From: Solirubrobacteraceae bacterium | Lineage (GTDB): Bacteria; Actinomycetota; Thermoleophilia; Solirubrobacterales; Solirubrobacteraceae | DNA: 41,042 nt | Assembly (NCBI GenBank): GCA_050696935.1 | Contig: JBOGYU010000001.1 | Coordinates: 1 to 41,042 of the forward strand | Direction: 5' to 3' | Part shown: one piece after another, positions 1-41,042 of the stretch | Layout: each line of letters opens with the position of its first letter | Numbering within the stretch: the stretch's first letter is position 1 | Program-made: the position numbers and the translations under genes | Notes under the pieces: generated by a model | Told to the model about the DNA's origin: nothing | The model's input: only the letters and a program-made list of their open reading frames with translations | Databases searched by the model: none

Positions 1-500
1 GGCACGGGCGGCTCGTGCTTGTGCGAGTACGTGCCGGGCACGCGCAGGATCCGGGCGGCGTCGGCCGACGCGGGGTCGGCGCCGAGCGCGTGCGCGAGGC
101 GGCGGTTGGCGCGCTCGATCTCGGCGGCAGGGAGTGGCTCGGTCAGCGGCCAGTAGGCGTGGCAGTTGCGTCCGCTGCCGGAGGCGATGACGATCGAAGG
201 CGCCGGATCAAAGCACTCGAGCGTGGCCACGGCGTTCTCGCCGTCGCAGTCGGCCCACAGCACGAACGCGCGCGCGACGGCGTCGCGGCCGCCGTGCCGG
301 CGCGTACGTGGCGCGCAGCCGACGTAGACGTCGGTGCGCCGGCCCAGCCGCAGCCCGCGGCTGGCCAGCCGGCGTAGCCGCCGCGGCGACTCGAACAGCT
401 GGCCCATTCGATGCCCGTCCTCGCGCCGGTAGCGCAGCTCGAGCAACTCGCCGGACTCGCTGTCGCCGGCGAGCACCTCGAGGAAGCGCAGCACGGTCAC
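1..500 (-). CDS. AEP-superfamily primase / Prim-Pol (RepB-like), 5' part only; gene runs off the left edge
   Basis: The minus-strand frame is open to position 1, so it has no stop in the window and is absent from the ORF track. My translation reads ...FVLWADCDGENAV...SIVIASGSGRNCHAYWPL...ADAARILRVPGTYSHKHEPP. That matches AEP motifs I (DxD), II (SGxGxH) and III. The first in-frame start below the ssb stop is GTG at 500-498. The start is uncertain. Confidence 0.6.
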   Translation of the reverse strand, partial: MTVLRFLEVLAGDSESGELLELRYRREDGHRMGQLFESPRRLRRLASRGLRLGRRTDVYVGCAPRTRRHGGRDAVARAFVLWADCDGENAVATLECFDPAPSIVIASGSGRNCHAYWPLTEPLPAAEIERANRRLAHALGADPASADAARILRVPGTYSHKHEPPV

Positions 501-610
501 CTGCCCGACGGTCTCGGCGGCGGTGGTGTCGGTGACGTGTGCGTCATGGCAGTCCCCGCAGGTCTGGGCCCGCCGCCGCCCGGGGGAGGCGGCCGCGGGC
601 CCGATGGTTG

Positions 611-1000
611 TCAGGAGGCGGAGTCGCCGCGCGCCGCGCCAGCCGTGGCGGGCTCTTCGGGCGACGTCTCGGCGTTGGCCTGACCGGTGGAGCGGTTGCG
701 GCTGGCGAGGAACTCGACGCGCTCGGCGATCACGTACACGCGCGAGGCGTAGCCGCCATCCTGGGTCTGGAACTCCTCGAACAGCAGCCGGCCATCGATC
801 GCGACCTCGCGGCCGGCCTTCAGGTAGTCGGCGCAGGCATGCGCCTGGCCGTCGAAGCACTTGACGTCGAAGTAGCCGTCCTTGCCCTGCTTGCCGGCGC
901 GCTTGACGGCGATCCGCAGCGTGCAGATCGCGGTGCCGCCGTCGGTCTCGAGCAGCTTCGGGTCCTTGGTCAGGTGGCCGGTGCCGGTCCAGCGGTTCAT
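611..1000 (-). CDS. ssb: single-stranded DNA-binding protein (OB fold)
   Basis: Internal ATG at 1000-998 of ORF 611..1360, preceded by GGAGG. The sequence MNRWTGTGHLTKDPKLLETDGGTAICTLRIAV...YFDVKCFDGQAHACADYLKAGREVAIDGRL is a typical SSB OB fold. The C-terminus (..ARGDSAS) lacks the canonical acidic D-D-x-P-F tip. Confidence 0.9.
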   Translation of the reverse strand: MNRWTGTGHLTKDPKLLETDGGTAICTLRIAVKRAGKQGKDGYFDVKCFDGQAHACADYLKAGREVAIDGRLLFEEFQTQDGGYASRVYVIAERVEFLASRNRSTGQANAETSPEEPATAGAARGDSAS

Positions 1001-1640
1001 CGGGTCCTCCTTCGCCCTCTGCGGGCGGGTCGTGTGGCTGTCCAGGCGGCTACCGGCGCCACGACGCGGACGGAGCGCACCCGCAGGGCGGCCGTCAGGC
1101 CGAGCCCGAGCGAAGCGAGCGGCTTGCGCTCCGTTCCGCGGGCGCCGACACTGCAGCCGCAGGCAGCCACACGCACCGCCGGCGAGTCGCGAAGATCGCA
1201 TGCACTTCCGGACCAGCTCCCAGGCCTCGCAAGTCCCGAGCTCGACCGGGCCGACGGCAAACCCGCCTAGTGCACGCGCCTGATCGCCGACGGACCCGTG
1301 CCCGGCGCCCCCGATTCGGGCCCCGACGGTCAAGTGCCTGGACGATCCGGTCGGCTCCATACGTCTCTGCCGCTAAGGAGGCGCCCGAGCAGTAGCTGGC
1401 CCCCTCACGCAAGACCACGCCGCCATAGACCGCGGATACCGCACGCCCGCGCCAGCCTTGCCGCCGCCGGATCGGCTCGCGTCGGCGCGCGAGCGGTACG
1501 AGACGCGTGAGAGAGCCGAGGTGGATCGCAACGACGCACCGGGCGGGCTGAGCGCCGACGCCCCGTCCGCTGCACGCAAGAGAGACCGACCGATCGCGTC
1601 GACGCGTCAGAGGTCGCGCACCACGACCGCACTCACGCGG

Positions 1641-1830
1641 ACCCTCCGACGACTACAGACTCCCGTCACCGCCTCCAGATCCTCGCTCCTGCCCAGCTTC
1701 CCGTGCCCGTCTTGCCTCCCGCCTTCACTCCTGACTGCTCCTGGTTCCCTACCGCATAGTCCTCTTGCTCTTCCTGCTCGCTTCACGCTTGCCGCCGCCC
1801 CGCCTCCGGCCTCCCACCATCACGCCTGGG
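1641..1830 (+). other. strongly pyrimidine-rich (C/T) strand-asymmetric tract in a ~1 kb non-coding gap
   Basis: By eye the plus strand here is almost all C and T (tcccgtcaccgcctccagatcctcgctcctgcccagcttccc...). Only low-complexity ORFs cover it. Confidence 0.5.
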
Positions 1831-1858
1831 CTGGCCTGCCCGGTGTTTGTTTGGCAGG

Positions 1859-1905
1859 TCGAGGAAGGGGGGTCCAGCGCGAAGCGGTGGACCCCCCTTC
1901 CTCGA
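1859..1905. terminator. strong GC-rich hairpin, terminator-like
   Basis: gaggaaggggggtcca (1861-1876) pairs perfectly with tggaccccccttcctc (1888-1903), and 2 flanking bp extend the stem. The loop is 11 nt and can form 3 more bp. It sits ~155 nt past the hsdR stop. No clear U-tract on either strand. Confidence 0.5.
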
Positions 1906-1953
1906 AAGCCCAGGCGTAGAGCGGAATCCGAGCCGGAGGCGGGGCGGCGGCCC

Positions 1954-2037
1954 GTTGATCTCTGAGCTTCAACAGCCAGACTTCAACACCCACAGATCAA
2001 CACCCACAGATCAACACGCGCGGGCCTGGAGATCAAC
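1954..2037. repeat. iteron-like array: four tandem 14-bp units plus one extra direct and one inverted copy of the GATCAAC core
   Basis: Units: 1967 cttcaacagccaga, 1981 cttcaacacccaca, 1995 gatcaacacccaca, 2009 gatcaacacgcgcg. Another gatcaac lies at 2031-2037 and an inverted gttgatc at 1954-1960. Confidence 0.75.
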
Positions 2038-2057
2038 GGGCAATGCCGACCGCGACC

Positions 2058-5045
2058 TCAGATGCCGGGGAGTTGCTGCCCGGGCTCGTTGAGCCGGCCG
2101 TAGACCTTTTGGGCGAGGTAGTCGCGGACGACGGAGCCGAACGCGGGGTCGTCGATCATGCGCCCGAAGAAGTCCTGGTTGGCGTCGAGGCGGTCGATGA
2201 CAAGGCCTTCGAGGACCTTGTCGAGCGCGAGCTTAAAGTTCTCCTGGGAGTTCACGCGGGCCTGGGTGGCGAGCGTTGCGTTCTGGACGCAGGTCTGCTC
2301 GATCTGGTCGACGAAGACCTTGTCGGCCTCCGTGAACTCTGTGCCGAAGCGCTCGTTGAGCGTGTCGATGATCTCCGAGAGCTTGGCGAACTGTGGGTCC
2401 TGCCCGCCGGTGCCCTCGCCGGTGAAGCCGGGGATGATCCCGCCGCCCTGAGTAAGCGACAGGTCGTGCTCGCCGATCAGCTCGGTGCGCAGGTGTGTCA
2501 GCACGACGTCGTCGGAGAGATCGAGGCCGGCGGGCTGCTCGCGCGGCAGCCGCAGCGCGAGGAAGCGGCTGTAGGTGTAGAGCCGCTCGAGTTCGGCGTC
2601 GGCGAACGGGACGATCTGCGCGAGGAACGCGTAAACACGCACGAACGCGGTCAGCGCCGCGCGGAACGCCTCGCGCGCGTCGTCGTCGGCCAGCGCCGCG
2701 TAGCGTTCGACGGCCGGGTCGAGCAGCGCATACAGCGATGCGTTGGCGCCCTCTCCGGAGCCCAGGAAGGCGGTCGTGAAGCGCGCGGCTTCCTCGCGGT
2801 CGATGACGCCGAGCGCGTCGAGGCGGGAAGCAGCGTTGTAGAGCACGTTCGGGTCGGTCGGTTCGGCGATGGTCGCCTCAAAGAACGGGGCGAATGCGTC
2901 CTGGATCTGCTGGGTGTCGTTGGCGAAGTCAAGGACGAACGTGTCGGTCTTGCCTGGGTGGATGCGGTTCAGGCGGCTGAGCGTCTGCACGGCTCTGACG
3001 CCTTCGAGCTTCTTGTCCACGTACATGGTGTGCAGCAGCGGCTGGTCAAAGCCGGTCTGGTACTTCTCGGCGACGATCAGGAGCTGGTACTCGTCGCCGG
3101 CGAACTCGGTGGGTAGCGCGGTCTCTGCGATCCCAGCGTTCATCTGTGGCTCGGTGTAGTCGACGCCGCTGTCGGTGACGGTGCCGCTGAACGCGACGAG
3201 CGTGCGCACGTCGTCGTAGTGCTTCTCGACTATGTAGGCGTCGATCGCGCGCTTGTAGCGGACGGCATGCACGCGGCTGCGGGTCACGACCATCGCCTTG
3301 GCGTGGCCGCCGATCTTGCGGCGCGTGTGGGTGCGAAAGTGCTCGACAATGACCTCGGCCTTCTGCGCGAGGTTCGTCGGATGAAGCGACACGAAGCGCG
3401 CGAGCTGCGCCGCGGCCTTGGCCTTGTCGACGTCCGGGTCCTCGGCCGCCGCCGCGGCGATCTTCCAGTACGAGCCATAGGTCGCATAGCCCCTGAGCAC
3501 GTCGAGGATGAAGCCCTCCTCGATCGCCTGCTTCATCGAATAGAGGTGCACCGGGCCGTAGGTGTCATCGGCGCGCTTGGTGCCGAACAGCTCCAGCGTG
3601 CGCGCCTTTGGCGTCGCCGTGAACGCGAAGAACGAGAGGTTGTCCTGCCGGCCACGAGCTGCGAGCGCGGCGGTCAACTCGTCCTGAGGATCGCCGGCTG
3701 CCTCGCTCGCGGCGTCCAGCGCCTCAGCCGCCTCGAGCTGCTCATCGGCGCTCGCGCCGAGCACCTGCTTGAGGTCCTTTGCCGCCTCGCCGGTCTGGCT
3801 GGAATGGGCCTCGTCGACGATCACCGCGTAGTGGCCGGCCTTCAGCTCGGTACCGGCCTTGAGCACGACCGGGAACTTCTGCAGCGTGGTGATGATCACC
3901 TGCGCGCTGCCGCCCGTCAGGGCGGCGGCGAGTTGCGCGGAGTTCTTGTCGATCTTCTCGACCACGCCGGGCTTGTGGTCGAACTGGAAGATGGTGTCCT
4001 GCAGCTGGCGGTCAAGCACGACGCGGTCCGTGATCACGACGACTTTGTCGAAGACTTTGCGGTCGTGCGCGTCGTGCACGTTTGAGAGCTGGTGCGCCGT
4101 CCACGCGATCGTGTTGGACTTCCCCGACCCCGCCGAGTGCTGGACAAGATAGGACTCCCCCGGGCCGTTCGCGCGCGCGTCACCGACGAGCCGACGAACC
4201 GCGTCCCATTGGTGATAGCGCGGGAAGATCACTGCACCGGTCGTGCCCTTGCCGGTGCCGGGCTCGACGTGGATGAAGCGATGCATCAGGTCCAGCCAAT
4301 TGTCGCGCTGCCAGGCCTCCTCCCACAGGTAGGCCGTTCGGTGGCCGTCCGGGTTGGGCGGGTTGCCGGCGCCACCGTCGGCGGTGCCCTTGTTGAACGG
4401 CAGGAAGCGTGTCGAGGCGCCCTGGAGGCGGGTGGTCATGAACACGAGCGCCGCGTCGACGGCGAAGTGCGCGACCGCGCGCTTGCCCGAGAGCATCAGA
4501 TTCTTGGGCGAGCGGTCCTCGCGGTACTGCCTCTTGGCGTGCTCGACTGTCTGGTTCGTGAGCTGATTCTTCAACTCGGCCGTCGCGACGGGCAGGCCGT
4601 TGACAAACAGCGCGAGATCGAGCTCGGCGTCGTGGCCAGGCGCGTAGCGCAGCTGCCGCGTAACCGAGCAGCGGTTGGCCGCGTAGAGCTGCTCCAGCGT
4701 CGGCGTCAGCCCATGCGCGGGGCGGAAGTACGCGAGCTCGATCTTCACGCCGAGGTCGGTGACGCCGCGGCGCAGCACGTCGATGACACCGCGGCGGTTG
4801 AGCTCGTCGTTGAGCCGCTGCTTGAACTTGCGCTGCGCCGTCGACTGATCGCCGCCGTGGCGCGCGATCAGCTTCTCCCAGGCGTTGATCTGCGTCGCGC
4901 CGATGAAGGTGAACAGCTCGACAGTGTCGAGTGCGAGGTCGCGGTCGTAGGAGGTGTTCGCGCCCTGATGCCAGCCGTGGCCGAGCAGGTATGTCTCGAT
5001 CGTGGTCTCGAGCGCCTCCTCCAGATGCGCGCCGGTCGGGCTCAT
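2058..5045 (-). CDS. hsdR: type I restriction enzyme R subunit (HsdR, SF2 helicase-nuclease)
   Basis: 995 aa. Carries LVQHSAGSGKS (Walker A), VIVDEAHSSQTG (DEAH box) and an HsdR-type N-terminal nuclease region. Its start overlaps the hsdS stop by 4 nt. Confidence 0.95.
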   Translation of the reverse strand: MSPTGAHLEEALETTIETYLLGHGWHQGANTSYDRDLALDTVELFTFIGATQINAWEKLIARHGGDQSTAQRKFKQRLNDELNRRGVIDVLRRGVTDLGVKIELAYFRPAHGLTPTLEQLYAANRCSVTRQLRYAPGHDAELDLALFVNGLPVATAELKNQLTNQTVEHAKRQYREDRSPKNLMLSGKRAVAHFAVDAALVFMTTRLQGASTRFLPFNKGTADGGAGNPPNPDGHRTAYLWEEAWQRDNWLDLMHRFIHVEPGTGKGTTGAVIFPRYHQWDAVRRLVGDARANGPGESYLVQHSAGSGKSNTIAWTAHQLSNVHDAHDRKVFDKVVVITDRVVLDRQLQDTIFQFDHKPGVVEKIDKNSAQLAAALTGGSAQVIITTLQKFPVVLKAGTELKAGHYAVIVDEAHSSQTGEAAKDLKQVLGASADEQLEAAEALDAASEAAGDPQDELTAALAARGRQDNLSFFAFTATPKARTLELFGTKRADDTYGPVHLYSMKQAIEEGFILDVLRGYATYGSYWKIAAAAAEDPDVDKAKAAAQLARFVSLHPTNLAQKAEVIVEHFRTHTRRKIGGHAKAMVVTRSRVHAVRYKRAIDAYIVEKHYDDVRTLVAFSGTVTDSGVDYTEPQMNAGIAETALPTEFAGDEYQLLIVAEKYQTGFDQPLLHTMYVDKKLEGVRAVQTLSRLNRIHPGKTDTFVLDFANDTQQIQDAFAPFFEATIAEPTDPNVLYNAASRLDALGVIDREEAARFTTAFLGSGEGANASLYALLDPAVERYAALADDDAREAFRAALTAFVRVYAFLAQIVPFADAELERLYTYSRFLALRLPREQPAGLDLSDDVVLTHLRTELIGEHDLSLTQGGGIIPGFTGEGTGGQDPQFAKLSEIIDTLNERFGTEFTEADKVFVDQIEQTCVQNATLATQARVNSQENFKLALDKVLEGLVIDRLDANQDFFGRMIDDPAFGSVVRDYLAQKVYGRLNEPGQQLPGI

Positions 5046-6271
5046 ACGGCGGCGCTCGTCGTTGTCGTGCCGGGCACCTGCAGTCTGCCGGTGACCGCGG
5101 CAGTGATGAGCGCCTGCCGGCGCTCGCGGAGGAGCGCGATCTGACGGTCGATGGCGGCGAGCGTCAGATCGATCGCCACTCGCGCCTCAAGCGCCTGATG
5201 CGCTATTAGTCGTTGCCGGCCGATCGCCGGAAGGGGAACACGCAACTCGCGCAGATCATCGCCGCGAAGCTTGACCATCGACTGGGACGAACCGCGCGCT
5301 GCCGCGGTCATCTGACTTCGTGCGTCCGGCGTCGACAAAGCGAGCTGAACGTAATCAGGATCGTGCCCCTCGCGAAGCGTCAAGCGGTAGATCAGATCTG
5401 GGAGCAGCAGTGTGGGTGCATCGGGGTCGAGTCGAGCCACGGCCGCCAGGCCCACCAGATTCGGAGTGTTCGCTCTCGTCACCAGGAGGTCGGCGTCGCG
5501 CACGGCAGGGCGGTTCGCGGCGCTTCCGTCTACGAGAAGCTTGTTCTCAATCGCCGAGAAGCCGCGGGCGCTGACCGCGCTCAGCTTGAGGACGCCAACC
5601 TCGCCATGACCCGCGGATCGATCCTCGCACTGCGGACTCGAGCCCTGCTCGATGGACGCCACCGCGCTCGCGAGTCGAACTTGAGCGCCAGCCGTCGCGA
5701 CCGCCACGGCCACCTGCGACCGATGCCGTTCGATCAGCAATACGCGCTGCCGCTCGCGGGCGGACATCATGGCGTCGATCCGCGTGGTCTCGGCGTCGAG
5801 GAGGTCTGCGATGCGTGCCTGGTCGGCTATGCCCGGACACGGGATACGAAAGGCGCGGAGCAAATCGGTGTCGAGACGCTTTGTTCCATGAGCTGCCTCA
5901 TCGGTGAGCGCGAGTATCGGGTCTTCGAACGCGAGCAGCGCATACAGCAAGTACTTCGATGAGACCCAGCGATCGGGTTCGATCGCCTTGATGTCCTGAT
6001 TGAACGCAACCGCCCGAGTGACCATCGCGACTGGCAAGCGCTTCGCCAGCGCCATCCCGCGCGTGCCAATCAGAATGCTCCCCGCCGGGACCGTCGTGGA
6101 GAACCGCTTCGCCGCGTCCTCTGTGATGGTGTCGGTCGAGCCGCTGAGCTCGGGCTTCTTTAGATCGCGCGTGCTGATCCAGGGAAAGCCGCCGCCCCAT
6201 AGGTCGTCTCGGTCCTTTGGCGGCGTTCCGCCTGATCGCCACTTACCAACATCCGCGAGGCGCGTGCTCAC
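5042..6271 (-). CDS. hsdS: type I restriction-modification specificity subunit (HsdS, two target-recognition domains)
   Basis: 409 aa lying between hsdM and hsdR with 4-nt overlaps on both sides. Bipartite layout with conserved helical spacers (..RERQRVLLIERHRSQV.. and ..IDRQIALLRERRQALITAAVTG). Confidence 0.85.
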   Translation of the reverse strand: MSTRLADVGKWRSGGTPPKDRDDLWGGGFPWISTRDLKKPELSGSTDTITEDAAKRFSTTVPAGSILIGTRGMALAKRLPVAMVTRAVAFNQDIKAIEPDRWVSSKYLLYALLAFEDPILALTDEAAHGTKRLDTDLLRAFRIPCPGIADQARIADLLDAETTRIDAMMSARERQRVLLIERHRSQVAVAVATAGAQVRLASAVASIEQGSSPQCEDRSAGHGEVGVLKLSAVSARGFSAIENKLLVDGSAANRPAVRDADLLVTRANTPNLVGLAAVARLDPDAPTLLLPDLIYRLTLREGHDPDYVQLALSTPDARSQMTAAARGSSQSMVKLRGDDLRELRVPLPAIGRQRLIAHQALEARVAIDLTLAAIDRQIALLRERRQALITAAVTGRLQVPGTTTTSAAV

Positions 6272-8196
6272 CCTCGCACCTCCGCCAGCAGCCGCAGGAT
6301 CTCTTGCTCAACCTCGTCGATCTCCGCGTCGATCTCCTCGAGCGGCCGCGGCTCGACATGTTGGTAGAAGTGCCGCGTGAGCGGAATCTCGTAGCCGACG
6401 ACGGTCTTCGCCTCGTCGACCCAAGCATCGGGCGCGTGGGGCAGCACCTCCCGCGCGATGTAGTCCTCGACGTTCTCGACCAGCGGGATGCTCTCCTGGT
6501 CGCGCAGTTCGGGGTCGGGCTCGGGCCGTCCCTTGCTGTCGACGACCGCCTCGCCGTCGGGATCGCGCGGCAGCAACGCAGAGAGCACGAGCTTGCGCTT
6601 CGCGGCCGGCAGCTTCGGCAGGAGCCTGGTGATCCGGGCCGTCGCGGCGGCCATCGAAGCTTCCGCGGAAACGTCGAGGTGCGCCGTCGCGGCCTTCACC
6701 GCCGCCACGACGTCCTCGCCGAGCGTGCCGTCCAGCGCATCGAGCCGCACGCCCGCGCCCTCGACATCGACCCGCACCCGCAGCGGCCGCTCGACTGTCA
6801 CTCGCCGGAACCCGAACGCCTCGTTGTCGAAAACTTTGCCCGTCTGGGTCTCCTCGAAGTCCGCGTACCACCGCGTGATCTCGGCGATCGCCGCCTCGGG
6901 CATCCGCTTGCGCTTCTCGCCAAGCGACTTGGGCATCTTCTCCCACTGCTCGCGAGCGTCGATCAGCTGCACGCGCCCGCGCCGCACGTCGGCCTTCGCG
7001 TTGGTGACGAGCCAGATGTAGGTGCTGATTCCGGTGTTGTAGAAGAGCTGGTCGGGCAGCGCCACGACGGCGTCGAGCCAGTCGTTCTCGATGATCCAGC
7101 GGCGGATCTCGCTCTCCCCCGAGCCCGCGGCGCCGGTGAACAGCGGCGAACCGTTGAAGACGATCGCGATCCGCGATCCGCCTTCCTCGACGGGCTTCAT
7201 CTTGCTGATCATGTGCTGCAAGAACAGGAAGCTGCCGTCGTTGATCCGCGGCAGCCCCGCGCCGAACCGGCCGGCGTGCCCGAGCGTGTCACGCTCGTCC
7301 TTGACCTGCGCCTCGATCTTCTTCCACTCCACCCCGAACGGCGGGTTGGACAGCATGTAGTCGAAGCGACGGTCGTGCTGGTCGTTTGAAAGTGTGTTGC
7401 CGAACGCGATGTTCTGGGCGTGCTGGCCCTTGAGCATCATGTCCGAGCGGCAGATCGCGTAGGACTCGGCGTTCAGCTCCTGGCCGAAGACCTCGAGTTG
7501 CCCGTTGGGGTTGAGGTCGCGCAGGTACTCCTCGGCGATGCTCAGCATCCCGCCTGTCCCGCATGCCGGGTCATACACGGTCTTGACGATCCCCTTGGTG
7601 CGCAGCTCCGTCCCGTCACCAGCGAACAGCAGGTCGACCATCAGCCGGATGACCTCGCGAGGCGTGAAGTGCTCGCCCGCCGTCTCGTTGGACTGCTCAC
7701 TGAAACGCCGGATCAGCTCCTCGAAGACGTAACCCATCTGCAGGTTGCTGACGGCGTCGGGGTGCAGATCAATGTCGGCGAACTTGCCCACGACGAGGTA
7801 CAGCAGGTCGGCGTCGTCCAGGCGCGTGATCTGCTCGTCGAAGTTGAACTTCTGCAGCGTCTCCGCCGCACCCGGGGAGAAAGCGGCGACGTACTCGCGC
7901 AGCGAGCCGGCGATCTGCTGCGGGTCGTCGAGCAGGCGGCGGAAGTCGAGCTTCGAGGTGTTGTAAAAGCCGAGGTCACCGGCGGCCCGGCGCAGGATCG
8001 GCTCGGGGTTCGGGCGATGGCCGTGTCGCTCGACGGCTTCGAGCACTGCGGGCTTGGTCGCCTCCAACACGCAGTCCAGTCGCCGCAAGACGGTCAGCGG
8101 CAGGATCACGCGGCCGTACTCCGACTGCTTGTAGTCCCCGCGCAACAGGTCGGCGACCGACCAGATGAACGCGACGAGCTGGCCGTGGCCCTCCAT
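6268..8196 (-). CDS. hsdM: type I restriction-modification N6-adenine DNA methyltransferase subunit (HsdM)
   Basis: Carries the NPPFG catalytic motif (LSNPPFGVEWK), the AdoMet motif (VYDPACGTGGML) and an HsdM N-terminal domain (LVAFIWSVADLLRGDYK). The ORF track starts at TTG 8247. I prefer ATG 8196 (MEGHGQLVAF). Confidence 0.93.
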   Translation of the reverse strand: MEGHGQLVAFIWSVADLLRGDYKQSEYGRVILPLTVLRRLDCVLEATKPAVLEAVERHGHRPNPEPILRRAAGDLGFYNTSKLDFRRLLDDPQQIAGSLREYVAAFSPGAAETLQKFNFDEQITRLDDADLLYLVVGKFADIDLHPDAVSNLQMGYVFEELIRRFSEQSNETAGEHFTPREVIRLMVDLLFAGDGTELRTKGIVKTVYDPACGTGGMLSIAEEYLRDLNPNGQLEVFGQELNAESYAICRSDMMLKGQHAQNIAFGNTLSNDQHDRRFDYMLSNPPFGVEWKKIEAQVKDERDTLGHAGRFGAGLPRINDGSFLFLQHMISKMKPVEEGGSRIAIVFNGSPLFTGAAGSGESEIRRWIIENDWLDAVVALPDQLFYNTGISTYIWLVTNAKADVRRGRVQLIDAREQWEKMPKSLGEKRKRMPEAAIAEITRWYADFEETQTGKVFDNEAFGFRRVTVERPLRVRVDVEGAGVRLDALDGTLGEDVVAAVKAATAHLDVSAEASMAAATARITRLLPKLPAAKRKLVLSALLPRDPDGEAVVDSKGRPEPDPELRDQESIPLVENVEDYIAREVLPHAPDAWVDEAKTVVGYEIPLTRHFYQHVEPRPLEEIDAEIDEVEQEILRLLAEVRG

Positions 8197-8318
8197 CAAC
8201 GCGAAGGAGTCGTGATCGATACGCGGGTTCCGACAGGCATCGCCCAAACAACGCTATAGCTCGCCCGCTACACCCGTCGCAACACGAGCGCGCCGCGTCG
8301 ATCCGAAGGACGGCCCGC

Positions 8319-9074
8319 TCAGGTCAACGCGAAGGAGGCCCGGTCGACTGCGACATCGGCGACGCGCGGCTCAGGCAGCTGGTCCCACTGGCGGCCATCG
8401 AGCTCGCGGCCGCGCGCCTTCGGTCGTGGGCCACCCCACTGCTTGAAGAAGAAGGCGACGTCATCGTCGACGCAGCGATCGCGGAGATCGCGGACCCACG
8501 CGGGGTCGATGCGGCGATGCCGCGGCCCGGACTCGCCGCCCGCTATCAGCCAGTCGATATTGGTGAGGTCCAGGCTCTCGAGTGGACCGAGCAGAGGCTC
8601 GGCACTGATGAAGCGGACGGCCGCCGGTACCTCGCGAACGGCATCGGCCCGGTGGACGAAGCGACGGTTCTCGATGCTGACGCCGATCCAGACATTGGGA
8701 GCCCAATCGAGCCATTCGGCGAGATCGGCGAGGCGGTCCTGGCGTTTGGTGAGGATCTGGAACGTGTGCCAGTGCGCCGCTCGCATCGTCGCAAACACGC
8801 TTTCGATGAAGTCCGTTGGGATCGCCTCGTGGAACAGGTCGGACATGGAGTTCACGAAGATCGTCTTCGGCTTGCGCCAACGCAGCGGAACGTCCAGACG
8901 CTCGTGCCAGAGCTTCAGGTCGAAGCCTTGCTCGTAGGGATGGCCGGCGACGCCGCGCCAGCGCTCGGCGAAGGTCTTGGCGTAGCAGTGAGCGCATCCG
9001 GGGCTGACCTGGGAGCAGCCCGTCACGGGGTTCCACGTGGCCTCGGTCCACTCGATCGCGCTTGTTTGTGCCAC
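8319..9074 (-). CDS. DUF5131 / phage Gp37-Gp68 family protein (three-Cys motif)
   Basis: IEWTEATWNPVTGCSQVSPGCAHCYA...IFVNSMSDLFHE...FQILTKR...RFISAEPLLGPL...DWLIAGGESGP...FFFKQWGG matches my recollection of the family consensus almost block for block. Confidence 0.85.
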   Translation of the reverse strand: MAQTSAIEWTEATWNPVTGCSQVSPGCAHCYAKTFAERWRGVAGHPYEQGFDLKLWHERLDVPLRWRKPKTIFVNSMSDLFHEAIPTDFIESVFATMRAAHWHTFQILTKRQDRLADLAEWLDWAPNVWIGVSIENRRFVHRADAVREVPAAVRFISAEPLLGPLESLDLTNIDWLIAGGESGPRHRRIDPAWVRDLRDRCVDDDVAFFFKQWGGPRPKARGRELDGRQWDQLPEPRVADVAVDRASFALT

Positions 9075-9132
9075 GGATGCCCTTTCGGCGCCGAAGATCT
9101 CAGCCCTGCTGCGTAATCGAACAAATGTTCGC

Positions 9133-10272
9133 CTAGGGCTCGGACGACTCGTCGAACCGCATTGTGATGCCCTTGCCCTCCTTGAACAGCCGGACGCCGG
9201 GCGGCCGTGTCACGACCAGGTCGCCCGTCTTCTCAGCGGGGGCAAGAGTCTTGGTCTTGAGATGGGTGTCGAGGAAGCGCGACCGCGCCGTGAGCTCCAT
9301 TGCGGCCTCGACCGTGAAGGGTTCGCCTCCGAAGCGCGCACGAAGCGCGTCCAGCAGCGGGCTAGTGTTGGGTTGTGCACCCTCCGGCTCGCCGAAGTCG
9401 AGGCGTTGCTGGCCCGCCGCGACTGGCTTTGGTGCCACGTACCCCTGGCCATTCACGGGGTCGACGCTCCAGAAGCCTTCCTTGATGCTCGACCAGCCCT
9501 TAGGGTGGCCGGAGCCTCCGACGATGAAGTAGGCGTTGCTCGGATCCGGCTTGAGGCGGAACGAGCCGACCCATTCCAGCGCGGCGTCCCGTAGCTGCTT
9601 CTCAAACAGCGAGAGCAGCTGCGAGGGTCGCTGAGGGCCGTCGAGCACGTCGCGCCAGGTGCTCGTGCCGAAGAAACGATCGAGCGCGGTCTCCTGGCCC
9701 GGTCGGTTCTTGAAGCGGTTGACGAACGAGAGCGGCAGGAAGATGAGCGTGTCGCTCTTGGGCTGCTGCACGAGGTCCTTGGTGAGCTCCATCGGCGCGT
9801 GTGAGTAGCCGAACGGGTCCAAGAACAAGAACAGAGCGGACGGCTCGGACACCGCCTGCGGCACGTGCTCCTCGTACCGCCCGCACGTGACCGTCCACTG
9901 CACGCGATCACTCCAGCCGGGCCCGCGGTCGCGCATCGCGTCCTCGAACTCTTGGAGCTTGGAGGCCAGGATGTCCGCCCGCGCCTCGTTCTTCTCGACG
10001 AAGTGCAGGTCATAGCGCACCGGCGACCACCGCTCGTGCAGGTTCGGGTTGGTGCACAGCGCGCGCATCAGGATCAGCGGCGATCCGGAGCCACCGCCGG
10101 CGTAGACGCCGGGACCCGCGAAGCCGTCGTAGATCCGCACGAGGCCGCCACCCGGGCGGCTCGCGAAGTACCCCGAGTGGATGCTGATCCACTTGTTGAA
10201 GAACGCGCGCAGCAGCTCGTGCTTCGCCTTCGTGTGTTCGTCACGCGTCCAGAGCACCGCTTCCTTCGCCAT
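9133..10272 (-). CDS. tcmP: three-Cys-motif partner protein TcmP-like
   Basis: 379 aa directly upstream of the DUF5131 gene and co-oriented with it. The N-terminus (W..DEHTKAKHELLRAFFNKW...YDGFAGPG) resembles the TcmP family, which is defined by pairing with Gp37/Gp68 proteins. Called from memory, not from a search. Confidence 0.65.
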   Translation of the reverse strand: MAKEAVLWTRDEHTKAKHELLRAFFNKWISIHSGYFASRPGGGLVRIYDGFAGPGVYAGGGSGSPLILMRALCTNPNLHERWSPVRYDLHFVEKNEARADILASKLQEFEDAMRDRGPGWSDRVQWTVTCGRYEEHVPQAVSEPSALFLFLDPFGYSHAPMELTKDLVQQPKSDTLIFLPLSFVNRFKNRPGQETALDRFFGTSTWRDVLDGPQRPSQLLSLFEKQLRDAALEWVGSFRLKPDPSNAYFIVGGSGHPKGWSSIKEGFWSVDPVNGQGYVAPKPVAAGQQRLDFGEPEGAQPNTSPLLDALRARFGGEPFTVEAAMELTARSRFLDTHLKTKTLAPAEKTGDLVVTRPPGVRLFKEGKGITMRFDESSEP

Positions 10273-10314
10273 GGCTCACAAGGATTCCAGCGACACGGGA
10301 CGTGGACGAGCGGC

Positions 10315-11370
10315 TCACGCAGCACGCCGTTCGTTCTCGGCCTTGATTGGGACGTCCGGAGCCCGTGCGGGGGCGATCCGAACGCGGCGGGTTTGCTCGG
10401 ATCTCGAGCGGTGTCCCTTCGGGAACGTCGACAGGCGCCGAGCCTCGAGTCGCCCGCTGTGCGCGTCGACCTCCGAGGCGAACAGCATCCGTTGACGTCC
10501 GATGTGCTCGTAGCGCTCCGGCCCCACGTCGGGGTGCCAGCGGTGGCCAGTGAGCTCGCGGTCGGCGGCGGCGATGAATTGGTCTCGGTGGTCGTCGTCC
10601 TGGCAGACGAAGAGGACGAACGGGGGTGCGCCTCGGTCGGCGAGGTGGGTGCGCTGCCACCACCAGTTCAGGAAGGCGTCGTAGCGGCGGAACTTCTCGT
10701 AGTTTCTGTCGAGCCGGCGGGTGCGGTCGTACTCGACGAGAAGCAGACGCGCTGGTGAAGCCGAGTCGTCACCGGCGACCTCGAGAACCGCATCGGGACA
10801 CACGGGGCGTGCTCGCGGGTCGCTCAGGCCTTCGGCTGACCAGTCGTCGTCGAAGCGCTCCCCTCGGCGCAAGCCCGGCGGCGGCTCGATCGTGGTCTCT
10901 CCCTCCCACTCGAGGAGGCCGTCACCGACGGCCCGCCGGTAGGCAAGCACCCATGCGTTGAGCTGGAGCTCGTGCAGGACGTGGCCGAAGTCGAAGATCA
11001 GGCGCTGTCGATGGCGCCGGTTCAACGGGATGAGATCGGCGTGCTGCAGCAGCTGATGACCGGCTGCGCCGAGGCAGTACGTCCAGGGATACGACCCGGT
11101 TCCAGGTCGGGAGACAGGCCGGAAACGATCGATGTATCCGGCGCGGAAGAGCTTGAGCAGGCGGCGGTCAGCGGCCTGGATGGACGCAGTCGGCCACCAG
11201 AGCTCGCGCAGTTGCGGAGCGCTGATGAACTTGTAGCGCGAGACGTCGTGGACGATCGCGACGTCACGTGGCTGAACTGCGCAGGACACGATCGAGCCAC
11301 GATCGCTCCGTTCGATCGCCGCGCCGTCATAGCGGTGGACCTCGGCGTAGCTGATCGGCAGATCAGACAC
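10315..11370 (-). CDS. replication-relaxation (Replic_Relax) family protein, putative DNA-processing protein of the transfer system
   Basis: GTG at 11370 overlaps the coupling-protein stop by 8 nt. PRDVAIVHDVSRYKFISAPQLRELWW...ADRRLLKLFRAGYIDRFRP...WTYCLGAAGHQLL is the typical winged-helix N-terminus of this family. The rest of ORF 10315..11919 is an out-of-gene extension. Confidence 0.75.
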   Translation of the reverse strand: MSDLPISYAEVHRYDGAAIERSDRGSIVSCAVQPRDVAIVHDVSRYKFISAPQLRELWWPTASIQAADRRLLKLFRAGYIDRFRPVSRPGTGSYPWTYCLGAAGHQLLQHADLIPLNRRHRQRLIFDFGHVLHELQLNAWVLAYRRAVGDGLLEWEGETTIEPPPGLRRGERFDDDWSAEGLSDPRARPVCPDAVLEVAGDDSASPARLLLVEYDRTRRLDRNYEKFRRYDAFLNWWWQRTHLADRGAPPFVLFVCQDDDHRDQFIAAADRELTGHRWHPDVGPERYEHIGRQRMLFASEVDAHSGRLEARRLSTFPKGHRSRSEQTRRVRIAPARAPDVPIKAENERRAA

Positions 11371-14020
11371 TATTGCCCTCGAGTCGTTCGAAGTCGTCCG
11401 GGAAGCGCTGCTGGCCGTTGGGGTCTTCGGGTTGCTGGTCTTGGTCGCCTGACTTGGGCCCCGCGGGCGTCGTCTTGTCCTGTGGCTGCACCCTCGAGTC
11501 CCGCGGCGGGGGCTCGTCGTGAGCGAGCAGGTCAGGCAATTTGTCCGGGTGATGCCCGCCACGTGCGCGCTGTGCGTCGCGGTGGTGGCCGGCGCGATCG
11601 GCCTCGTACAGCGGCTCCATCGGAAGGGTGTGCCCCACGAAGCCGGATCGTGGGCTGCCGCTGGCGATCCACAGGTTGATCGCCTGGTGGACCGGGAGCC
11701 GGAGGATGTCGTCGGGCGAGAACCGCAGTCGCTCCTGCTCGTCTTGCTGGATCGAGATGCGATCGGAGTAGACCTCCATCGCCAGGCCGGCGAGAGAGCG
11801 TGCGTCCTCCATCTCGCGCATCCGGAAGATCGAGATCGACTGCAGCAACGACCGCACGCCCGAGCGGATGACCTCGTCGCGGATCTGCGCGGAGTACTGC
11901 CACGCGAACACGGGCTCAAGGCCCGCGGAACGGCCTTCGGCGAGCATCGTGGCGACCGACGGCGTCAGCACGTTGTGGGCCTCGTCGATGAGCAGCGCCA
12001 CGCGTCGGCGCTCAGGCTCGGGAACCTCCTGTTGTGCCTGGAGTGCGCGGTGGAGGAGTTGAAGCAACAGGTGGGTGACGAGGATCGCGTTGTCCTCGCC
12101 CACGGCTGCCTTCGCGCCGGCGACGATGAGGATCTCGCCACTCTGCAAGACGCCCTCAAGGTCCAGCGGGACGGGATGGCGCAGCAGGGTGTCGATCTCG
12201 CGCGTTGAGATGAGTCTCTCGATCTTGTTGCGGGGAGGGTTGAGCGCCTGCGCCGCGTAGCCGCGGTCGGCGATCAGCATCGGGAACTCGCGCTGCCAGT
12301 AGCCCTTGGCGAACTGGGCGTCGCTGCGATGCCGCAGCGCCTCGACGACCTTGGCGCGGTACTTGGAGTTGCCGAGTCCGAGCATGCGGTAGACGTGCCA
12401 GAGCGTCGGCTCGGGCTCGATCATGCAGACGGCGTAGATCGCCTGGCGCAGGAACGAGTCGGATGCCGCTTGGATCGCGCCGGGCGGGTTGGCCTCGATC
12501 AGCGCTTGGAGCAGAACCGCGGCGCGCGTGCCCGGCGTGGCGTCGATCGCAAGCGGGTTGATGCCGATCTCCGGCTCGCCGAGGTCGAGGTAGCGCACCG
12601 TCCGGCCGATCGGGGCGAGTCCGAGGCAGAGCTCCGCGAGCGGGCCCTTGGGATCGATCAGGATCACCGCGCGGCCTGGGTCACGGGTGTCGTTGACGAA
12701 GTGCCGGGCCAGCACGGAGCTCTTACCGCCGCCCTGGCCGCCTATGAGTGCGTGCCCGAACTTTCGATCCTCAGAAGCGATCGACACAGAGCCGTGCTCA
12801 TCCTGCATGAGCACCCTGTCGGCGTCGCGGTCGATACCGGCCGGCGCGCTCGCGCGGCGCACCGCAGAGCGCAGGAGGCCGCCGTGCTTGACGCGCCCTC
12901 GCGGAAGCTGCCAGAGCGTCGCGAGCTCGGACGTCGAGAGCACACCGGTCCGCAGGCCGGGAATCGGGTTCGGCATCGCGTTTGCAATGCGCGCCTCGTA
13001 AACGCCGCGACGCAGTCGCATTTCGCGACGCGCCAGCTCGTTCTCCGAGCGCAGCTGGCTGAAGAGACCAGCGACGCGGCGGACGGACGCGCGGTCCTCG
13101 CCGGAGACGCGCAGGTCGAAGAGATAGAGCGTCCGGTGCTGGAGCTCGAGCGCGCCTTTGAGCTCCTTGGCTTCGACGACGGAGTCGATGCCGAGTTCGC
13201 CCGAGTCGCGGTGGTCGGCGTGCTGGAGCGCGCGTTCCCGGCGCTTGAGCAGTCGGCGGGCTCGGCGATGCACGAACCCTGCTGCTGGAGTGAGTACGAG
13301 CTGCACCGACAGATTGCCGTCGCCCTTGTCCATCAGAGCCACGAGCGATTCGGAGAACGCGTGCTCGTAGTTGCGGGTGGTTTGGATCGAGAGGACGAAG
13401 GAGGCGCGTTTCTTGAGTCGGATGAGGCAGTCCGACCACTCGGGCTGGCCGTCAACGCCTCGTAGCTCGACGTCGGGGTAGAGGTCTTCCAGTGGTCCGC
13501 GGATCGCCGGCTCGAGGGAGCGGGGCGCGGCAATGGCGAACCGGATCGACGCGTCAGGCAGGCGGTGGACCTCAAGAGCGAGGTGCTCGGGGCCCCGCCG
13601 GAGTCGTTCGTACCAGCGCACGCTGATGGCGCCAGCGATGCCTTCGAAGGCCTCCTGCACCCGGTAGGGGTTGGCCAGGTCGTCGCGCCCCAGGCGCAGC
13701 TCCCACCGGACCGTTCGTCGCGCCCGGCGGCGGCGATAATGGACGCGGCTCGCGATCCCGGCGATGCTGAGTACCAGCGCGGTCACCGCCACCGGCCCCA
13801 GCACGGCGCCGGCAGTAGTGAGCACATCCGTGACATCCCGTGCGGGTCCAGCTTCAGCGCCTGGCTTCGATATGGGCGGCCAGGTGACCTCGTTTCCCTC
13901 CTGCAGCTCGCGCCAGGTCCGCGTCAGGTCGTGCGTCGCGACGTACGCCCAGACGAGCAGCCCGGCGGGAAACCAGATGAGCGACACCAGCAAGAGACGC
14001 ACGCGCAGCGGGGCGCTCAC
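11363..14020 (-). CDS. type IV coupling protein (VirD4/TraD/TraG-like ATPase) with N-terminal TM segments
   Basis: 885 aa with N-terminal hydrophobic helices, Walker A (GGQGGGKSSV) and Walker B (ALLIDEAHNV). GTGA overlap with the upstream gene. Confidence 0.85.
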   Translation of the reverse strand: MSAPLRVRLLLVSLIWFPAGLLVWAYVATHDLTRTWRELQEGNEVTWPPISKPGAEAGPARDVTDVLTTAGAVLGPVAVTALVLSIAGIASRVHYRRRRARRTVRWELRLGRDDLANPYRVQEAFEGIAGAISVRWYERLRRGPEHLALEVHRLPDASIRFAIAAPRSLEPAIRGPLEDLYPDVELRGVDGQPEWSDCLIRLKKRASFVLSIQTTRNYEHAFSESLVALMDKGDGNLSVQLVLTPAAGFVHRRARRLLKRRERALQHADHRDSGELGIDSVVEAKELKGALELQHRTLYLFDLRVSGEDRASVRRVAGLFSQLRSENELARREMRLRRGVYEARIANAMPNPIPGLRTGVLSTSELATLWQLPRGRVKHGGLLRSAVRRASAPAGIDRDADRVLMQDEHGSVSIASEDRKFGHALIGGQGGGKSSVLARHFVNDTRDPGRAVILIDPKGPLAELCLGLAPIGRTVRYLDLGEPEIGINPLAIDATPGTRAAVLLQALIEANPPGAIQAASDSFLRQAIYAVCMIEPEPTLWHVYRMLGLGNSKYRAKVVEALRHRSDAQFAKGYWQREFPMLIADRGYAAQALNPPRNKIERLISTREIDTLLRHPVPLDLEGVLQSGEILIVAGAKAAVGEDNAILVTHLLLQLLHRALQAQQEVPEPERRRVALLIDEAHNVLTPSVATMLAEGRSAGLEPVFAWQYSAQIRDEVIRSGVRSLLQSISIFRMREMEDARSLAGLAMEVYSDRISIQQDEQERLRFSPDDILRLPVHQAINLWIASGSPRSGFVGHTLPMEPLYEADRAGHHRDAQRARGGHHPDKLPDLLAHDEPPPRDSRVQPQDKTTPAGPKSGDQDQQPEDPNGQQRFPDDFERLEGNSV

Positions 14021-14568
14021 CCGCCACCTCCGAGCGCAACGTACGTCTCGAGCGTCGCGGCGATGATGAGCATCAGCGCGCAGAGCCCCGCGACGATGGC
14101 GAGGTCAGCCAGGCCGAGCGGCCGTCGGCTTGTAGACATGTATGCGCCGCCGGCGAGCGACAGCGCGGCGAACTCGATGGGTAGATGAAGTGCGATGGCG
14201 GCGGCCACGCGCCCGCCGTAGGCGCCAAGCGCCAGACCGACGAGGCTCGCGTTGGCGGCGAGGACCGTGGCGAGCACGACGTCAGCCAACAGCCGGGCAC
14301 GCTGCGCCAGTCGCGGAACGACCAAGGCACAGAGAAGCGCGGCTGCGGCAAGCCTTGCGTTGTGCAGGGCGATCTGGAGTGCCGCGGCGGGCGTTTCATC
14401 CACGCCCGCGAAGTCGAAGCGCAGGGCGCGCCGGACGTCGTCCGCCAGGCCCGTGAGTGCGACCGAGGCGGCACCGCACACGATCACCAGGGTTGCCGCG
14501 CCGGCACAGGCGAGTGCACCGGCTGCGAGGTCGCGGGCGCCTGGCGAGCGGGCCATGCCCCGACTCAC
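14017..14568 (-). CDS. integral membrane protein (SpoIIM/DUF95-like)
   Basis: 183 aa, 4-5 hydrophobic helices, with LHLPIEFAALSLAGGAYM resembling the SpoIIM-type HG.pE motif. GTGA overlaps at both ends. Confidence 0.5.
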   Translation of the reverse strand: MSRGMARSPGARDLAAGALACAGAATLVIVCGAASVALTGLADDVRRALRFDFAGVDETPAAALQIALHNARLAAAALLCALVVPRLAQRARLLADVVLATVLAANASLVGLALGAYGGRVAAAIALHLPIEFAALSLAGGAYMSTSRRPLGLADLAIVAGLCALMLIIAATLETYVALGGGG

Positions 14569-15356
14569 CGGGTCCTCCTGAGGACGTGGGCGATGCCTGT
14601 GAGTGTGCGGCCAAGGTCAGCCGAGGGGTCCGCGAGATCTCCGCGTGAGACAGCGTCGGAATGCGGTGCGAGCACAAGTCGCTCGCAGCGGTGTGTAGCG
14701 AGTCGGCGCAGCGTGCGCACGCTCGCGCTCGGGCGTCGCTCCCCGGCGAGGGCGATGAGGACTTCGTACCAGCGTCCCGGTGTGGGAAGCGCGTCGCTGG
14801 CGGCCAGCAGCCGGGCGCGCGCGACGGCGGGCCTGCTGGCCGTGACCGTCCAGAGGATGTGCGTGGCCGCGTCCAGAACCGGTCCGGCCGTGGCCCAAGC
14901 CGATCCAAGGTCGACGATGACGAGGCCGTGAGCGGCCCGCGCTTCGCGAATGAGCGCGCTGAGGTCCTCGGGGTCGGGGTCGGCGCTGCGCGCCGGGGCG
15001 GAGGCGACGAGTCTGAGCCCAGGCTCGATTTCGACGAACACCTCGGCGGGCGCCTGACCGTCCGCCACGAGCTGAGCGAGCCCGGACAGGCTCAGCGGCG
15101 TGGCCTGGCCGGCGAGCACGGCGAGACCGCCTCGGCGCGAGTCGGACTCGGTGAGCAGCACTGGCGCCTGGCTCTCGCGTGCCGCTTGGCGGGCGAGGCA
15201 TAACGCGAGTGTCGAGGCGCCCGATCCGCCGACCAGTCCGCAGACGGCGACCAGCGGCCCGCCGAGCTCGTTGAAGGCCAGTCCACACGAAGCCGCGCGC
15301 GCACGCCGCGCGCGGATCGGCAACGAGATGCGAGCGGCTACGGCTGCGGCTCCCAT
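14565..15356 (-). CDS. ParA/MinD/CpaE-like protein with a degenerate P-loop
   Basis: ATG at 15356 (MGAAAVAARISL). VAVCGLVGGSGASTLALCLA occupies the position of the deviant Walker A KGGxGK[ST]T, but both lysines are missing. LVIVDLG looks like a Walker B. Confidence 0.55.
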   Translation of the reverse strand: MGAAAVAARISLPIRARRARAASCGLAFNELGGPLVAVCGLVGGSGASTLALCLARQAARESQAPVLLTESDSRRGGLAVLAGQATPLSLSGLAQLVADGQAPAEVFVEIEPGLRLVASAPARSADPDPEDLSALIREARAAHGLVIVDLGSAWATAGPVLDAATHILWTVTASRPAVARARLLAASDALPTPGRWYEVLIALAGERRPSASVRTLRRLATHRCERLVLAPHSDAVSRGDLADPSADLGRTLTGIAHVLRRTR

Positions 15357-15919
15357 CGCCTGACTGCCCAGCCGTCGTCGGTGCGCACGACCGTCGCGAG
15401 ATAGACCCGGTGCCGCGTCCCTTCCGAGTCGGCCCGACCGTGGGCAAGCCGCTCCTCCGAAGCTACGCACACGGCACCCCGCGTGACAGCACCGGGCTTG
15501 ACGTCGATCGCGACGACCCGCCCGCGCGTCCCGAGGCGGTCGCGACGCAGCGCCCGGTCCTGTGCGCGCAACTGGGCCTCCGCCGCAAGCTGACGAGCGA
15601 GCGCACCGGTCGCCAGGCTCGCGAGGCGCCGCTGTTGGCGCTCGATTGTGCGCCAGTTCCAGTTGCTCCACTGCGAGCAGAACGCGCCCAGGGCAGCGCG
15701 TGGCGTGCGCTGCGCGTCGCTATTCACTGCAGGCGCGGTGTCGCGCTCTCGCGCGAGTGGCGGACGCTCGTCACCGTACGCCCCCTCGTCGCGAGCCGCG
15801 GCGGCAGGCCGGCGCGTGTCGTCCCGGCGACGCTCGTCATCCTGCCTGTAGGGGTCCTGGCAGCCCGCGACGAACGCGACCAGCACCGGCACGACGATCA
15901 AGACGCGGCGCGTCATCAT
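15338..15919 (-). CDS. lipoprotein of the transfer operon
   Basis: ATGATG at 15919 overlaps the hydrolase stop. MMTRRVLIVVPVLVAFVAGC gives a signal peptide plus lipobox. The upstream part of ORF 15338..16651 is not coding. Confidence 0.7.
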   Translation of the reverse strand: MMTRRVLIVVPVLVAFVAGCQDPYRQDDERRRDDTRRPAAAARDEGAYGDERPPLARERDTAPAVNSDAQRTPRAALGAFCSQWSNWNWRTIERQQRRLASLATGALARQLAAEAQLRAQDRALRRDRLGTRGRVVAIDVKPGAVTRGAVCVASEERLAHGRADSEGTRHRVYLATVVRTDDGWAVRRWEPQP

Positions 15920-16968
15920 CCGCTTCGGCCGAGGTAGGGGCGCGGATCCACGGGACGACCCGAGATGCGCACCTCGAAGTGCAGGTGCGGCCCGAGGCAG
16001 TGGCCGGTGCAGCCTGCGAACCCGACGAGCGCGCCGCGCGGCACGATGCCGCCGGTCGGTGTCGGCCCCAGACGCGACTGATGCGCGTAACACGTCGAGT
16101 ACGGCGGCGCGTGCTCGAGACACGTCAACACGCCATAGCCCGACACCGGTCCGCGCGTCGTGACGCGGCCGGTCGCAGCGGCCAGGATCGGCGTACCGGG
16201 GGGAACGGCGATGTCGATGCCCGCGTGCAGCCGTCCCCAGCGCATGCCGAACGGCGAGACCACCGTTCCCCTGACCGGCCAGGCGAGCTCGCCCCCACCG
16301 CGGGCCGCGGGCAGGTTCCCGCCGCCGCCCGAGATCGATCCCGCGTCCGTCTGCCAGCCGCGGGCGCGGTCGAGGACCCGGCGAGCATACGCCTCGGCGA
16401 CGGGGCCGGCGCCGTTGTATGCGCGCACGGCGCTGAACGTCCGGGCGCCCAGCGTTCCGTCTGCGCCATTGGTTCGCAGCAGCGAGCCGGCGGCCATCCC
16501 GGCGTCGAAGTCGTCGTACACCGAGGGATGCGGCGCCTGCGGGTGCGGGTAGCGGGCCGGTCGGCGGCCGCGCCGAAACGCCCACCTGTGCCTGTCCCAC
16601 GTTGACGGCGGGCCGTTGGTCACGTTGAACTGGAACGGCCCCGCACAGCAACCGGCGAAGTTGAGGGCTCGGTAGGTCGTCGGATGCGTCGAGAACGCGC
16701 TCTCCTCCTGGTGCACGGACGCAAGCACGAGCCAGTCGAGGCCAAAAGCCGCAGCCGACTGGCGGTAGATCGGCACGAAGGCCGAAGGGATCCCGTCAGA
16801 AGCGCTGTCCGTCCCGGGCCCGCCGCTGGACGACAGCAGCGCCAGCGGCGCCACGATGAGCAGCAGCAGGAAGAGCAGCGCGAGCGCCGCGGCCATGACC
16901 GCGCGCGGCAGGAGCGACCGGGCGCCGAGCACGGCGCCGGCGGCCTGGAGCGCGGGCACGGCCATCAT
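15916..16968 (-). CDS. bifunctional cell-wall hydrolase: lytic-transglycosylase-like (SLT) domain plus M23 metallopeptidase domain
   Basis: ATGATG at 16968 overlaps the VirB4 stop. It has an N-terminal TM segment. LASVHQEESAF...GPFQF looks like an SLT domain. HAGIDIAVPPGTPI...GHCLGPHLHFEVR matches M23 HxxxD/HxH. Confidence 0.9.
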   Translation of the reverse strand: MMAVPALQAAGAVLGARSLLPRAVMAAALALLFLLLLIVAPLALLSSSGGPGTDSASDGIPSAFVPIYRQSAAAFGLDWLVLASVHQEESAFSTHPTTYRALNFAGCCAGPFQFNVTNGPPSTWDRHRWAFRRGRRPARYPHPQAPHPSVYDDFDAGMAAGSLLRTNGADGTLGARTFSAVRAYNGAGPVAEAYARRVLDRARGWQTDAGSISGGGGNLPAARGGGELAWPVRGTVVSPFGMRWGRLHAGIDIAVPPGTPILAAATGRVTTRGPVSGYGVLTCLEHAPPYSTCYAHQSRLGPTPTGGIVPRGALVGFAGCTGHCLGPHLHFEVRISGRPVDPRPYLGRSG

Positions 16969-19640
16969 CGGTGGGCCTCCCAGCCCTCGGCTGCGAGCTG
17001 CTCGAGCGCACGCCACGCGTCGCCGTCGCAGGTGTCGAGTACCTGCGTTCGTCGCGGAAGGTCGTTGACCGGGTCCGACGTCGCCAGGCCGTACTCGGTC
17101 GGGCCAACCCGCAGAGCGATCGTGCCTCGCCCGCGCGTGCCGTTGATCCAGTAGGCCTGCGAGTAGGAGCGCTTGACGGTCTTCAGCCGGGCGATCGCGC
17201 GCACCTCGGCGTCGGAGAGGCGCGCTGCGTCCTTGATGTAGGCGAGTTCGTCCGGCGACTGGCGCAGGAAGAGCTGCTGGGTCGAGTTGCGCAGCAACGC
17301 CTTGCCGTACGGGCCGGCGAAGTCGGATAGCTGCTGGGAGATGGCGACCAGGAACAGGCCCAGGTGGCGGGAGCGGCGCGCGATCTCGTTGACCCACTCG
17401 CCGGTCGCCCGGCGCTCGACGAGCTTCCACGCCTCGTCGATCACCAGCATCGAGCGGCCGGCGAAGACTCCGCCGTTCGCCTCGCGAAGCCGCTCGAGCC
17501 CGCGGGACTCGATGCGGCGGGTCACGTGCTCGGCCAGGACGAAGAGCACTGCGGCCTGGAGCTCGCGCGGCACCTTCCGGGTGTCGAAGGCGACCAGTGG
17601 CGCGTCGGCGGGGACGGTGGTCTCCCGGTCGAGGAGATACGCGTAGGAGCCGTCGTCGACGAACGAGGCGATCCGCTCGCCGAGCGTGCGCAGTGCCGAG
17701 GCGACCTCCTCGGCGCCGGCCTTAGCTTCGTCGTCGGCGCGGCGGCGGAGCTCTTGGCGCAGCAGTGCCTCGCGCGGGACGATCTCTTCCCGGGTCGCGC
17801 GCGCGTAGACGGACCGGATGGCGACTTCGAGCAGGTTGCGCTCGAGCGCGTCGAGGCCGTAGGAGTCGTCGCCGGCACGGTGGTCGCCGACGAGCAGCGC
17901 GTGCAGCGCGACGAGGTAGCTGATCTTCTCGATCGGCGGGTTCGCCGGGTCCTCGACGTCCCACGGATTGACGGCGTGGTCGTCGCTGGATGCCCCGATC
18001 AACAGGTGCTGTGCGCCTGGCACGAGACGGCAGAGGAACTCGTAGTGGCCGGCGCGATCGAGCACGAATGCCTGCATGCCGTGGGCGAGCAGGCGCGCGA
18101 CGAGGACGTTGACGAGGAACGTCTTGCCGCCGCCAGATCGCGCGTTGATCAGCAGCGTGCCGTTGTCGTGGGCGGGATCGAAGGGATTGATGAGGGCGAC
18201 TTCGCGTCCCGGGTCCGTGAACGCGAACGGGATCCCGAGCGGCGAGCCGCAGCCCGTGCCCACCAGCGGCACGGTGTCGCCGACATGACGGGTGACGTAC
18301 TTGCGCGTCATCCGGGCCAGGTCGCGTCCGAGCGGCAGCGAGGACTGCCACAGCTCGAGCTGGCGGAGCTGTCCAGTGTTCACGCGGGCGTCGGAGGCGG
18401 CGATGACCTCGCGGGTAGCCTGCTCGACCGCCTCGGCGAGCTGGACCGGATCGGGATTTGGGCCGCGCTCGCGAATCGACTGGTAGATCGAGACCTCGAA
18501 CGCCGACGCTCGCTCGTGACCGGAGAGTTCCTTCAGCAGCTCGGAGAACTCCTCCTCCTGGGCGAGCATCTCGTAGTCGGGAGTGCGGCCGCGCAGCTCG
18601 GCGCCACGGTTGACGCCGAACAACCGCCGGTGCCGAGCCTTGAATCGAGCGCGCTCACGCAAGCGGTCGAGCGCATGCACGTACACGGTGAGGGTGAACG
18701 GCCGCTGGACCTGCATCGCGTCGAGCAGCCACCCGAACTCGGTCGCGTCGGGCAGCGTCGCCACATAGAGGGCCTGCTCGAGGTCGCGGTCGACGCGCAG
18801 GTGGCGCTGGTCGGCGCAGTCGATCGCCGAGCCCGCAACGAGCTCCCGCAGCGCATGGGCGGCGCGCGCCGCCTCGCGCGCATCGGTCACCGCGTCGAGC
18901 TCGCCGACGAGCTCAAGCCGCTGCTCCTGCGCGGCGGGGCGGCGATTGGGAGTTCGATCCGCCGCCGTCGGGTTGAATCGTCGCCAGAGGAGGTCGAGCA
19001 CTTCGGGGCCCGACAGCATGTGGGTGGAGAGGTCCAGCGCCTCGAGGTCACCGCGGATGGAGTCGGTCACGTGGAGTGACTCCTGCGCCAGCCGCCGGTG
19101 CGACTCAAGCGACCGCTCCAGCGCGCCTGCGGAAAGCCGAGGGCGGCGGACGCGAACGAGTTCGCGCCAATCGATCCGCACGCGCCGATCTGGGACGTGC
19201 GGAACGATGACGTAGTAGGCGATGTCGACGGCCGCCTGGGCCTGGGAGTGCCGATCGAGCGACTCGCACAACGCCGCGTGAAGCCGCCGCAGCGCCTGCG
19301 CACGCGCGCCCGCTCCATCACGGAGGGCCCGTTGGGCGCGCTCGGCCTCCGCCCGGCTGTGCTCCAGCAGCGTGGGCAGACGGACCGGGGCCGCCTCGAC
19401 ATAGAACTGCAGCGATTGCCCAGCTCCGAGCCGCCCGACCAGCTGGCCGAGGGCGTGGCCGACCTGCTCCCGCTCGGCTTGGGACATCACGAGCGGGTTC
19501 TTCGGGGTCACGCGCAGATACCGAACGAAGGCGCCCTCGCGCGTGATGAGGAGACCTTCGCGATCGAGGGCCTCGACCGCGCACAGCTCGCCGGCGTCCG
19601 GTAGCGCGACGCTGCGCTCCCGAAGTCTCAGACGTCCCAC
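16965..19640 (-). CDS. VirB4/TrbE/TraC-type conjugative ATPase
   Basis: GTG at 19640 overlaps the upstream stop (GTGGGACGTCTGA). 891 aa with Walker A (ARSGGGKTFLV) and Walker B (MLVIDEAWKL). The 149-aa N-terminal extension in ORF 16965..20087 is Arg/Gly junk that overlaps the upstream gene. Confidence 0.9.
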   Translation of the reverse strand: MGRLRLRERSVALPDAGELCAVEALDREGLLITREGAFVRYLRVTPKNPLVMSQAEREQVGHALGQLVGRLGAGQSLQFYVEAAPVRLPTLLEHSRAEAERAQRALRDGAGARAQALRRLHAALCESLDRHSQAQAAVDIAYYVIVPHVPDRRVRIDWRELVRVRRPRLSAGALERSLESHRRLAQESLHVTDSIRGDLEALDLSTHMLSGPEVLDLLWRRFNPTAADRTPNRRPAAQEQRLELVGELDAVTDAREAARAAHALRELVAGSAIDCADQRHLRVDRDLEQALYVATLPDATEFGWLLDAMQVQRPFTLTVYVHALDRLRERARFKARHRRLFGVNRGAELRGRTPDYEMLAQEEEFSELLKELSGHERASAFEVSIYQSIRERGPNPDPVQLAEAVEQATREVIAASDARVNTGQLRQLELWQSSLPLGRDLARMTRKYVTRHVGDTVPLVGTGCGSPLGIPFAFTDPGREVALINPFDPAHDNGTLLINARSGGGKTFLVNVLVARLLAHGMQAFVLDRAGHYEFLCRLVPGAQHLLIGASSDDHAVNPWDVEDPANPPIEKISYLVALHALLVGDHRAGDDSYGLDALERNLLEVAIRSVYARATREEIVPREALLRQELRRRADDEAKAGAEEVASALRTLGERIASFVDDGSYAYLLDRETTVPADAPLVAFDTRKVPRELQAAVLFVLAEHVTRRIESRGLERLREANGGVFAGRSMLVIDEAWKLVERRATGEWVNEIARRSRHLGLFLVAISQQLSDFAGPYGKALLRNSTQQLFLRQSPDELAYIKDAARLSDAEVRAIARLKTVKRSYSQAYWINGTRGRGTIALRVGPTEYGLATSDPVNDLPRRTQVLDTCDGDAWRALEQLAAEGWEAHR

Positions 19641-20014
19641 AGCGGCTCCCGCTCGGCGAGATGAGAGTCCGGACGCTCCTGCGTCGCCGCGGCCAGCTCG
19701 CAGCGGACGACGTAGCCGCGCGACGGCTCGCCCGCGCCCGGCAGGTAGCGTCGCGGGTGGCGCCAGTACCGCCACGCGGCCACACCGAAGGCCGCCACCG
19801 AGAACTCGAGACCCATGGCGCCGTACGACAGGGCGACCGGCATGCCGGCGCCGACGATCGAGACGAAGACCGTCACGCTCGTGGGGAACGGCGAGACGTA
19901 CACGCCGAACACCGCCGCGGCCGCACCCGCCACGCTCATCTGCACCCACTGGCCGAGCGAGAACGACCCGAGACGCAGCCTGGCCTCGAGGTGCTTGTAA
20001 GTCGGGTGGCGCAC
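19628..20014 (-). CDS. small membrane protein, PrgI/VirB3-like
   Basis: 128 aa, two to three TM helices. The N-terminus (..ARLRLGSFSLGQWVQM) resembles PrgI-family proteins. It sits directly upstream of VirB4, as VirB3 does. Confidence 0.55.
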   Translation of the reverse strand: MRHPTYKHLEARLRLGSFSLGQWVQMSVAGAAAAVFGVYVSPFPTSVTVFVSIVGAGMPVALSYGAMGLEFSVAAFGVAAWRYWRHPRRYLPGAGEPSRGYVVRCELAAATQERPDSHLAEREPLWDV

Positions 20015-20016
20015 GG

Positions 20017-21120
20017 CTACACCCCTGCTCCCCTGGCCGCGGAGCCCGCCGCCCCACCCCCGAAGCGCCCGGATATGCCTTCAGCACCGCGAGCCGTGCC
20101 GCCGGTGCGGACGGCCGCGCGGCCGTACACGAGCGCCCGCGCTGCAGTGTTGCCCAGCGAGGGGGTCAGCCCGGCGAGCATCGCTTGGCGGGCCAGGAGT
20201 TGCGGCGCCTTGAACGACACGAACAGCGCCGCGACGGAGACCCAGGGCTTGACGAGCTCGGCGCCGAACGAGCTCCTGAGGGTGAACGCCGACGCGCTCA
20301 TCACTGCGAAGATCGCGAAGCACAGCGCCCACACGACGGGCCAGAGCAGCACGCCGATGAGCAACTGAAGCCAGGTGCGAGCGAGCCATGAGGTCTCGGG
20401 CAGCGGCCAGAGCACGATCGCCAGGGGTGCCGCGACGTAGAGCAGTGCGAGCAGCGTCGCGATGACGATCTTGGTCACCAGCAGCAGCACCAGGAGCACG
20501 ACCGCGACGACGGCGGCGATAGCCCCGACGCCGAGCGGCGTGAAGCTCGCGACGGTGGCCGCGCCCAGGAGCTTCGCGAGCCCAGTCTCGAGCCCCGGCG
20601 CGTGAGTGATCCCGTGGGTGAGGTAGTTCGTCGCGATCGAGAGCGAGCCGAAGACCTCCGGGTAGATGGCGAGTGCGCCGGCCGCCATGCCGCCGCGCGC
20701 GAGCGCCTCGACCGCCTCATACGAGCCACCCGACGTGAACCCCGACGCGTAGTACCGGACGCCGGAGACCGTGAGGACGAGCGTGAACAGCGCCCAGGCG
20801 GCGACGCTGACGTACGCGCGCAGCTGGTTGAGCTCGCCGTAGTCGCCGCTGTTGGTGTAGACCGGAGTGGCGATCAGCCACTCCACCGCGCGGCGGGTGA
20901 CCTTCGCCTCGATTCCGAAGAAGGTCTTGAAGAAGAACTCGAAGACCTCGCCGACGAGATCGCCGGCGCTGGGCAGGGCGTCGAGCGGGTTCGGGACGCT
21001 GAAGCCCGACGTCAGGTCGATCTGGGCGTGAGCTGCCGGAGGCGAGGACATCAGCGCCATCACGCAACCGAGCCCCACGATCGCCGCGGCAACGGCACGC
21101 CTGCTTCGCGGCGACCGCAC
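20017..21120 (-). CDS. polytopic membrane protein, VirB6/TrbL-like channel component
   Basis: 367 aa with a signal-like N-terminus (..PPAAHAQ) and at least 6 hydrophobic helices. It lies between the pilin-like and VirB3-like genes. GTG start. Confidence 0.6.
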   Translation of the reverse strand: MRSPRSRRAVAAAIVGLGCVMALMSSPPAAHAQIDLTSGFSVPNPLDALPSAGDLVGEVFEFFFKTFFGIEAKVTRRAVEWLIATPVYTNSGDYGELNQLRAYVSVAAWALFTLVLTVSGVRYYASGFTSGGSYEAVEALARGGMAAGALAIYPEVFGSLSIATNYLTHGITHAPGLETGLAKLLGAATVASFTPLGVGAIAAVVAVVLLVLLLVTKIVIATLLALLYVAAPLAIVLWPLPETSWLARTWLQLLIGVLLWPVVWALCFAIFAVMSASAFTLRSSFGAELVKPWVSVAALFVSFKAPQLLARQAMLAGLTPSLGNTAARALVYGRAAVRTGGTARGAEGISGRFGGGAAGSAARGAGV

Positions 21121-21464
21121 TACGCAGCGACCGGCTTCGACAGCAGGACGACACCGACTCCCAGCGCGACGAGGCCGAGTACTCGGGCCGCACGCGCGTC
21201 ACCCGCCATGAAGAGGATCCCGCCCCAGATCAGGCCCAGCACGGAGAAGGCGCTCCCGACCGGGATCGTGTAGTCGGCGAGCCGGTCGATGAATCTCACG
21301 AACCGGGCGAATCCGCCGTTGCCCTGTGCTCCGCCACCCGCCGCGGCCCGTAGCGCGGCTTCTGCGGGTTCGGGCGCGACGAGCGCCGCGAGTAGCGTTG
21401 CGCCGACAACCGCCGCGGCTGCAGCAACGACGGGCGCCGCGTTGCGCTTCCTCACATCGCCCAT
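21120..21464 (-). CDS. VirB2/TrbC-like pilin candidate
   Basis: ATG at 21464 with GGAGG 8 nt upstream. 114 aa with a long signal peptide ending AEA, then two hydrophobic helices split by a short charged loop (..LIWGGILFMAGDARAARVLGLVALGVGVV..). Confidence 0.6.
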   Translation of the reverse strand: MGDVRKRNAAPVVAAAAAVVGATLLAALVAPEPAEAALRAAAGGGAQGNGGFARFVRFIDRLADYTIPVGSAFSVLGLIWGGILFMAGDARAARVLGLVALGVGVVLLSKPVAA

Positions 21465-21489
21465 CACGGAGACCTCCGGCTTCGTCGCA

Positions 21490-22182
21490 TCACATGAACT
21501 CGGGCGGTGCGTCGGCGGGCACCGGCGCAGGAGCGGCCCCTCCGCGACGGGCGGCAGGTGCTGGAGAGGGCAGACTCGGCGTCGCGGGCGCCGCGGGCGT
21601 TGCGGGGACCACCGGCCGCCGACGGGTCGGCACGTCGGGAGCAGGGCGCCCCGTCGACGACGAGTCGTCTCGACAGCATCTCTCCGATCGCGCGGGGCGC
21701 CGCGGCCGACGCGTGGACGTGTGCCGCCCGCGGCGTCGCCGGGCATCCTCGCGCGGCCGAAGGTTCCGCTTCGTCGCCTCCCTAGAACGAACCCGCGTCT
21801 GCCCCGACACCGACGACGAAGCGGCGGGCGCGCGTCGTTCGACGGGAGCTCGTTGCGCCTCGTCCTCTGAGCCAACGTCATGCAGCAGGAGAAGTGCCAT
21901 AGCAGCGGCGACCATCGCGGCCAGAAAAACGGAGCAACGAGCGACGAGGCCGGCCGCGAGTAGCCGGCGTCCGTCCGCATGGGATCGGCCACGGGGGAGC
22001 CGGTCGAGCGAGGCGGTTGCACCCGGGTTCCGCGGCGCACCGCCAACCTCAGCGAACAGGCTCGCCGCGTGCGCTGACGGCGCGTCCGTTCCGGCAGACC
22101 CGCGCCGATCCTCCGGCACAACGAAGATGTTCGGTCGCTCTACGGCTACGGCGAGCGCAAAGGTGTCAGCGGGTTCGGCCAT
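21490..22182 (-). CDS. hypothetical single-pass membrane protein with Pro/Arg-rich tail
   Basis: 230-aa ORF, one hydrophobic segment (LLAAGLVARCSVFLAAMVAAAMALLLL). It would be the first ORF of the transfer operon. Composition is only moderately gene-like. Confidence 0.35.
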   Translation of the reverse strand: MAEPADTFALAVAVERPNIFVVPEDRRGSAGTDAPSAHAASLFAEVGGAPRNPGATASLDRLPRGRSHADGRRLLAAGLVARCSVFLAAMVAAAMALLLLHDVGSEDEAQRAPVERRAPAASSSVSGQTRVRSREATKRNLRPREDARRRRGRHTSTRRPRRPARSERCCRDDSSSTGRPAPDVPTRRRPVVPATPAAPATPSLPSPAPAARRGGAAPAPVPADAPPEFM

Positions 22183-22577
22183 CGTCTACCCGTTGAGGAG
22201 GGAGCTAGGGGGAAACTGGCCCCGCGACTGTCGTCGGACAGGCCGCGCTCGGATCAGCTGCTCTCCGCCGCGCGACGCAAGCTCAACGCCGGCGACCTCG
22301 CCGTGTGACCATCAGCTGGAAGCAGCGACTGCCGACGTTTCCGCGTCCAGGCCGAGCGGAGTGTCCGCGCGACTGCCGGTCCCCGCCAAGCGCTGGAGGG
22401 GCCGCCACACGACGGCGGCGCCAGAGCCGCCCGCTGCCTTTCGCGCAACGCAGCAGTGACGGGACGACAACCTCTCATCCATCACTCGTCCGGCGCCGAC
22501 CGCGGCTTCGGACGTGGGGCGGTCAACGTCCGGGGTCGCGCCGGTACGGTGGGGCAGTGAACCTTCCGTCTCAATCG

Positions 22578-23522
22578 ATGGCGGCCAACACGATCTCACG
22601 GCTACGGCGGGTACCGCTTCGGGAGGTGTGGCAGCACGAGGCTCGTGGCTTCACCACCTGGCTGGAGCGGAACACGGACGTCCTAAGTGAGACGCTCGGC
22701 CTCGTCATCGATAACGTCGAACGCGAGCGCTCGGCTGGCAACTTCAGCGTGGATCTGGTGGGCGAGGACGCGGCCGGGAACCAAGTCGTGATCGAGAACC
22801 AACTCGAGCGCAGCGATCACGATCACCTGGGCAAGCTGATCACGTACCTGGCTGCATTCACGGCTAGGACGGCGATCTGGATCGTGGCGGACCCGCGCCC
22901 TGAGCATGTCGGCGCGATCACGTGGCTCAACGAGTCCGTCGAGGCGGACTTCTACTTGGTCAAGGTCGAGGCTGTCCGGATCGACCAGTCTCCAGCGGCG
23001 CCGCTCCTGACGCTGATCACCGGGCCGAGCGCCGCCGCCACGGAGGTGCGTGCACAGAAGCAGGAGCGTGCAGAACGCCACGACTTGCGTCAGGCGTTCT
23101 GGACCGGCCTGCTTGCCCGTGCTCGACCCTCGACGGGGCTCCACTCTGCCGTGTCCGCGAGCACCAGCACCTGGCTCGTCGCAAGTGCAGGGCAGCGGGG
23201 CCTCCTCCTGTGCTACATCGCGCGACAGCACGACGCGGCTGTGGCACTGGTGATCGATCGGGGCGACGCCGCTGAGAACGCCGCGCTCTTTGAGCGGATC
23301 CGACACGACCAAGAAGCCATCGAGAATGAGTTCGGCGGTCGACTCGACTGGGACCCCGCGGAAGGAAAGCAGCGTTGTCAGGTCGGCGCGAGGGTCTCCG
23401 CCGGTGGGTACCGCGACCCAGAGGAGAACTGGCCGGTCATCCAGGACAAGCTCATCGACACCATGGTGCGCTTTGAGCGCGTCCTCCGACCCCGGATCCA
23501 CGCACTCACGCTCGCGGACTGA
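22578..23522 (+). CDS. DUF4268-type protein with N-terminal PD-(D/E)XK nuclease-like fold
   Basis: ATG at 22578 (MAANTISRL). LREVWQHEARGFTTWLERN...FSVDLVGEDAAGNQVVIENQLERSDHDHLGKLITYLA...WLNE is the family signature as I recall it. The upstream 91 codons of ORF 22305..23522 are not coding. Confidence 0.75.
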   Translation: MAANTISRLRRVPLREVWQHEARGFTTWLERNTDVLSETLGLVIDNVERERSAGNFSVDLVGEDAAGNQVVIENQLERSDHDHLGKLITYLAAFTARTAIWIVADPRPEHVGAITWLNESVEADFYLVKVEAVRIDQSPAAPLLTLITGPSAAATEVRAQKQERAERHDLRQAFWTGLLARARPSTGLHSAVSASTSTWLVASAGQRGLLLCYIARQHDAAVALVIDRGDAAENAALFERIRHDQEAIENEFGGRLDWDPAEGKQRCQVGARVSAGGYRDPEENWPVIQDKLIDTMVRFERVLRPRIHALTLAD

Positions 23523-23965
23523 GGCGCCAGAGCTCCGAGATCGTCCACGACCCGCGAGGCGCGGCCCGGCCGGCATTGCCTGCGGAGACCGCAAAGCGGC
23601 AAAGCGGCAGTCTCGACCCTGCGCTCTTGGTCGGGGATATTGAGGGAGGATCTCGGGCGCGCGCCGCCAGAAACGCCCACTCGTCGCGGCGGGGGAGTCG
23701 GTGAAGCGGCTTTCGCTCGGCCCAGGGGACGACGATGTCATAGCGCGGACTCGGCGAGACTGCAGCGGTCTGCCGGTGGAGCACGGTGTGCCAGAGGGCG
23801 AAGGAGCGATTGGACGCAGCTGAATCCATCAGGGTTCGCCGAAACGCGAAGCAAGCCGATGCCCGCATTCTCACTGCGTCGGCGAAATGCTGGACGGATG
23901 TCCATTGCCGGGCATCGGGAGTCGGCCTAGGATCGCAGCTGGGCCCAAGTGCTCAGGGACTTTGA

Positions 23966-25063
23966 ATGCGGCTCTGTACCGCCTGCCTTCACATCGACGA
24001 CCGGACCATCGAGCACTGTCCTCGCTGCGGGGAGAGCGCGTTCGCGAGAGTGACCAAGAACGGGGACGTCGTCAGCGTTCCTGGCGAGGCAGGCATGCCC
24101 TGCCAGTGCTGTCTGGAGACGGAGCAGCAATTGCAGCTCCGCTACTACCGCCGAGTCCTGGGACTGCTGATCATGGACCGGGTCTGGGGCGAGGCTGGGT
24201 ACTTCTGCGGCCCGTGTCGTCGCAGGCACTTCGCCAAGAACATGGCCTTCACCCTCGTGTTCGGTTGGTGGGGCGTGATCGCGATGGTGTTCCGCAATCC
24301 CTACGCCATCTTGGTAAATCTCTGGGCGCTGTTCCGGCCGCCCTTTGGCGCCGGCGAGTTCGGCGCCATGAATGCAGACGAGATTCGGCAGGCGGCCGCC
24401 AGAGAGCAACAGCGCGAGCAGCGCCTGGCAGACGTCTATATGCGCATGCCAGGCTGGATGGAGACGCTGACCGAGGACGACATTACGCGAGTCCTCGCGA
24501 ACGTCGACTACTACGCGACGCTGGACGTCTCCCGCTCGGCGTCGCATCGCGAGATCAAGGCGGCTTGGCGTGCGCAGGTGAAAGCGCATCACCCTGATCG
24601 CGTCGGTGCGACAGGACACGAGCGAATCGTTGCGATCAACGACGCTTGGCAAGTTCTCGGGGACGAGCGCCTCCGCCATGCCTATGACCACCGCGAGGAG
24701 CTGCTTGGGTTCCTTCACGAGACGGAGGCCGTCGCATCGGAGTTCGACGAGCAGGACGCCGATGAGGACATGGCGATGGTCGTCGGGTGCGTCGAGTGCC
24801 GGCTTGCCTTTGAGTCCTTCGACGATGCCGCCGACCACGTCGATGCCGTGCACCCGCACGTCGACTACCACGACATCCTGGTTTCCCTCCTAGACGACGA
24901 GGACGCCGAGCCAGAGCGCGATCGCGCGTCGAACTCGCCGCGGTGGCGCTGCAAGGCGTGCCCACGGACCTTCAGTGACTATGACCTGGCCGTTCAACAT
25001 GCCGACCATGCGCATCCGGAACGAGTCACGGTCGATCCGAGAGCCGCGGTGGAGGCAATATGA
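23966..25063 (+). CDS. membrane protein with N-terminal zinc ribbon, central J-domain (HPD) and two C-terminal C2H2-type zinc fingers
   Basis: The zinc ribbon is CTAC..CPRC. The hydrophobic GWWG segment is FTLVFGWWGVIAMVF. The J-domain is DYYATLDVSRSASHREIKAAWRAQVKAHHPDR...INDAWQVLGDERLRHAYD. The two C2H2 fingers are CVEC..HVDAVH and CKAC..HADHAH. Confidence 0.85.
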   Translation: MRLCTACLHIDDRTIEHCPRCGESAFARVTKNGDVVSVPGEAGMPCQCCLETEQQLQLRYYRRVLGLLIMDRVWGEAGYFCGPCRRRHFAKNMAFTLVFGWWGVIAMVFRNPYAILVNLWALFRPPFGAGEFGAMNADEIRQAAAREQQREQRLADVYMRMPGWMETLTEDDITRVLANVDYYATLDVSRSASHREIKAAWRAQVKAHHPDRVGATGHERIVAINDAWQVLGDERLRHAYDHREELLGFLHETEAVASEFDEQDADEDMAMVVGCVECRLAFESFDDAADHVDAVHPHVDYHDILVSLLDDEDAEPERDRASNSPRWRCKACPRTFSDYDLAVQHADHAHPERVTVDPRAAVEAI

Positions 25064-25716
25064 GCCGATTCTGCTCTCATTGTGGTGAGCAGGTACGCGG
25101 CGATGATCGCTTCTGCGTTAAGTGCGGTGAGGAGATAAACGCCGGCGCCCAGCCGAATGACGTGAACCCTGGGTTTCGTGCGCCGGACCATCTGCACCGT
25201 CGCGCCGGCGGCTTCCTCGTTCGGCACGCGCGCGGACTCATGGCTCTCGCCGTCGTTGCTGCCATAGCGGTAGTGGCGGCTCTTTCCGGCTCGTCGAACG
25301 AGACAACTCCCGGTCCTGCCGACTCGGCGCCAGCGTCCGAGGTCGCCGCTGAGAAGGACCGCCAGCAGACAGGGCGGACGAAGGATGGCGCGGCGACGAC
25401 GACGTCCGAGGATCCTGCCGCTGACCGTGTCATCAAGGCCAAGGGTGCAGACGGCAAGACATACCGTTGCGACATAGGGATCATCGACCGCGTCAATGCG
25501 GCCAACGACCGTGTGGACCGACGAGAAGAGGTGTTGAAGGCTCGGCGTGCGGCGGTGCGAAGGCTCGAGAAGCAGTACCCCAACGGCGAAGCGCCCGGCG
25601 ATGTGGTCGACCGCTACGAGGATCTCCTCGCCCGCGCCAACGCCCAGGTCACATGGACAAACAAGGCAATCGACCAGTACAACCGGGTACTGCGCGACGC
25701 CTGCGACCCGGCGTAG
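25060..25716 (+). CDS. zinc-ribbon, single-pass membrane protein
   Basis: ATGA overlap with the upstream gene. FCSHCGEQVRGDDRFCVKCGEEI is a zinc ribbon. A TM helix (LMALAVVAAIAVVAAL) is followed by a charged helical ectodomain. Confidence 0.7.
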   Translation: MSRFCSHCGEQVRGDDRFCVKCGEEINAGAQPNDVNPGFRAPDHLHRRAGGFLVRHARGLMALAVVAAIAVVAALSGSSNETTPGPADSAPASEVAAEKDRQQTGRTKDGAATTTSEDPAADRVIKAKGADGKTYRCDIGIIDRVNAANDRVDRREEVLKARRAAVRRLEKQYPNGEAPGDVVDRYEDLLARANAQVTWTNKAIDQYNRVLRDACDPA

Positions 25717-25719
25717 CAC

Positions 25720-25944
25720 GTGCGGACCTCCGCTCTCTACGGCGCCGTCATGGCGCTCGCTGCCATCGCCGCCGTTGTGCTCGTCGGCGTTAGCGTTCAT
25801 GAGTTCGACTACGCCGCCGACCATCCCTACCGATACGGGCCCGCCAAGGTGATCGCCTGGACCGCTGGAGCCGGCGCCCTTCTCGCTATCGCGGTCGGCC
25901 TACTCGCCGGAGCGCTACTCCGCCAGGGCCACTCCTCGAGCTGA
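25720..25944 (+). CDS. small two-TM membrane protein
   Basis: GTG start 4 nt after the upstream stop. 74 aa with two hydrophobic helices. Confidence 0.5.
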   Translation: MRTSALYGAVMALAAIAAVVLVGVSVHEFDYAADHPYRYGPAKVIAWTAGAGALLAIAVGLLAGALLRQGHSSS

Positions 25945-26144
25945 CGCCGCCAGGGTCTCGCCGCTGCTCAAGCAAGTATCGGGTTGTCGCGCAAGGCGCA
26001 AGCCGGTTCGGACGCATACCGCCACGTGAGCGAACCCTGCTGGATGATTTGGTGGTGTTCGTCCGCCGCAGTCGCAATTGTTCGTCGAGGTTGCTTACGC
26101 TGAGCCTTCAGTCGTATCGACGGTGCTGACCGACCTCTCTATTC

Positions 26145-28865
26145 GTGGTTCCCGAGTCCCACAACGCTTCACTTGAGCGGGACGAGCTGATTGCTCGGAC
26201 GCTGCGGCCTGCGCGCAACGTCGTGCCGGTGCTCGGCGCCGGGATCAGCGAGGGAGCCGAGCTTCCGGGTGCGTTGCTGCTCGGCCAACACCTCCTCAAG
26301 GTCGGCGAGTTCGTCGACCGGAGGCGGCCGTCCGCCACCGCACTGTTCGACATCGTCGACGCCTTGGTGCCGGCGTGGCGGAGCGCCTGCTTGGGGGAGG
26401 CGGTCGCCAAGTTCGTCGCAGTCGAGCCCCCGACGACCAACCCGATGGCGCAGGCGCTCATCGATGTGCCGTCGCAGTTCATCGTCACCCTCAACTACGA
26501 CCTGCTGGTCGAACGGACGGCCGTGGCGGCCGGGCGGCCCGACCCCAGGGTGCTGGTCAACGTCCCGGCCGACCTTCGGGAAGCACACCGGTTGCTCGTT
26601 CGTGGCCCTTGGCCGCCGGACCGGCTGACCGTCCTTCACCTTCATGGCGTCGTGACAGCGCCGGAGACGATCGTTTTAGACAGCGACTCCTACCAGGACC
26701 TCGTCCGAAATCCTGACGTCCAGGCAGTGCTCAGCGAATTGGCGCTGCACCGTACGATGCTGTTCTACGGCACTACTCTCAACGAGACGTACCTTCTGGC
26801 AACGCTCCAGGCGCAGATCAATCGGGCTGAACACGTCCTGGTCTGCCGATCTGGGCAAGAAGGGGAGTTGACCGGCGGCCGGCTGTCGATTTCGTTCGCG
26901 CGCCACAGCATCCGGATCGCGACCGTCCCGACCTTCGATGACCTGCCCGGGCATCTCGCCCAGCTGAATCTGACTCGGGATCAGCCTGCGACCGGCGGCG
27001 CACGGACGGCCGGCTCGCTACCACCCGCCGGCCCATACATCGCGAACGAGTTCAGCGACCGACGCAGGCCGGTCAGCGACGAGGAGCGGATCTTCGCACT
27101 ACTCGGAGACGACGAATACGACAACCCCGCTGAGATCACCGAGGCGAACGTGGCAGCCGGGCATCGAACGCTGGTGCTCGGAGGAGTGGGGACCGGGAAG
27201 TCCGAACTGCTCGCCCATCTTGCTCGAACCAGCCGGCCCGACCGGCCAGGAGTGCTGATTCGTCTCGGCGATCAGAAGTTCACCGGAGGAAGGCCCGAAC
27301 GGGTGCTCGGCCGCTGGGCGCAAACGGGATGGAGCGCGAGCGGCGATGTCACCGTCACCGCCGACGCCATCGAAGGCGGGTCGATGCACTTCCTGCTCGA
27401 CGGCCTTGACGAAGTGCCGTCAGCCGAGCAACAAGCCGCTGCGAATCTGGTCGTCGACCTCGCTAACCGACTGCCGCAGCATGCGTTCACCGTTACATCC
27501 CGGCCGGTCGCCGCCGCCTCCACGCTAATCGACGCCACCATCGAAGGGCGCCCTGGCTGGGAAGTGCTACAGCTTGAGCCGAGCTCGGCTTGGCAGTCCC
27601 GGTACCTGACGCATCGCGGCGTCTCGTTCGAGGACTTGATGACCGCCCTGCCCGAGCTTGGGGATATGCCCGAGGTCCTCACTACCCCGTTCTTCCTCTC
27701 CCGGGTGGTCGACCTCTACTCAGAGGGCCGGCTCACGGGTCTGAAGGATCTCGGAGAGTTGCTCGCCGCGCTGATCGACACGCTGCTCCAACGTGAGGAG
27801 CCGTTGCTCACCCTCGATCCTGCGGAAGTCCGAGCCTGGCTCCACAGCGTCGCGCTTGCGGGGCTACTGGCAGGTCGTCGATCCTTGCTGGCGTACGAGC
27901 TCGACCGGTTTCCGCTGCCCGACGGCGCCGCCGGCAGCCCGCGGGAACTGGCGGAGATGCTCGTCCAGCGTCTGCTACTGGCCGAGCACGCTGGGGTGTA
28001 CCGATTCGCTCACAGGATTCTTGGCGAGCAACTGGCAGCCGAGGCGCTTGGCGACCGCGAACCCACCGCGGCACTGATGGACTGCCTCGTCCCTCGGCGC
28101 AGCGACGCGATCGCCGCGGTGCGCGAGGACGCGCTGGTCACGGTCACGCTCGTCTGCCTTCGCGCGGCCGATTGGCGACGGGCCGTCGCCGAACGCGACC
28201 CCCTGGCCGTTGCCGCAGCGACCCCGAACGACGCGAGCCCGCAGGAGCGCCGCCAGGCTGCCGAGCTGCTCTGGGGCGTCTACACCGAACGTGCGATCTG
28301 GATGAGGCAGCGGGGCACGTCTGCGCTGCTGGACCACGCGTCAGCCCTTGGTCGTCTGATCGACAAGGATCCCGAGTCGGAGATCGCCCGTCGGGTCCGG
28401 GCCGCAATCCACCCTGGTGAACGTGAGCAGCAGGGAAACGCAATCAACGCCTGGGTGCGAAGCCGCCCGAAGGGGTTCGTCGAGGACCTCCGAAAGGTGC
28501 TCGCCGACCATGGCCGCGACGGCGTGGTGCATCGCCAGGCCGCATCCGCCGCGTTAGACGGCGGCTACACCGAGCTCCTCGACGAACTTGTACAACTCGT
28601 CGAGACCACGCCCGATAGCGCGGTGCAGCAGGGCGCCGGGCTCGCCCTCGTGCAGCTACTCCCGGCGGAGCGGCGCCTCGATCTGGGGTTGCGGCTCATG
28701 CGCACGCAGGAAGCCGACCTGGTATTGACCCGTCTGGTCGCTGAACTGAGCCCGCGCGAGCTGATCCTGATGGCGGCGGCCTACGAAGGCGAAGACCCGT
28801 CTTGGGATAGACGGCTAAAGAGAAAGCTCGCCGAGGCGATCGCGAAGGTGGCCGAGGATGCCTGA
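26145..28865 (+). CDS. SIR2-like (SIR2_2) NADase domain fused to a NACHT/STAND NTPase and a helical-repeat C-terminus
   Basis: SIR2 blocks are NVVPVLGAGIS, FIVTLNYDLLVE and LTVLHLHGVV..IVLDSDSY, with the catalytic N and H present. Walker A (GGVGTGKS) is at 27180-27203. The NACHT-type Walker B (FLLDGLDEV) is at 27390-27416. About 400 aa of helical repeats follow. Confidence 0.85.
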   Translation: MVPESHNASLERDELIARTLRPARNVVPVLGAGISEGAELPGALLLGQHLLKVGEFVDRRRPSATALFDIVDALVPAWRSACLGEAVAKFVAVEPPTTNPMAQALIDVPSQFIVTLNYDLLVERTAVAAGRPDPRVLVNVPADLREAHRLLVRGPWPPDRLTVLHLHGVVTAPETIVLDSDSYQDLVRNPDVQAVLSELALHRTMLFYGTTLNETYLLATLQAQINRAEHVLVCRSGQEGELTGGRLSISFARHSIRIATVPTFDDLPGHLAQLNLTRDQPATGGARTAGSLPPAGPYIANEFSDRRRPVSDEERIFALLGDDEYDNPAEITEANVAAGHRTLVLGGVGTGKSELLAHLARTSRPDRPGVLIRLGDQKFTGGRPERVLGRWAQTGWSASGDVTVTADAIEGGSMHFLLDGLDEVPSAEQQAAANLVVDLANRLPQHAFTVTSRPVAAASTLIDATIEGRPGWEVLQLEPSSAWQSRYLTHRGVSFEDLMTALPELGDMPEVLTTPFFLSRVVDLYSEGRLTGLKDLGELLAALIDTLLQREEPLLTLDPAEVRAWLHSVALAGLLAGRRSLLAYELDRFPLPDGAAGSPRELAEMLVQRLLLAEHAGVYRFAHRILGEQLAAEALGDREPTAALMDCLVPRRSDAIAAVREDALVTVTLVCLRAADWRRAVAERDPLAVAAATPNDASPQERRQAAELLWGVYTERAIWMRQRGTSALLDHASALGRLIDKDPESEIARRVRAAIHPGEREQQGNAINAWVRSRPKGFVEDLRKVLADHGRDGVVHRQAASAALDGGYTELLDELVQLVETTPDSAVQQGAGLALVQLLPAERRLDLGLRLMRTQEADLVLTRLVAELSPRELILMAAAYEGEDPSWDRRLKRKLAEAIAKVAEDA

Positions 28866-30252
28866 TCCAGAGCTGATCGCGGCGGCGTGCAAGGCCACGA
28901 TCCTTTGGCGGCTCGACGTCCGAGCGGCCGCGCGGCTCAGTCGTCACGATCCTCCTGCTGCTGTGCGCGGCATCGCCGAGGCGATGCAGCAGGGAGCCGA
29001 GTGGTGGCACGTCATCGCGCTCACTTCCCACCTGACCCCAGAGGATCTCCGAAACGGGGGGCTCGACGAGGAGGTCATCCGACGAGTCGAAGCCACTCAA
29101 GCCGCCGCCTGCGCTCGCGAAAAACAAGATCCCGATGCCTTCGCCGACGCGGAGGATGAGCCGCCTCTCGAGCTCGCGCCGCCTCCGAACCTGACCGAGC
29201 TGGTGATGGGTACGCCTGAGGACACCGACGGGCCGCTGCTGCGCGGCCACCGGACCCTGTCCGGGCACGTCAACGACCTCGACGCGCAGCACCGCGCACG
29301 GCTCACGGCGCGGATCGCTGCCTGGTGGCCGGAGAAACCGTACGTCGAGACGATCACGTGGATCGATCATGGCACCTGGCGTCAGGAGTACGGGTCGGCG
29401 GCCTGGTTGGCGTACGCCTCGGCGCTCGGCCTGACAGTGACCTCCGAGCAATGGGCGCAGGTTGCGTCCTGCGGGGTCCTGTTCGACCCTCAGCGTCTTT
29501 GGCTGCGCGAGCGGTCCACCGTGGACGGACAGCTACGTGCCGCCGAGTTGCTCGCCGGCGTCGCGAACCCGGCGCGGTGGCTGGGTCTCTTCGACTGTTG
29601 CAAGGATCCGCTCGCCGAGCCAATCATGCAAGCCGCGTCCGACGCGCTCCGCGCCCATCCGTCTGTGCCGAGGTCAATCACGGAAAGCGAAGACCTCCGC
29701 GCGCGCGAAAAGGTCATCGGACGGCTCGTGGCCAACGGCCGCGCCGACCTGGCGCTGCGGCTGGCAGAGCAGCGCCCCGACCTCGAAGCCTCCTTTGATC
29801 GCAAGCTCGCAGAGCACGGTGACGCCGACGCGCAGGTCCGCCTTGCGAGCGGTCTCGTCGCCCGGGCGGCGGATGGCGAATCGCTCGTCCACGAGGATTT
29901 CGGGTGGATGGATGCCGTGGCGGACGAGCGGCTCCTGGGACCGTTGTTCGAGCTACTCGGACTGGTGTGGAGAACCAGCGACAAGCCGGTTCCCCGGGTC
30001 TCGTCCGGCAGCGGCCTGCATGACGTGACTAACCCGGTGATGGCGGCAATCAAGACCGTGGGCGGCCGAGCCGCTATCGATGGTTACGACGAGCTCCTCG
30101 CCCGCGGCGGTGACATGCGCTGGCTACGCCATCAGCGCGAAGAGATAGCGGCGTCCGCGCTTCGCATGGACGGCCTCGAGGCAGCGGAGGCTGCCGCGGC
30201 CGAAGCCAACATCCCTGTCCTGCCCGTCGTGGCGGAGAACGATCCGGTGTGA
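28858..30252 (+). CDS. hypothetical 464-aa alpha-helical protein, translationally coupled partner of the SIR2-NACHT gene
   Basis: Its ATG overlaps the upstream stop by 8 nt (ATGCCTGA). Codon usage is gene-like across the whole ORF. I recognise no motif. Confidence 0.7.
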   Translation: MPDPELIAAACKATILWRLDVRAAARLSRHDPPAAVRGIAEAMQQGAEWWHVIALTSHLTPEDLRNGGLDEEVIRRVEATQAAACAREKQDPDAFADAEDEPPLELAPPPNLTELVMGTPEDTDGPLLRGHRTLSGHVNDLDAQHRARLTARIAAWWPEKPYVETITWIDHGTWRQEYGSAAWLAYASALGLTVTSEQWAQVASCGVLFDPQRLWLRERSTVDGQLRAAELLAGVANPARWLGLFDCCKDPLAEPIMQAASDALRAHPSVPRSITESEDLRAREKVIGRLVANGRADLALRLAEQRPDLEASFDRKLAEHGDADAQVRLASGLVARAADGESLVHEDFGWMDAVADERLLGPLFELLGLVWRTSDKPVPRVSSGSGLHDVTNPVMAAIKTVGGRAAIDGYDELLARGGDMRWLRHQREEIAASALRMDGLEAAEAAAAEANIPVLPVVAENDPV

Positions 30253-30417
30253 CTCGGCTGGCGTCGACCCGCTCGATGAGGGCTGCCGCACTGGCTGCTG
30301 CGTCTCGCGCAAAGCGACAGTCGCGCTATAGCCCACCGGACCGCTCCCTGGAGTTGACCCGGTTTCGTGGACACCTGAGCGCTTGGGCCGCTGGGCCCGG
30401 GCAGGAAGGATGTGTTC

Positions 30418-30714
30418 ATGCCATCGAGTCGTCCCCCGTATTCGTCGGAGTTCCGGCGCCAGGCCGTCGAGCTGGTGCGCTCGAGCGGGTCGTCGATCCC
30501 GCAGATCGCCGACGAGCTCGGCGTCTCGCCGCAGTCGCTTAGGAACTGGGTCAAGCAGACCGGGTTGGACCGCGGTGAGCGCCGCGACGGGCTGACCAGC
30601 GACGAGCGCGAGGAGCTGCGCCGGCTGCGGCGCGAGAACCGCCGCCTGACCCAGGAGCGCGAGATCCTCAAGGCGGCCGCGGCTTTCTTCGCCAGGGAGA
30701 CCGATCACCGGTGA
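30418..30714 (+). CDS. IS3-family transposase OrfA (HTH)
   Basis: PPYSSEFRRQAVELV...IPQIADELGVSPQSLRNWVKQ...ELRRLRRENRRLTQEREILKAAAAFFA is the classic IS3 OrfA HTH plus leucine zipper. ATG at 30418 with AGGAAGGA upstream. Confidence 0.9.
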   Translation: MPSSRPPYSSEFRRQAVELVRSSGSSIPQIADELGVSPQSLRNWVKQTGLDRGERRDGLTSDEREELRRLRRENRRLTQEREILKAAAAFFARETDHR

Positions 30715-31646
30715 TGATGTGCTTCCGGCTGATCGACGCGAAGCGAGCACAGCATCCCGTCTCCCTGCTGTGCGAGGTGCTCGGCGTCAGCCGCGCCGGC
30801 TACTACGCCTGGAAGCAGCGGCCGGCGTGCGCGCAGCGGCGACGCGATGACGAGCTGCTGGGTGAGATCCGGGCCATCCATGACGAGAGCAAGGGCACCT
30901 ACGGCTGGCCGCGGATCCACGCCGAGCTGCGCCACCGCGGCACGCGCATCTCGCGCAAGCGTGTCGCCAGGCTGATGCGCCAGGGCGGGCTGTCGGGCAT
31001 GGTTCGGCGGCGCAAGGGCCGCACAACGGTCTCGGTCCCGGGCATCGCCACCGCGCCGGACCTCGTGCGTCGCGACTTCGCGCCGAGCGCGCCGAACCGG
31101 CTGTGGGTCGCCGACCTGACCGAGATCGCCACCTGGGAGGGCAAGCTCTACCTCGCCGTCGTCGTGGACTGCTTCTCGCGCCGCTGCGTCGGCTGGGCGA
31201 TGGCCGAGCACATGCGCGCCGAACTCGTCGTCGAAGCGCTCGAGATGGCGCTCTGGCACCGCCGCCCCGACGTCGGACTCGTTCACCACAGCGACAGGGG
31301 CGGCCAATACGTGTCGCTGATCTTCGGCCAGACCGCGCGCGCCGCCGGCATCGACATCTCGATGGGCGCCAAAGGCTGCGCGCTCGACAACGCCGTCTGC
31401 GAGGCGTTCTTCGCCACGCTCAAGAAGGAACTCACCCGCCGGCGCTCCTGGCCCACCCGCCGAGAGCTCCAGAGCGCCGTGTTCGCGTGGATCGAAGGCT
31501 GGTACAACCGCCGCCGGCTGCACTCCACGCTCGGCTACCTCTCGCCGCTCGACTACGAGAACAGAACTCTCATGACCGGCGGTGCCAGTCTCGCCGCTTC
31601 GCGGCTCGCGCCCACATCAGGGATGATCAAGGAGAAGGCTGCGTAG
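30711..31646 (+). CDS. IS3-family transposase OrfB (DDE/rve integrase core)
   Basis: HPVSLLCEVLGVSRAGYYAW...GTYGWPRIHAELR...NRLWVADLTEI...VVDCFSRRCVGW...VHHSDRGGQYVS...DNAVCEAFFATLKKE...YNRRRLHSTLGYLSP. Confidence 0.92.
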   Translation: MMMCFRLIDAKRAQHPVSLLCEVLGVSRAGYYAWKQRPACAQRRRDDELLGEIRAIHDESKGTYGWPRIHAELRHRGTRISRKRVARLMRQGGLSGMVRRRKGRTTVSVPGIATAPDLVRRDFAPSAPNRLWVADLTEIATWEGKLYLAVVVDCFSRRCVGWAMAEHMRAELVVEALEMALWHRRPDVGLVHHSDRGGQYVSLIFGQTARAAGIDISMGAKGCALDNAVCEAFFATLKKELTRRRSWPTRRELQSAVFAWIEGWYNRRRLHSTLGYLSPLDYENRTLMTGGASLAASRLAPTSGMIKEKAA

Positions 31647-31684
31647 ACCAGCCCCAACGTGTCCACCGGAACGGGTCAAGTCCA

Positions 31685-32028
31685 CCTAACGACACGTCCA
31701 CCGTCCAGCGGCCCGAGCCATCGCAGGCGCCTTTGAGCGACAGCCTCCGTCCAAAGCGGAAGCCGATGATCTTGCTGTAGAGCGTCGTGCGGCTCGCGCT
31801 ACGAGTGGCTGCGCCTGACGACGGAAGCTCGAACTCGCGGTATCTGAGTGCTGGATCGACATTCCGCTCGAACGGAAGGAGCTTGGGCCTTGGGCACTTC
31901 ATCGCGACCCAGATCGCGTCCTCGTCCGCCTTCTTCGGGCTCGCGTCGGTCGTCTGGAAGAGCGCGCCCTTCGCCTGATGCATGGGCAAGAGGGCGCGCT
32001 CCTTGTCGATAACGTCCTGAGACGCCAC
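31685..32028 (-). pseudogene. small protein with Fis-like C-terminal HTH, 3' end apparently interrupted by the IS3 element
   Basis: The first ~114 codons of ORF 31627..32028 look gene-like, and AATRSASRTTLYSKIIGF resembles a Fis/NtrC-type HTH. The reading frame then runs straight into the IS right inverted repeat at 31684. Confidence 0.4.
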
Positions 32029-32044
32029 AGCAGCCGCGGAGCCT

Positions 32045-32826
32045 TTAGAGCGACACCTCGCGCCGGGTGATTCGCCAGGTGCCGATCAGGAGCGGAAGTA
32101 GCATCCAGAGTGCGAGCGCGGTGCCGGCGTGTGCCCATTGGGTGGCGCTCATGACCTCCTCCTGCATCGGGCTGAGGGCGCGCGCGGTGGATACCCACGG
32201 GGCGATGTCGGCGAAGATGGACAGCGAGACCACCGCCATCCACGCCATCGGCAGCGGGAAGAGGAGGACGATGGCGGGCGCCGAGGCGAGCAGGATTGCG
32301 CCGAACGCGACGCCAACGACCATCCCGGTCGTCAGGTAGACGGCGGACTGGCCGATCAGCGGCGCGGCGTCCGCCCAGGTCCCTTCGACGCCCGGCGACG
32401 CGACGAGCACACCCGCGGCGACGACGGCGACGGACATGACCAGCGTCGCGACGGCGAGGACGAGGCTCGCGATCAGCTTGGCGCCGAGGACGCGCGAGCG
32501 CACCGGGACCAGCGCGAACGTGATCAGCCCGGTGCGCTGGGACCACTCGGAGGTGACGAGCAGGATGCCGAGGACCGGCAGCAGGATGGCCGCCGGCTGA
32601 AGCCCGACGTTGAGGACGGACTGGAATGTGAGGTCCGCCGCGTCGCCGACGACGCAGGCGACGATCACGGCGACGACCGTGATCGCCACCGTCGCGACCT
32701 GCAGCCAGAAGCCGGCCCGGGTGTTGACCATCTTGCGCAGCTCGACGGCGACGAGGCGGCCGAGGCCGGGGCGCGCGTGGACGCCGGCGGTGTCCGCCGG
32801 GATCGGTGCGGCGAGGGTGGTGGTGC

Positions 32827-32830
<4 letters not shown>
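32045..32830 (-). CDS. ABC-2 type transporter permease
   Basis: 261 aa with six hydrophobic helices. 4-nt overlap with the upstream ATPase gene. Confidence 0.8.
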
Positions 32831-33765
<935 letters not shown>

Positions 33766-33901
33766 GCCTGCAGACTCGTGGCCGGCCGGGTTTGCAACCA
33801 CGGTCCGCGGGCTACGCTCGCCGAGCCCGGCGGCGGTGGCAGACAACGACTTTGGTAGGGGGTCGTCGCCGTGGCGCTCGCCTAGCCTTGACCCTCGAGC
33901 G

Positions 33902-35098
33902 ATGGCACGCCAGGCGACAGCACGCTTTACCGATGGCCTGTCCGGCTGGTTGCGCTCCGCGCTGCCCGGCGTCGTGATCGACGCCCCCGACGAGGAGCGT
34001 GGCCGCCGCGACCGCGTCGTCGACGCGACGATCTACCTGGGCGCGTTCGCGATCAGCGCCGCCACCCTCGCGGGCACTTGGGAAATGCACTCGCCCTGGC
34101 TGCGCGTCGTGGCCGTCGTGGTCGGGATCGCGACGCTCGTCTCGCTGCACTGGCGGCGCACCCACCCAGCCGCCGTCGGGATCGGCATCGGGGCGGTCTC
34201 GCTCGTGATCCTCACGGCCTCCGGCGCGAACCTCGCTGCCGCCTTCAACGCCGCGATCCGGGCTCGTGGCCGTGATCTGGCCATCATCGCCGGGCTCCTG
34301 ATCGCCTGGGCCTTCGCGAGCCCGCTGCTCTACCCCTCCGCCGGTAGCTACTGGGCCAACGCGGGGGCCTGCGTACTGGTGACGGGCGTCGTCCTCGGCT
34401 GGGGACTCTTCGTACGCGCGCGGCGACAGCTCGTGCGATCGCTGCGTGCGCAAGGCGATCGCGCCGCGGACGAGGCCCGCGCGGCCGAGCGGCGGCGGAT
34501 CGCGCGCGAGATGCACGACGTGCTCGCCCACCGCCTCTCGCTGCTCTCCGTGCACGCCGGCGCGCTCGAGTTCCGCCCCGACGCTCCGGCCGGGGAGGTC
34601 GCCGAGGCGGCCGGCGTGATCCGCGAGAGCGCGAAGACGGCGCTCGAGGAGCTGCGCGGCGTGATCGGCGTCCTGCGCGAGGACGGCGGCGAGAGCCTGA
34701 CACAGCCACCCCAGCCGACGCTCGCCGACCTCGCCGCCCTCGTCGAGGAGTCGCGGGCGGCCGGGATGCGTGTCACCGCCCGGATCGATCTGGGCGACGC
34801 GGCGCCGCCCGCCGCCGTCGGCCGCACCGCGTACCGGATCGCTCAGGAGGGTCTGACCAACGCACGCAAGCACGCGCCGGGAGCGGCCGTGACTCTCACC
34901 GTCCGCGCGCCCGACGGCGACCTGCAGGTCGAGGTCCGCAGCCTCGCGCCGGTGGCCGTCGCGTCGGGATCGCCGGTGCCCGGGGCGGGGACCGGCCTGA
35001 TCGGGCTCGCCGAGCGCGTCACGCTCGCCGGCGGCGAGCTCGAGCACGGCGTCGACCCCGACGGCGCGTTCGTCGTGCGCGCCCGCCTGCCGCGATGA
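33902..35098 (+). CDS. sensor histidine kinase, HisKA_3 (DesK/NarX-like) family
   Basis: ATG at 33902. Has TM helices, the H-box (ERRRIAREMHDVLAHRLS), the N-box (GLTNARKHA) and the G-box (GTGLIGLAERV). Confidence 0.9.
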   Translation: MARQATARFTDGLSGWLRSALPGVVIDAPDEERGRRDRVVDATIYLGAFAISAATLAGTWEMHSPWLRVVAVVVGIATLVSLHWRRTHPAAVGIGIGAVSLVILTASGANLAAAFNAAIRARGRDLAIIAGLLIAWAFASPLLYPSAGSYWANAGACVLVTGVVLGWGLFVRARRQLVRSLRAQGDRAADEARAAERRRIAREMHDVLAHRLSLLSVHAGALEFRPDAPAGEVAEAAGVIRESAKTALEELRGVIGVLREDGGESLTQPPQPTLADLAALVEESRAAGMRVTARIDLGDAAPPAAVGRTAYRIAQEGLTNARKHAPGAAVTLTVRAPDGDLQVEVRSLAPVAVASGSPVPGAGTGLIGLAERVTLAGGELEHGVDPDGAFVVRARLPR

Positions 35099-35748
35099 TC
35101 CGCGTCCTGCTCGTCGACGATGACGCGCTCGTGCGCTCCGGCCTGCGGATGATGCTCGCCGGGGCGGCGAGCCTCGAGGTGGTGGCCGAGGCCGCCGACG
35201 GCCGCGAGGTGCTGGGGGCGGTCGACCTCCACCGGCCCGACGTCGTGCTCATGGACATCCGCATGCCGCAGCTCGACGGGATCGCGGCCACCCGCCTGCT
35301 CGCCGCGCAGCCCGACCCGCCCGCCGTCCTCGTGCTCACGACCTTCGACGCCGACGAGCTCGTCCTGCGCGCGCTGCAGGCCGGCGCGGCCGGCTTCCTG
35401 CTCAAGGACACCCCGCCGGCGGAGATCGTCCGCGCGATCGAGCTCGTCCACGCGGGCGACGCCATGCTCTCCCCCACCGTGACCCGCCGGCTCATCTCGA
35501 TGGTGGCCGGCGACTCGGACGCCGGCGCCCGCGCCGAGCATGCCCGCGAGCGACTGGCGACGCTCAGCCCGCGCGAGCGCGACGTCGCCTTCGCCATCGG
35601 CCTCGGCCATGGCAACGCCGAGATCGCCGCGACGCTGCACCTCTCCGTCGCGACGGTCAAGGGCCATGTCTCCCGCCTCCTCGACAAGCTCGAGGTCGAC
35701 AACCGCGTCCAGATCGCCCTGCTCGTGCAGGCCGGGCGCGAGCAATAG
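35095..35748 (+). CDS. response regulator, NarL/LuxR family
   Basis: The receiver domain is MIRVLLVDDD...DVVLMDIRMPQLDG. The LuxR HTH is LSPRERDVAFAIGLGHGNAEIAATLHLSVATVKGHVSRLLDKL. 4-nt overlap with the kinase gene. Confidence 0.95.
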   Translation: MIRVLLVDDDALVRSGLRMMLAGAASLEVVAEAADGREVLGAVDLHRPDVVLMDIRMPQLDGIAATRLLAAQPDPPAVLVLTTFDADELVLRALQAGAAGFLLKDTPPAEIVRAIELVHAGDAMLSPTVTRRLISMVAGDSDAGARAEHARERLATLSPRERDVAFAIGLGHGNAEIAATLHLSVATVKGHVSRLLDKLEVDNRVQIALLVQAGREQ

Positions 35749-35968
35749 GGTCACACGTAGCCAAGCGTTCTCCCATGCGCCGCTGCCAAAGCCGGCGAGC
35801 GAGTAGTGGCGAGCTCAGCTCGTCACAGACGGCGCTCACAGCGAGGCTAGCCGCAACCAGCGTGCCGATCACGGCGGCCGTGACACCGGAACGTCGTCCG
35901 TCACGACCCGGGTGGCCAGCGTCGGTCAGGCCGCTGCGAACCGAGACCAAGGCCGCGCTATCGCTTTC

Positions 35969-36125
35969 CATGGAGGCTGTCGCGTAAATCCGCCCGACGA
36001 CGTCGCCGCCGAGAGGCGAAGCCCTGGAGGGCGTTCTAAGGGCTTGCGAGGAGTCTCCGAGGCAAACCAGTCGCCGGGAAACGGGCCTCCGCGCCGCGCT
36101 CTCGATTTATGCGACAGCCTCCATG
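35969..36125. repeat. 22-bp inverted repeat (21/22) enclosing 113 nt; structured RNA or MITE-like element
   Basis: catggaggctgtcgcgtaaatc (35969-35990) versus gatttatgcgacagcctccatg (36104-36125). An internal 7-bp helix aagccct/agggctt is also visible. It lies in a ~630-bp convergent intergenic gap with no credible ORF. Confidence 0.7.
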
Positions 36126-36375
36126 CGACTCGACACTCCCGTCGCCGTGCGTGGCCGCATCCTCGTGCTGCTGCTTTCGTCGCCGGAACGAGCGCGTAGT
36201 GGGGGCGAGGAGCTGGCACCCGCTGTGGGCGAGCAGGGCAGCCCGCTCGTGCTCGCGACTCGTGCTCGCATCCGAGCCGAAGCAAGCGCTCGACGACCCC
36301 CTCGCATGGCGAACTCAACGGTATTGGCGCTAGGCCGAGTGGTGTCCGGCCTCGCCGCCCGCAGCGACGGCCGGC

Positions 36376-36948
36376 TCAGTGGCGAGGCAGCCAGCGGCGC
36401 GGTCCACTGTCCTCCCCGAGGTGGCGGCGCAGGGCGGCGTGGCCTTCGGTGATCCGTCGGTTCACCGCGGTGTAGCTCGCGCTGGTGAGCCGCATGATCT
36501 CCTGGTAGCTGTAGCCGAGGCCCTTGAGGTAGAGCGCTTCGCGCTGGGCCGGCTTGAGCGCGTGCATGGCGTGGAAGCGCTCGATGTGCTCCAAGCGGTC
36601 CAGCACCTTGTCCTCCGTGCCGCGGTGCTCGGTATCGGCCGGTTCGGGCAGCTCGCCTTCGTCGTGGACACCGAGCGGTCCGATGAACGTCCCGGCGAGC
36701 GTTGCCTCAGCCGTGGAACCTTGTCGCCATGCCTCGTGGACGGCGACGGTTGTCAGCCACCCAAGGCCGCTCCGGTCCAGCGTGATGTCCGGACGGCGCA
36801 GCAGCGTCGCCCACGCGACCTGGCAGGCGTCATCGATGATCTCGTCGCCGACGCGCTCGACGCGGCGGCGCACCGCACGGCGGACGTGGTCGGAATGAGC
36901 GGCGAAGAACGCGCCGACCTGATCGCGGCGCTCGGGGCTGCAGGTCAC
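36376..36948 (-). CDS. sigma-70 family (ECF-like) RNA polymerase sigma factor
   Basis: Region 2 reads DDACQVAWATLLRR...WLTTVAVHEAWR. Region 4 reads LKPAQREALYLKGLGYSYQEIMRLTSASYTAVNRRITEGHAALR. GTG start. Confidence 0.85.
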   Translation of the reverse strand: MTCSPERRDQVGAFFAAHSDHVRRAVRRRVERVGDEIIDDACQVAWATLLRRPDITLDRSGLGWLTTVAVHEAWRQGSTAEATLAGTFIGPLGVHDEGELPEPADTEHRGTEDKVLDRLEHIERFHAMHALKPAQREALYLKGLGYSYQEIMRLTSASYTAVNRRITEGHAALRRHLGEDSGPRRWLPRH

Positions 36949-37013
36949 GGCCTGGCCTCCTGGGTGCTCGGTGCGGTCCGGGCCTCCAGGGGCGGGTCCT
37001 GAGGCTCACCTCC

Positions 37014-37148
37014 CTCCCCCGGAAGGTGAGGCCGAGACAGGCGGCGCGCGCAGCGAGTCACCCGAAGGGCGGCCCGCAGGGCCGAGCCGGCGCAGCCGGC
37101 TTGACGGAGCGAGCACGGCGCCTACGCTGCCTGCCCCTTCCGGGGGAG
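37014..37148. repeat. 13-bp perfect inverted repeat enclosing 109 nt in the divergent promoter region
   Basis: ctcccccggaagg (37014-37026) versus ccttccgggggag (37136-37148). Confidence 0.6.
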
Positions 37149-37369
37149 GATTCGCCCGCGCTACCGGCGGCGGGCCCCAGCTACACCCAGGGCTGTCCAA
37201 CGGCCGCCCACCGCCGTCATCGCGTGGTCACGACAGCGCCGACTCGGCGCCGACGTTACGGTTGCCGGTGCATGGAAGTCCTGCATCTCCGCACGCGGTG
37301 CGGCGCGTTCGCGTACCGAACTCGGCGACCGTAAGCGGCTCCGCGTTCGACGGCACCCGCCCATTGCGG

Positions 37370-38664
37370 ATGCTGTTCGACGAGGGGCTCGCTGCTGGCG
37401 ATGCCGTTGAGTTGCTGCGCGGCATGGCCCACCATGAGCTCGTCAAGGCCTACTCGACGCGGCAGACCGAAGGGATGACGGCGATTGAGCTCGGCGACCC
37501 GATCGTCGAGCGCGACGTCATCCCGTATCGGTACGGGACCGTGCGCAGCGCCATCCCGGTCGCGGGCCAGTGGCAGCGCTTCGCGGATCGTGTCGCCGCT
37601 CAACACGGCGTGGCGCGCGACGAGGCCATGCGCGTGCTCGTGCGCGCCCAGCTCGCCGGGGTCTCGGCGTCGACGCCTTCGTCACCGAGAGCGTGGTCGC
37701 ACTCGAGCTGGCGCCGCGCGGCGTGGTGCAGGACGCGAATCCCATGCTTCCCGCGGAGGCGACGGCGATCGTCGGCCTATTCCTCCGGTCGCGTAGCGAC
37801 TTCACGATTGCCAAGGGGGCGACGTTCTCGGACGGCGTCTCACGCGGGCTCTTCTACTGGATCCTGGCGCGGGCGCTCCTCGGTTCGGCCTGGCGATGGT
37901 TCTCCGCCTGCGTGGCTTCGTCGACTGCGACCGGTGACGACGCGCTGACGTACCTGGGTCAGTCGGCGCTCCAGCGGTTCGATCGGCTGCTGCGAGCTCG
38001 CGACGCGATCCTCAGACAAGCGCAGCTCCCGCCGGATCGGGATGCCGGCGACGAGGCGATCTTCTTCCTCGACGTCGCGCTTCTCATGCTCAGCGGCGCG
38101 TTTGACGTCGCAGCTCGGGTCGCGCACCGCGCATACGGCGTGACGCTGGACGTGCACCTGGCTGGCTGGCGCCGCAAGGCGTGGCGGACATCGATCGTCG
38201 CCGCGGAGCCGGCATTCGGCTCGCTCCTGGCCACTGGCTCGCTCGTCGCCGACATGCTCGAGATCGTCGGCCGACTGCGGAATACGGTCCACGGCGCCGG
38301 GCTGCAGGGAATCGCTTACAGCGAAGGCAGTCTGTTGTCGCACGAGAACCTCGTCCAGCTTCCGGCCGGCGAGCACGAGGTGGTGGTAGAGGCCATGGAT
38401 CGACACGCCGGTCATGCAGCGTGGGGTGTCCGTCCACTCGGGGCCGGACTGGTGGCGCTCGAGCCCGACACATTCGTCGAGGCTCTCGTCCCGCGGGCCG
38501 CCGTGGCTCTGAACGCGCTGATGGATGCGACTGACGTGACCCGTCTGTCCGGGGTTCGGGCCGACGATCTGCCCGGGGGACCGCCCGTCGACGACCAGCT
38601 CTTCTCGGCGTCGATGACTCGATCGGTGCGGCTCCTCGGGGGCCTGCCGACGTGTGAGGCATAG
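37370..38664 (+). pseudogene. unknown protein with an apparent reading-frame switch near 37640-37690 (frameshifted gene, recoding site or two overlapping genes)
   Basis: The frame of ATG 37370 looks coding up to about 37660 (MLFDEGLAAGDAVELL...EAMRVLVRAQLAG). After that, gene-like codon usage continues only in the frame of ORF 37570..38664 (GVDAFVTESVVALE...LGGLPTCEA). A G4 run sits at 37658-37661. An alternative separate start is GTG 37693. Confidence 0.45.
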
Positions 38665-38710
38665 CCACGGTTGTCGATTCGGTCCGCGCCGCGCTTATTG
38701 TTGCTGCGTT

Positions 38711-39139
38711 ATGACGCGAGAGAAAGCACAGGCCAGCGTCCGGGCGATCCTCGCCGACATCGACGGGCACAAGTGGCGTGATCTGTTCGTCCCGCACGGC
38801 TTTGCCGTCGGGGACCTCGCGGCGGAGGAGAGGGACAATCCGTTCGCGCCGGGACTGCTCACGCGGTGGGAGGTCACCGCGCAGCTTGACGTCCCGGTGA
38901 TCTACTCGCCTGACTCGTCGACCGGGATCGTCCGCGCGACGCTCCCCGCGGATCGCGACAATGTCGAGGCGTTGCGCGAGTGGATCCGCGCGTGCGCGCG
39001 CGAGGCGTCTGCCCGTCGCGTGCGGCTGCGGGACTGGAAGGTGTCGCCAGACGAGGCGCCCGCGCCGTACACGCCCGACGGGACGCCGAACGGGCCGCCA
39101 CCCGACTGGTCGATCACCGCCGTGTTCGAGGTGGCGTAG
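38711..39139 (+). CDS. hypothetical protein (142 aa)
   Basis: ATG at 38711 (MTREKAQASVRAIL...), 47 nt after the upstream stop. Codon usage is gene-like and no motif is recognised. Confidence 0.55.
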   Translation: MTREKAQASVRAILADIDGHKWRDLFVPHGFAVGDLAAEERDNPFAPGLLTRWEVTAQLDVPVIYSPDSSTGIVRATLPADRDNVEALREWIRACAREASARRVRLRDWKVSPDEAPAPYTPDGTPNGPPPDWSITAVFEVA

Positions 39140-39283
39140 GCGCCGTACTACGGACCCCATGGCTCACGCGCCCGCGGCCAAGAGGGCGTCGAGCGTCTGG
39201 CCGAAGGTGACCGCTGACCGCTGGACAGCCGCGGTCAGCGGTGTCCGCCTCGCGAAGGCTCGCCGGTAGCCCTCCAGGGAGTC

Positions 39284-41014
39284 TCATCGGTAGAGCTGGT
39301 CGAGCCCGTAGACTAGCCTGCGCGCCTGCGGCCATCCGACGGCGACGAAGACGTCGAGCACGTCCATGAGTGCCGTGGCGAGTTCGTCGTCCTCGAACAC
39401 CTCGCGGTGGCGGGCCAGGTAACGTTCCACGATACGTACGACCGCGTTCATCGCCAGGGATTCGTACTGGTAGCCGTGGTCCCGGCCAGCGTTGATTGCT
39501 GCGGCGATCAGCCGAAAGACGCCCGGCGGGTCCTCGTCGATGCACCCCTCGAGCAGCTCGACGAGGTGGTGCACGATTTGCGGGTGGCCGAGGCGGGCCA
39601 GGCTTTCCAGCAGGTCGTGGGCCTCGTGGTACAGGCGTGCACGCTGGGCGGGGTCCGCGTGCGGCTCGTCCGATCCGTGGCGCTCCTGGAAGACGCCCGA
39701 GGCGAAGAACAGGACGTCGGCCACCGCGTCGGCGCCCGCTGCGGCGGCCCGGCCGCGCTCGATGGCGTCCTCGGGCCAGGAGCGGTCGTCTCTCCCGTGC
39801 TGGCTCTCGAGCTCGCGGAGCTCGCGCGCTGCGGCGTCAAGCACAGCGCGCACGGTCGCCTGCGCCCGCCCGCGGATCGCGGCGTGGCCGGCGTCGGCGG
39901 GTGCCACGGGTCCGTGGGTCAGCGCGTCCCGCAGGTGGAAGAGCATCGATCTCGCCGACGGCTCGTGCGCGAGGGGATCGCGGAGCAGCGGGCGCAGCGC
40001 GGCGTGGGCGCTGCGCGCGTCGCGCCAGACGGCCAGTCCGGCAAGCACCTCGTAGAGGTCGTCCAGGAGGCTCTGTTGCGGCGCGCGGCGGCGGCGCTCG
40101 CGGTTCAGGATTCGGCGGATCGAGGCGACGGCGCGGGCCTCGTCGAGGTTGGCCAAGCGGACAAGCGGACGCAGCAGCGCGTTGAGGACAGCCGCGCTGG
40201 GGTCCTGGCCGGCGCGCTCCTCTGCAATCGCCCAGGCTGTTCCCGGTGCGGTGATCGCCAGCGCGTTGACACGGCGGGCCACGGCGAACCGCACGGCGGG
40301 GGAGGGATCGCGGCTGAGCGCGATGACCGCGGCGAGGACCTCCGGCGTGGCCCAACGCGCGTGCTGGCCGATGAGCGTGAGCCCCTCGGCGGCCGAGATG
40401 CGCGGAGACGGGAACCCCCAGGACGGCAACTCGTCGAAGCGCTCGAGGGCCGCCGCCCCGGCAATCGGGAGCGAGTGGCCGGCGGCGGCAACCAGGATCT
40501 CGGTCGCTACCCGGCCGGCCGCGGGCGTCAGCATCGCCGGTGCGTGGGCCAGGATCGCGGCGGCCTCTCCCGCGTGGCCCCACGCGCGGTCCCGTGCGGG
40601 CGGGTCGGCGTGGCGACCGACGTCGCCGGTGAGCCCCGCCCAGAGCCGTTTGAGCAGCGTCAGGATCGCCTTGCGCGCAGCGGTATCGGCGATCTCGTTG
40701 GCGTGGCGCTCGGTGAACTCGCGCACCGGCTCGCCGAGCTCGAGAAGCCTGGCGTTCGGCGCCCTGGTGGGGTCCGCGCCCTGCTCGGCCACGATCTCGG
40801 CGGGCGTCAGGGAGCCCGACCGGGACGACGTCGTGACGGTGAAGGGAGGCCGCGGCGCGTCCGGCGCACGGTCGCGCGCGTCGATCTCGGCGCGCAGCCG
40901 GCGCGCCGCGGCGGCCGCGAGGCGCTCGGCGTCGAGCGAGGCTAGAAGGCCGTCTCGCAGCTCCTCCCGCAGTTCGCGAGCGTCGGTAGGCGCCCCATGC
41001 GGGACCTTAAGCAC
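39284..41014 (-). CDS. large alpha-helical (HEAT/ARM-like) hypothetical protein; may start beyond the right edge
   Basis: 576-aa ORF from GTG 41014. The frame stays open upstream to position 41042, so the true start may lie outside the window. Leu/Ala-rich helical repeats. No catalytic motif recognised. Confidence 0.7.
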   Translation of the reverse strand: MLKVPHGAPTDARELREELRDGLLASLDAERLAAAAARRLRAEIDARDRAPDAPRPPFTVTTSSRSGSLTPAEIVAEQGADPTRAPNARLLELGEPVREFTERHANEIADTAARKAILTLLKRLWAGLTGDVGRHADPPARDRAWGHAGEAAAILAHAPAMLTPAAGRVATEILVAAAGHSLPIAGAAALERFDELPSWGFPSPRISAAEGLTLIGQHARWATPEVLAAVIALSRDPSPAVRFAVARRVNALAITAPGTAWAIAEERAGQDPSAAVLNALLRPLVRLANLDEARAVASIRRILNRERRRRAPQQSLLDDLYEVLAGLAVWRDARSAHAALRPLLRDPLAHEPSARSMLFHLRDALTHGPVAPADAGHAAIRGRAQATVRAVLDAAARELRELESQHGRDDRSWPEDAIERGRAAAAGADAVADVLFFASGVFQERHGSDEPHADPAQRARLYHEAHDLLESLARLGHPQIVHHLVELLEGCIDEDPPGVFRLIAAAINAGRDHGYQYESLAMNAVVRIVERYLARHREVFEDDELATALMDVLDVFVAVGWPQARRLVYGLDQLYR

Positions 41015-41042
41015 GGCGTGCTCCGCGGTGGCGCGCGAGGCA

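Follow-up and report, generated by a model that had tools for sequence, protein, structure and literature searches.

From our analysis of a 41,042-nucleotide stretch of a Solirubrobacteraceae contig (hereafter the window), we predict, with about even confidence, that the adjacent tcmP and DUF5131 genes form an autonomous SAM-dependent cassette which would modify nucleic acids in genetic conflict, and not an accessory of the neighbouring type I restriction-modification (R-M) system. The five minus-strand ORFs that the first-pass annotation had placed at 2058-10272 (tcmP, DUF5131, hsdM, hsdS and hsdR) were all recovered, and it was correct in locating the pair on a mobile element [Table 1]. The same-strand array of five genes it described is real, but extends further upstream through the genes for a Replic_Relax relaxase-like protein and a type IV secretion coupling protein (T4CP). 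The proposed position between conjugation and replication modules holds for one side, which is occupied by the genes for T4SS, T4CP and relaxase; on the other side ssb alone was identified, and its true start is probably near 1000 because the SSB domain begins at ORF residue 121.

Table 1. Genes and other features in the window discussed in the text
Feature	Position	Strand	Description
ssb	611..1360	-	PF00436 E = 5.5e-18, ORF residues 121-218
Conserved right flank of cargo slot	1757..2038		blastn vs L035, 82%; nested inverted repeats inside
Variable cargo slot	2039..8362		no DNA homology to closest related element L035 (blastn)
hsdR	2058..5045	-	995 aa; HSDR_N, SWI2_SNF2, ResIII, T1R_D3-like; restriction/translocase subunit
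hsdS	5042..6271	-	409 aa; Methylase_S; two target-recognition halves
hsdM	6268..8247	-	659 aa; HsdM_N + N6_Mtase; TTG start 8247, alternative ATG 8196
DUF5131 (Gp37-Gp68) gene	8319..9074	-	251 aa; radical-SAM superfamily, C20-X6-C27-X2-C30; PADLOC PDC-M41B/M30B
tcmP-DUF5131 spacer	9075..9132		58 bp; length equal in L035
tcmP	9133..10272	-	379 aa; class I SAM-methyltransferase-like (predicted), C-terminal winged helix; PADLOC PDC-M30A
Replic_Relax relaxase-like gene	10315..11370	-	PF13814 E = 6e-16; conserved backbone; mechanical ORF reaches 11919
T4CP gene	11363..14020	-	TrwB_AAD_bind + TraG-D_C; conserved backbone

The type I R-M operon is complete, as had been claimed, with the domains of all three subunits found. 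HsdM is matched over its full length by the PADLOC model MTase_I PDLC03029 (897 bits) and HsdS is covered by Specificity_I models over residues 7-399, while HsdR scores 188.7 bits with TIGR00348, which is under the model cut-off, and its translation shows a PD-(D/E)xK-like stretch DLALFVNGLPVATAELK, a Walker A GSGKS and a DEAH box. The hsdM/hsdS and hsdS/hsdR genes overlap by 4 bp each, whereas 71-122 bp, depending on the hsdM start, part DUF5131 from hsdM, a spacing that sits well with an autonomous pair. Between the pair and hsdM no terminator or promoter was found, and therefore their co-transcription may occur.

Comparison with the closest related element, L035, makes it plain that the hsdMSR block is an exchangeable cargo cassette, swapped between related elements. 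By blastn, the window matches L035 at 8363-15390 (75.5%) and 1757-2038 (82%) with nothing between; the homology breaks off 44 bp short of the stop codon of DUF5131 and restarts just beyond hsdR. L035 keeps the T4CP-relaxase-TcmP-DUF5131 array with gaps identical to those of the window, 42 bp from the upstream relaxase gene to tcmP and 58 bp from tcmP to DUF5131, and has its cargo slot filled by GmrSD together with an unrelated type I system. Backbone proteins of the two elements are 76-90% identical by blastp (T4CP 76%; the relaxase-like protein 77% to its 351-aa counterpart) as against 34% for HsdM and 25% for HsdR, and window HsdS gave no blastp match in L035. In this Solirubrobacterales family of conjugative elements, TcmP and DUF5131 are the last genes of a conserved co-directional array, and the cargo slot, which has received different restriction systems, follows directly downstream. 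The tcmP-DUF5131 spacer holds a 12-nt palindrome, TTCGGCGCCGAA, at 9084-9095.

The TcmP family call was borne out by TIGR04474 (126.6 bits; model cut-off 53), and the PADLOC model PDC-M30A also matches the protein (E = 9e-30); a Pfam search returned no match at E<=0.001, and no sequence homology to solved structures or Pfam methyltransferase families was detectable. TcmP had been regarded as defined only by its pairing, a view that we replace with a class I SAM-methyltransferase fold as read from the predicted structure, a family-conserved SAM-binding motif and DPFG, and a C-terminal winged helix-turn-helix (wHTH), the fold and motif assignments being new in this analysis. The Foldseek PDB matches of the AF2 model (pLDDT 82.5) are class I methyltransferases almost throughout the best 50 listed, Trm1, CmoA and METTL16 included, with modest TM-scores of 0.3-0.5; the tRNA/RNA methyltransferases Trm1 (structures 3axs, 2dul and 2ytz), METTL16 and TrmM are among the best by TMq. 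Conserved family-wide are YDGFAGPG (47-55), the acidic E93 and DPFG (152-155). The motif I-like DGFAGPG, E93 and a DPFG after strand 4 liken TcmP to exocyclic-amine class I methyltransferases; of these, the tRNA m2,2G26 methyltransferase Trm1 carries a DPFG motif, and RsmD-like or N6-adenine enzymes carry (D/N)PP(F/Y). Two features set TcmP apart from the exocyclic-amine enzymes: a helix at the N-terminus in which K17 and H18 are invariant, and the wHTH at the C-terminus (a weak GMT-wHTH match at residues 287-359).

The family call of the DUF5131 protein was likewise correct (PF07505, 324.7 bits; model cut-off 28.9), and the N-terminal cysteine cluster noticed at first pass is present as the motif GCSQVSPGCAHCYA at residues 19-32. 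PADLOC models match it as well (PDC-M41B, E = 9e-108; PDC-M30B, E = 2e-101), and C20, C27, C30, Y31, C201 and GGESG are invariant across phyla and phages. The three-cysteine cluster is a CX6CX2C variant of the radical-SAM motif, an assignment new in this analysis: C20, C27 and C30 exactly match the triad of RadicalSAM.org Megacluster-5-2 (subgroup DUF5131), whose neighbours are the spore photoproduct lyase (5-3) and MJ0683-like (5-1) groups. The Pfam Radical_SAM model gave no match to the protein at E<=0.001. A low-confidence structure model (pLDDT 63) shows a core built of six alternating beta-alpha units; a Foldseek search with it returned no match at E<0.01, and the radical-SAM enzymes LipA, LIAS and DesII top its probability ranking among generic TIM barrels. 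Residues 15-212 are also homologous (E = 1e-19) to NCBIfam TIGR04471, "radical SAM mobile pair protein A", whose genes likewise come in pairs on mobile elements. At 71 bits, far under the equivalog cut-off of 355, the window protein falls outside TIGR04471, and members of that family are paired with another radical-SAM protein instead of TcmP. On a haloarchaeal plasmid, TcmP adjoins two other radical-SAM genes. DUF5131 also occurs alone in the early (lytic) regions of ~170 phage genomes, which suggests a counter-defence use; in phage Bakery its gene overlaps that of a C5-cytosine DNA methyltransferase at the latter's end, an arrangement that hints at a link to DNA.

The pair is already catalogued in PADLOC as the phage-defence candidates PDC-M30/M41, which were detected as genes embedded within type I R-M, BREX or DISARM systems (Payne et al. 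2024, bioRxiv 10.1101/2024.01.29.577857). These are two-gene cassettes of a TcmP-like protein and a DUF5131 family protein, as in the window, and PDC-M30 and PDC-M41 share one component B family, FAM_00989. The window pair differs from them in standing beside a type I operon, upstream of hsdM, instead of being embedded, and in that its R-M neighbour is a swapped cargo cassette. The candidate entries carry no mechanism, and our fold and motif assignments are absent from the main text of that preprint.

Wherever the contig permits a judgement, TcmP and DUF5131 were adjacent, whatever their relative orientation, in ~50 other contexts (gene calls partly made in this analysis) from Actinomycetota, Thermodesulfobacteriota, Rhodothermales, Planctomycetota, actinomycete plasmids and Gordonia phages; in distant pairs identity is ~25% (TcmP) and ~50% (DUF5131). 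The defence neighbours vary from locus to locus: a DISARM DrmABC island (L005), IetS of IetAS (L028), ABC-3C (L040), GmrSD-like genes adjoining the pair (L035 and L067), NERD and YhcG (L043), CBASS and LmuB matches at other loci, and Hna at the S. meliloti locus. A role of the pair in nucleic-acid modification or genetic conflict, as had been suggested, is plausible. Counting against a conflict cassette, neither TcmP nor DUF5131 contains a recognisable effector (nuclease, NADase or pore former).

The same chemistry could conceivably serve the element itself, being expressed with the transfer genes and protecting element DNA from restriction in new hosts, i.e., counter-defence or establishment instead of defence, which we consider rather unlikely. 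The position of the pair after the relaxase gene, close to ArdC in L042 or beside DciA or ParAB replication/partition genes on actinomycete plasmids, fits such a function equally well. The array with identical short gaps in both elements points the same way, as do the solo DUF5131 genes of phages and the presence, just past the cargo slot, of ssb and a large nested inverted repeat (1791-1810/1932-1951, 20 nt, perfect, with 1859-1880/1884-1905 inside the set), reminiscent of plasmid leading regions. Many pairs, however, are chromosomal, in defence islands or within an R-M operon (L005, L020, L028 and L040), where counter-defence is unexpected; in Gordonia phage Easley tcmP begins 4 bp downstream of the gene for the immunity repressor and so should be expressed in the lysogen; and the GmrSD-type modification-dependent nuclease of L035 and L067 would be a risky neighbour for a hypermodifying enzyme.

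It is improbable, in our estimate, that the pair has a function outside conflict, such as DNA repair by radical-SAM chemistry, as spore photoproduct lyase performs, or housekeeping RNA modification, and is passively carried on mobile DNA. The clustering of DUF5131 with spore photoproduct lyase in Megacluster-5, the ordinary metabolic neighbours at several loci (L036, L051), and the RmuC, RadC, SOS-response peptidase and LexA-like genes found near other pairs are consistent with it. The patchy, mobile-element-linked distribution and the occurrence in defence islands and in the immunity regions of prophages argue against it, and a repair lyase has no obvious need for a methyltransferase-like partner.

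The first-pass proposal that the pair supplements the type I system, as an accessory adding a second DNA mark, possibly a non-methyl one, or protecting self DNA, appears more doubtful still. It draws on the co-orientation and proximity to hsdM in the window, the embedding of the L020 pair between hsdS and hsdR, an N6_Mtase gene directly upstream in L041 and an hsdM 3.5 kb off in L015. R-M adjacency does exceed a random-position null (binomial, p0 = 0.5%: P ~0.005 for 2/21 species-representative loci and ~5e-5 for 4/~50 contexts), but it is statistically indistinguishable from that expected of any mobile-element/defence-island cargo gene (p0 = 5-10%, P = 0.14-0.58). An HsdM-like gene is nearby in just 4 of the ~50 other contexts, leaving ~46 (>90%) without one, and no annotated R-M gene lies within 6-7 kb in the nine plasmid contexts examined or in the phage context. 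Moreover, the pair was retained in L035 beside an unrelated R-M system, its partner systems range over type I, DISARM, IetAS, ABC-3C and GmrSD, and hsdMSR is complete and translationally coupled by itself. Least credible is a PrrC-like guard, kept inactive by the restriction complex and triggered by phage anti-restriction to cause, e.g., tRNA/rRNA damage: the L020 pair, accompanied by Fic and NYN-like genes, lies inside a type I operon, paralleling prrC, the textbook embedded case cited in bioRxiv 10.1101/2024.01.29.577857, and TcmP has Trm1, METTL16 and TrmM among its best TMq matches, but most pairs have no R-M partner, stay while the R-M type changes, and, unlike PrrC/RloC anticodon nucleases, comprise enzymes of another class, which lack both ABC ATPase and nuclease domains.

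The autonomous conflict cassette that we favour may be compared with Dnd/Ssp phosphorothioation, Dpd 7-deazaguanine and prokaryotic viperin systems, which are likewise portable sets on mobile elements or in defence islands acting on nucleic acids or nucleotides. Dnd/Ssp and Dpd mark DNA with the help of SAM or Fe-S chemistry, and in systems of this type the modification module can stand without a restriction partner, while prokaryotic viperins are radical-SAM antiviral enzymes. The TcmP-DUF5131 cassette differs in having just two genes, neither of them for a cysteine desulfurase, transglycosylase or nucleotide kinase, and its putative macromolecule-binding wHTH sets it apart from a small-molecule context. 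In the mechanism that we propose, TcmP would bind SAM in its class I Rossmann fold, display a DPFG motif of the type used by exocyclic-amine methyltransferases, and be directed to nucleic acid by the C-terminal winged helix. DUF5131 would hold a [4Fe-4S] cluster on C20, C27 and C30 and cleave SAM to a 5'-deoxyadenosyl radical acting on the substrate of TcmP, such that both enzymes together would modify DNA (RNA being less likely). In essence, the cassette would serve genetic conflict, and we infer defence in preference to self-protection, most probably as an anti-phage/anti-plasmid defence candidate of the PADLOC PDC-M30 type.

The five ORFs lie on the minus strand where the first-pass annotation had placed them, and the family assignments of the two upstream genes were confirmed. 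TcmP scored 126.6 bits against TIGR04474 (cut-off 53; residues 12-269 on profile positions 1-261 of 263), and DUF5131 scored 324.7 bits against PF07505 (gathering threshold 28.9; residues 5-234 on profile positions 2-243 of 243). The tcmP gene adjoins the gene of this PF07505 three-Cys protein on the same strand. Downstream, hsdM, hsdS and hsdR are all present, intact and in the same orientation, with complete domain sets in Pfam and PADLOC; the PADLOC type I methyltransferase model covers HsdM end to end, and the HsdR translation shows nuclease, Walker A and DEAH motifs. The scores against TIGR00497 and TIGR00348 fell under the cut-offs, which is indicative that these Hsd proteins are divergent members. 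The pair is less tightly coupled than the hsd genes: gaps of 42 bp (upstream relaxase-like gene to tcmP), 58 bp (tcmP to DUF5131) and 71-122 bp (DUF5131 to hsdM) were noticed, against 4-bp overlaps at both hsdM/hsdS and hsdS/hsdR. In a scan of 1800-10600, no promoter-like sites were found and terminator-like sites were equal in number to those in shuffles, the scan being ill-suited to high-GC Actinomycetota.

The gene directly upstream of tcmP encodes a Replic_Relax relaxase-like protein and is preceded by a T4SS coupling protein gene; genes for an M23 peptidase, a VirB4-like ATPase and TrbL lie farther upstream, and ssb lies beyond hsdR. This setting makes the locus part of a conjugative element, as cargo or as backbone, and its closest homologues place it in Solirubrobacterales. 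Past the T4SS genes lies an ORF for a 906-aa protein that combines a SIR2_2 domain with a NACHT-like NTPase, and a 464-aa ORF without a Pfam match follows with an overlap; the two probably make up a separate set of defence genes of the STAND/SIR2 type. Genes for a DnaJ-domain protein (365 aa) and then a zinc-ribbon protein (218 aa) stand between it and the T4SS genes. An IS3-family transposase (orfA/orfB, rve domain) comes next, with ABC ATPase, histidine kinase and sigma-factor genes after it, and the mobile element probably ends near 31 kb.

Coordinates of the features discussed (window positions unless a locus handle is given)
Feature	Location	Strand	Basis
tcmP	9133-10272	-	TIGR04474
DUF5131 gene	8319-9074	-	PF07505
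hsdM	6268-8247	-	Pfam domains, PADLOC type I methyltransferase model
hsdS	5042-6271	-	Pfam and PADLOC domains
hsdR	2058-5045	-	Pfam and PADLOC domains, motifs read in translation
24-nt direct repeat	8196-8219 / 8324-8347		
Repeat region between hsdR and ssb	1791-1951		
20-nt inverted repeat	1791-1810 / 1932-1951		
Hairpin, 22-nt arms	1859-1880 / 1884-1905		
DnaJ-domain and zinc-ribbon genes	23966-25716	+	
SIR2_2/NACHT-like gene set	26145-30252	+	
IS3-family transposase	30379-31646		
Transposase, ABC ATPase and histidine kinase stretch	30379-35100		
Sigma-factor gene	36376-36948		
DISARM genes and pair	L005 6-11930		
Type I R-M with embedded pair	L020 5177-14890		
TcmP beside radical SAM genes	L031 3329-7119		
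Bakery genes 63 and 64	L037 1921-4475		
DUF3644 gene	L042 2333-3382		PF12358
DUF3644 gene	L049 8805-9854 (same as L001/L050)		PF12358
DUF3644 gene	L060 80-1126		PF12358
DUF3644 gene	L051 13092-14057		PF12358

Comparison with the closest related element, L035, separates the pair from the restriction genes. Its TcmP and DUF5131 are 83% and 90% identical to those of the window, and its array likewise runs T4CP, relaxase, TcmP, DUF5131 with identical gaps of 42 and 58 bp. Read downwards from 15390, DNA homology ends at 8363, 44 bp short of the DUF5131 stop codon, and picks up again at 2038, just beyond hsdR. In the slot between, L035 carries a GmrSD-type gene and another type I system, whose HsdM and HsdR are only 34% and 25% identical to those of the window, compared with 76-90% for the backbone proteins; the window HsdS has no match in that system. 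The break in homology and the divergence of the R-M proteins thus indicate that hsdMSR is an exchanged cassette, occupying a cargo slot whose start coincides with the end of DUF5131. One conjugative backbone with the same pair and two unrelated restriction cassettes amounts to a natural experiment, and the retention of the pair beside both argues that it works on its own. The slot after DUF5131 appears as a hotspot for defence cargo.

At the left cassette junction, an imperfect 24-nt direct repeat (20/24 matching, 14 in one exact run) has one copy at the 3' end of the DUF5131 gene and the other at the 5' end of hsdM, each encoding SFAL; it may be a recombination scar or chance. No other repeat and no att-like or IS ends were seen at the cassette junctions. 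The right edge of the slot is marked by a perfect 20-nt inverted repeat, which lies in sequence conserved with L035 and encloses a hairpin; it may serve as an oriT, as a terminator or for single-strand initiation.

We then estimated how often the pair adjoins R-M genes. A TcmP pattern scan gave 28 loci from genomes and 24 from metagenomes, the numbers being small because the patterns are clade-specific. In the 28 species-representative genome loci, tcmP has the DUF5131 gene beside it at every site where the contig extends far enough, distant phyla included, and window-like Hsd genes occur in only two (L020 and L015). Among 195 neighbouring ORFs of at least 200 aa, within 7 kb at 21 loci, N6_Mtase/HsdM_N was found twice by Pfam. 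A wider count, made with a five-member HsdM panel and adding metagenome contigs, nine plasmid contexts and one phage, found an HsdM-like neighbour in 4 of about 50 contexts outside the window. This rate exceeds a random-position null but does not exceed the 5-10% expected of mobile cargo.

The neighbours are conflict genes of diverse kinds. In L005, the pair shares with three DISARM genes (DrmA, DrmB, DrmC) and three unknown ORFs one block of low GC3 (∼0.6-0.75) between flanking genes of GC3 0.87-0.97, and the block stops at DUF5131. Other loci with the pair carry IetS (L028), ABC-3C (L040), GmrSD-like genes (L035 and L067), NERD and YhcG (L043), a TCAD9 system (L047) or Hna (S. meliloti) nearby; CBASS and Lamassu matches were also found, mostly unplaced to particular loci. 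In Gordonia phage Easley, tcmP follows the immunity repressor gene, starting 4 bp past it, with the integrase gene nearby. Because of the cassette swap, the travel without R-M genes and this diversity of conflict neighbours, the pair is probably not tied to the type I system. The proposal that it serves the adjacent hsdMSR genes is not supported and should be dropped, although the broader suggestion of a role in conflict or DNA modification stays plausible.

Several further associations were noticed. Several Solirubrobacterales contexts have a DUF3644 gene beside the pair, frequently accompanied by an FRG-domain gene; the DUF3644 gene may be a third partner or part of a linked island. In L031, the Halopiger xanaduensis plasmid pHALXA02, TcmP stands beside two other genes annotated 'radical SAM protein' and DUF5131 was not detected in that region, so TcmP may partner with other radical-SAM enzymes too. 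On three Streptomyces linear plasmids (L032, L033, L057), tcmP and the DUF5131 gene point towards each other, their 3' ends being close or overlapping, and adjoin a DciA-family gene and a large hypothetical gene that may constitute the plasmid replication module.

The pair is already on record as a type of defence candidate. The adjacent genes matched the PADLOC models M30A (9e-30), M30B (2e-101) and M41B (9e-108), and M41A only at 3.5e-5, so PDC-M30 fits the pair better than PDC-M41. Payne et al. (2024, bioRxiv 10.1101/2024.01.29.577857) described 145 candidates from genes embedded in type I R-M, BREX and DISARM systems, counting non-embedded homologues too; PDC-M30 and PDC-M41 are two-gene cassettes with one family common to component B. 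The window pair lies outside the hsdM-hsdR span, whereas in the Thermodesulfobacteriota type I locus L020 it is embedded between a half-length hsdS and hsdR, the items between hsdM and hsdR being an NYN-like gene, a Fic gene, the half-length hsdS and the pair. Since the PADLOC models derive from such embedded genes, the R-M association is itself on record, without a mechanism. Our literature search found no functional study of either family.

DUF5131 is a large family (at least 8,000 candidates in a word-limited search) that RadicalSAM.org curates as a radical-SAM subgroup, Megacluster-5-2, adjoining spore photoproduct lyase, with the variant motif CX6CX2C in place of the canonical CX3CX2C. 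The Cys motif of the window protein, GCSQVSPGCAHCYA (residues 19-32), fits the variant exactly as C20-X6-C27-X2-C30. From Actinomycetota through to Burkholderia phages, 20 diverse homologues all keep this spacing, and Y31, GGESG and a further Cys, C201, are likewise invariant. Homology to TIGR04471, 'radical SAM mobile pair protein A' (E = 1e-19, under the model cut-off), is its only link to radical-SAM models at the sequence level. The Pfam Radical_SAM profile (PF04055) was unmatched, only DUF5131 and a weak GP88 being returned at E ≤ 0.001, and PDB sequence searches with the single protein and a profile gave no radical-SAM chain and no real homologue. An AlphaFold2 model from 27 close homologues has six beta-alpha units at a low pLDDT of 63; its fold search returned nothing at E < 0.01, with LipA, LIAS and DesII having the best probabilities among generic TIM barrels.

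Around 170 phage genomes carry DUF5131 in DNA-metabolism regions. In Gordonia phage Bakery (L037), gene 63, for a HaeIII/HhaI-like C5-cytosine DNA methyltransferase, overlaps at its end with the beginning of gene 64, which encodes DUF5131 in a long form; in phage TChen, an ATP-binding protein gene, the DUF5131 gene and an HNH gene follow one another. Bakery gp63 ('DNA methylase') was considered as a relative of TcmP and rejected (hhalign probability 3.6%; it is a C5-cytosine methyltransferase).

TcmP has no significant Pfam match and no real PDB relative by sequence, whether searched as a single protein or as a family profile. Its AlphaFold2 model (pLDDT 82.5) gave 51 PDB matches at E ≤ 0.001, the best 50 being almost all class I methyltransferases (including Trm1, CmoA, Rv2258c, METTL16 and TrmM) with a few GRAS-domain proteins, at modest TM-scores of 0.3-0.5; a viral structure library gave the same picture. 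TcmP is thus predicted to be class I SAM-dependent methyltransferase-like, with a Rossmann-like seven-strand fold. In 49 aligned sequences (∼30% identity), G53, D152 and G155 are invariant, as are K17 and H18 of the N-terminal helix, and D49, F51, P54, G55, E93, P153 and F154 are at least 90% conserved. DGFAGPG is the glycine-rich motif I, and strand 2 is followed by the acidic E93 and strand 4 by D152-P-F-G (motif IV), the layout of exocyclic-amine methyltransferases. DPFG is the motif of Trm1. The C-terminus is a predicted winged helix, the Pfam GMT-wHTH model being above threshold in four of ten diverse TcmPs and at 13.4 bits in the window protein. The representative library holds 3,941 TcmP clusters at 50% identity, and no fusion to DUF5131 was found among the best 150 of these representatives.

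We therefore favour, from motifs and predicted folds, an autonomous cassette of two enzymes that would use SAM on nucleic acid. TcmP would be a wHTH-guided, amine-methyltransferase-like subunit, and DUF5131 a minimal radical-SAM enzyme sharing its substrate. DNA is the more likely substrate because of the phage DNA-metabolism regions, the one overlap with a C5 methyltransferase and the nearest radical-SAM neighbour of DUF5131, a DNA lyase. Conceivably, the pair could serve the DNA of the mobile element itself, marking it to escape restriction in new hosts, as its conserved place after the relaxase gene and its plasmid contexts would suggest; nevertheless, the defence-island, embedded and lysogen-expressed contexts speak against such self-protection, and a role in defence is favoured. 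A more specific scheme, in which TcmP targets and N-alkylates a DNA base and the radical enzyme elaborates the mark, a modification not described so far, into a portable sign of self/non-self or of restriction escape, is rather unlikely on present evidence.

For DUF5131 the window points to C20, C27 and C30 as candidate catalytic residues, and for TcmP to D152 and E93. Both families are large, with members spreading on plasmids, integrative elements, prophages and defence islands. If the DNA-marking scheme were true, the mark would be a portable epigenetic one, carried by plasmids, integrative elements and phages, and no radical-SAM enzyme before DUF5131 would have been shown to hypermodify DNA in situ. 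In essence, if the pair is a radical-SAM-based system of defence or DNA marking, it would represent new chemistry for prokaryotic immunity.

Follow-up and report, generated by a model that had tools for sequence, protein, structure and literature searches.

What is a cassette of three genes, the first encoding a J-domain protein with zinc ribbons and C2H2 fingers, doing in a variable region of a Solirubrobacteraceae genome? The cassette lies in the window analyzed here, i.e. the whole stretch of 41,042 nt from contig JBOGYU010000001.1. On the basis of our analysis, we propose that its genes, A, B and C, are a mobile operon encoding a membrane J-domain co-chaperone complex, and the role that we prefer for this complex is envelope-linked immunity or exclusion. 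We put the probability of this tentative reading at roughly 0.45. The genes are as follows:

23966..25063, + strand: gene A, ORF of 365 aa, membrane-associated class-C J-domain protein
25060..25716, + strand: gene B, 218 aa, bitopic membrane protein, start within the A stop (ATGA)
25720..25944, + strand: gene C, 74 aa, small protein with two TM helices, GTG start

The first-pass annotation of this DNA, made from the letters alone, had placed the three ORFs at exactly these positions, all on the + strand, and had described their junctions correctly. At the A/B junction (aatATGAgcc), the A stop codon TGA (25061-25063) overlaps the B start codon ATG (25060-25062), and GGAGG is present 6-10 nt upstream of the B start. 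The B stop codon TAG ends at 25716 and the GTG of C is at 25720, leaving a spacer of 3 nt, so that C starts 4 nt after the B stop. All three genes are under purifying selection, with dN/dS values of 0.13-0.42 overall (0.13-0.25 for A, 0.22-0.37 for B and 0.18-0.42 for C). The gene calls of the source database give shorter A and B proteins (337 aa and 158 aa, respectively); we prefer the longer starts because family conservation supports them. The spacers that separate the cassette from its neighbours, 443 nt upstream and 200 nt downstream, are not conserved in other loci. A scan for consensus promoters around the cassette returned zero sites, a terminator scan returned two terminator-like matches only, both on the minus strand inside gene B and no more than expected by chance, and an Rfam scan of positions 22000-27000 returned no match.

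A has ~49 full-length relatives, all from metagenomes or MAGs and, where named, from the Solirubrobacterales, while B has 18 relatives. The three genes are conserved together: each of the 12 distinct loci has B after A, and in 11 of them C can also be recognised downstream of B, being intact in about nine. A is frameshifted in locus L010 and truncated in L005. C is truncated in L024, absent from L005 and, overall, incomplete or lost in two to three loci, which would be odd for an essential effector. The cassette is rare, with five loci among the representative genomes of 185,579 species. The DNA is homologous to other loci from 23957-23975 onwards; for those loci that were aligned over the full length, homology ends at 25907-25944, and none of the flanks is common to other loci. 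Because homology stops at the cassette edges and there is no common flank, the earlier suggestion that the cassette is acquired cargo is well supported. The codon usage argument offered alongside it, i.e. a preference for A/T-ending codons, holds in part. GC3 in the cassette is 0.74-0.80 compared to 0.83-0.97 for many genes of the window, which is a modest bias; however, the contrast is weak, since the adjoining cargo genes are similarly low (0.78-0.79) and values as low as 0.76-0.85 occur for some genes of the conjugation region and of the type I R-M system in the window. Altogether, A, B and C are best explained as a single operon of ~2 kb whose genes are translationally coupled and which is transferred horizontally as a whole.

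No relative was found among the IMG/VR viral contigs scanned, and tblastn of A against plasmid and phage collections gave matches to the J-domain only; the actinobacterial plasmid matches were rejected as relatives, and represent a DnaK-GrpE-CbpA-CbpM-ClpB heat-shock operon and an unrelated J-protein. A PHROGs search with the cassette matched the J-domain and a zinc ribbon only. A literature search, not covering the inventory of J-proteins of bacteria and phages in Barriot et al. (2020), returned no description of this architecture.

The cassette recurs in a particular type of neighbourhood. Mobile-element or defence genes are present near it in 12/12 loci and defence-type genes in 8/12, both numbers being raw tallies over these 12 loci. 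The neighbours include a T4SS (in the window), type I R-M, Gabija, PDC-S48, TIR PDC-S59, TrwC, type IV restriction enzyme, HerA, Schlafen-like, patatin, AAA_16, T4CP and excisionase genes. In the window, the cassette had been placed between a conjugation operon and a SIR2-NACHT gene. Both are nearby and, on the downstream side, a SIR2_2 and NACHT-like gene starts 200 nt after the cassette on the same strand; on the conjugation side, however, a PDC-S11 candidate defence gene (22305-23522) intervenes. While these two flanks match PDC-S11 and SIR2-type PADLOC models, no family in PADLOC-DB v2 matches A, B or C at E <= 1, in agreement with the first-pass annotation, which could match the cassette to no described defence system. 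The best explanation for this distribution is that the cassette travels as accessory cargo of ICE and defence-island hot spots in soil Solirubrobacterales.

Protein A, for which the AlphaFold2 model has a mean pLDDT of 82, has the following parts:

23975..24028, + strand: zinc ribbon 1, C4xxC7...C18xxC21, the four Cys being present in at least 90% of family members
24101..24217, + strand: zinc ribbon 2, C46xxC49 and C81xxC84 knuckles separated by a long beta-hairpin
24239..24334, + strand: aromatic-rich hydrophobic hairpin, residues 92-123, TLxxGWWG...RNP...N, putative re-entrant anchor
24374..24496, + strand: conserved helical linker, residues 137-177, with invariant R141, D156, Y158, P162 and W164
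24506..24688, + strand: J-domain, residues 181-241, with H209-P210-D211, Pfam DnaJ PF00226
24788..24853, + strand: finger 1, C275-x2-C278-x12-H291-x4-H296, net charge -5
24950..25015, + strand: finger 2, C329-x2-C332-x12-H345-x4-H350, net charge -1

Ribbon 1, already recognized in the first pass, is predicted to form beta strands (pLDDT ~89), while ribbon 2 had been missed; its four Cys are invariant in a 21-sequence alignment, strands are predicted at residues 56-66 and 71-80, and its CxxC...GYxCxxC motif is kept in 113 relatives of the module. The adjacent hydrophobic stretch consists of two short segments, residues 92-108 and 113-123, with R-N-P between them, and G100-W-W-G103, N111, P112 and N118 are invariant. 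The earlier proposal that A is membrane-anchored is supported by this split hairpin but not by a canonical 19-residue TM helix, because no 19-residue window of A reaches a Kyte-Doolittle value of 1.6. Judging from its sequence, A is probably a monotopic or re-entrant rather than a membrane-spanning protein. The linker helices that follow are modelled with pLDDT 86-94. No family in Pfam or NCBIfam covers the hairpin. The membrane module, i.e. the zinc ribbons together with the GWWG hairpin, is previously undescribed, has no Pfam family and is present in 238 representative clusters; among the 148 of these that were listed, a J-domain lies on either side of it in 37. Fusions of the module to SPFH/Band_7_1 domains also occur and suggest a connection to membrane organisation.

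More distant proteins that combine the module with a J-domain vary in their surroundings. Three of them (L019, L020 and L021) have no B-like or C-like neighbours. At L018, by contrast, the gene is overlapped by one for a TM protein with an ectodomain homologous to that of B (hhalign 94.7%, E = 5.6e-8), and there is no C-like gene. The L018 neighbours are PASTA, ClpX-like and DprA genes with no obvious defence or mobile-element setting, and this position among ordinary genes suggests that the ancestral role may be ordinary membrane proteostasis.

The J-domain is canonical, as had been claimed. With Pfam DnaJ, it reaches 55.2 bits (cutoff, 27.8), covering the whole model, and the HPD tripeptide between helices II and III is invariant in 37 sequences. 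In Foldseek, the modelled four-helix domain superposes on solved J-domains at 1.2-1.8 Å rmsd with probability 1.00, including those of Thermus thermophilus DnaJ, CbpA and the DnaK-bound J-domain in 5nro; with the whole A model, searches of PDB and BFVD returned matches to the J-domain only. A does not belong to the known J-protein types to which we compared it. Against the class A DnaJ model (TIGR02349), it scores 56.3 bits with a cutoff of 377.2 and with only the J-domain aligned, and the Pfam scan gave no match to PF00684 or PF01556. Against DjlA (NF006948), it scores 22 bits with a cutoff of 162, over residues 181-217 only. A DjlB/DjlC-HscC type of protein was rejected in view of the hydrophobic segment, which is N-terminal to the J-domain, and the lack of a neighbouring Hsp70 family match; indeed, no cassette locus contains an Hsp70 gene.

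C2H2 fingers are rare in bacteria. The two in A had been described as eukaryote-style, and this is true of their geometry but, since they are acidic, not of DNA recognition. The Cx2Cx12Hx4H spacing is exact in 37/37 relatives, which have one to three fingers each, and these fingers are acidic by net charge in all 37. The region after the J-domain has a mean net charge of -21 in the A family. In finger 1, C275, C278, H291 and H296 are invariant or nearly so, and in finger 2, W327, C329, C332, F336, H345 and H350 are invariant. AlphaFold2 predicts a beta-beta-alpha arrangement for finger 1 (273-295; strands 273-275 and 280-282, helix 285-295) and finger 2 (327-349; strand 327-329, helix 339-349) with pLDDT ~80-89 over both. 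Spacing and predicted fold thus agree with the C2H2 assignment, while all Pfam C2H2 models are below cutoff (Zf-C2H2_ZNF451_C, 19.5 vs 30; zf_C2H2_ZHX, 14.1 vs 27, the latter matching at finger 1). The best PDB sequence matches of the fingers, ADR1 and ZHX1, are not significant (E = 0.37-0.56). A Ros/MucR-type zinc finger was rejected, as the whole-protein Pfam scan at E <= 1 contained no ROS_MUCR family. Given their strong acidity, the fingers are more likely to bind protein than DNA.

B and C are both predicted to be integral membrane proteins, B having three parts:

25072..25125, + strand: N-terminal zinc ribbon of B, C5xxC8...C19xxC22, predicted cytoplasmic, Cys invariant
25234..25293, + strand: single TM helix of B, residues 59-78, N-terminus predicted inside
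25429..25704, + strand: B ectodomain, beta-hairpin 124-138 and antiparallel alpha-hairpin bracketed by C137/C215

For B, the earlier description as a zinc ribbon followed by a TM helix was accurate. The ribbon matches Pfam Zn_Ribbon_1 (30.1 bits vs a cutoff of 25), and the helix, with a Kyte-Doolittle peak of 3.1, is preceded by five K/R residues and followed by an acidic stretch; in the predicted structure, it is at residues 57-75. The helices of the ectodomain alpha-hairpin are at 139-172 and 180-214 (pLDDT 82-91 for the ectodomain), and Y135, C137, Y207, N208, L211 and C215 are conserved. The search of the B structure against the PDB gave no significant fold match, the top matches being generic helical hairpins (AcrA and MexA; E >= 0.33). 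A zinc-binding anti-sigma factor (NF052375) was rejected, with 17.6 bits against a cutoff of 100 and an alignment restricted to the TM helix and a low-complexity linker. The TM helices of C span residues 5-27 and 49-67, in line with the two-TM protein described before. Co-conservation, J-domain score and genomic context, the three points on which the first-pass annotation had made its interpretation depend, all turned out in its favor; taken as a whole, that interpretation is partly supported.

In the model that we suggest, A would be anchored on the cytoplasmic side of the membrane through its two Cys4 ribbons and the aromatic GWWG/RNP hydrophobic hairpin. Its HPD J-domain would recruit the housekeeping DnaK of the host in the ATP state and trigger hydrolysis, and hydrolysis would lock DnaK onto a protein held nearby. 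The likely holder of that protein would be the acidic C2H2 pair, an adaptor that would bind protein rather than read DNA. B would have its zinc ribbon in the cytoplasm and its cysteine-bracketed alpha-hairpin outside the cell, with C as a small membrane partner of two helices. We infer this topology, the complex of A, B and C and the recruitment of DnaK. We speculate that this complex functions as an envelope-linked immunity or exclusion device, in which DnaK would either act as executor, by remodelling an incoming protein or a membrane complex, or be a host factor that is guarded, with B as the outside sensor and C as a candidate membrane effector. A possible version, which we would not yet bet on, is a new anti-phage or anti-mobile-element system in which a private membrane-tethered J-protein harnesses or guards DnaK, the B hairpin senses and the fingers or C respond. 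If the immunity reading is true, then the GWWG zinc-ribbon module would mark a broader, unrecognised class of membrane J-proteins.

Other functions would account for some of the same observations. The cassette could serve ICE housekeeping and not immunity, with DnaK brought to the membrane for assembly of the conjugation machinery or unfolding of its substrates, or for entry or surface exclusion. Conjugation genes are indeed beside the cassette at several loci (the T4SS in the window, TrwC relaxases at L007, L008 and L009, and a T4CP and an excisionase gene directly upstream at L025), B has a predicted surface-exposed domain as exclusion proteins do, and a J-less paralogue lies near an ArdC gene in L012. 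However, no T4SS operon contains the cassette, a candidate defence gene separates the two in the window, and six loci (L001, L003, L005, L006, L024 and L026) have no conjugation gene within 10 kb. Moreover, the relaxase, where present, is Replic_Relax or TrwC depending on the locus, which argues against a link of the cassette to one particular backbone, and we consider an ICE role unlikely. We are similarly doubtful of a general membrane proteostasis or envelope-stress module resembling DjlA, for which the location in variable regions would be incidental and involve no genetic conflict. DjlA, DjlB and DjlC are established membrane co-chaperones (PMC8215388), the combination of module and J-domain is widespread with varied neighbours, and the SPFH/Band_7_1 fusions and the A-B-like pair among ordinary genes at L018 fit such a role; what does not fit is the extremely patchy distribution, the sharp mobile boundaries of the unit and the defence or mobile markers at every one of the 12 loci.

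Two further explanations assign the cassette a more restricted task. In an addiction module similar to toxin-antitoxin systems, C would be a membrane toxin restrained by A, B and DnaK, thereby stabilising the mobile element. Its 74 aa with two TM helices and the constant location of the cassette on mobile DNA would be compatible with this, and chaperone-dependent tripartite toxin-antitoxin systems are known (cited in PMC13069673). Yet, C is the least-retained of the three genes; its loss, as that of a toxin, is tolerated, but the persistence of A and B without it does not fit a role as antidote only; nor does the A-B-like pair at L018 have a C-like gene. Thus, we regard addiction as improbable. 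Finally, the cassette could be a dedicated helper that supplies a private J-protein to the adjacent SIR2-NACHT gene, comparable to the dependence of bNACHT25 on the J-domain activity of host DnaJ (PMC12169576). The proximity and common strand of the two in the window are what suggests this. By contrast, cassette-NACHT adjacency is found in 1/12 loci, i.e. the window only; at the other 11, the cassette is not followed by a NACHT gene or a related one, the large gene downstream of it at L001 is unrelated to the SIR2-NACHT gene of the window, and homology stops at the stop codon of C. A NACHT/STAND partnership was therefore rejected, and a helper function of this type is very improbable. Overall, envelope-linked immunity or exclusion is the role that we favor.

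J-domain proteins set where, and on what, Hsp70 acts, and the membrane-bound ones in bacteria are few (DjlA, DjlB and DjlC) and poorly understood. To these, the cassette adds a portable membrane module that has no Pfam family and is repeatedly joined to J-domains, a bacterial J-protein with C2H2 fingers of classical geometry, and conserved membrane partners, all packaged as one discrete unit that is mobile among defence islands and ICEs. Even if its function is ordinary proteostasis, the cassette would still represent a new family of membrane co-chaperones.

Parts of the design have parallels in known systems. In LITAF/SIMPLE, zinc knuckles are joined to a membrane-dipping hydrophobic segment that lies between the knuckles. 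A similarly combines zinc knuckles with a predicted membrane-dipping segment, an arrangement in which both termini would be cytoplasmic; however, in A, a beta-hairpin lies between the knuckles and the hydrophobic hairpin is C-terminal to both, and there was no Pfam match. Jjj1/DNAJC21 is a eukaryotic soluble J-protein of ribosome biogenesis with an N-terminal J-domain and two C2H2 fingers. Like A, it has a J-domain and C2H2-type fingers on one polypeptide, while A differs in its predicted membrane association and acidic fingers, and significant sequence similarity between the two is restricted to the J-domain. The Jjj1 architecture has been described as yeast-only (PMC10410713). The Jjj1-like combination in A probably arose by convergence.

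Among bacterial J-proteins, DjlB and DjlC, which function with HscC, are also membrane-bound class-C proteins thought to chaperone membrane proteins (PMC8215388), but they have a C-terminal anchor and their own Hsp70 gene adjacent, while A has its putative anchor before the J-domain and no Hsp70 gene. In DjlA of E. coli (TerB-TM-J), as predicted for A, the J-domain comes after the anchor and lies at the membrane on the cytoplasmic side (PMC8215388; PMC10410713), and DjlA and A are both presumed to use the housekeeping DnaK. However, A lacks TerB, has a zinc ribbon and GWWG hairpin as its anchor and contains C2H2 fingers, and unlike DjlA it is encoded with two conserved membrane partners in a mobile unit. 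For the immunity reading, the closest point of reference is bNACHT25, in which phage sensing requires the DnaJ/DnaK cycle (PMC12169576). The defence-island setting is common to both, and in the window a NACHT-like gene is next downstream; however, bNACHT25 uses the host's own DnaJ, and the cassette is paired with a NACHT-like gene in the window only. Because host DnaJ/DnaK mediates phage sensing by an NLR, a dedicated J-protein that is itself mobile and lies in defence islands offers a concrete and mutable handle (HPD to QPD) on a possible direct use of chaperone recruitment in bacterial immunity or in the exclusion of incoming DNA.

Genes A, B and C, which encode a J-domain/zinc-finger protein, a zinc-ribbon transmembrane (TM) protein and a small two-TM protein, lie exactly where the first-pass annotation had placed them, all on the plus strand:

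23966-25063, plus strand: gene A, ORF of 365 aa
25060-25716, plus strand: gene B, ORF of 218 aa
25720-25944, plus strand: gene C, ORF of 74 aa

The proposed ATGA overlap of the A stop with the B start is seen in aatATGAgcc, with a GGAGG just upstream of the B start, and C starts 3 nt past the B stop (TAGcacGTG). The source database's own gene calls give shorter products, of 337 aa for A and 158 aa for B; the longer starts are favored because the N-terminal ribbons are conserved. Pairwise dN/dS values of 0.13-0.42 (with dS saturated) identify A, B and C as coding genes constrained by purifying selection.

A contains a bona fide J-domain (residues 181-241; Pfam DnaJ, 55.2 bits against a cutoff of 27.8), as had been claimed from sequence. 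In a 37-sequence family alignment, ribbon 1 (C4, C7, C18, C21), a second ribbon overlooked in the first-pass annotation (C46, C49, C81, C84), the GWWG motif (100-103), the HPD motif (209-211) and the finger ligands (C275, C278, H291, H296 and C329, C332, H345, H350) are all invariant or nearly so. In an AlphaFold2 model built with the family alignment (mean pLDDT 82), A begins with two beta-rich zinc ribbons. In the second, the knuckles are separated by a long beta-hairpin (56-66 and 71-80), and a helix leads from the latter knuckle into the hydrophobic region. Next comes a helical linker predicted with good confidence (137-177), which holds invariant residues, followed by the J-domain, an acidic disordered linker and two beta-beta-alpha units (273-295 and 327-349). 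By Foldseek, the J-domain lies within 1.2-1.8 A rmsd of solved J-domains, including a DnaK-bound one, and no other part of the model is recognized. Hydropathy analysis supports the hydrophobic segment of A as short, aromatic-rich stretches (92-108 and 113-123) parted by R-N-P, but not as a canonical 19-residue TM helix. Because a reducing compartment is required for the zinc ribbons, and access to DnaK for the J-domain, we infer a re-entrant, monotopic anchor with both flanks cytoplasmic, which would hold A at the cytoplasmic face.

The Cx2Cx12Hx4H spacing of the fingers is exact in 37 of 37 relatives. Across relatives, finger number ranges from 0 to 3. Pfam C2H2 models agree with the suggested C2H2 identity, but stay sub-threshold, as do PDB sequence matches (ADR1, ZHX1) in the same direction. 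All fingers in the 37 relatives are net acidic, and the post-J region of the family has a mean net charge of -21 over ~112 residues, which argues for protein binding and against nucleic-acid binding as their probable role.

B carries an invariant Cys4 ribbon (Zn_Ribbon_1 at residues 4-25; Pfam, 30.1 bits against a cutoff of 25), a strong TM helix (59-78) with five K/R residues on its N-terminal side, a low-complexity linker and a confidently predicted ectodomain consisting of a beta-hairpin (124-138) and long antiparallel helices (139-172 and 180-214). B is probably oriented with the N-terminus inside and the C-terminus outside, and the conserved C137 and C215 at the base of the helical hairpin may form a disulfide, which would fit an extracytoplasmic location. 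A structure search returned no significant relatives of B. Two other loci encode a shorter B of 161-163 aa with ribbon and TM helix kept (L003, 11068-11559; L026, 2472-2957); the L003 ectodomain diverges in sequence, while length is the basis for L026. The surface-exposed part of B seems to vary more than any other element of the system. By hydropathy, C consists of two TM helices and a loop of ~20 residues.

The suggested co-conservation of the three genes is borne out: B directly follows A in all 12 distinct loci, the window included, and C is recognizable in 11; the three-gene order with coupled starts is conserved. C is intact in ~9/12 loci (truncated in L024, absent from L005), and A has a frameshift in L010 and a truncation in L005. 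A search of 5.8 billion clusters gave ~49 full-length relatives of A, all metagenomic or from MAGs; B has 18. GTDB representatives (one genome per species) contain only five A loci, all in Solirubrobacterales, Solirubrobacteraceae or Conexibacter MAGs. The cassette was not found in viral contigs, phage records or plasmid records, where only the J-domain is matched. At the DNA level, the window begins to match other loci at 23957-23975 and, for the end-to-end alignments (L001/L002, L007 and L010), the homology stops at 25907-25944; the window and other loci have no flanking sequence in common. These edges show that the cassette moves as a unit and, judged by sequence, point to a discrete mobile unit of ~2 kb. 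Two contigs of MAG MFD04944.bin.2.43 (L008 and L009) share the cassette and the TrwC relaxase, diverge beyond the relaxase and differ in Gabija GajA/GajB, present only in L009, suggesting that strains exchange cargo at a single hot spot; B in L008 appears frameshifted.

Besides an SSB gene, the window contains:

2058-5045, minus strand: HsdR, type I restriction-modification
5042-6271, minus strand: HsdS, type I restriction-modification
6268-8247, minus strand: HsdM, type I restriction-modification
8319-9074, minus strand: DUF5131 gene, after HsdR/HsdS/HsdM
10315-22121, minus strand: conjugation module (Replic_Relax-type protein, T4 coupling protein, SpoIIM-like protein, M23 peptidase, VirB4/TraG-like ATPase, TrbL)
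22305-23522, plus strand: PDC-S11 candidate defence gene (PADLOC, 402 bits; DUF4268, weak NucS-like match)
26145-30252, plus strand: SIR2_2 + NACHT-like gene (906 aa; SIR2_2, 49.6 bits) and partner
28858-30252, plus strand: the partner, a 464-aa ORF, its start overlapped by the stop of the 906-aa gene
30412-31646, plus strand: IS3-family element (HTH_Tnp_1 ORF, then rve integrase ORF)

The type I system (2058-9074 with the DUF5131 gene) is complete. Several ORFs of the conjugation module have no family match, and one start of ORFs 10315-11919 and 11363-14020 is probably wrong because they share ~550 nt. On the plus strand, the PDC-S11 gene, which sits between the conjugation genes and the cassette, is followed by the cassette, the SIR2_2 + NACHT-like gene with its partner and the IS3 element. 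The PDC-S11 gene probably starts further downstream than the listed GTG, since the PADLOC alignment opens at residue 95. The NACHT match is sub-threshold (25.2 bits against a cutoff of 26.7), and the 464-aa ORF has no match in Pfam, NCBIfam, PADLOC or PHROGs; together, the two genes look like a SIR2-STAND system with a partner of no known family. The codon-usage contrast that had been noted for the cassette (GC3 0.74-0.80) holds against most other window genes, but not against its cargo neighbors (0.78-0.79); the IS3 element forms the right edge of this lower-GC3 block (22305-30252).

The anticipated mobile or defence association is found throughout, with mobile-element or defence markers within 10 kb in 12/12 loci and defence-type genes within that distance in 8/12, both as raw counts. 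Neighbors include:

L009: Gabija, TrwC
L010: DUF4041-T5orf172, PDC-S48, SMC-like ATPase
L003: TIR (PDC-S59/S66), Schlafen-like gene, integrase
L007: TrwC, Fic, type IV restriction enzyme, integrase
L005: HerA
L024: patatin, AAA_16, PLDc
L025: T4CP, excisionase, Schlafen-like gene
L001, L006 and L026: insertion sequences

The membrane module of A (N-terminal ribbons and GWWG hairpin) extends beyond the cassette. A search with residues 1-140 against 1.84 billion representatives gave 238 clusters with the core order CxxC, beta-hairpin, GYxCxxC, TLxxGWWG, then P and N, over which neither Pfam nor NCBIfam has a model. Among the 148 relatives listed, 37 have a J-domain, which follows the module in 29 and precedes it in 8. 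SPFH/Band_7_1 domains occur in 2/10 relatives scanned with Pfam (P0140 and P0167), both with the module at the C-terminus, and these fusions suggest that the module is a general membrane-targeting device rather than J-protein-specific. J-less paralogues of A are present in Solirubrobacteraceae and metagenomes:

L012, 9267-9851: module and one acidic C2H2 finger, 194 aa
L017, 4812-5417: module and one acidic C2H2 finger, 201 aa
L015, 3367-3906: module alone, 179 aa

None of the three has B-like or C-like neighbors; the L012 paralogue lies ~2 kb from an ArdC-like anti-restriction gene. At a distant locus, L018, a fingerless 255-aa module-and-J protein is overlapped by a TM protein whose C-terminal domain is homologous to the B ectodomain (hhalign 94.7%, E = 5.6e-8). 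Thus, A-B pairing predates both the fingers and C. More distant module-and-J proteins have no B-like partners. The L018 B lacks the N-terminal ribbon, and the third gene there (6348-6593, plus strand) encodes an 81-aa soluble, UPF0547-like zinc-ribbon protein, not a two-TM protein; the ribbon may have moved from B to a separate gene.

J-domains make DnaK hydrolyze ATP, which locks it onto a client placed by the non-J parts of the protein. We suggest a model in which A, B and C form a complex and A recruits housekeeping DnaK; no Hsp70 gene lies near the cassette. The J-domain of A would stimulate ATP hydrolysis by DnaK and thereby lock it on a client positioned by the acidic fingers or by cytoplasmic parts of B and C. 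We speculate, with a probability of about 0.3-0.45, that the output is a role in envelope-linked immunity or exclusion. The neighborhood favors this reading, as does bNACHT25, in which phage sensing requires the DnaJ/DnaK cycle (PMC12169576).

Competing with immunity or exclusion, the cassette could be a helper of ICE transfer or exclusion, could act in DjlA-like envelope signaling or proteostasis (PMC8215388), or could be an addiction module in which C is the toxin. That it is a private helper of the SIR2-NACHT gene next to it in the window is disfavored, because this adjacency occurs in only 1/12 loci.

PADLOC has no model matching the cassette, in line with the earlier failure to match it to a described defence system, and we found no description of the architecture of A in the literature. 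Membership of A in DnaJ, DjlA or DjlB/DjlC was rejected, the HMMs being far below cutoffs and the architectures different; A is a class-C J-domain protein. Eukaryotic Jjj1/DNAJC21 likewise join a J-domain with C2H2 fingers; however, their significant sequence similarity to A is confined to the J-domain. The hosts are uncultured and the function is putative. What is new, on a familiar J-protein chassis, is the membrane module together with the finger adaptor, the partner genes conserved beside it and the packaging as a mobile unit; this surprising architecture offers a way to test how chaperones are used by mobile elements and in defence.

Follow-up and report, generated by a model that had tools for sequence, protein, structure and literature searches.

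A SIR2-NACHT gene of a Solirubrobacteraceae bacterium probably split into two coupled genes at an inter-domain loop

Two overlapping genes in a 41,042-nucleotide stretch of DNA from a Solirubrobacteraceae bacterium (the window) probably encode one NLR-like (STAND) anti-phage protein, split where a frame shift of one nucleotide falls in an inter-domain loop; we give this reading a probability of about 70%. Judged from sequence homology, the pair appears to be a natural gene split of the established single-gene SIR2-STAND design and not a new two-component system. A false lead is thus removed, as neither a new partner protein nor a new SIR2-STAND architecture is indicated here. What emerges is an uncharacterised, mainly Solirubrobacterales SIR2-NACHT family that has been cut repeatedly at one inter-domain loop into two coupled genes.

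The gene pair and the domains of gene A

Gene A (26145..28865, + strand) has a GTG start and encodes 906 aa, comprising a SIR2 effector, a NACHT NTPase and a proximal helical region. Gene B (28858..30252, + strand) has an ATG start and encodes 464 aa, an all-alpha protein corresponding to the distal C-terminal domain of the SIR2-NACHT family, here detached. The junction between them (28844..28865, + strand; sequence GAGGATGCCTGATCC) contains the SD-like motif GAAGGTGG at 28844-28851, a 6-nt spacer, the ATG of B at 28858-28860 and the TGA of A at 28863-28865. The 8-nt overlap of the two long + strand ORFs, ATGCCTGA, had been reported in a preliminary description of this DNA and is confirmed by the ORF calls and the junction sequence; together with the SD-like motif 6 nt 5' of the B ATG, it also bears out the translational coupling proposed there. 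Both ORFs carry the coding signature of a high-GC genome (GC3 0.79, GC2 about 0.5), and a promoter and terminator scan found nothing relevant, with no terminator between A and B. Removal of one base from GATGCCTGA yields the in-frame ...AEDPDPELIAAACK....

The SIR2_2-type domain of A (26202..26972, + strand, about residues 20-276) is matched by Pfam SIR2_2 (PF13289) at residues 112-228, with E 5.6e-13 and 49.6 bits, above the gathering cut-off of 24.5. It includes TLNYD with the catalytic-type Asn117 (26487-26501, + strand) and HLHG with His165 and His167 (26637-26648, + strand). D119, H165, H167 and G168 are invariant in an alignment of 37 homologues (A4) and N117 is invariant in an alignment of seven sequences (A3); by analogy, N117 and the histidines would be the catalytic residues of the SIR2 domain. 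The NACHT-type STAND NTPase module (27132..28064, + strand, about residues 330-640) is assigned from motifs, Pfam and fold match. Its Walker A sequence GGVGTGKS (residues 346-353; 27180-27203, + strand) matches GxxxxGK[ST], and its Walker B sequence FLLDGLDEV (27390-27416, + strand), with the D-G-L-D-E signature formed by D419, D422 and E423, agrees with the D[GAS]hDE signature found in NACHT proteins after Walker B. G349, G351, K352, D419, D422 and E423 are invariant among the 37 homologues. The preliminary description had looked to profile searches for both domains, and the outcome was divided: SIR2_2 was upheld (49.6 bits against 24.5), but the NACHT match (PF05729, E 1.6e-5) lies at 25.2 bits below the 26.7-bit gathering cut-off and covers profile positions 80-137 only. 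A precomputed table assigns PF05729 to A and to several homologues. The HEAT-like helical region at the C-terminus of A (28122..28862, + strand, about residues 660-906), with a weak HEAT_2 match in Pfam at residues 781-863, stops at the fission point.

The AlphaFold (AF2) model of A (pLDDT 87.6, pTM 0.80) is all-helical from residue 661. Foldseek matched the SIR2 fold to ThsA (8btp, E 1.6e-8), DSR2 (8ykf, 2.1e-8) and 8wyb, as well as to KomBC (9v0g, TM-target 0.61) and FAM118B (9r0p); FAM118B and 9v0g were also the PDB sequence matches of this domain. The NACHT fold was matched to the NACHT of NLRP3 (9hg4, E 2e-7), NLRC4 (4kxf, 4e-7), NLRP7 and NLRP9, a match at the level of the NOD module as a whole. 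A retains 94% of family-conserved positions, against a mean of 92% for fused members. Sequence and model thus present gene A as a fusion of an apparently intact SIR2_2 domain with a NACHT-type STAND NTPase, as the preliminary description had stated on account of motifs whose coordinates (TLNYD, HLHG, GGVGTGKS and FLLDGLDEV) proved exact; its helical region following NACHT is likewise recovered in the model and in the weak HEAT_2 match.

Gene B as the C-terminal domain of a single-chain family

Homologues of A are mostly single chains: most measure about 1,270-1,440 aa (~1,350), and 31 of the 40 others fall at 1,268-1,424 aa, close to the sum of 906 and 464. Residues 6-457 of B align with residues 902-1347 of the fused homologue P0006 at 46% identity (E 2e-105), and B is 39% and 33% identical to the C-termini of fused P0007 and P0013, respectively. 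In the alignment, A and the split homologues P0012 and P0038 stop at one common column, past which fused P0006, P0007 and P0013 run on. A profile HMM of B searched against 1.84 billion representatives gave 180 matches, those of full coverage being 56 fused proteins and nine stand-alone ones; of the 65 full-coverage relatives, 56 thus have the distal C-terminal domain on the single chain, whereas in the window it is encoded by a separate ORF. In this search B-like sequence took only three forms, namely the C-terminal domain of SIR2-NACHT proteins, stand-alone ORFs and fragments, and neither the search nor the loci checked placed it with any other gene family. B retains 88% of family-conserved positions, against a mean of 89% in fused members. 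Because B aligns end to end with single-chain C-termini, A and B are best read as the fission of a one-gene family, and B, homologous over its whole length, appears to be the family's own C-terminal ~450 residues and its presumed sensor/regulatory domain.

The preliminary description had recognised no domain in B, and this holds as far as Pfam, PADLOC and NCBIfam are concerned, where B has no match, and as far as folds are concerned, since the AF2 model (26 helices, pLDDT 69.7) found no specific fold but only generic alpha-solenoids (PPR, TPR, ARM, HEAT; best E 3.8e-3, TM about 0.2). It does not hold for kinship, as B is homologous to the fused C-terminal domain. A further copy of the helical repeat of A was ruled out by profile-profile comparison (probability 0.5%). 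The orphan-like appearance of B in a word-indexed search, which gave only three proteins, was a sensitivity artefact, corrected by pairwise alignment and the HMM search. Clusters of ~340-aa matches to the B profile were considered as a second fission site and rejected, the one checked (P0061, locus L030) being a fragment cut short where its 1.5-kb contig ends. B-derived patterns gave no match against the genome contigs, alignment A2 being too divergent for search patterns; A-derived patterns did work on these contigs.

According to the preliminary description, B could be a separate partner (a second sensor, an immunity factor or an adaptor) in a new two-component SIR2-STAND architecture. As an explanation, this would mean that an independent protein, possibly acting as an antitoxin, was recruited to a complete single-gene SIR2-STAND system, and it could draw on the translational coupling of B to A, on the lack of a database domain or specific structural relative, and on the dissimilarity of B to the helical tail of A. 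It is refuted as a statement about origin, since B is homologous over its whole length to the last ~450 residues of the single-chain members. In addition, A is about 450 residues shorter than the fused members and stops precisely at the column past which these extend, B-like sequence was not found with other gene families, and fused forms outnumber stand-alone ones 56 to 9 among full-coverage matches; an independent partner is thus very improbable, and the new architecture is not upheld.

Recurrence of the split and alternative explanations

The SIR2-NACHT family occurs mainly in Solirubrobacterales and also in other Actinomycetota. Stand-alone B homologues lie directly downstream of a SIR2-NACHT gene in all eight other loci examined (L001-L005 and L027-L029), of which L001 is frameshifted and the remainder make up six clean splits, with L002 and L003, two contigs from a single lineage, counted once. 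Such adjacency, on which the preliminary description had asked whether partner homologues always stand beside STAND genes, is what fission predicts. All seven cleanly split loci (window included) share the same inter-domain break column, start and stop overlapping by 8 or 11 nt and, 5-9 nt upstream, an SD-like motif, with B in the +1 frame relative to A; an SD-like motif occurs at the equivalent place in only 3 of 12 fused loci. The ATGCCTGA junction is identical in the unrelated L002/L003 lineage, from which it was recovered in two sequencing runs.

In a full-length neighbour-joining tree (not maximum-likelihood; 100 bootstraps), the window grouped with L001 and with fused P0006 and P0007 (100%), L005 with L003 (100%), and L029 with fused P0056 (99%), and monophyly of all split forms was recovered in 0 of 100 bootstraps. 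These groupings imply at least four state changes, the split forms appearing at four or more separate places in the tree, interleaved with fused genes. Repeated cuts at the same loop imply that the ~450-residue C-terminal helical domain would be able to work as a polypeptide of its own. Identity between split sister lineages has fallen to 43-46%, yet they are intact; at 34-65% amino-acid identity, saturation of synonymous sites makes dN/dS unsuitable here. The split in the window is a singleton: in L001, the closest relative (65% identity in A, 55% in B), the break lies about 20 codons farther upstream, stems from another frameshift and comes without SD or ATG, and persistence of the window junction under selection can therefore not be claimed.

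A broken gene, in which a recently inserted base has inactivated a single-chain SIR2-NACHT gene or the insertion is an assembly error, and whose downstream ORF is not made or is a useless fragment, would account for the single-nucleotide frame change and for the plausible fused sequence restored by a one-base deletion. Long ORFs persist by chance in DNA of 68% GC, the IS3 element 97 nt downstream of the pair suggests a region in flux, and L001, the nearest relative, carries an obvious frameshift, as do several other loci; multiple frameshifts are seen in L006/L009, L007, L008, L016, L021 and L025, which may be pseudogenes or long-read errors. However, the break in the window yields a proper ATG, preceded at 6 nt by an SD-like motif, and keeps the overlap to a compact 8 nt, and six other lineages display the same design at the same alignment column, with an SD mostly absent from fused genes. 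Both halves keep conserved residues at the rate of intact fused proteins, the sister lineages at 43-46% identity are without decay, and the identical ATGCCTGA junction in an unrelated lineage comes from two sequencing runs, so that we regard a broken gene as unlikely. Programmed +1 ribosomal frameshifting at GCC-UGA, which would give a full-length fused protein besides two separate products, is the least probable of the explanations. An SD-like GAGGA just upstream of the stop codon, as in prfB, the identity of GGATGCCTGA between the window and the distant L002/L003 lineage, and the constant +1 frame of B in the seven split loci speak in its favour, but a P-site tRNA-Ala on GCC is unable to re-pair with CCU, the other five junctions differ in sequence, and the start codon stands at canonical SD spacing in each junction, which ordinary coupling accounts for. 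A single frame shared by about four independent events is not statistically remarkable.

Known systems, possible mechanism and genomic context

The bNACHT proteins, NLR-related anti-phage proteins, have an N-terminal effector (SIR2 is listed among these), a central NACHT with a D[GAS]hDE Walker B and, at the C-terminus, a sensor of helices or repeats (Kibby et al., bioRxiv 10.1101/2022.07.19.500537). The pair described here follows the same tripartite effector-NACHT-sensor logic, and the fold of A matches the NACHT of NLRP3 and NLRC4. It differs in that the distal C-terminal domain has an ORF of its own, translationally coupled to A, and in that the C-terminal domain of this actinobacterial family, known here from sequence, lacks a Pfam model. 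Avs5 (AVAST type V), reportedly described by Gao and colleagues in 2020, is said to be a single-gene SIR2-STAND defence; it likewise joins a SIR2 effector and a STAND NTPase in one protein and has a helical C-terminal region, with abortive infection by NAD+ depletion presumed, whereas the window pair is of a different sequence family and consists of two genes. PADLOC-DB 2.0.0 includes an Avs5 model. No Avs model was among the PADLOC matches of A (E up to 1) or of fused P0006 and P0013 (E up to 0.01), the matches of A and its fused relatives being only weak SIR2-domain ones to LmuA, ThsA and Dsr1, and the SIR2-NACHT family has no PADLOC model. DSR2 and ThsA gave the best structural matches to the window SIR2 domain (8btp, 8ykf, 8wyb), and DSR2 also joins SIR2 to a long helical sensor, which has been solved with a phage tail tube protein according to PDB entry titles. 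Both differ in lacking a NACHT/STAND NTPase and in being one polypeptide each; the activator of ThsA is a small-molecule signal.

The splitting and fusing of prokaryotic genes at domain boundaries is a general phenomenon that is reversible and recurs across lineages. The present case resembles it in that a one-nucleotide inter-domain frame change results in two overlapping coupled ORFs, and differs in that the gene would encode an NLR-like immune receptor, the NOD/effector unit being parted from the distal C-terminal domain; we know of no documented fission of this kind for SIR2-NACHT proteins.

Domain content and neighbourhood suggest a defence role of the SIR2-NACHT family, and the split protein likely serves as a SIR2 NADase abortive-infection sensor with the helical C-terminal domain acting in trans. 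In a mechanism modelled on Avs/bNACHT STANDs and on the SIR2 effectors ThsA and DSR2, B would be translated by coupling, through the SD-like motif upstream of an ATG that overlaps the stop region of A, and would dock non-covalently on the helical tail of A, rebuilding a sensor/autoinhibitory module. This module would recognise a phage-derived trigger, upon which NACHT would bind ATP and oligomerise, the clustered SIR2 domains would hydrolyse NAD+, and the infected cell would no longer support phage replication. More tentatively, and at slightly under even odds, the split may be a selected functional design, a natural 'split NLR' whose distal helical domain would act on the SIR2-NACHT core in trans, with fused and split states interconverting by single-base changes at one hot-spot loop. 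If this is true, lineages could retune sensor-domain stoichiometry, autoinhibition or exchange, and the split would provide a ready-made tool for dissecting how STAND C-terminal domains control NOD activation. The split/fused orthologue pairs (window and P0006; L029 and P0056) bear on whether an NLR-like sensor needs covalent attachment to regulate NOD and effector.

The location of the pair in the defence-rich cargo of a conjugative element next to an IS, as proposed in the preliminary description, is corroborated by its neighbours. No DNA or protein match was obtained in a plasmid database. On the - strand lie genes for a relaxase, a T4 coupling protein, a VirB4/TraG-like ATPase, TrbL and an M23 peptidase, and the downstream IS belongs to the IS3 family. 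Defence neighbours include type I R-M hsdRSM (2058-8247) and two PADLOC candidate systems in the window, PDC-S11 and PDC-M30/M41.

Coupled genes and the domains of protein A

The SIR2-NACHT gene of the window (gene A; 26145-28865, + strand, GTG start, 906 aa) and the gene coupled to it downstream (gene B; 28858-30252, + strand, ATG start, 464 aa) were recovered by ORF calling as the two overlapping frames reported in the preliminary description. At the junction, which reads ...GAAGGTGGCCGAGGATGCCTGATCC..., the ATG of B lies at 28858 and the TGA of A at 28863-28865, the overlap being the 8-nt ATGCCTGA. Both genes show the third-position GC bias expected for real genes in DNA of about 68% GC. 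The positions earlier assigned to Walker A (27180-27203) and Walker B (27390-27416) of A proved exact when checked in the sequence, and the motifs TLNYD and HLHG were located at 26487-26501 and 26637-26648, all on the + strand.

The SIR2 head proposed for A was matched by Pfam above its cut-off (SIR2_2, E 5.6e-13, 49.6 bits against 24.5), together with a weak HEAT_2 match. The proposed NACHT domain was also matched (E 1.6e-5), but its 25.2 bits fall slightly below the 26.7-bit cut-off. AlphaFold, run on an alignment of 37 sequences, modelled A with confidence (pLDDT 87.6, pTM 0.80). In Foldseek comparisons its N-terminal domain resembled the defence SIR2 domains of ThsA (8btp, E 1.6e-8), DSR2 and KomBC (9v0g), as well as human FAM118B, and its central module resembled the NACHT domains of the NLR proteins NLRP3 (9hg4, E 2e-7), NLRC4 (4kxf), NLRP7 and NLRP9; a sequence search of the PDB with A gave matches for the SIR2 part only (FAM118B, 9v0g). 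The NACHT clade is defined by the signature D[GAS]hDE (Kibby et al., bioRxiv 10.1101/2022.07.19.500537), which the Walker B region of A, D419-G-L-D-E423, fits. Residues D119, H165, H167, G349, G351, K352, D419, D422 and E423 are invariant among 37 homologues, and N117 is invariant in a 7-sequence alignment. Motifs and predicted fold support the placement of A in the NACHT clade, even though the Pfam score narrowly misses its threshold. Protein A carries an intact SIR2 effector and an intact NACHT switch.

Identity of protein B

As had been noted from the sequence, protein B contains no recognised domain, with no match in Pfam, PADLOC or NCBIfam. Its predicted structure is all-alpha, with 26 helices (pLDDT 69.7); the fold matches of the model are generic solenoids only, and no profile similarity of B to the helical tail of A was found. 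B is, as judged from profiles and model, a distinct helical domain without a solved relative. A word-indexed search with B retrieved itself and two relatives only, both located directly downstream of a SIR2_2 gene, so that B looked orphan.

That impression was overturned by the lengths of the homologues of A and by pairwise alignments. Thirty-one of 40 homologues of A are 1,268-1,424 aa long, approximately 906 plus 464, and essentially all of B aligns with the C-termini of such fused proteins: with residues 902-1347 of P0006 (46% identity, E 2e-105) and with the ends of P0007 (39% identity) and P0013 (33% identity). In the multiple alignment A ends at the exact column where the fused proteins run on (window ...AKVAEDA* / MPDPELIAAACK... 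versus P0006 ...SQLDHNSAAGLIAAACQ...). An exhaustive HMM search with the B profile, run against 1.84 billion representative proteins, found 180 relatives; among matches covering the whole domain, 56 are long SIR2-NACHT proteins in which it occupies residues ~900-1370, and nine are stand-alone proteins of ~430-465 aa. A scan of species-representative genomes gave 18 family loci, nearly all from Solirubrobacterales or other Actinomycetota MAGs, 12 of them single intact ORFs of ~1,360-1,440 codons. From the alignments, the HMM search and the genome scan, B is the family's own C-terminal domain and the A/B pair is read as a gene fission. The novel partner and two-component architecture proposed earlier are replaced by a split form of a single-gene SIR2-NACHT family.

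In one 1,273-aa protein, P0048, the B-profile match lies at residues 182-642, placing the C-terminal domain near the N-terminus; behind it come first a P-loop segment (GPWGSGKT) and then a long Arg/Pro/Ala-rich stretch resembling out-of-frame translation. P0048 is probably a gene-calling read-through into an adjoining KAP-like NTPase gene.

Clean splits, broken genes and the origin of the junction

The interrupted loci fall into two classes. In the clean splits (the window, L002/L003, L004, L005, L027, L028 and L029) the break occurs at one common alignment column and the start/stop overlap is 8 or 11 nt; the second ORFs begin with ATG or GTG, preceded at 5-9 nt by a Shine-Dalgarno (SD)-like GAGGAGG, AAGGAGG or GAAGGTGG, while an SD-like motif of any kind occurs at the corresponding position in only three of 12 fused genes. 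The second class (L001, L006/L009, L007, L008, L016, L021 and L025) shows frameshifts in a reading frame that is continuous elsewhere, and no start signals accompany them; several of these loci come from long-read-style assemblies. Apart from L001, they are probably pseudogenes or indel errors. Within the split clades, B proteins have diverged down to 43-46% identity and are still intact, which speaks for the stand-alone arrangement being both viable and maintained.

In a full-length NJ tree (100 bootstraps), the window, L001 and the fused P0006 and P0007 form one group (100%), L005 joins L003 (100%), and L029 pairs with the fused P0056 (99%), L004 being added at 93%; L028 is placed elsewhere. 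The split forms are never monophyletic (0/100 bootstraps) and are interleaved with fused P0006, P0007 and P0056, so that on this tree the state has changed at least four times.

The window's own junction is a singleton within its clade. In L001, the closest relative of the window, a different frameshift interrupts the SIR2-NACHT gene ~20 codons upstream, right after a conserved 'SWD' (region 6060-6192 of L001); the frames overlap by 50 nt, and neither an SD nor an ATG is present. This break may reflect a pseudogene, an error of assembly or a split that arose independently. Deletion of one base in the window's GATGCC would restore an in-frame ...AEDPDPELIAA..., and the window break may therefore have arisen by mutation only recently, or be an indel introduced during assembly of this one sequence. 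Against this, window A and B retain 94% and 88% of the family-conserved positions (those with 80% conservation or more among fused proteins), on a par with the fused proteins themselves, which average 92% and 89%. The same 12-nt junction, (GAGG or ACGG)ATGCCTGA, reading D-A-stop / M-P-D/E-P-E, occurs at window 28854-28865, L002 707-718 and L003 1319-1330, despite the position of the L002/L003 lineage in a different clade. The common junction is probably due to convergence, since inserting one G into GAT-CCT-GA(N), the codons for Asp-Pro-Asp/Glu, is enough to produce both the ATG and the TGA.

Proposed function and genomic surroundings

A helical C-terminal module is divided over two coupled genes in a defence island. 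By analogy with STAND/Avs/bNACHT proteins and SIR2 effectors in general, and with the bacterial NACHT proteins of Kibby et al., B would re-bind the helical tail of A to form a sensor or autoinhibitory module recognising a phage component; the NACHT domain would then bind ATP and oligomerise, and the clustered SIR2 domains would deplete NAD+, aborting infection. A stoichiometric complex would agree with the 1:1 coupling that the overlap gives. The overall design is shared with those bNACHT proteins that carry a SIR2 effector, and with Avs5-type SIR2-STANDs; unlike in those described systems, the distal C-terminal domain is recurrently detached in this family. With A and the fused relatives P0006 and P0013 PADLOC gave only weak SIR2-domain matches (LmuA, ThsA, Dsr1), so that Avs5 membership of A is not supported, and PADLOC-DB 2.0.0 holds no model for the family. 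bNACHTs occur in operons only rarely, and those operons are poorly conserved (Kibby et al., bioRxiv 10.1101/2022.07.19.500537). Within a limited coverage of the literature, such SIR2-NACHT splits may be undescribed so far. The natural split/fused pair provides a means to test whether an NLR-like C-terminal domain can act in trans.

The surroundings agree with the earlier account of conjugation genes, other defence modules and an IS. Genes for a relaxase, a coupling protein, a VirB4/TraG-like ATPase, TrbL and an M23 peptidase (15916-17430, -) are present; both this peptidase and an SSB-domain protein encoded among them (611-1360, -) are to be expected in an integrative conjugative element of actinobacteria. 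A type I restriction-modification operon, hsdR/S/M (2058-8247), is adjoined by a two-gene module (8319-10272, -) encoding a DUF5131 protein (8319-9074, -; PADLOC candidate defence systems PDC-M41B and PDC-M30B, E ~1e-107) and a 379-aa protein (9133-10272, -; PDC-M30A, E 9e-30). About 2.6 kb upstream of the A/B pair lies a gene for a 405-aa DUF4268 protein (22305-23522, +; PDC-S11, E 3e-121). Just upstream of A are three small co-directional genes (23966-25944, +): one for a DnaJ J-domain protein of 365 aa that is Cys-rich at its ends, one for a zinc-ribbon protein of 218 aa, the ATG of which shares 4 nt (ATGA) with the stop of the gene before it, and a hydrophobic ORF of 74 aa. Neighbouring genes vary between the related loci examined, and the three therefore probably form a module of their own. 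Downstream, an IS3-family element (30349-31684; orfA 30412-30714, orfB 30711-31646) has imperfect inverted repeats of 35 nt at its ends (30349-30383 and 31650-31684), which put its left end 97 nt past the stop of B; B is therefore not truncated by it. The element stands between the defence cargo and a block of ABC transporter and two-component regulator genes.
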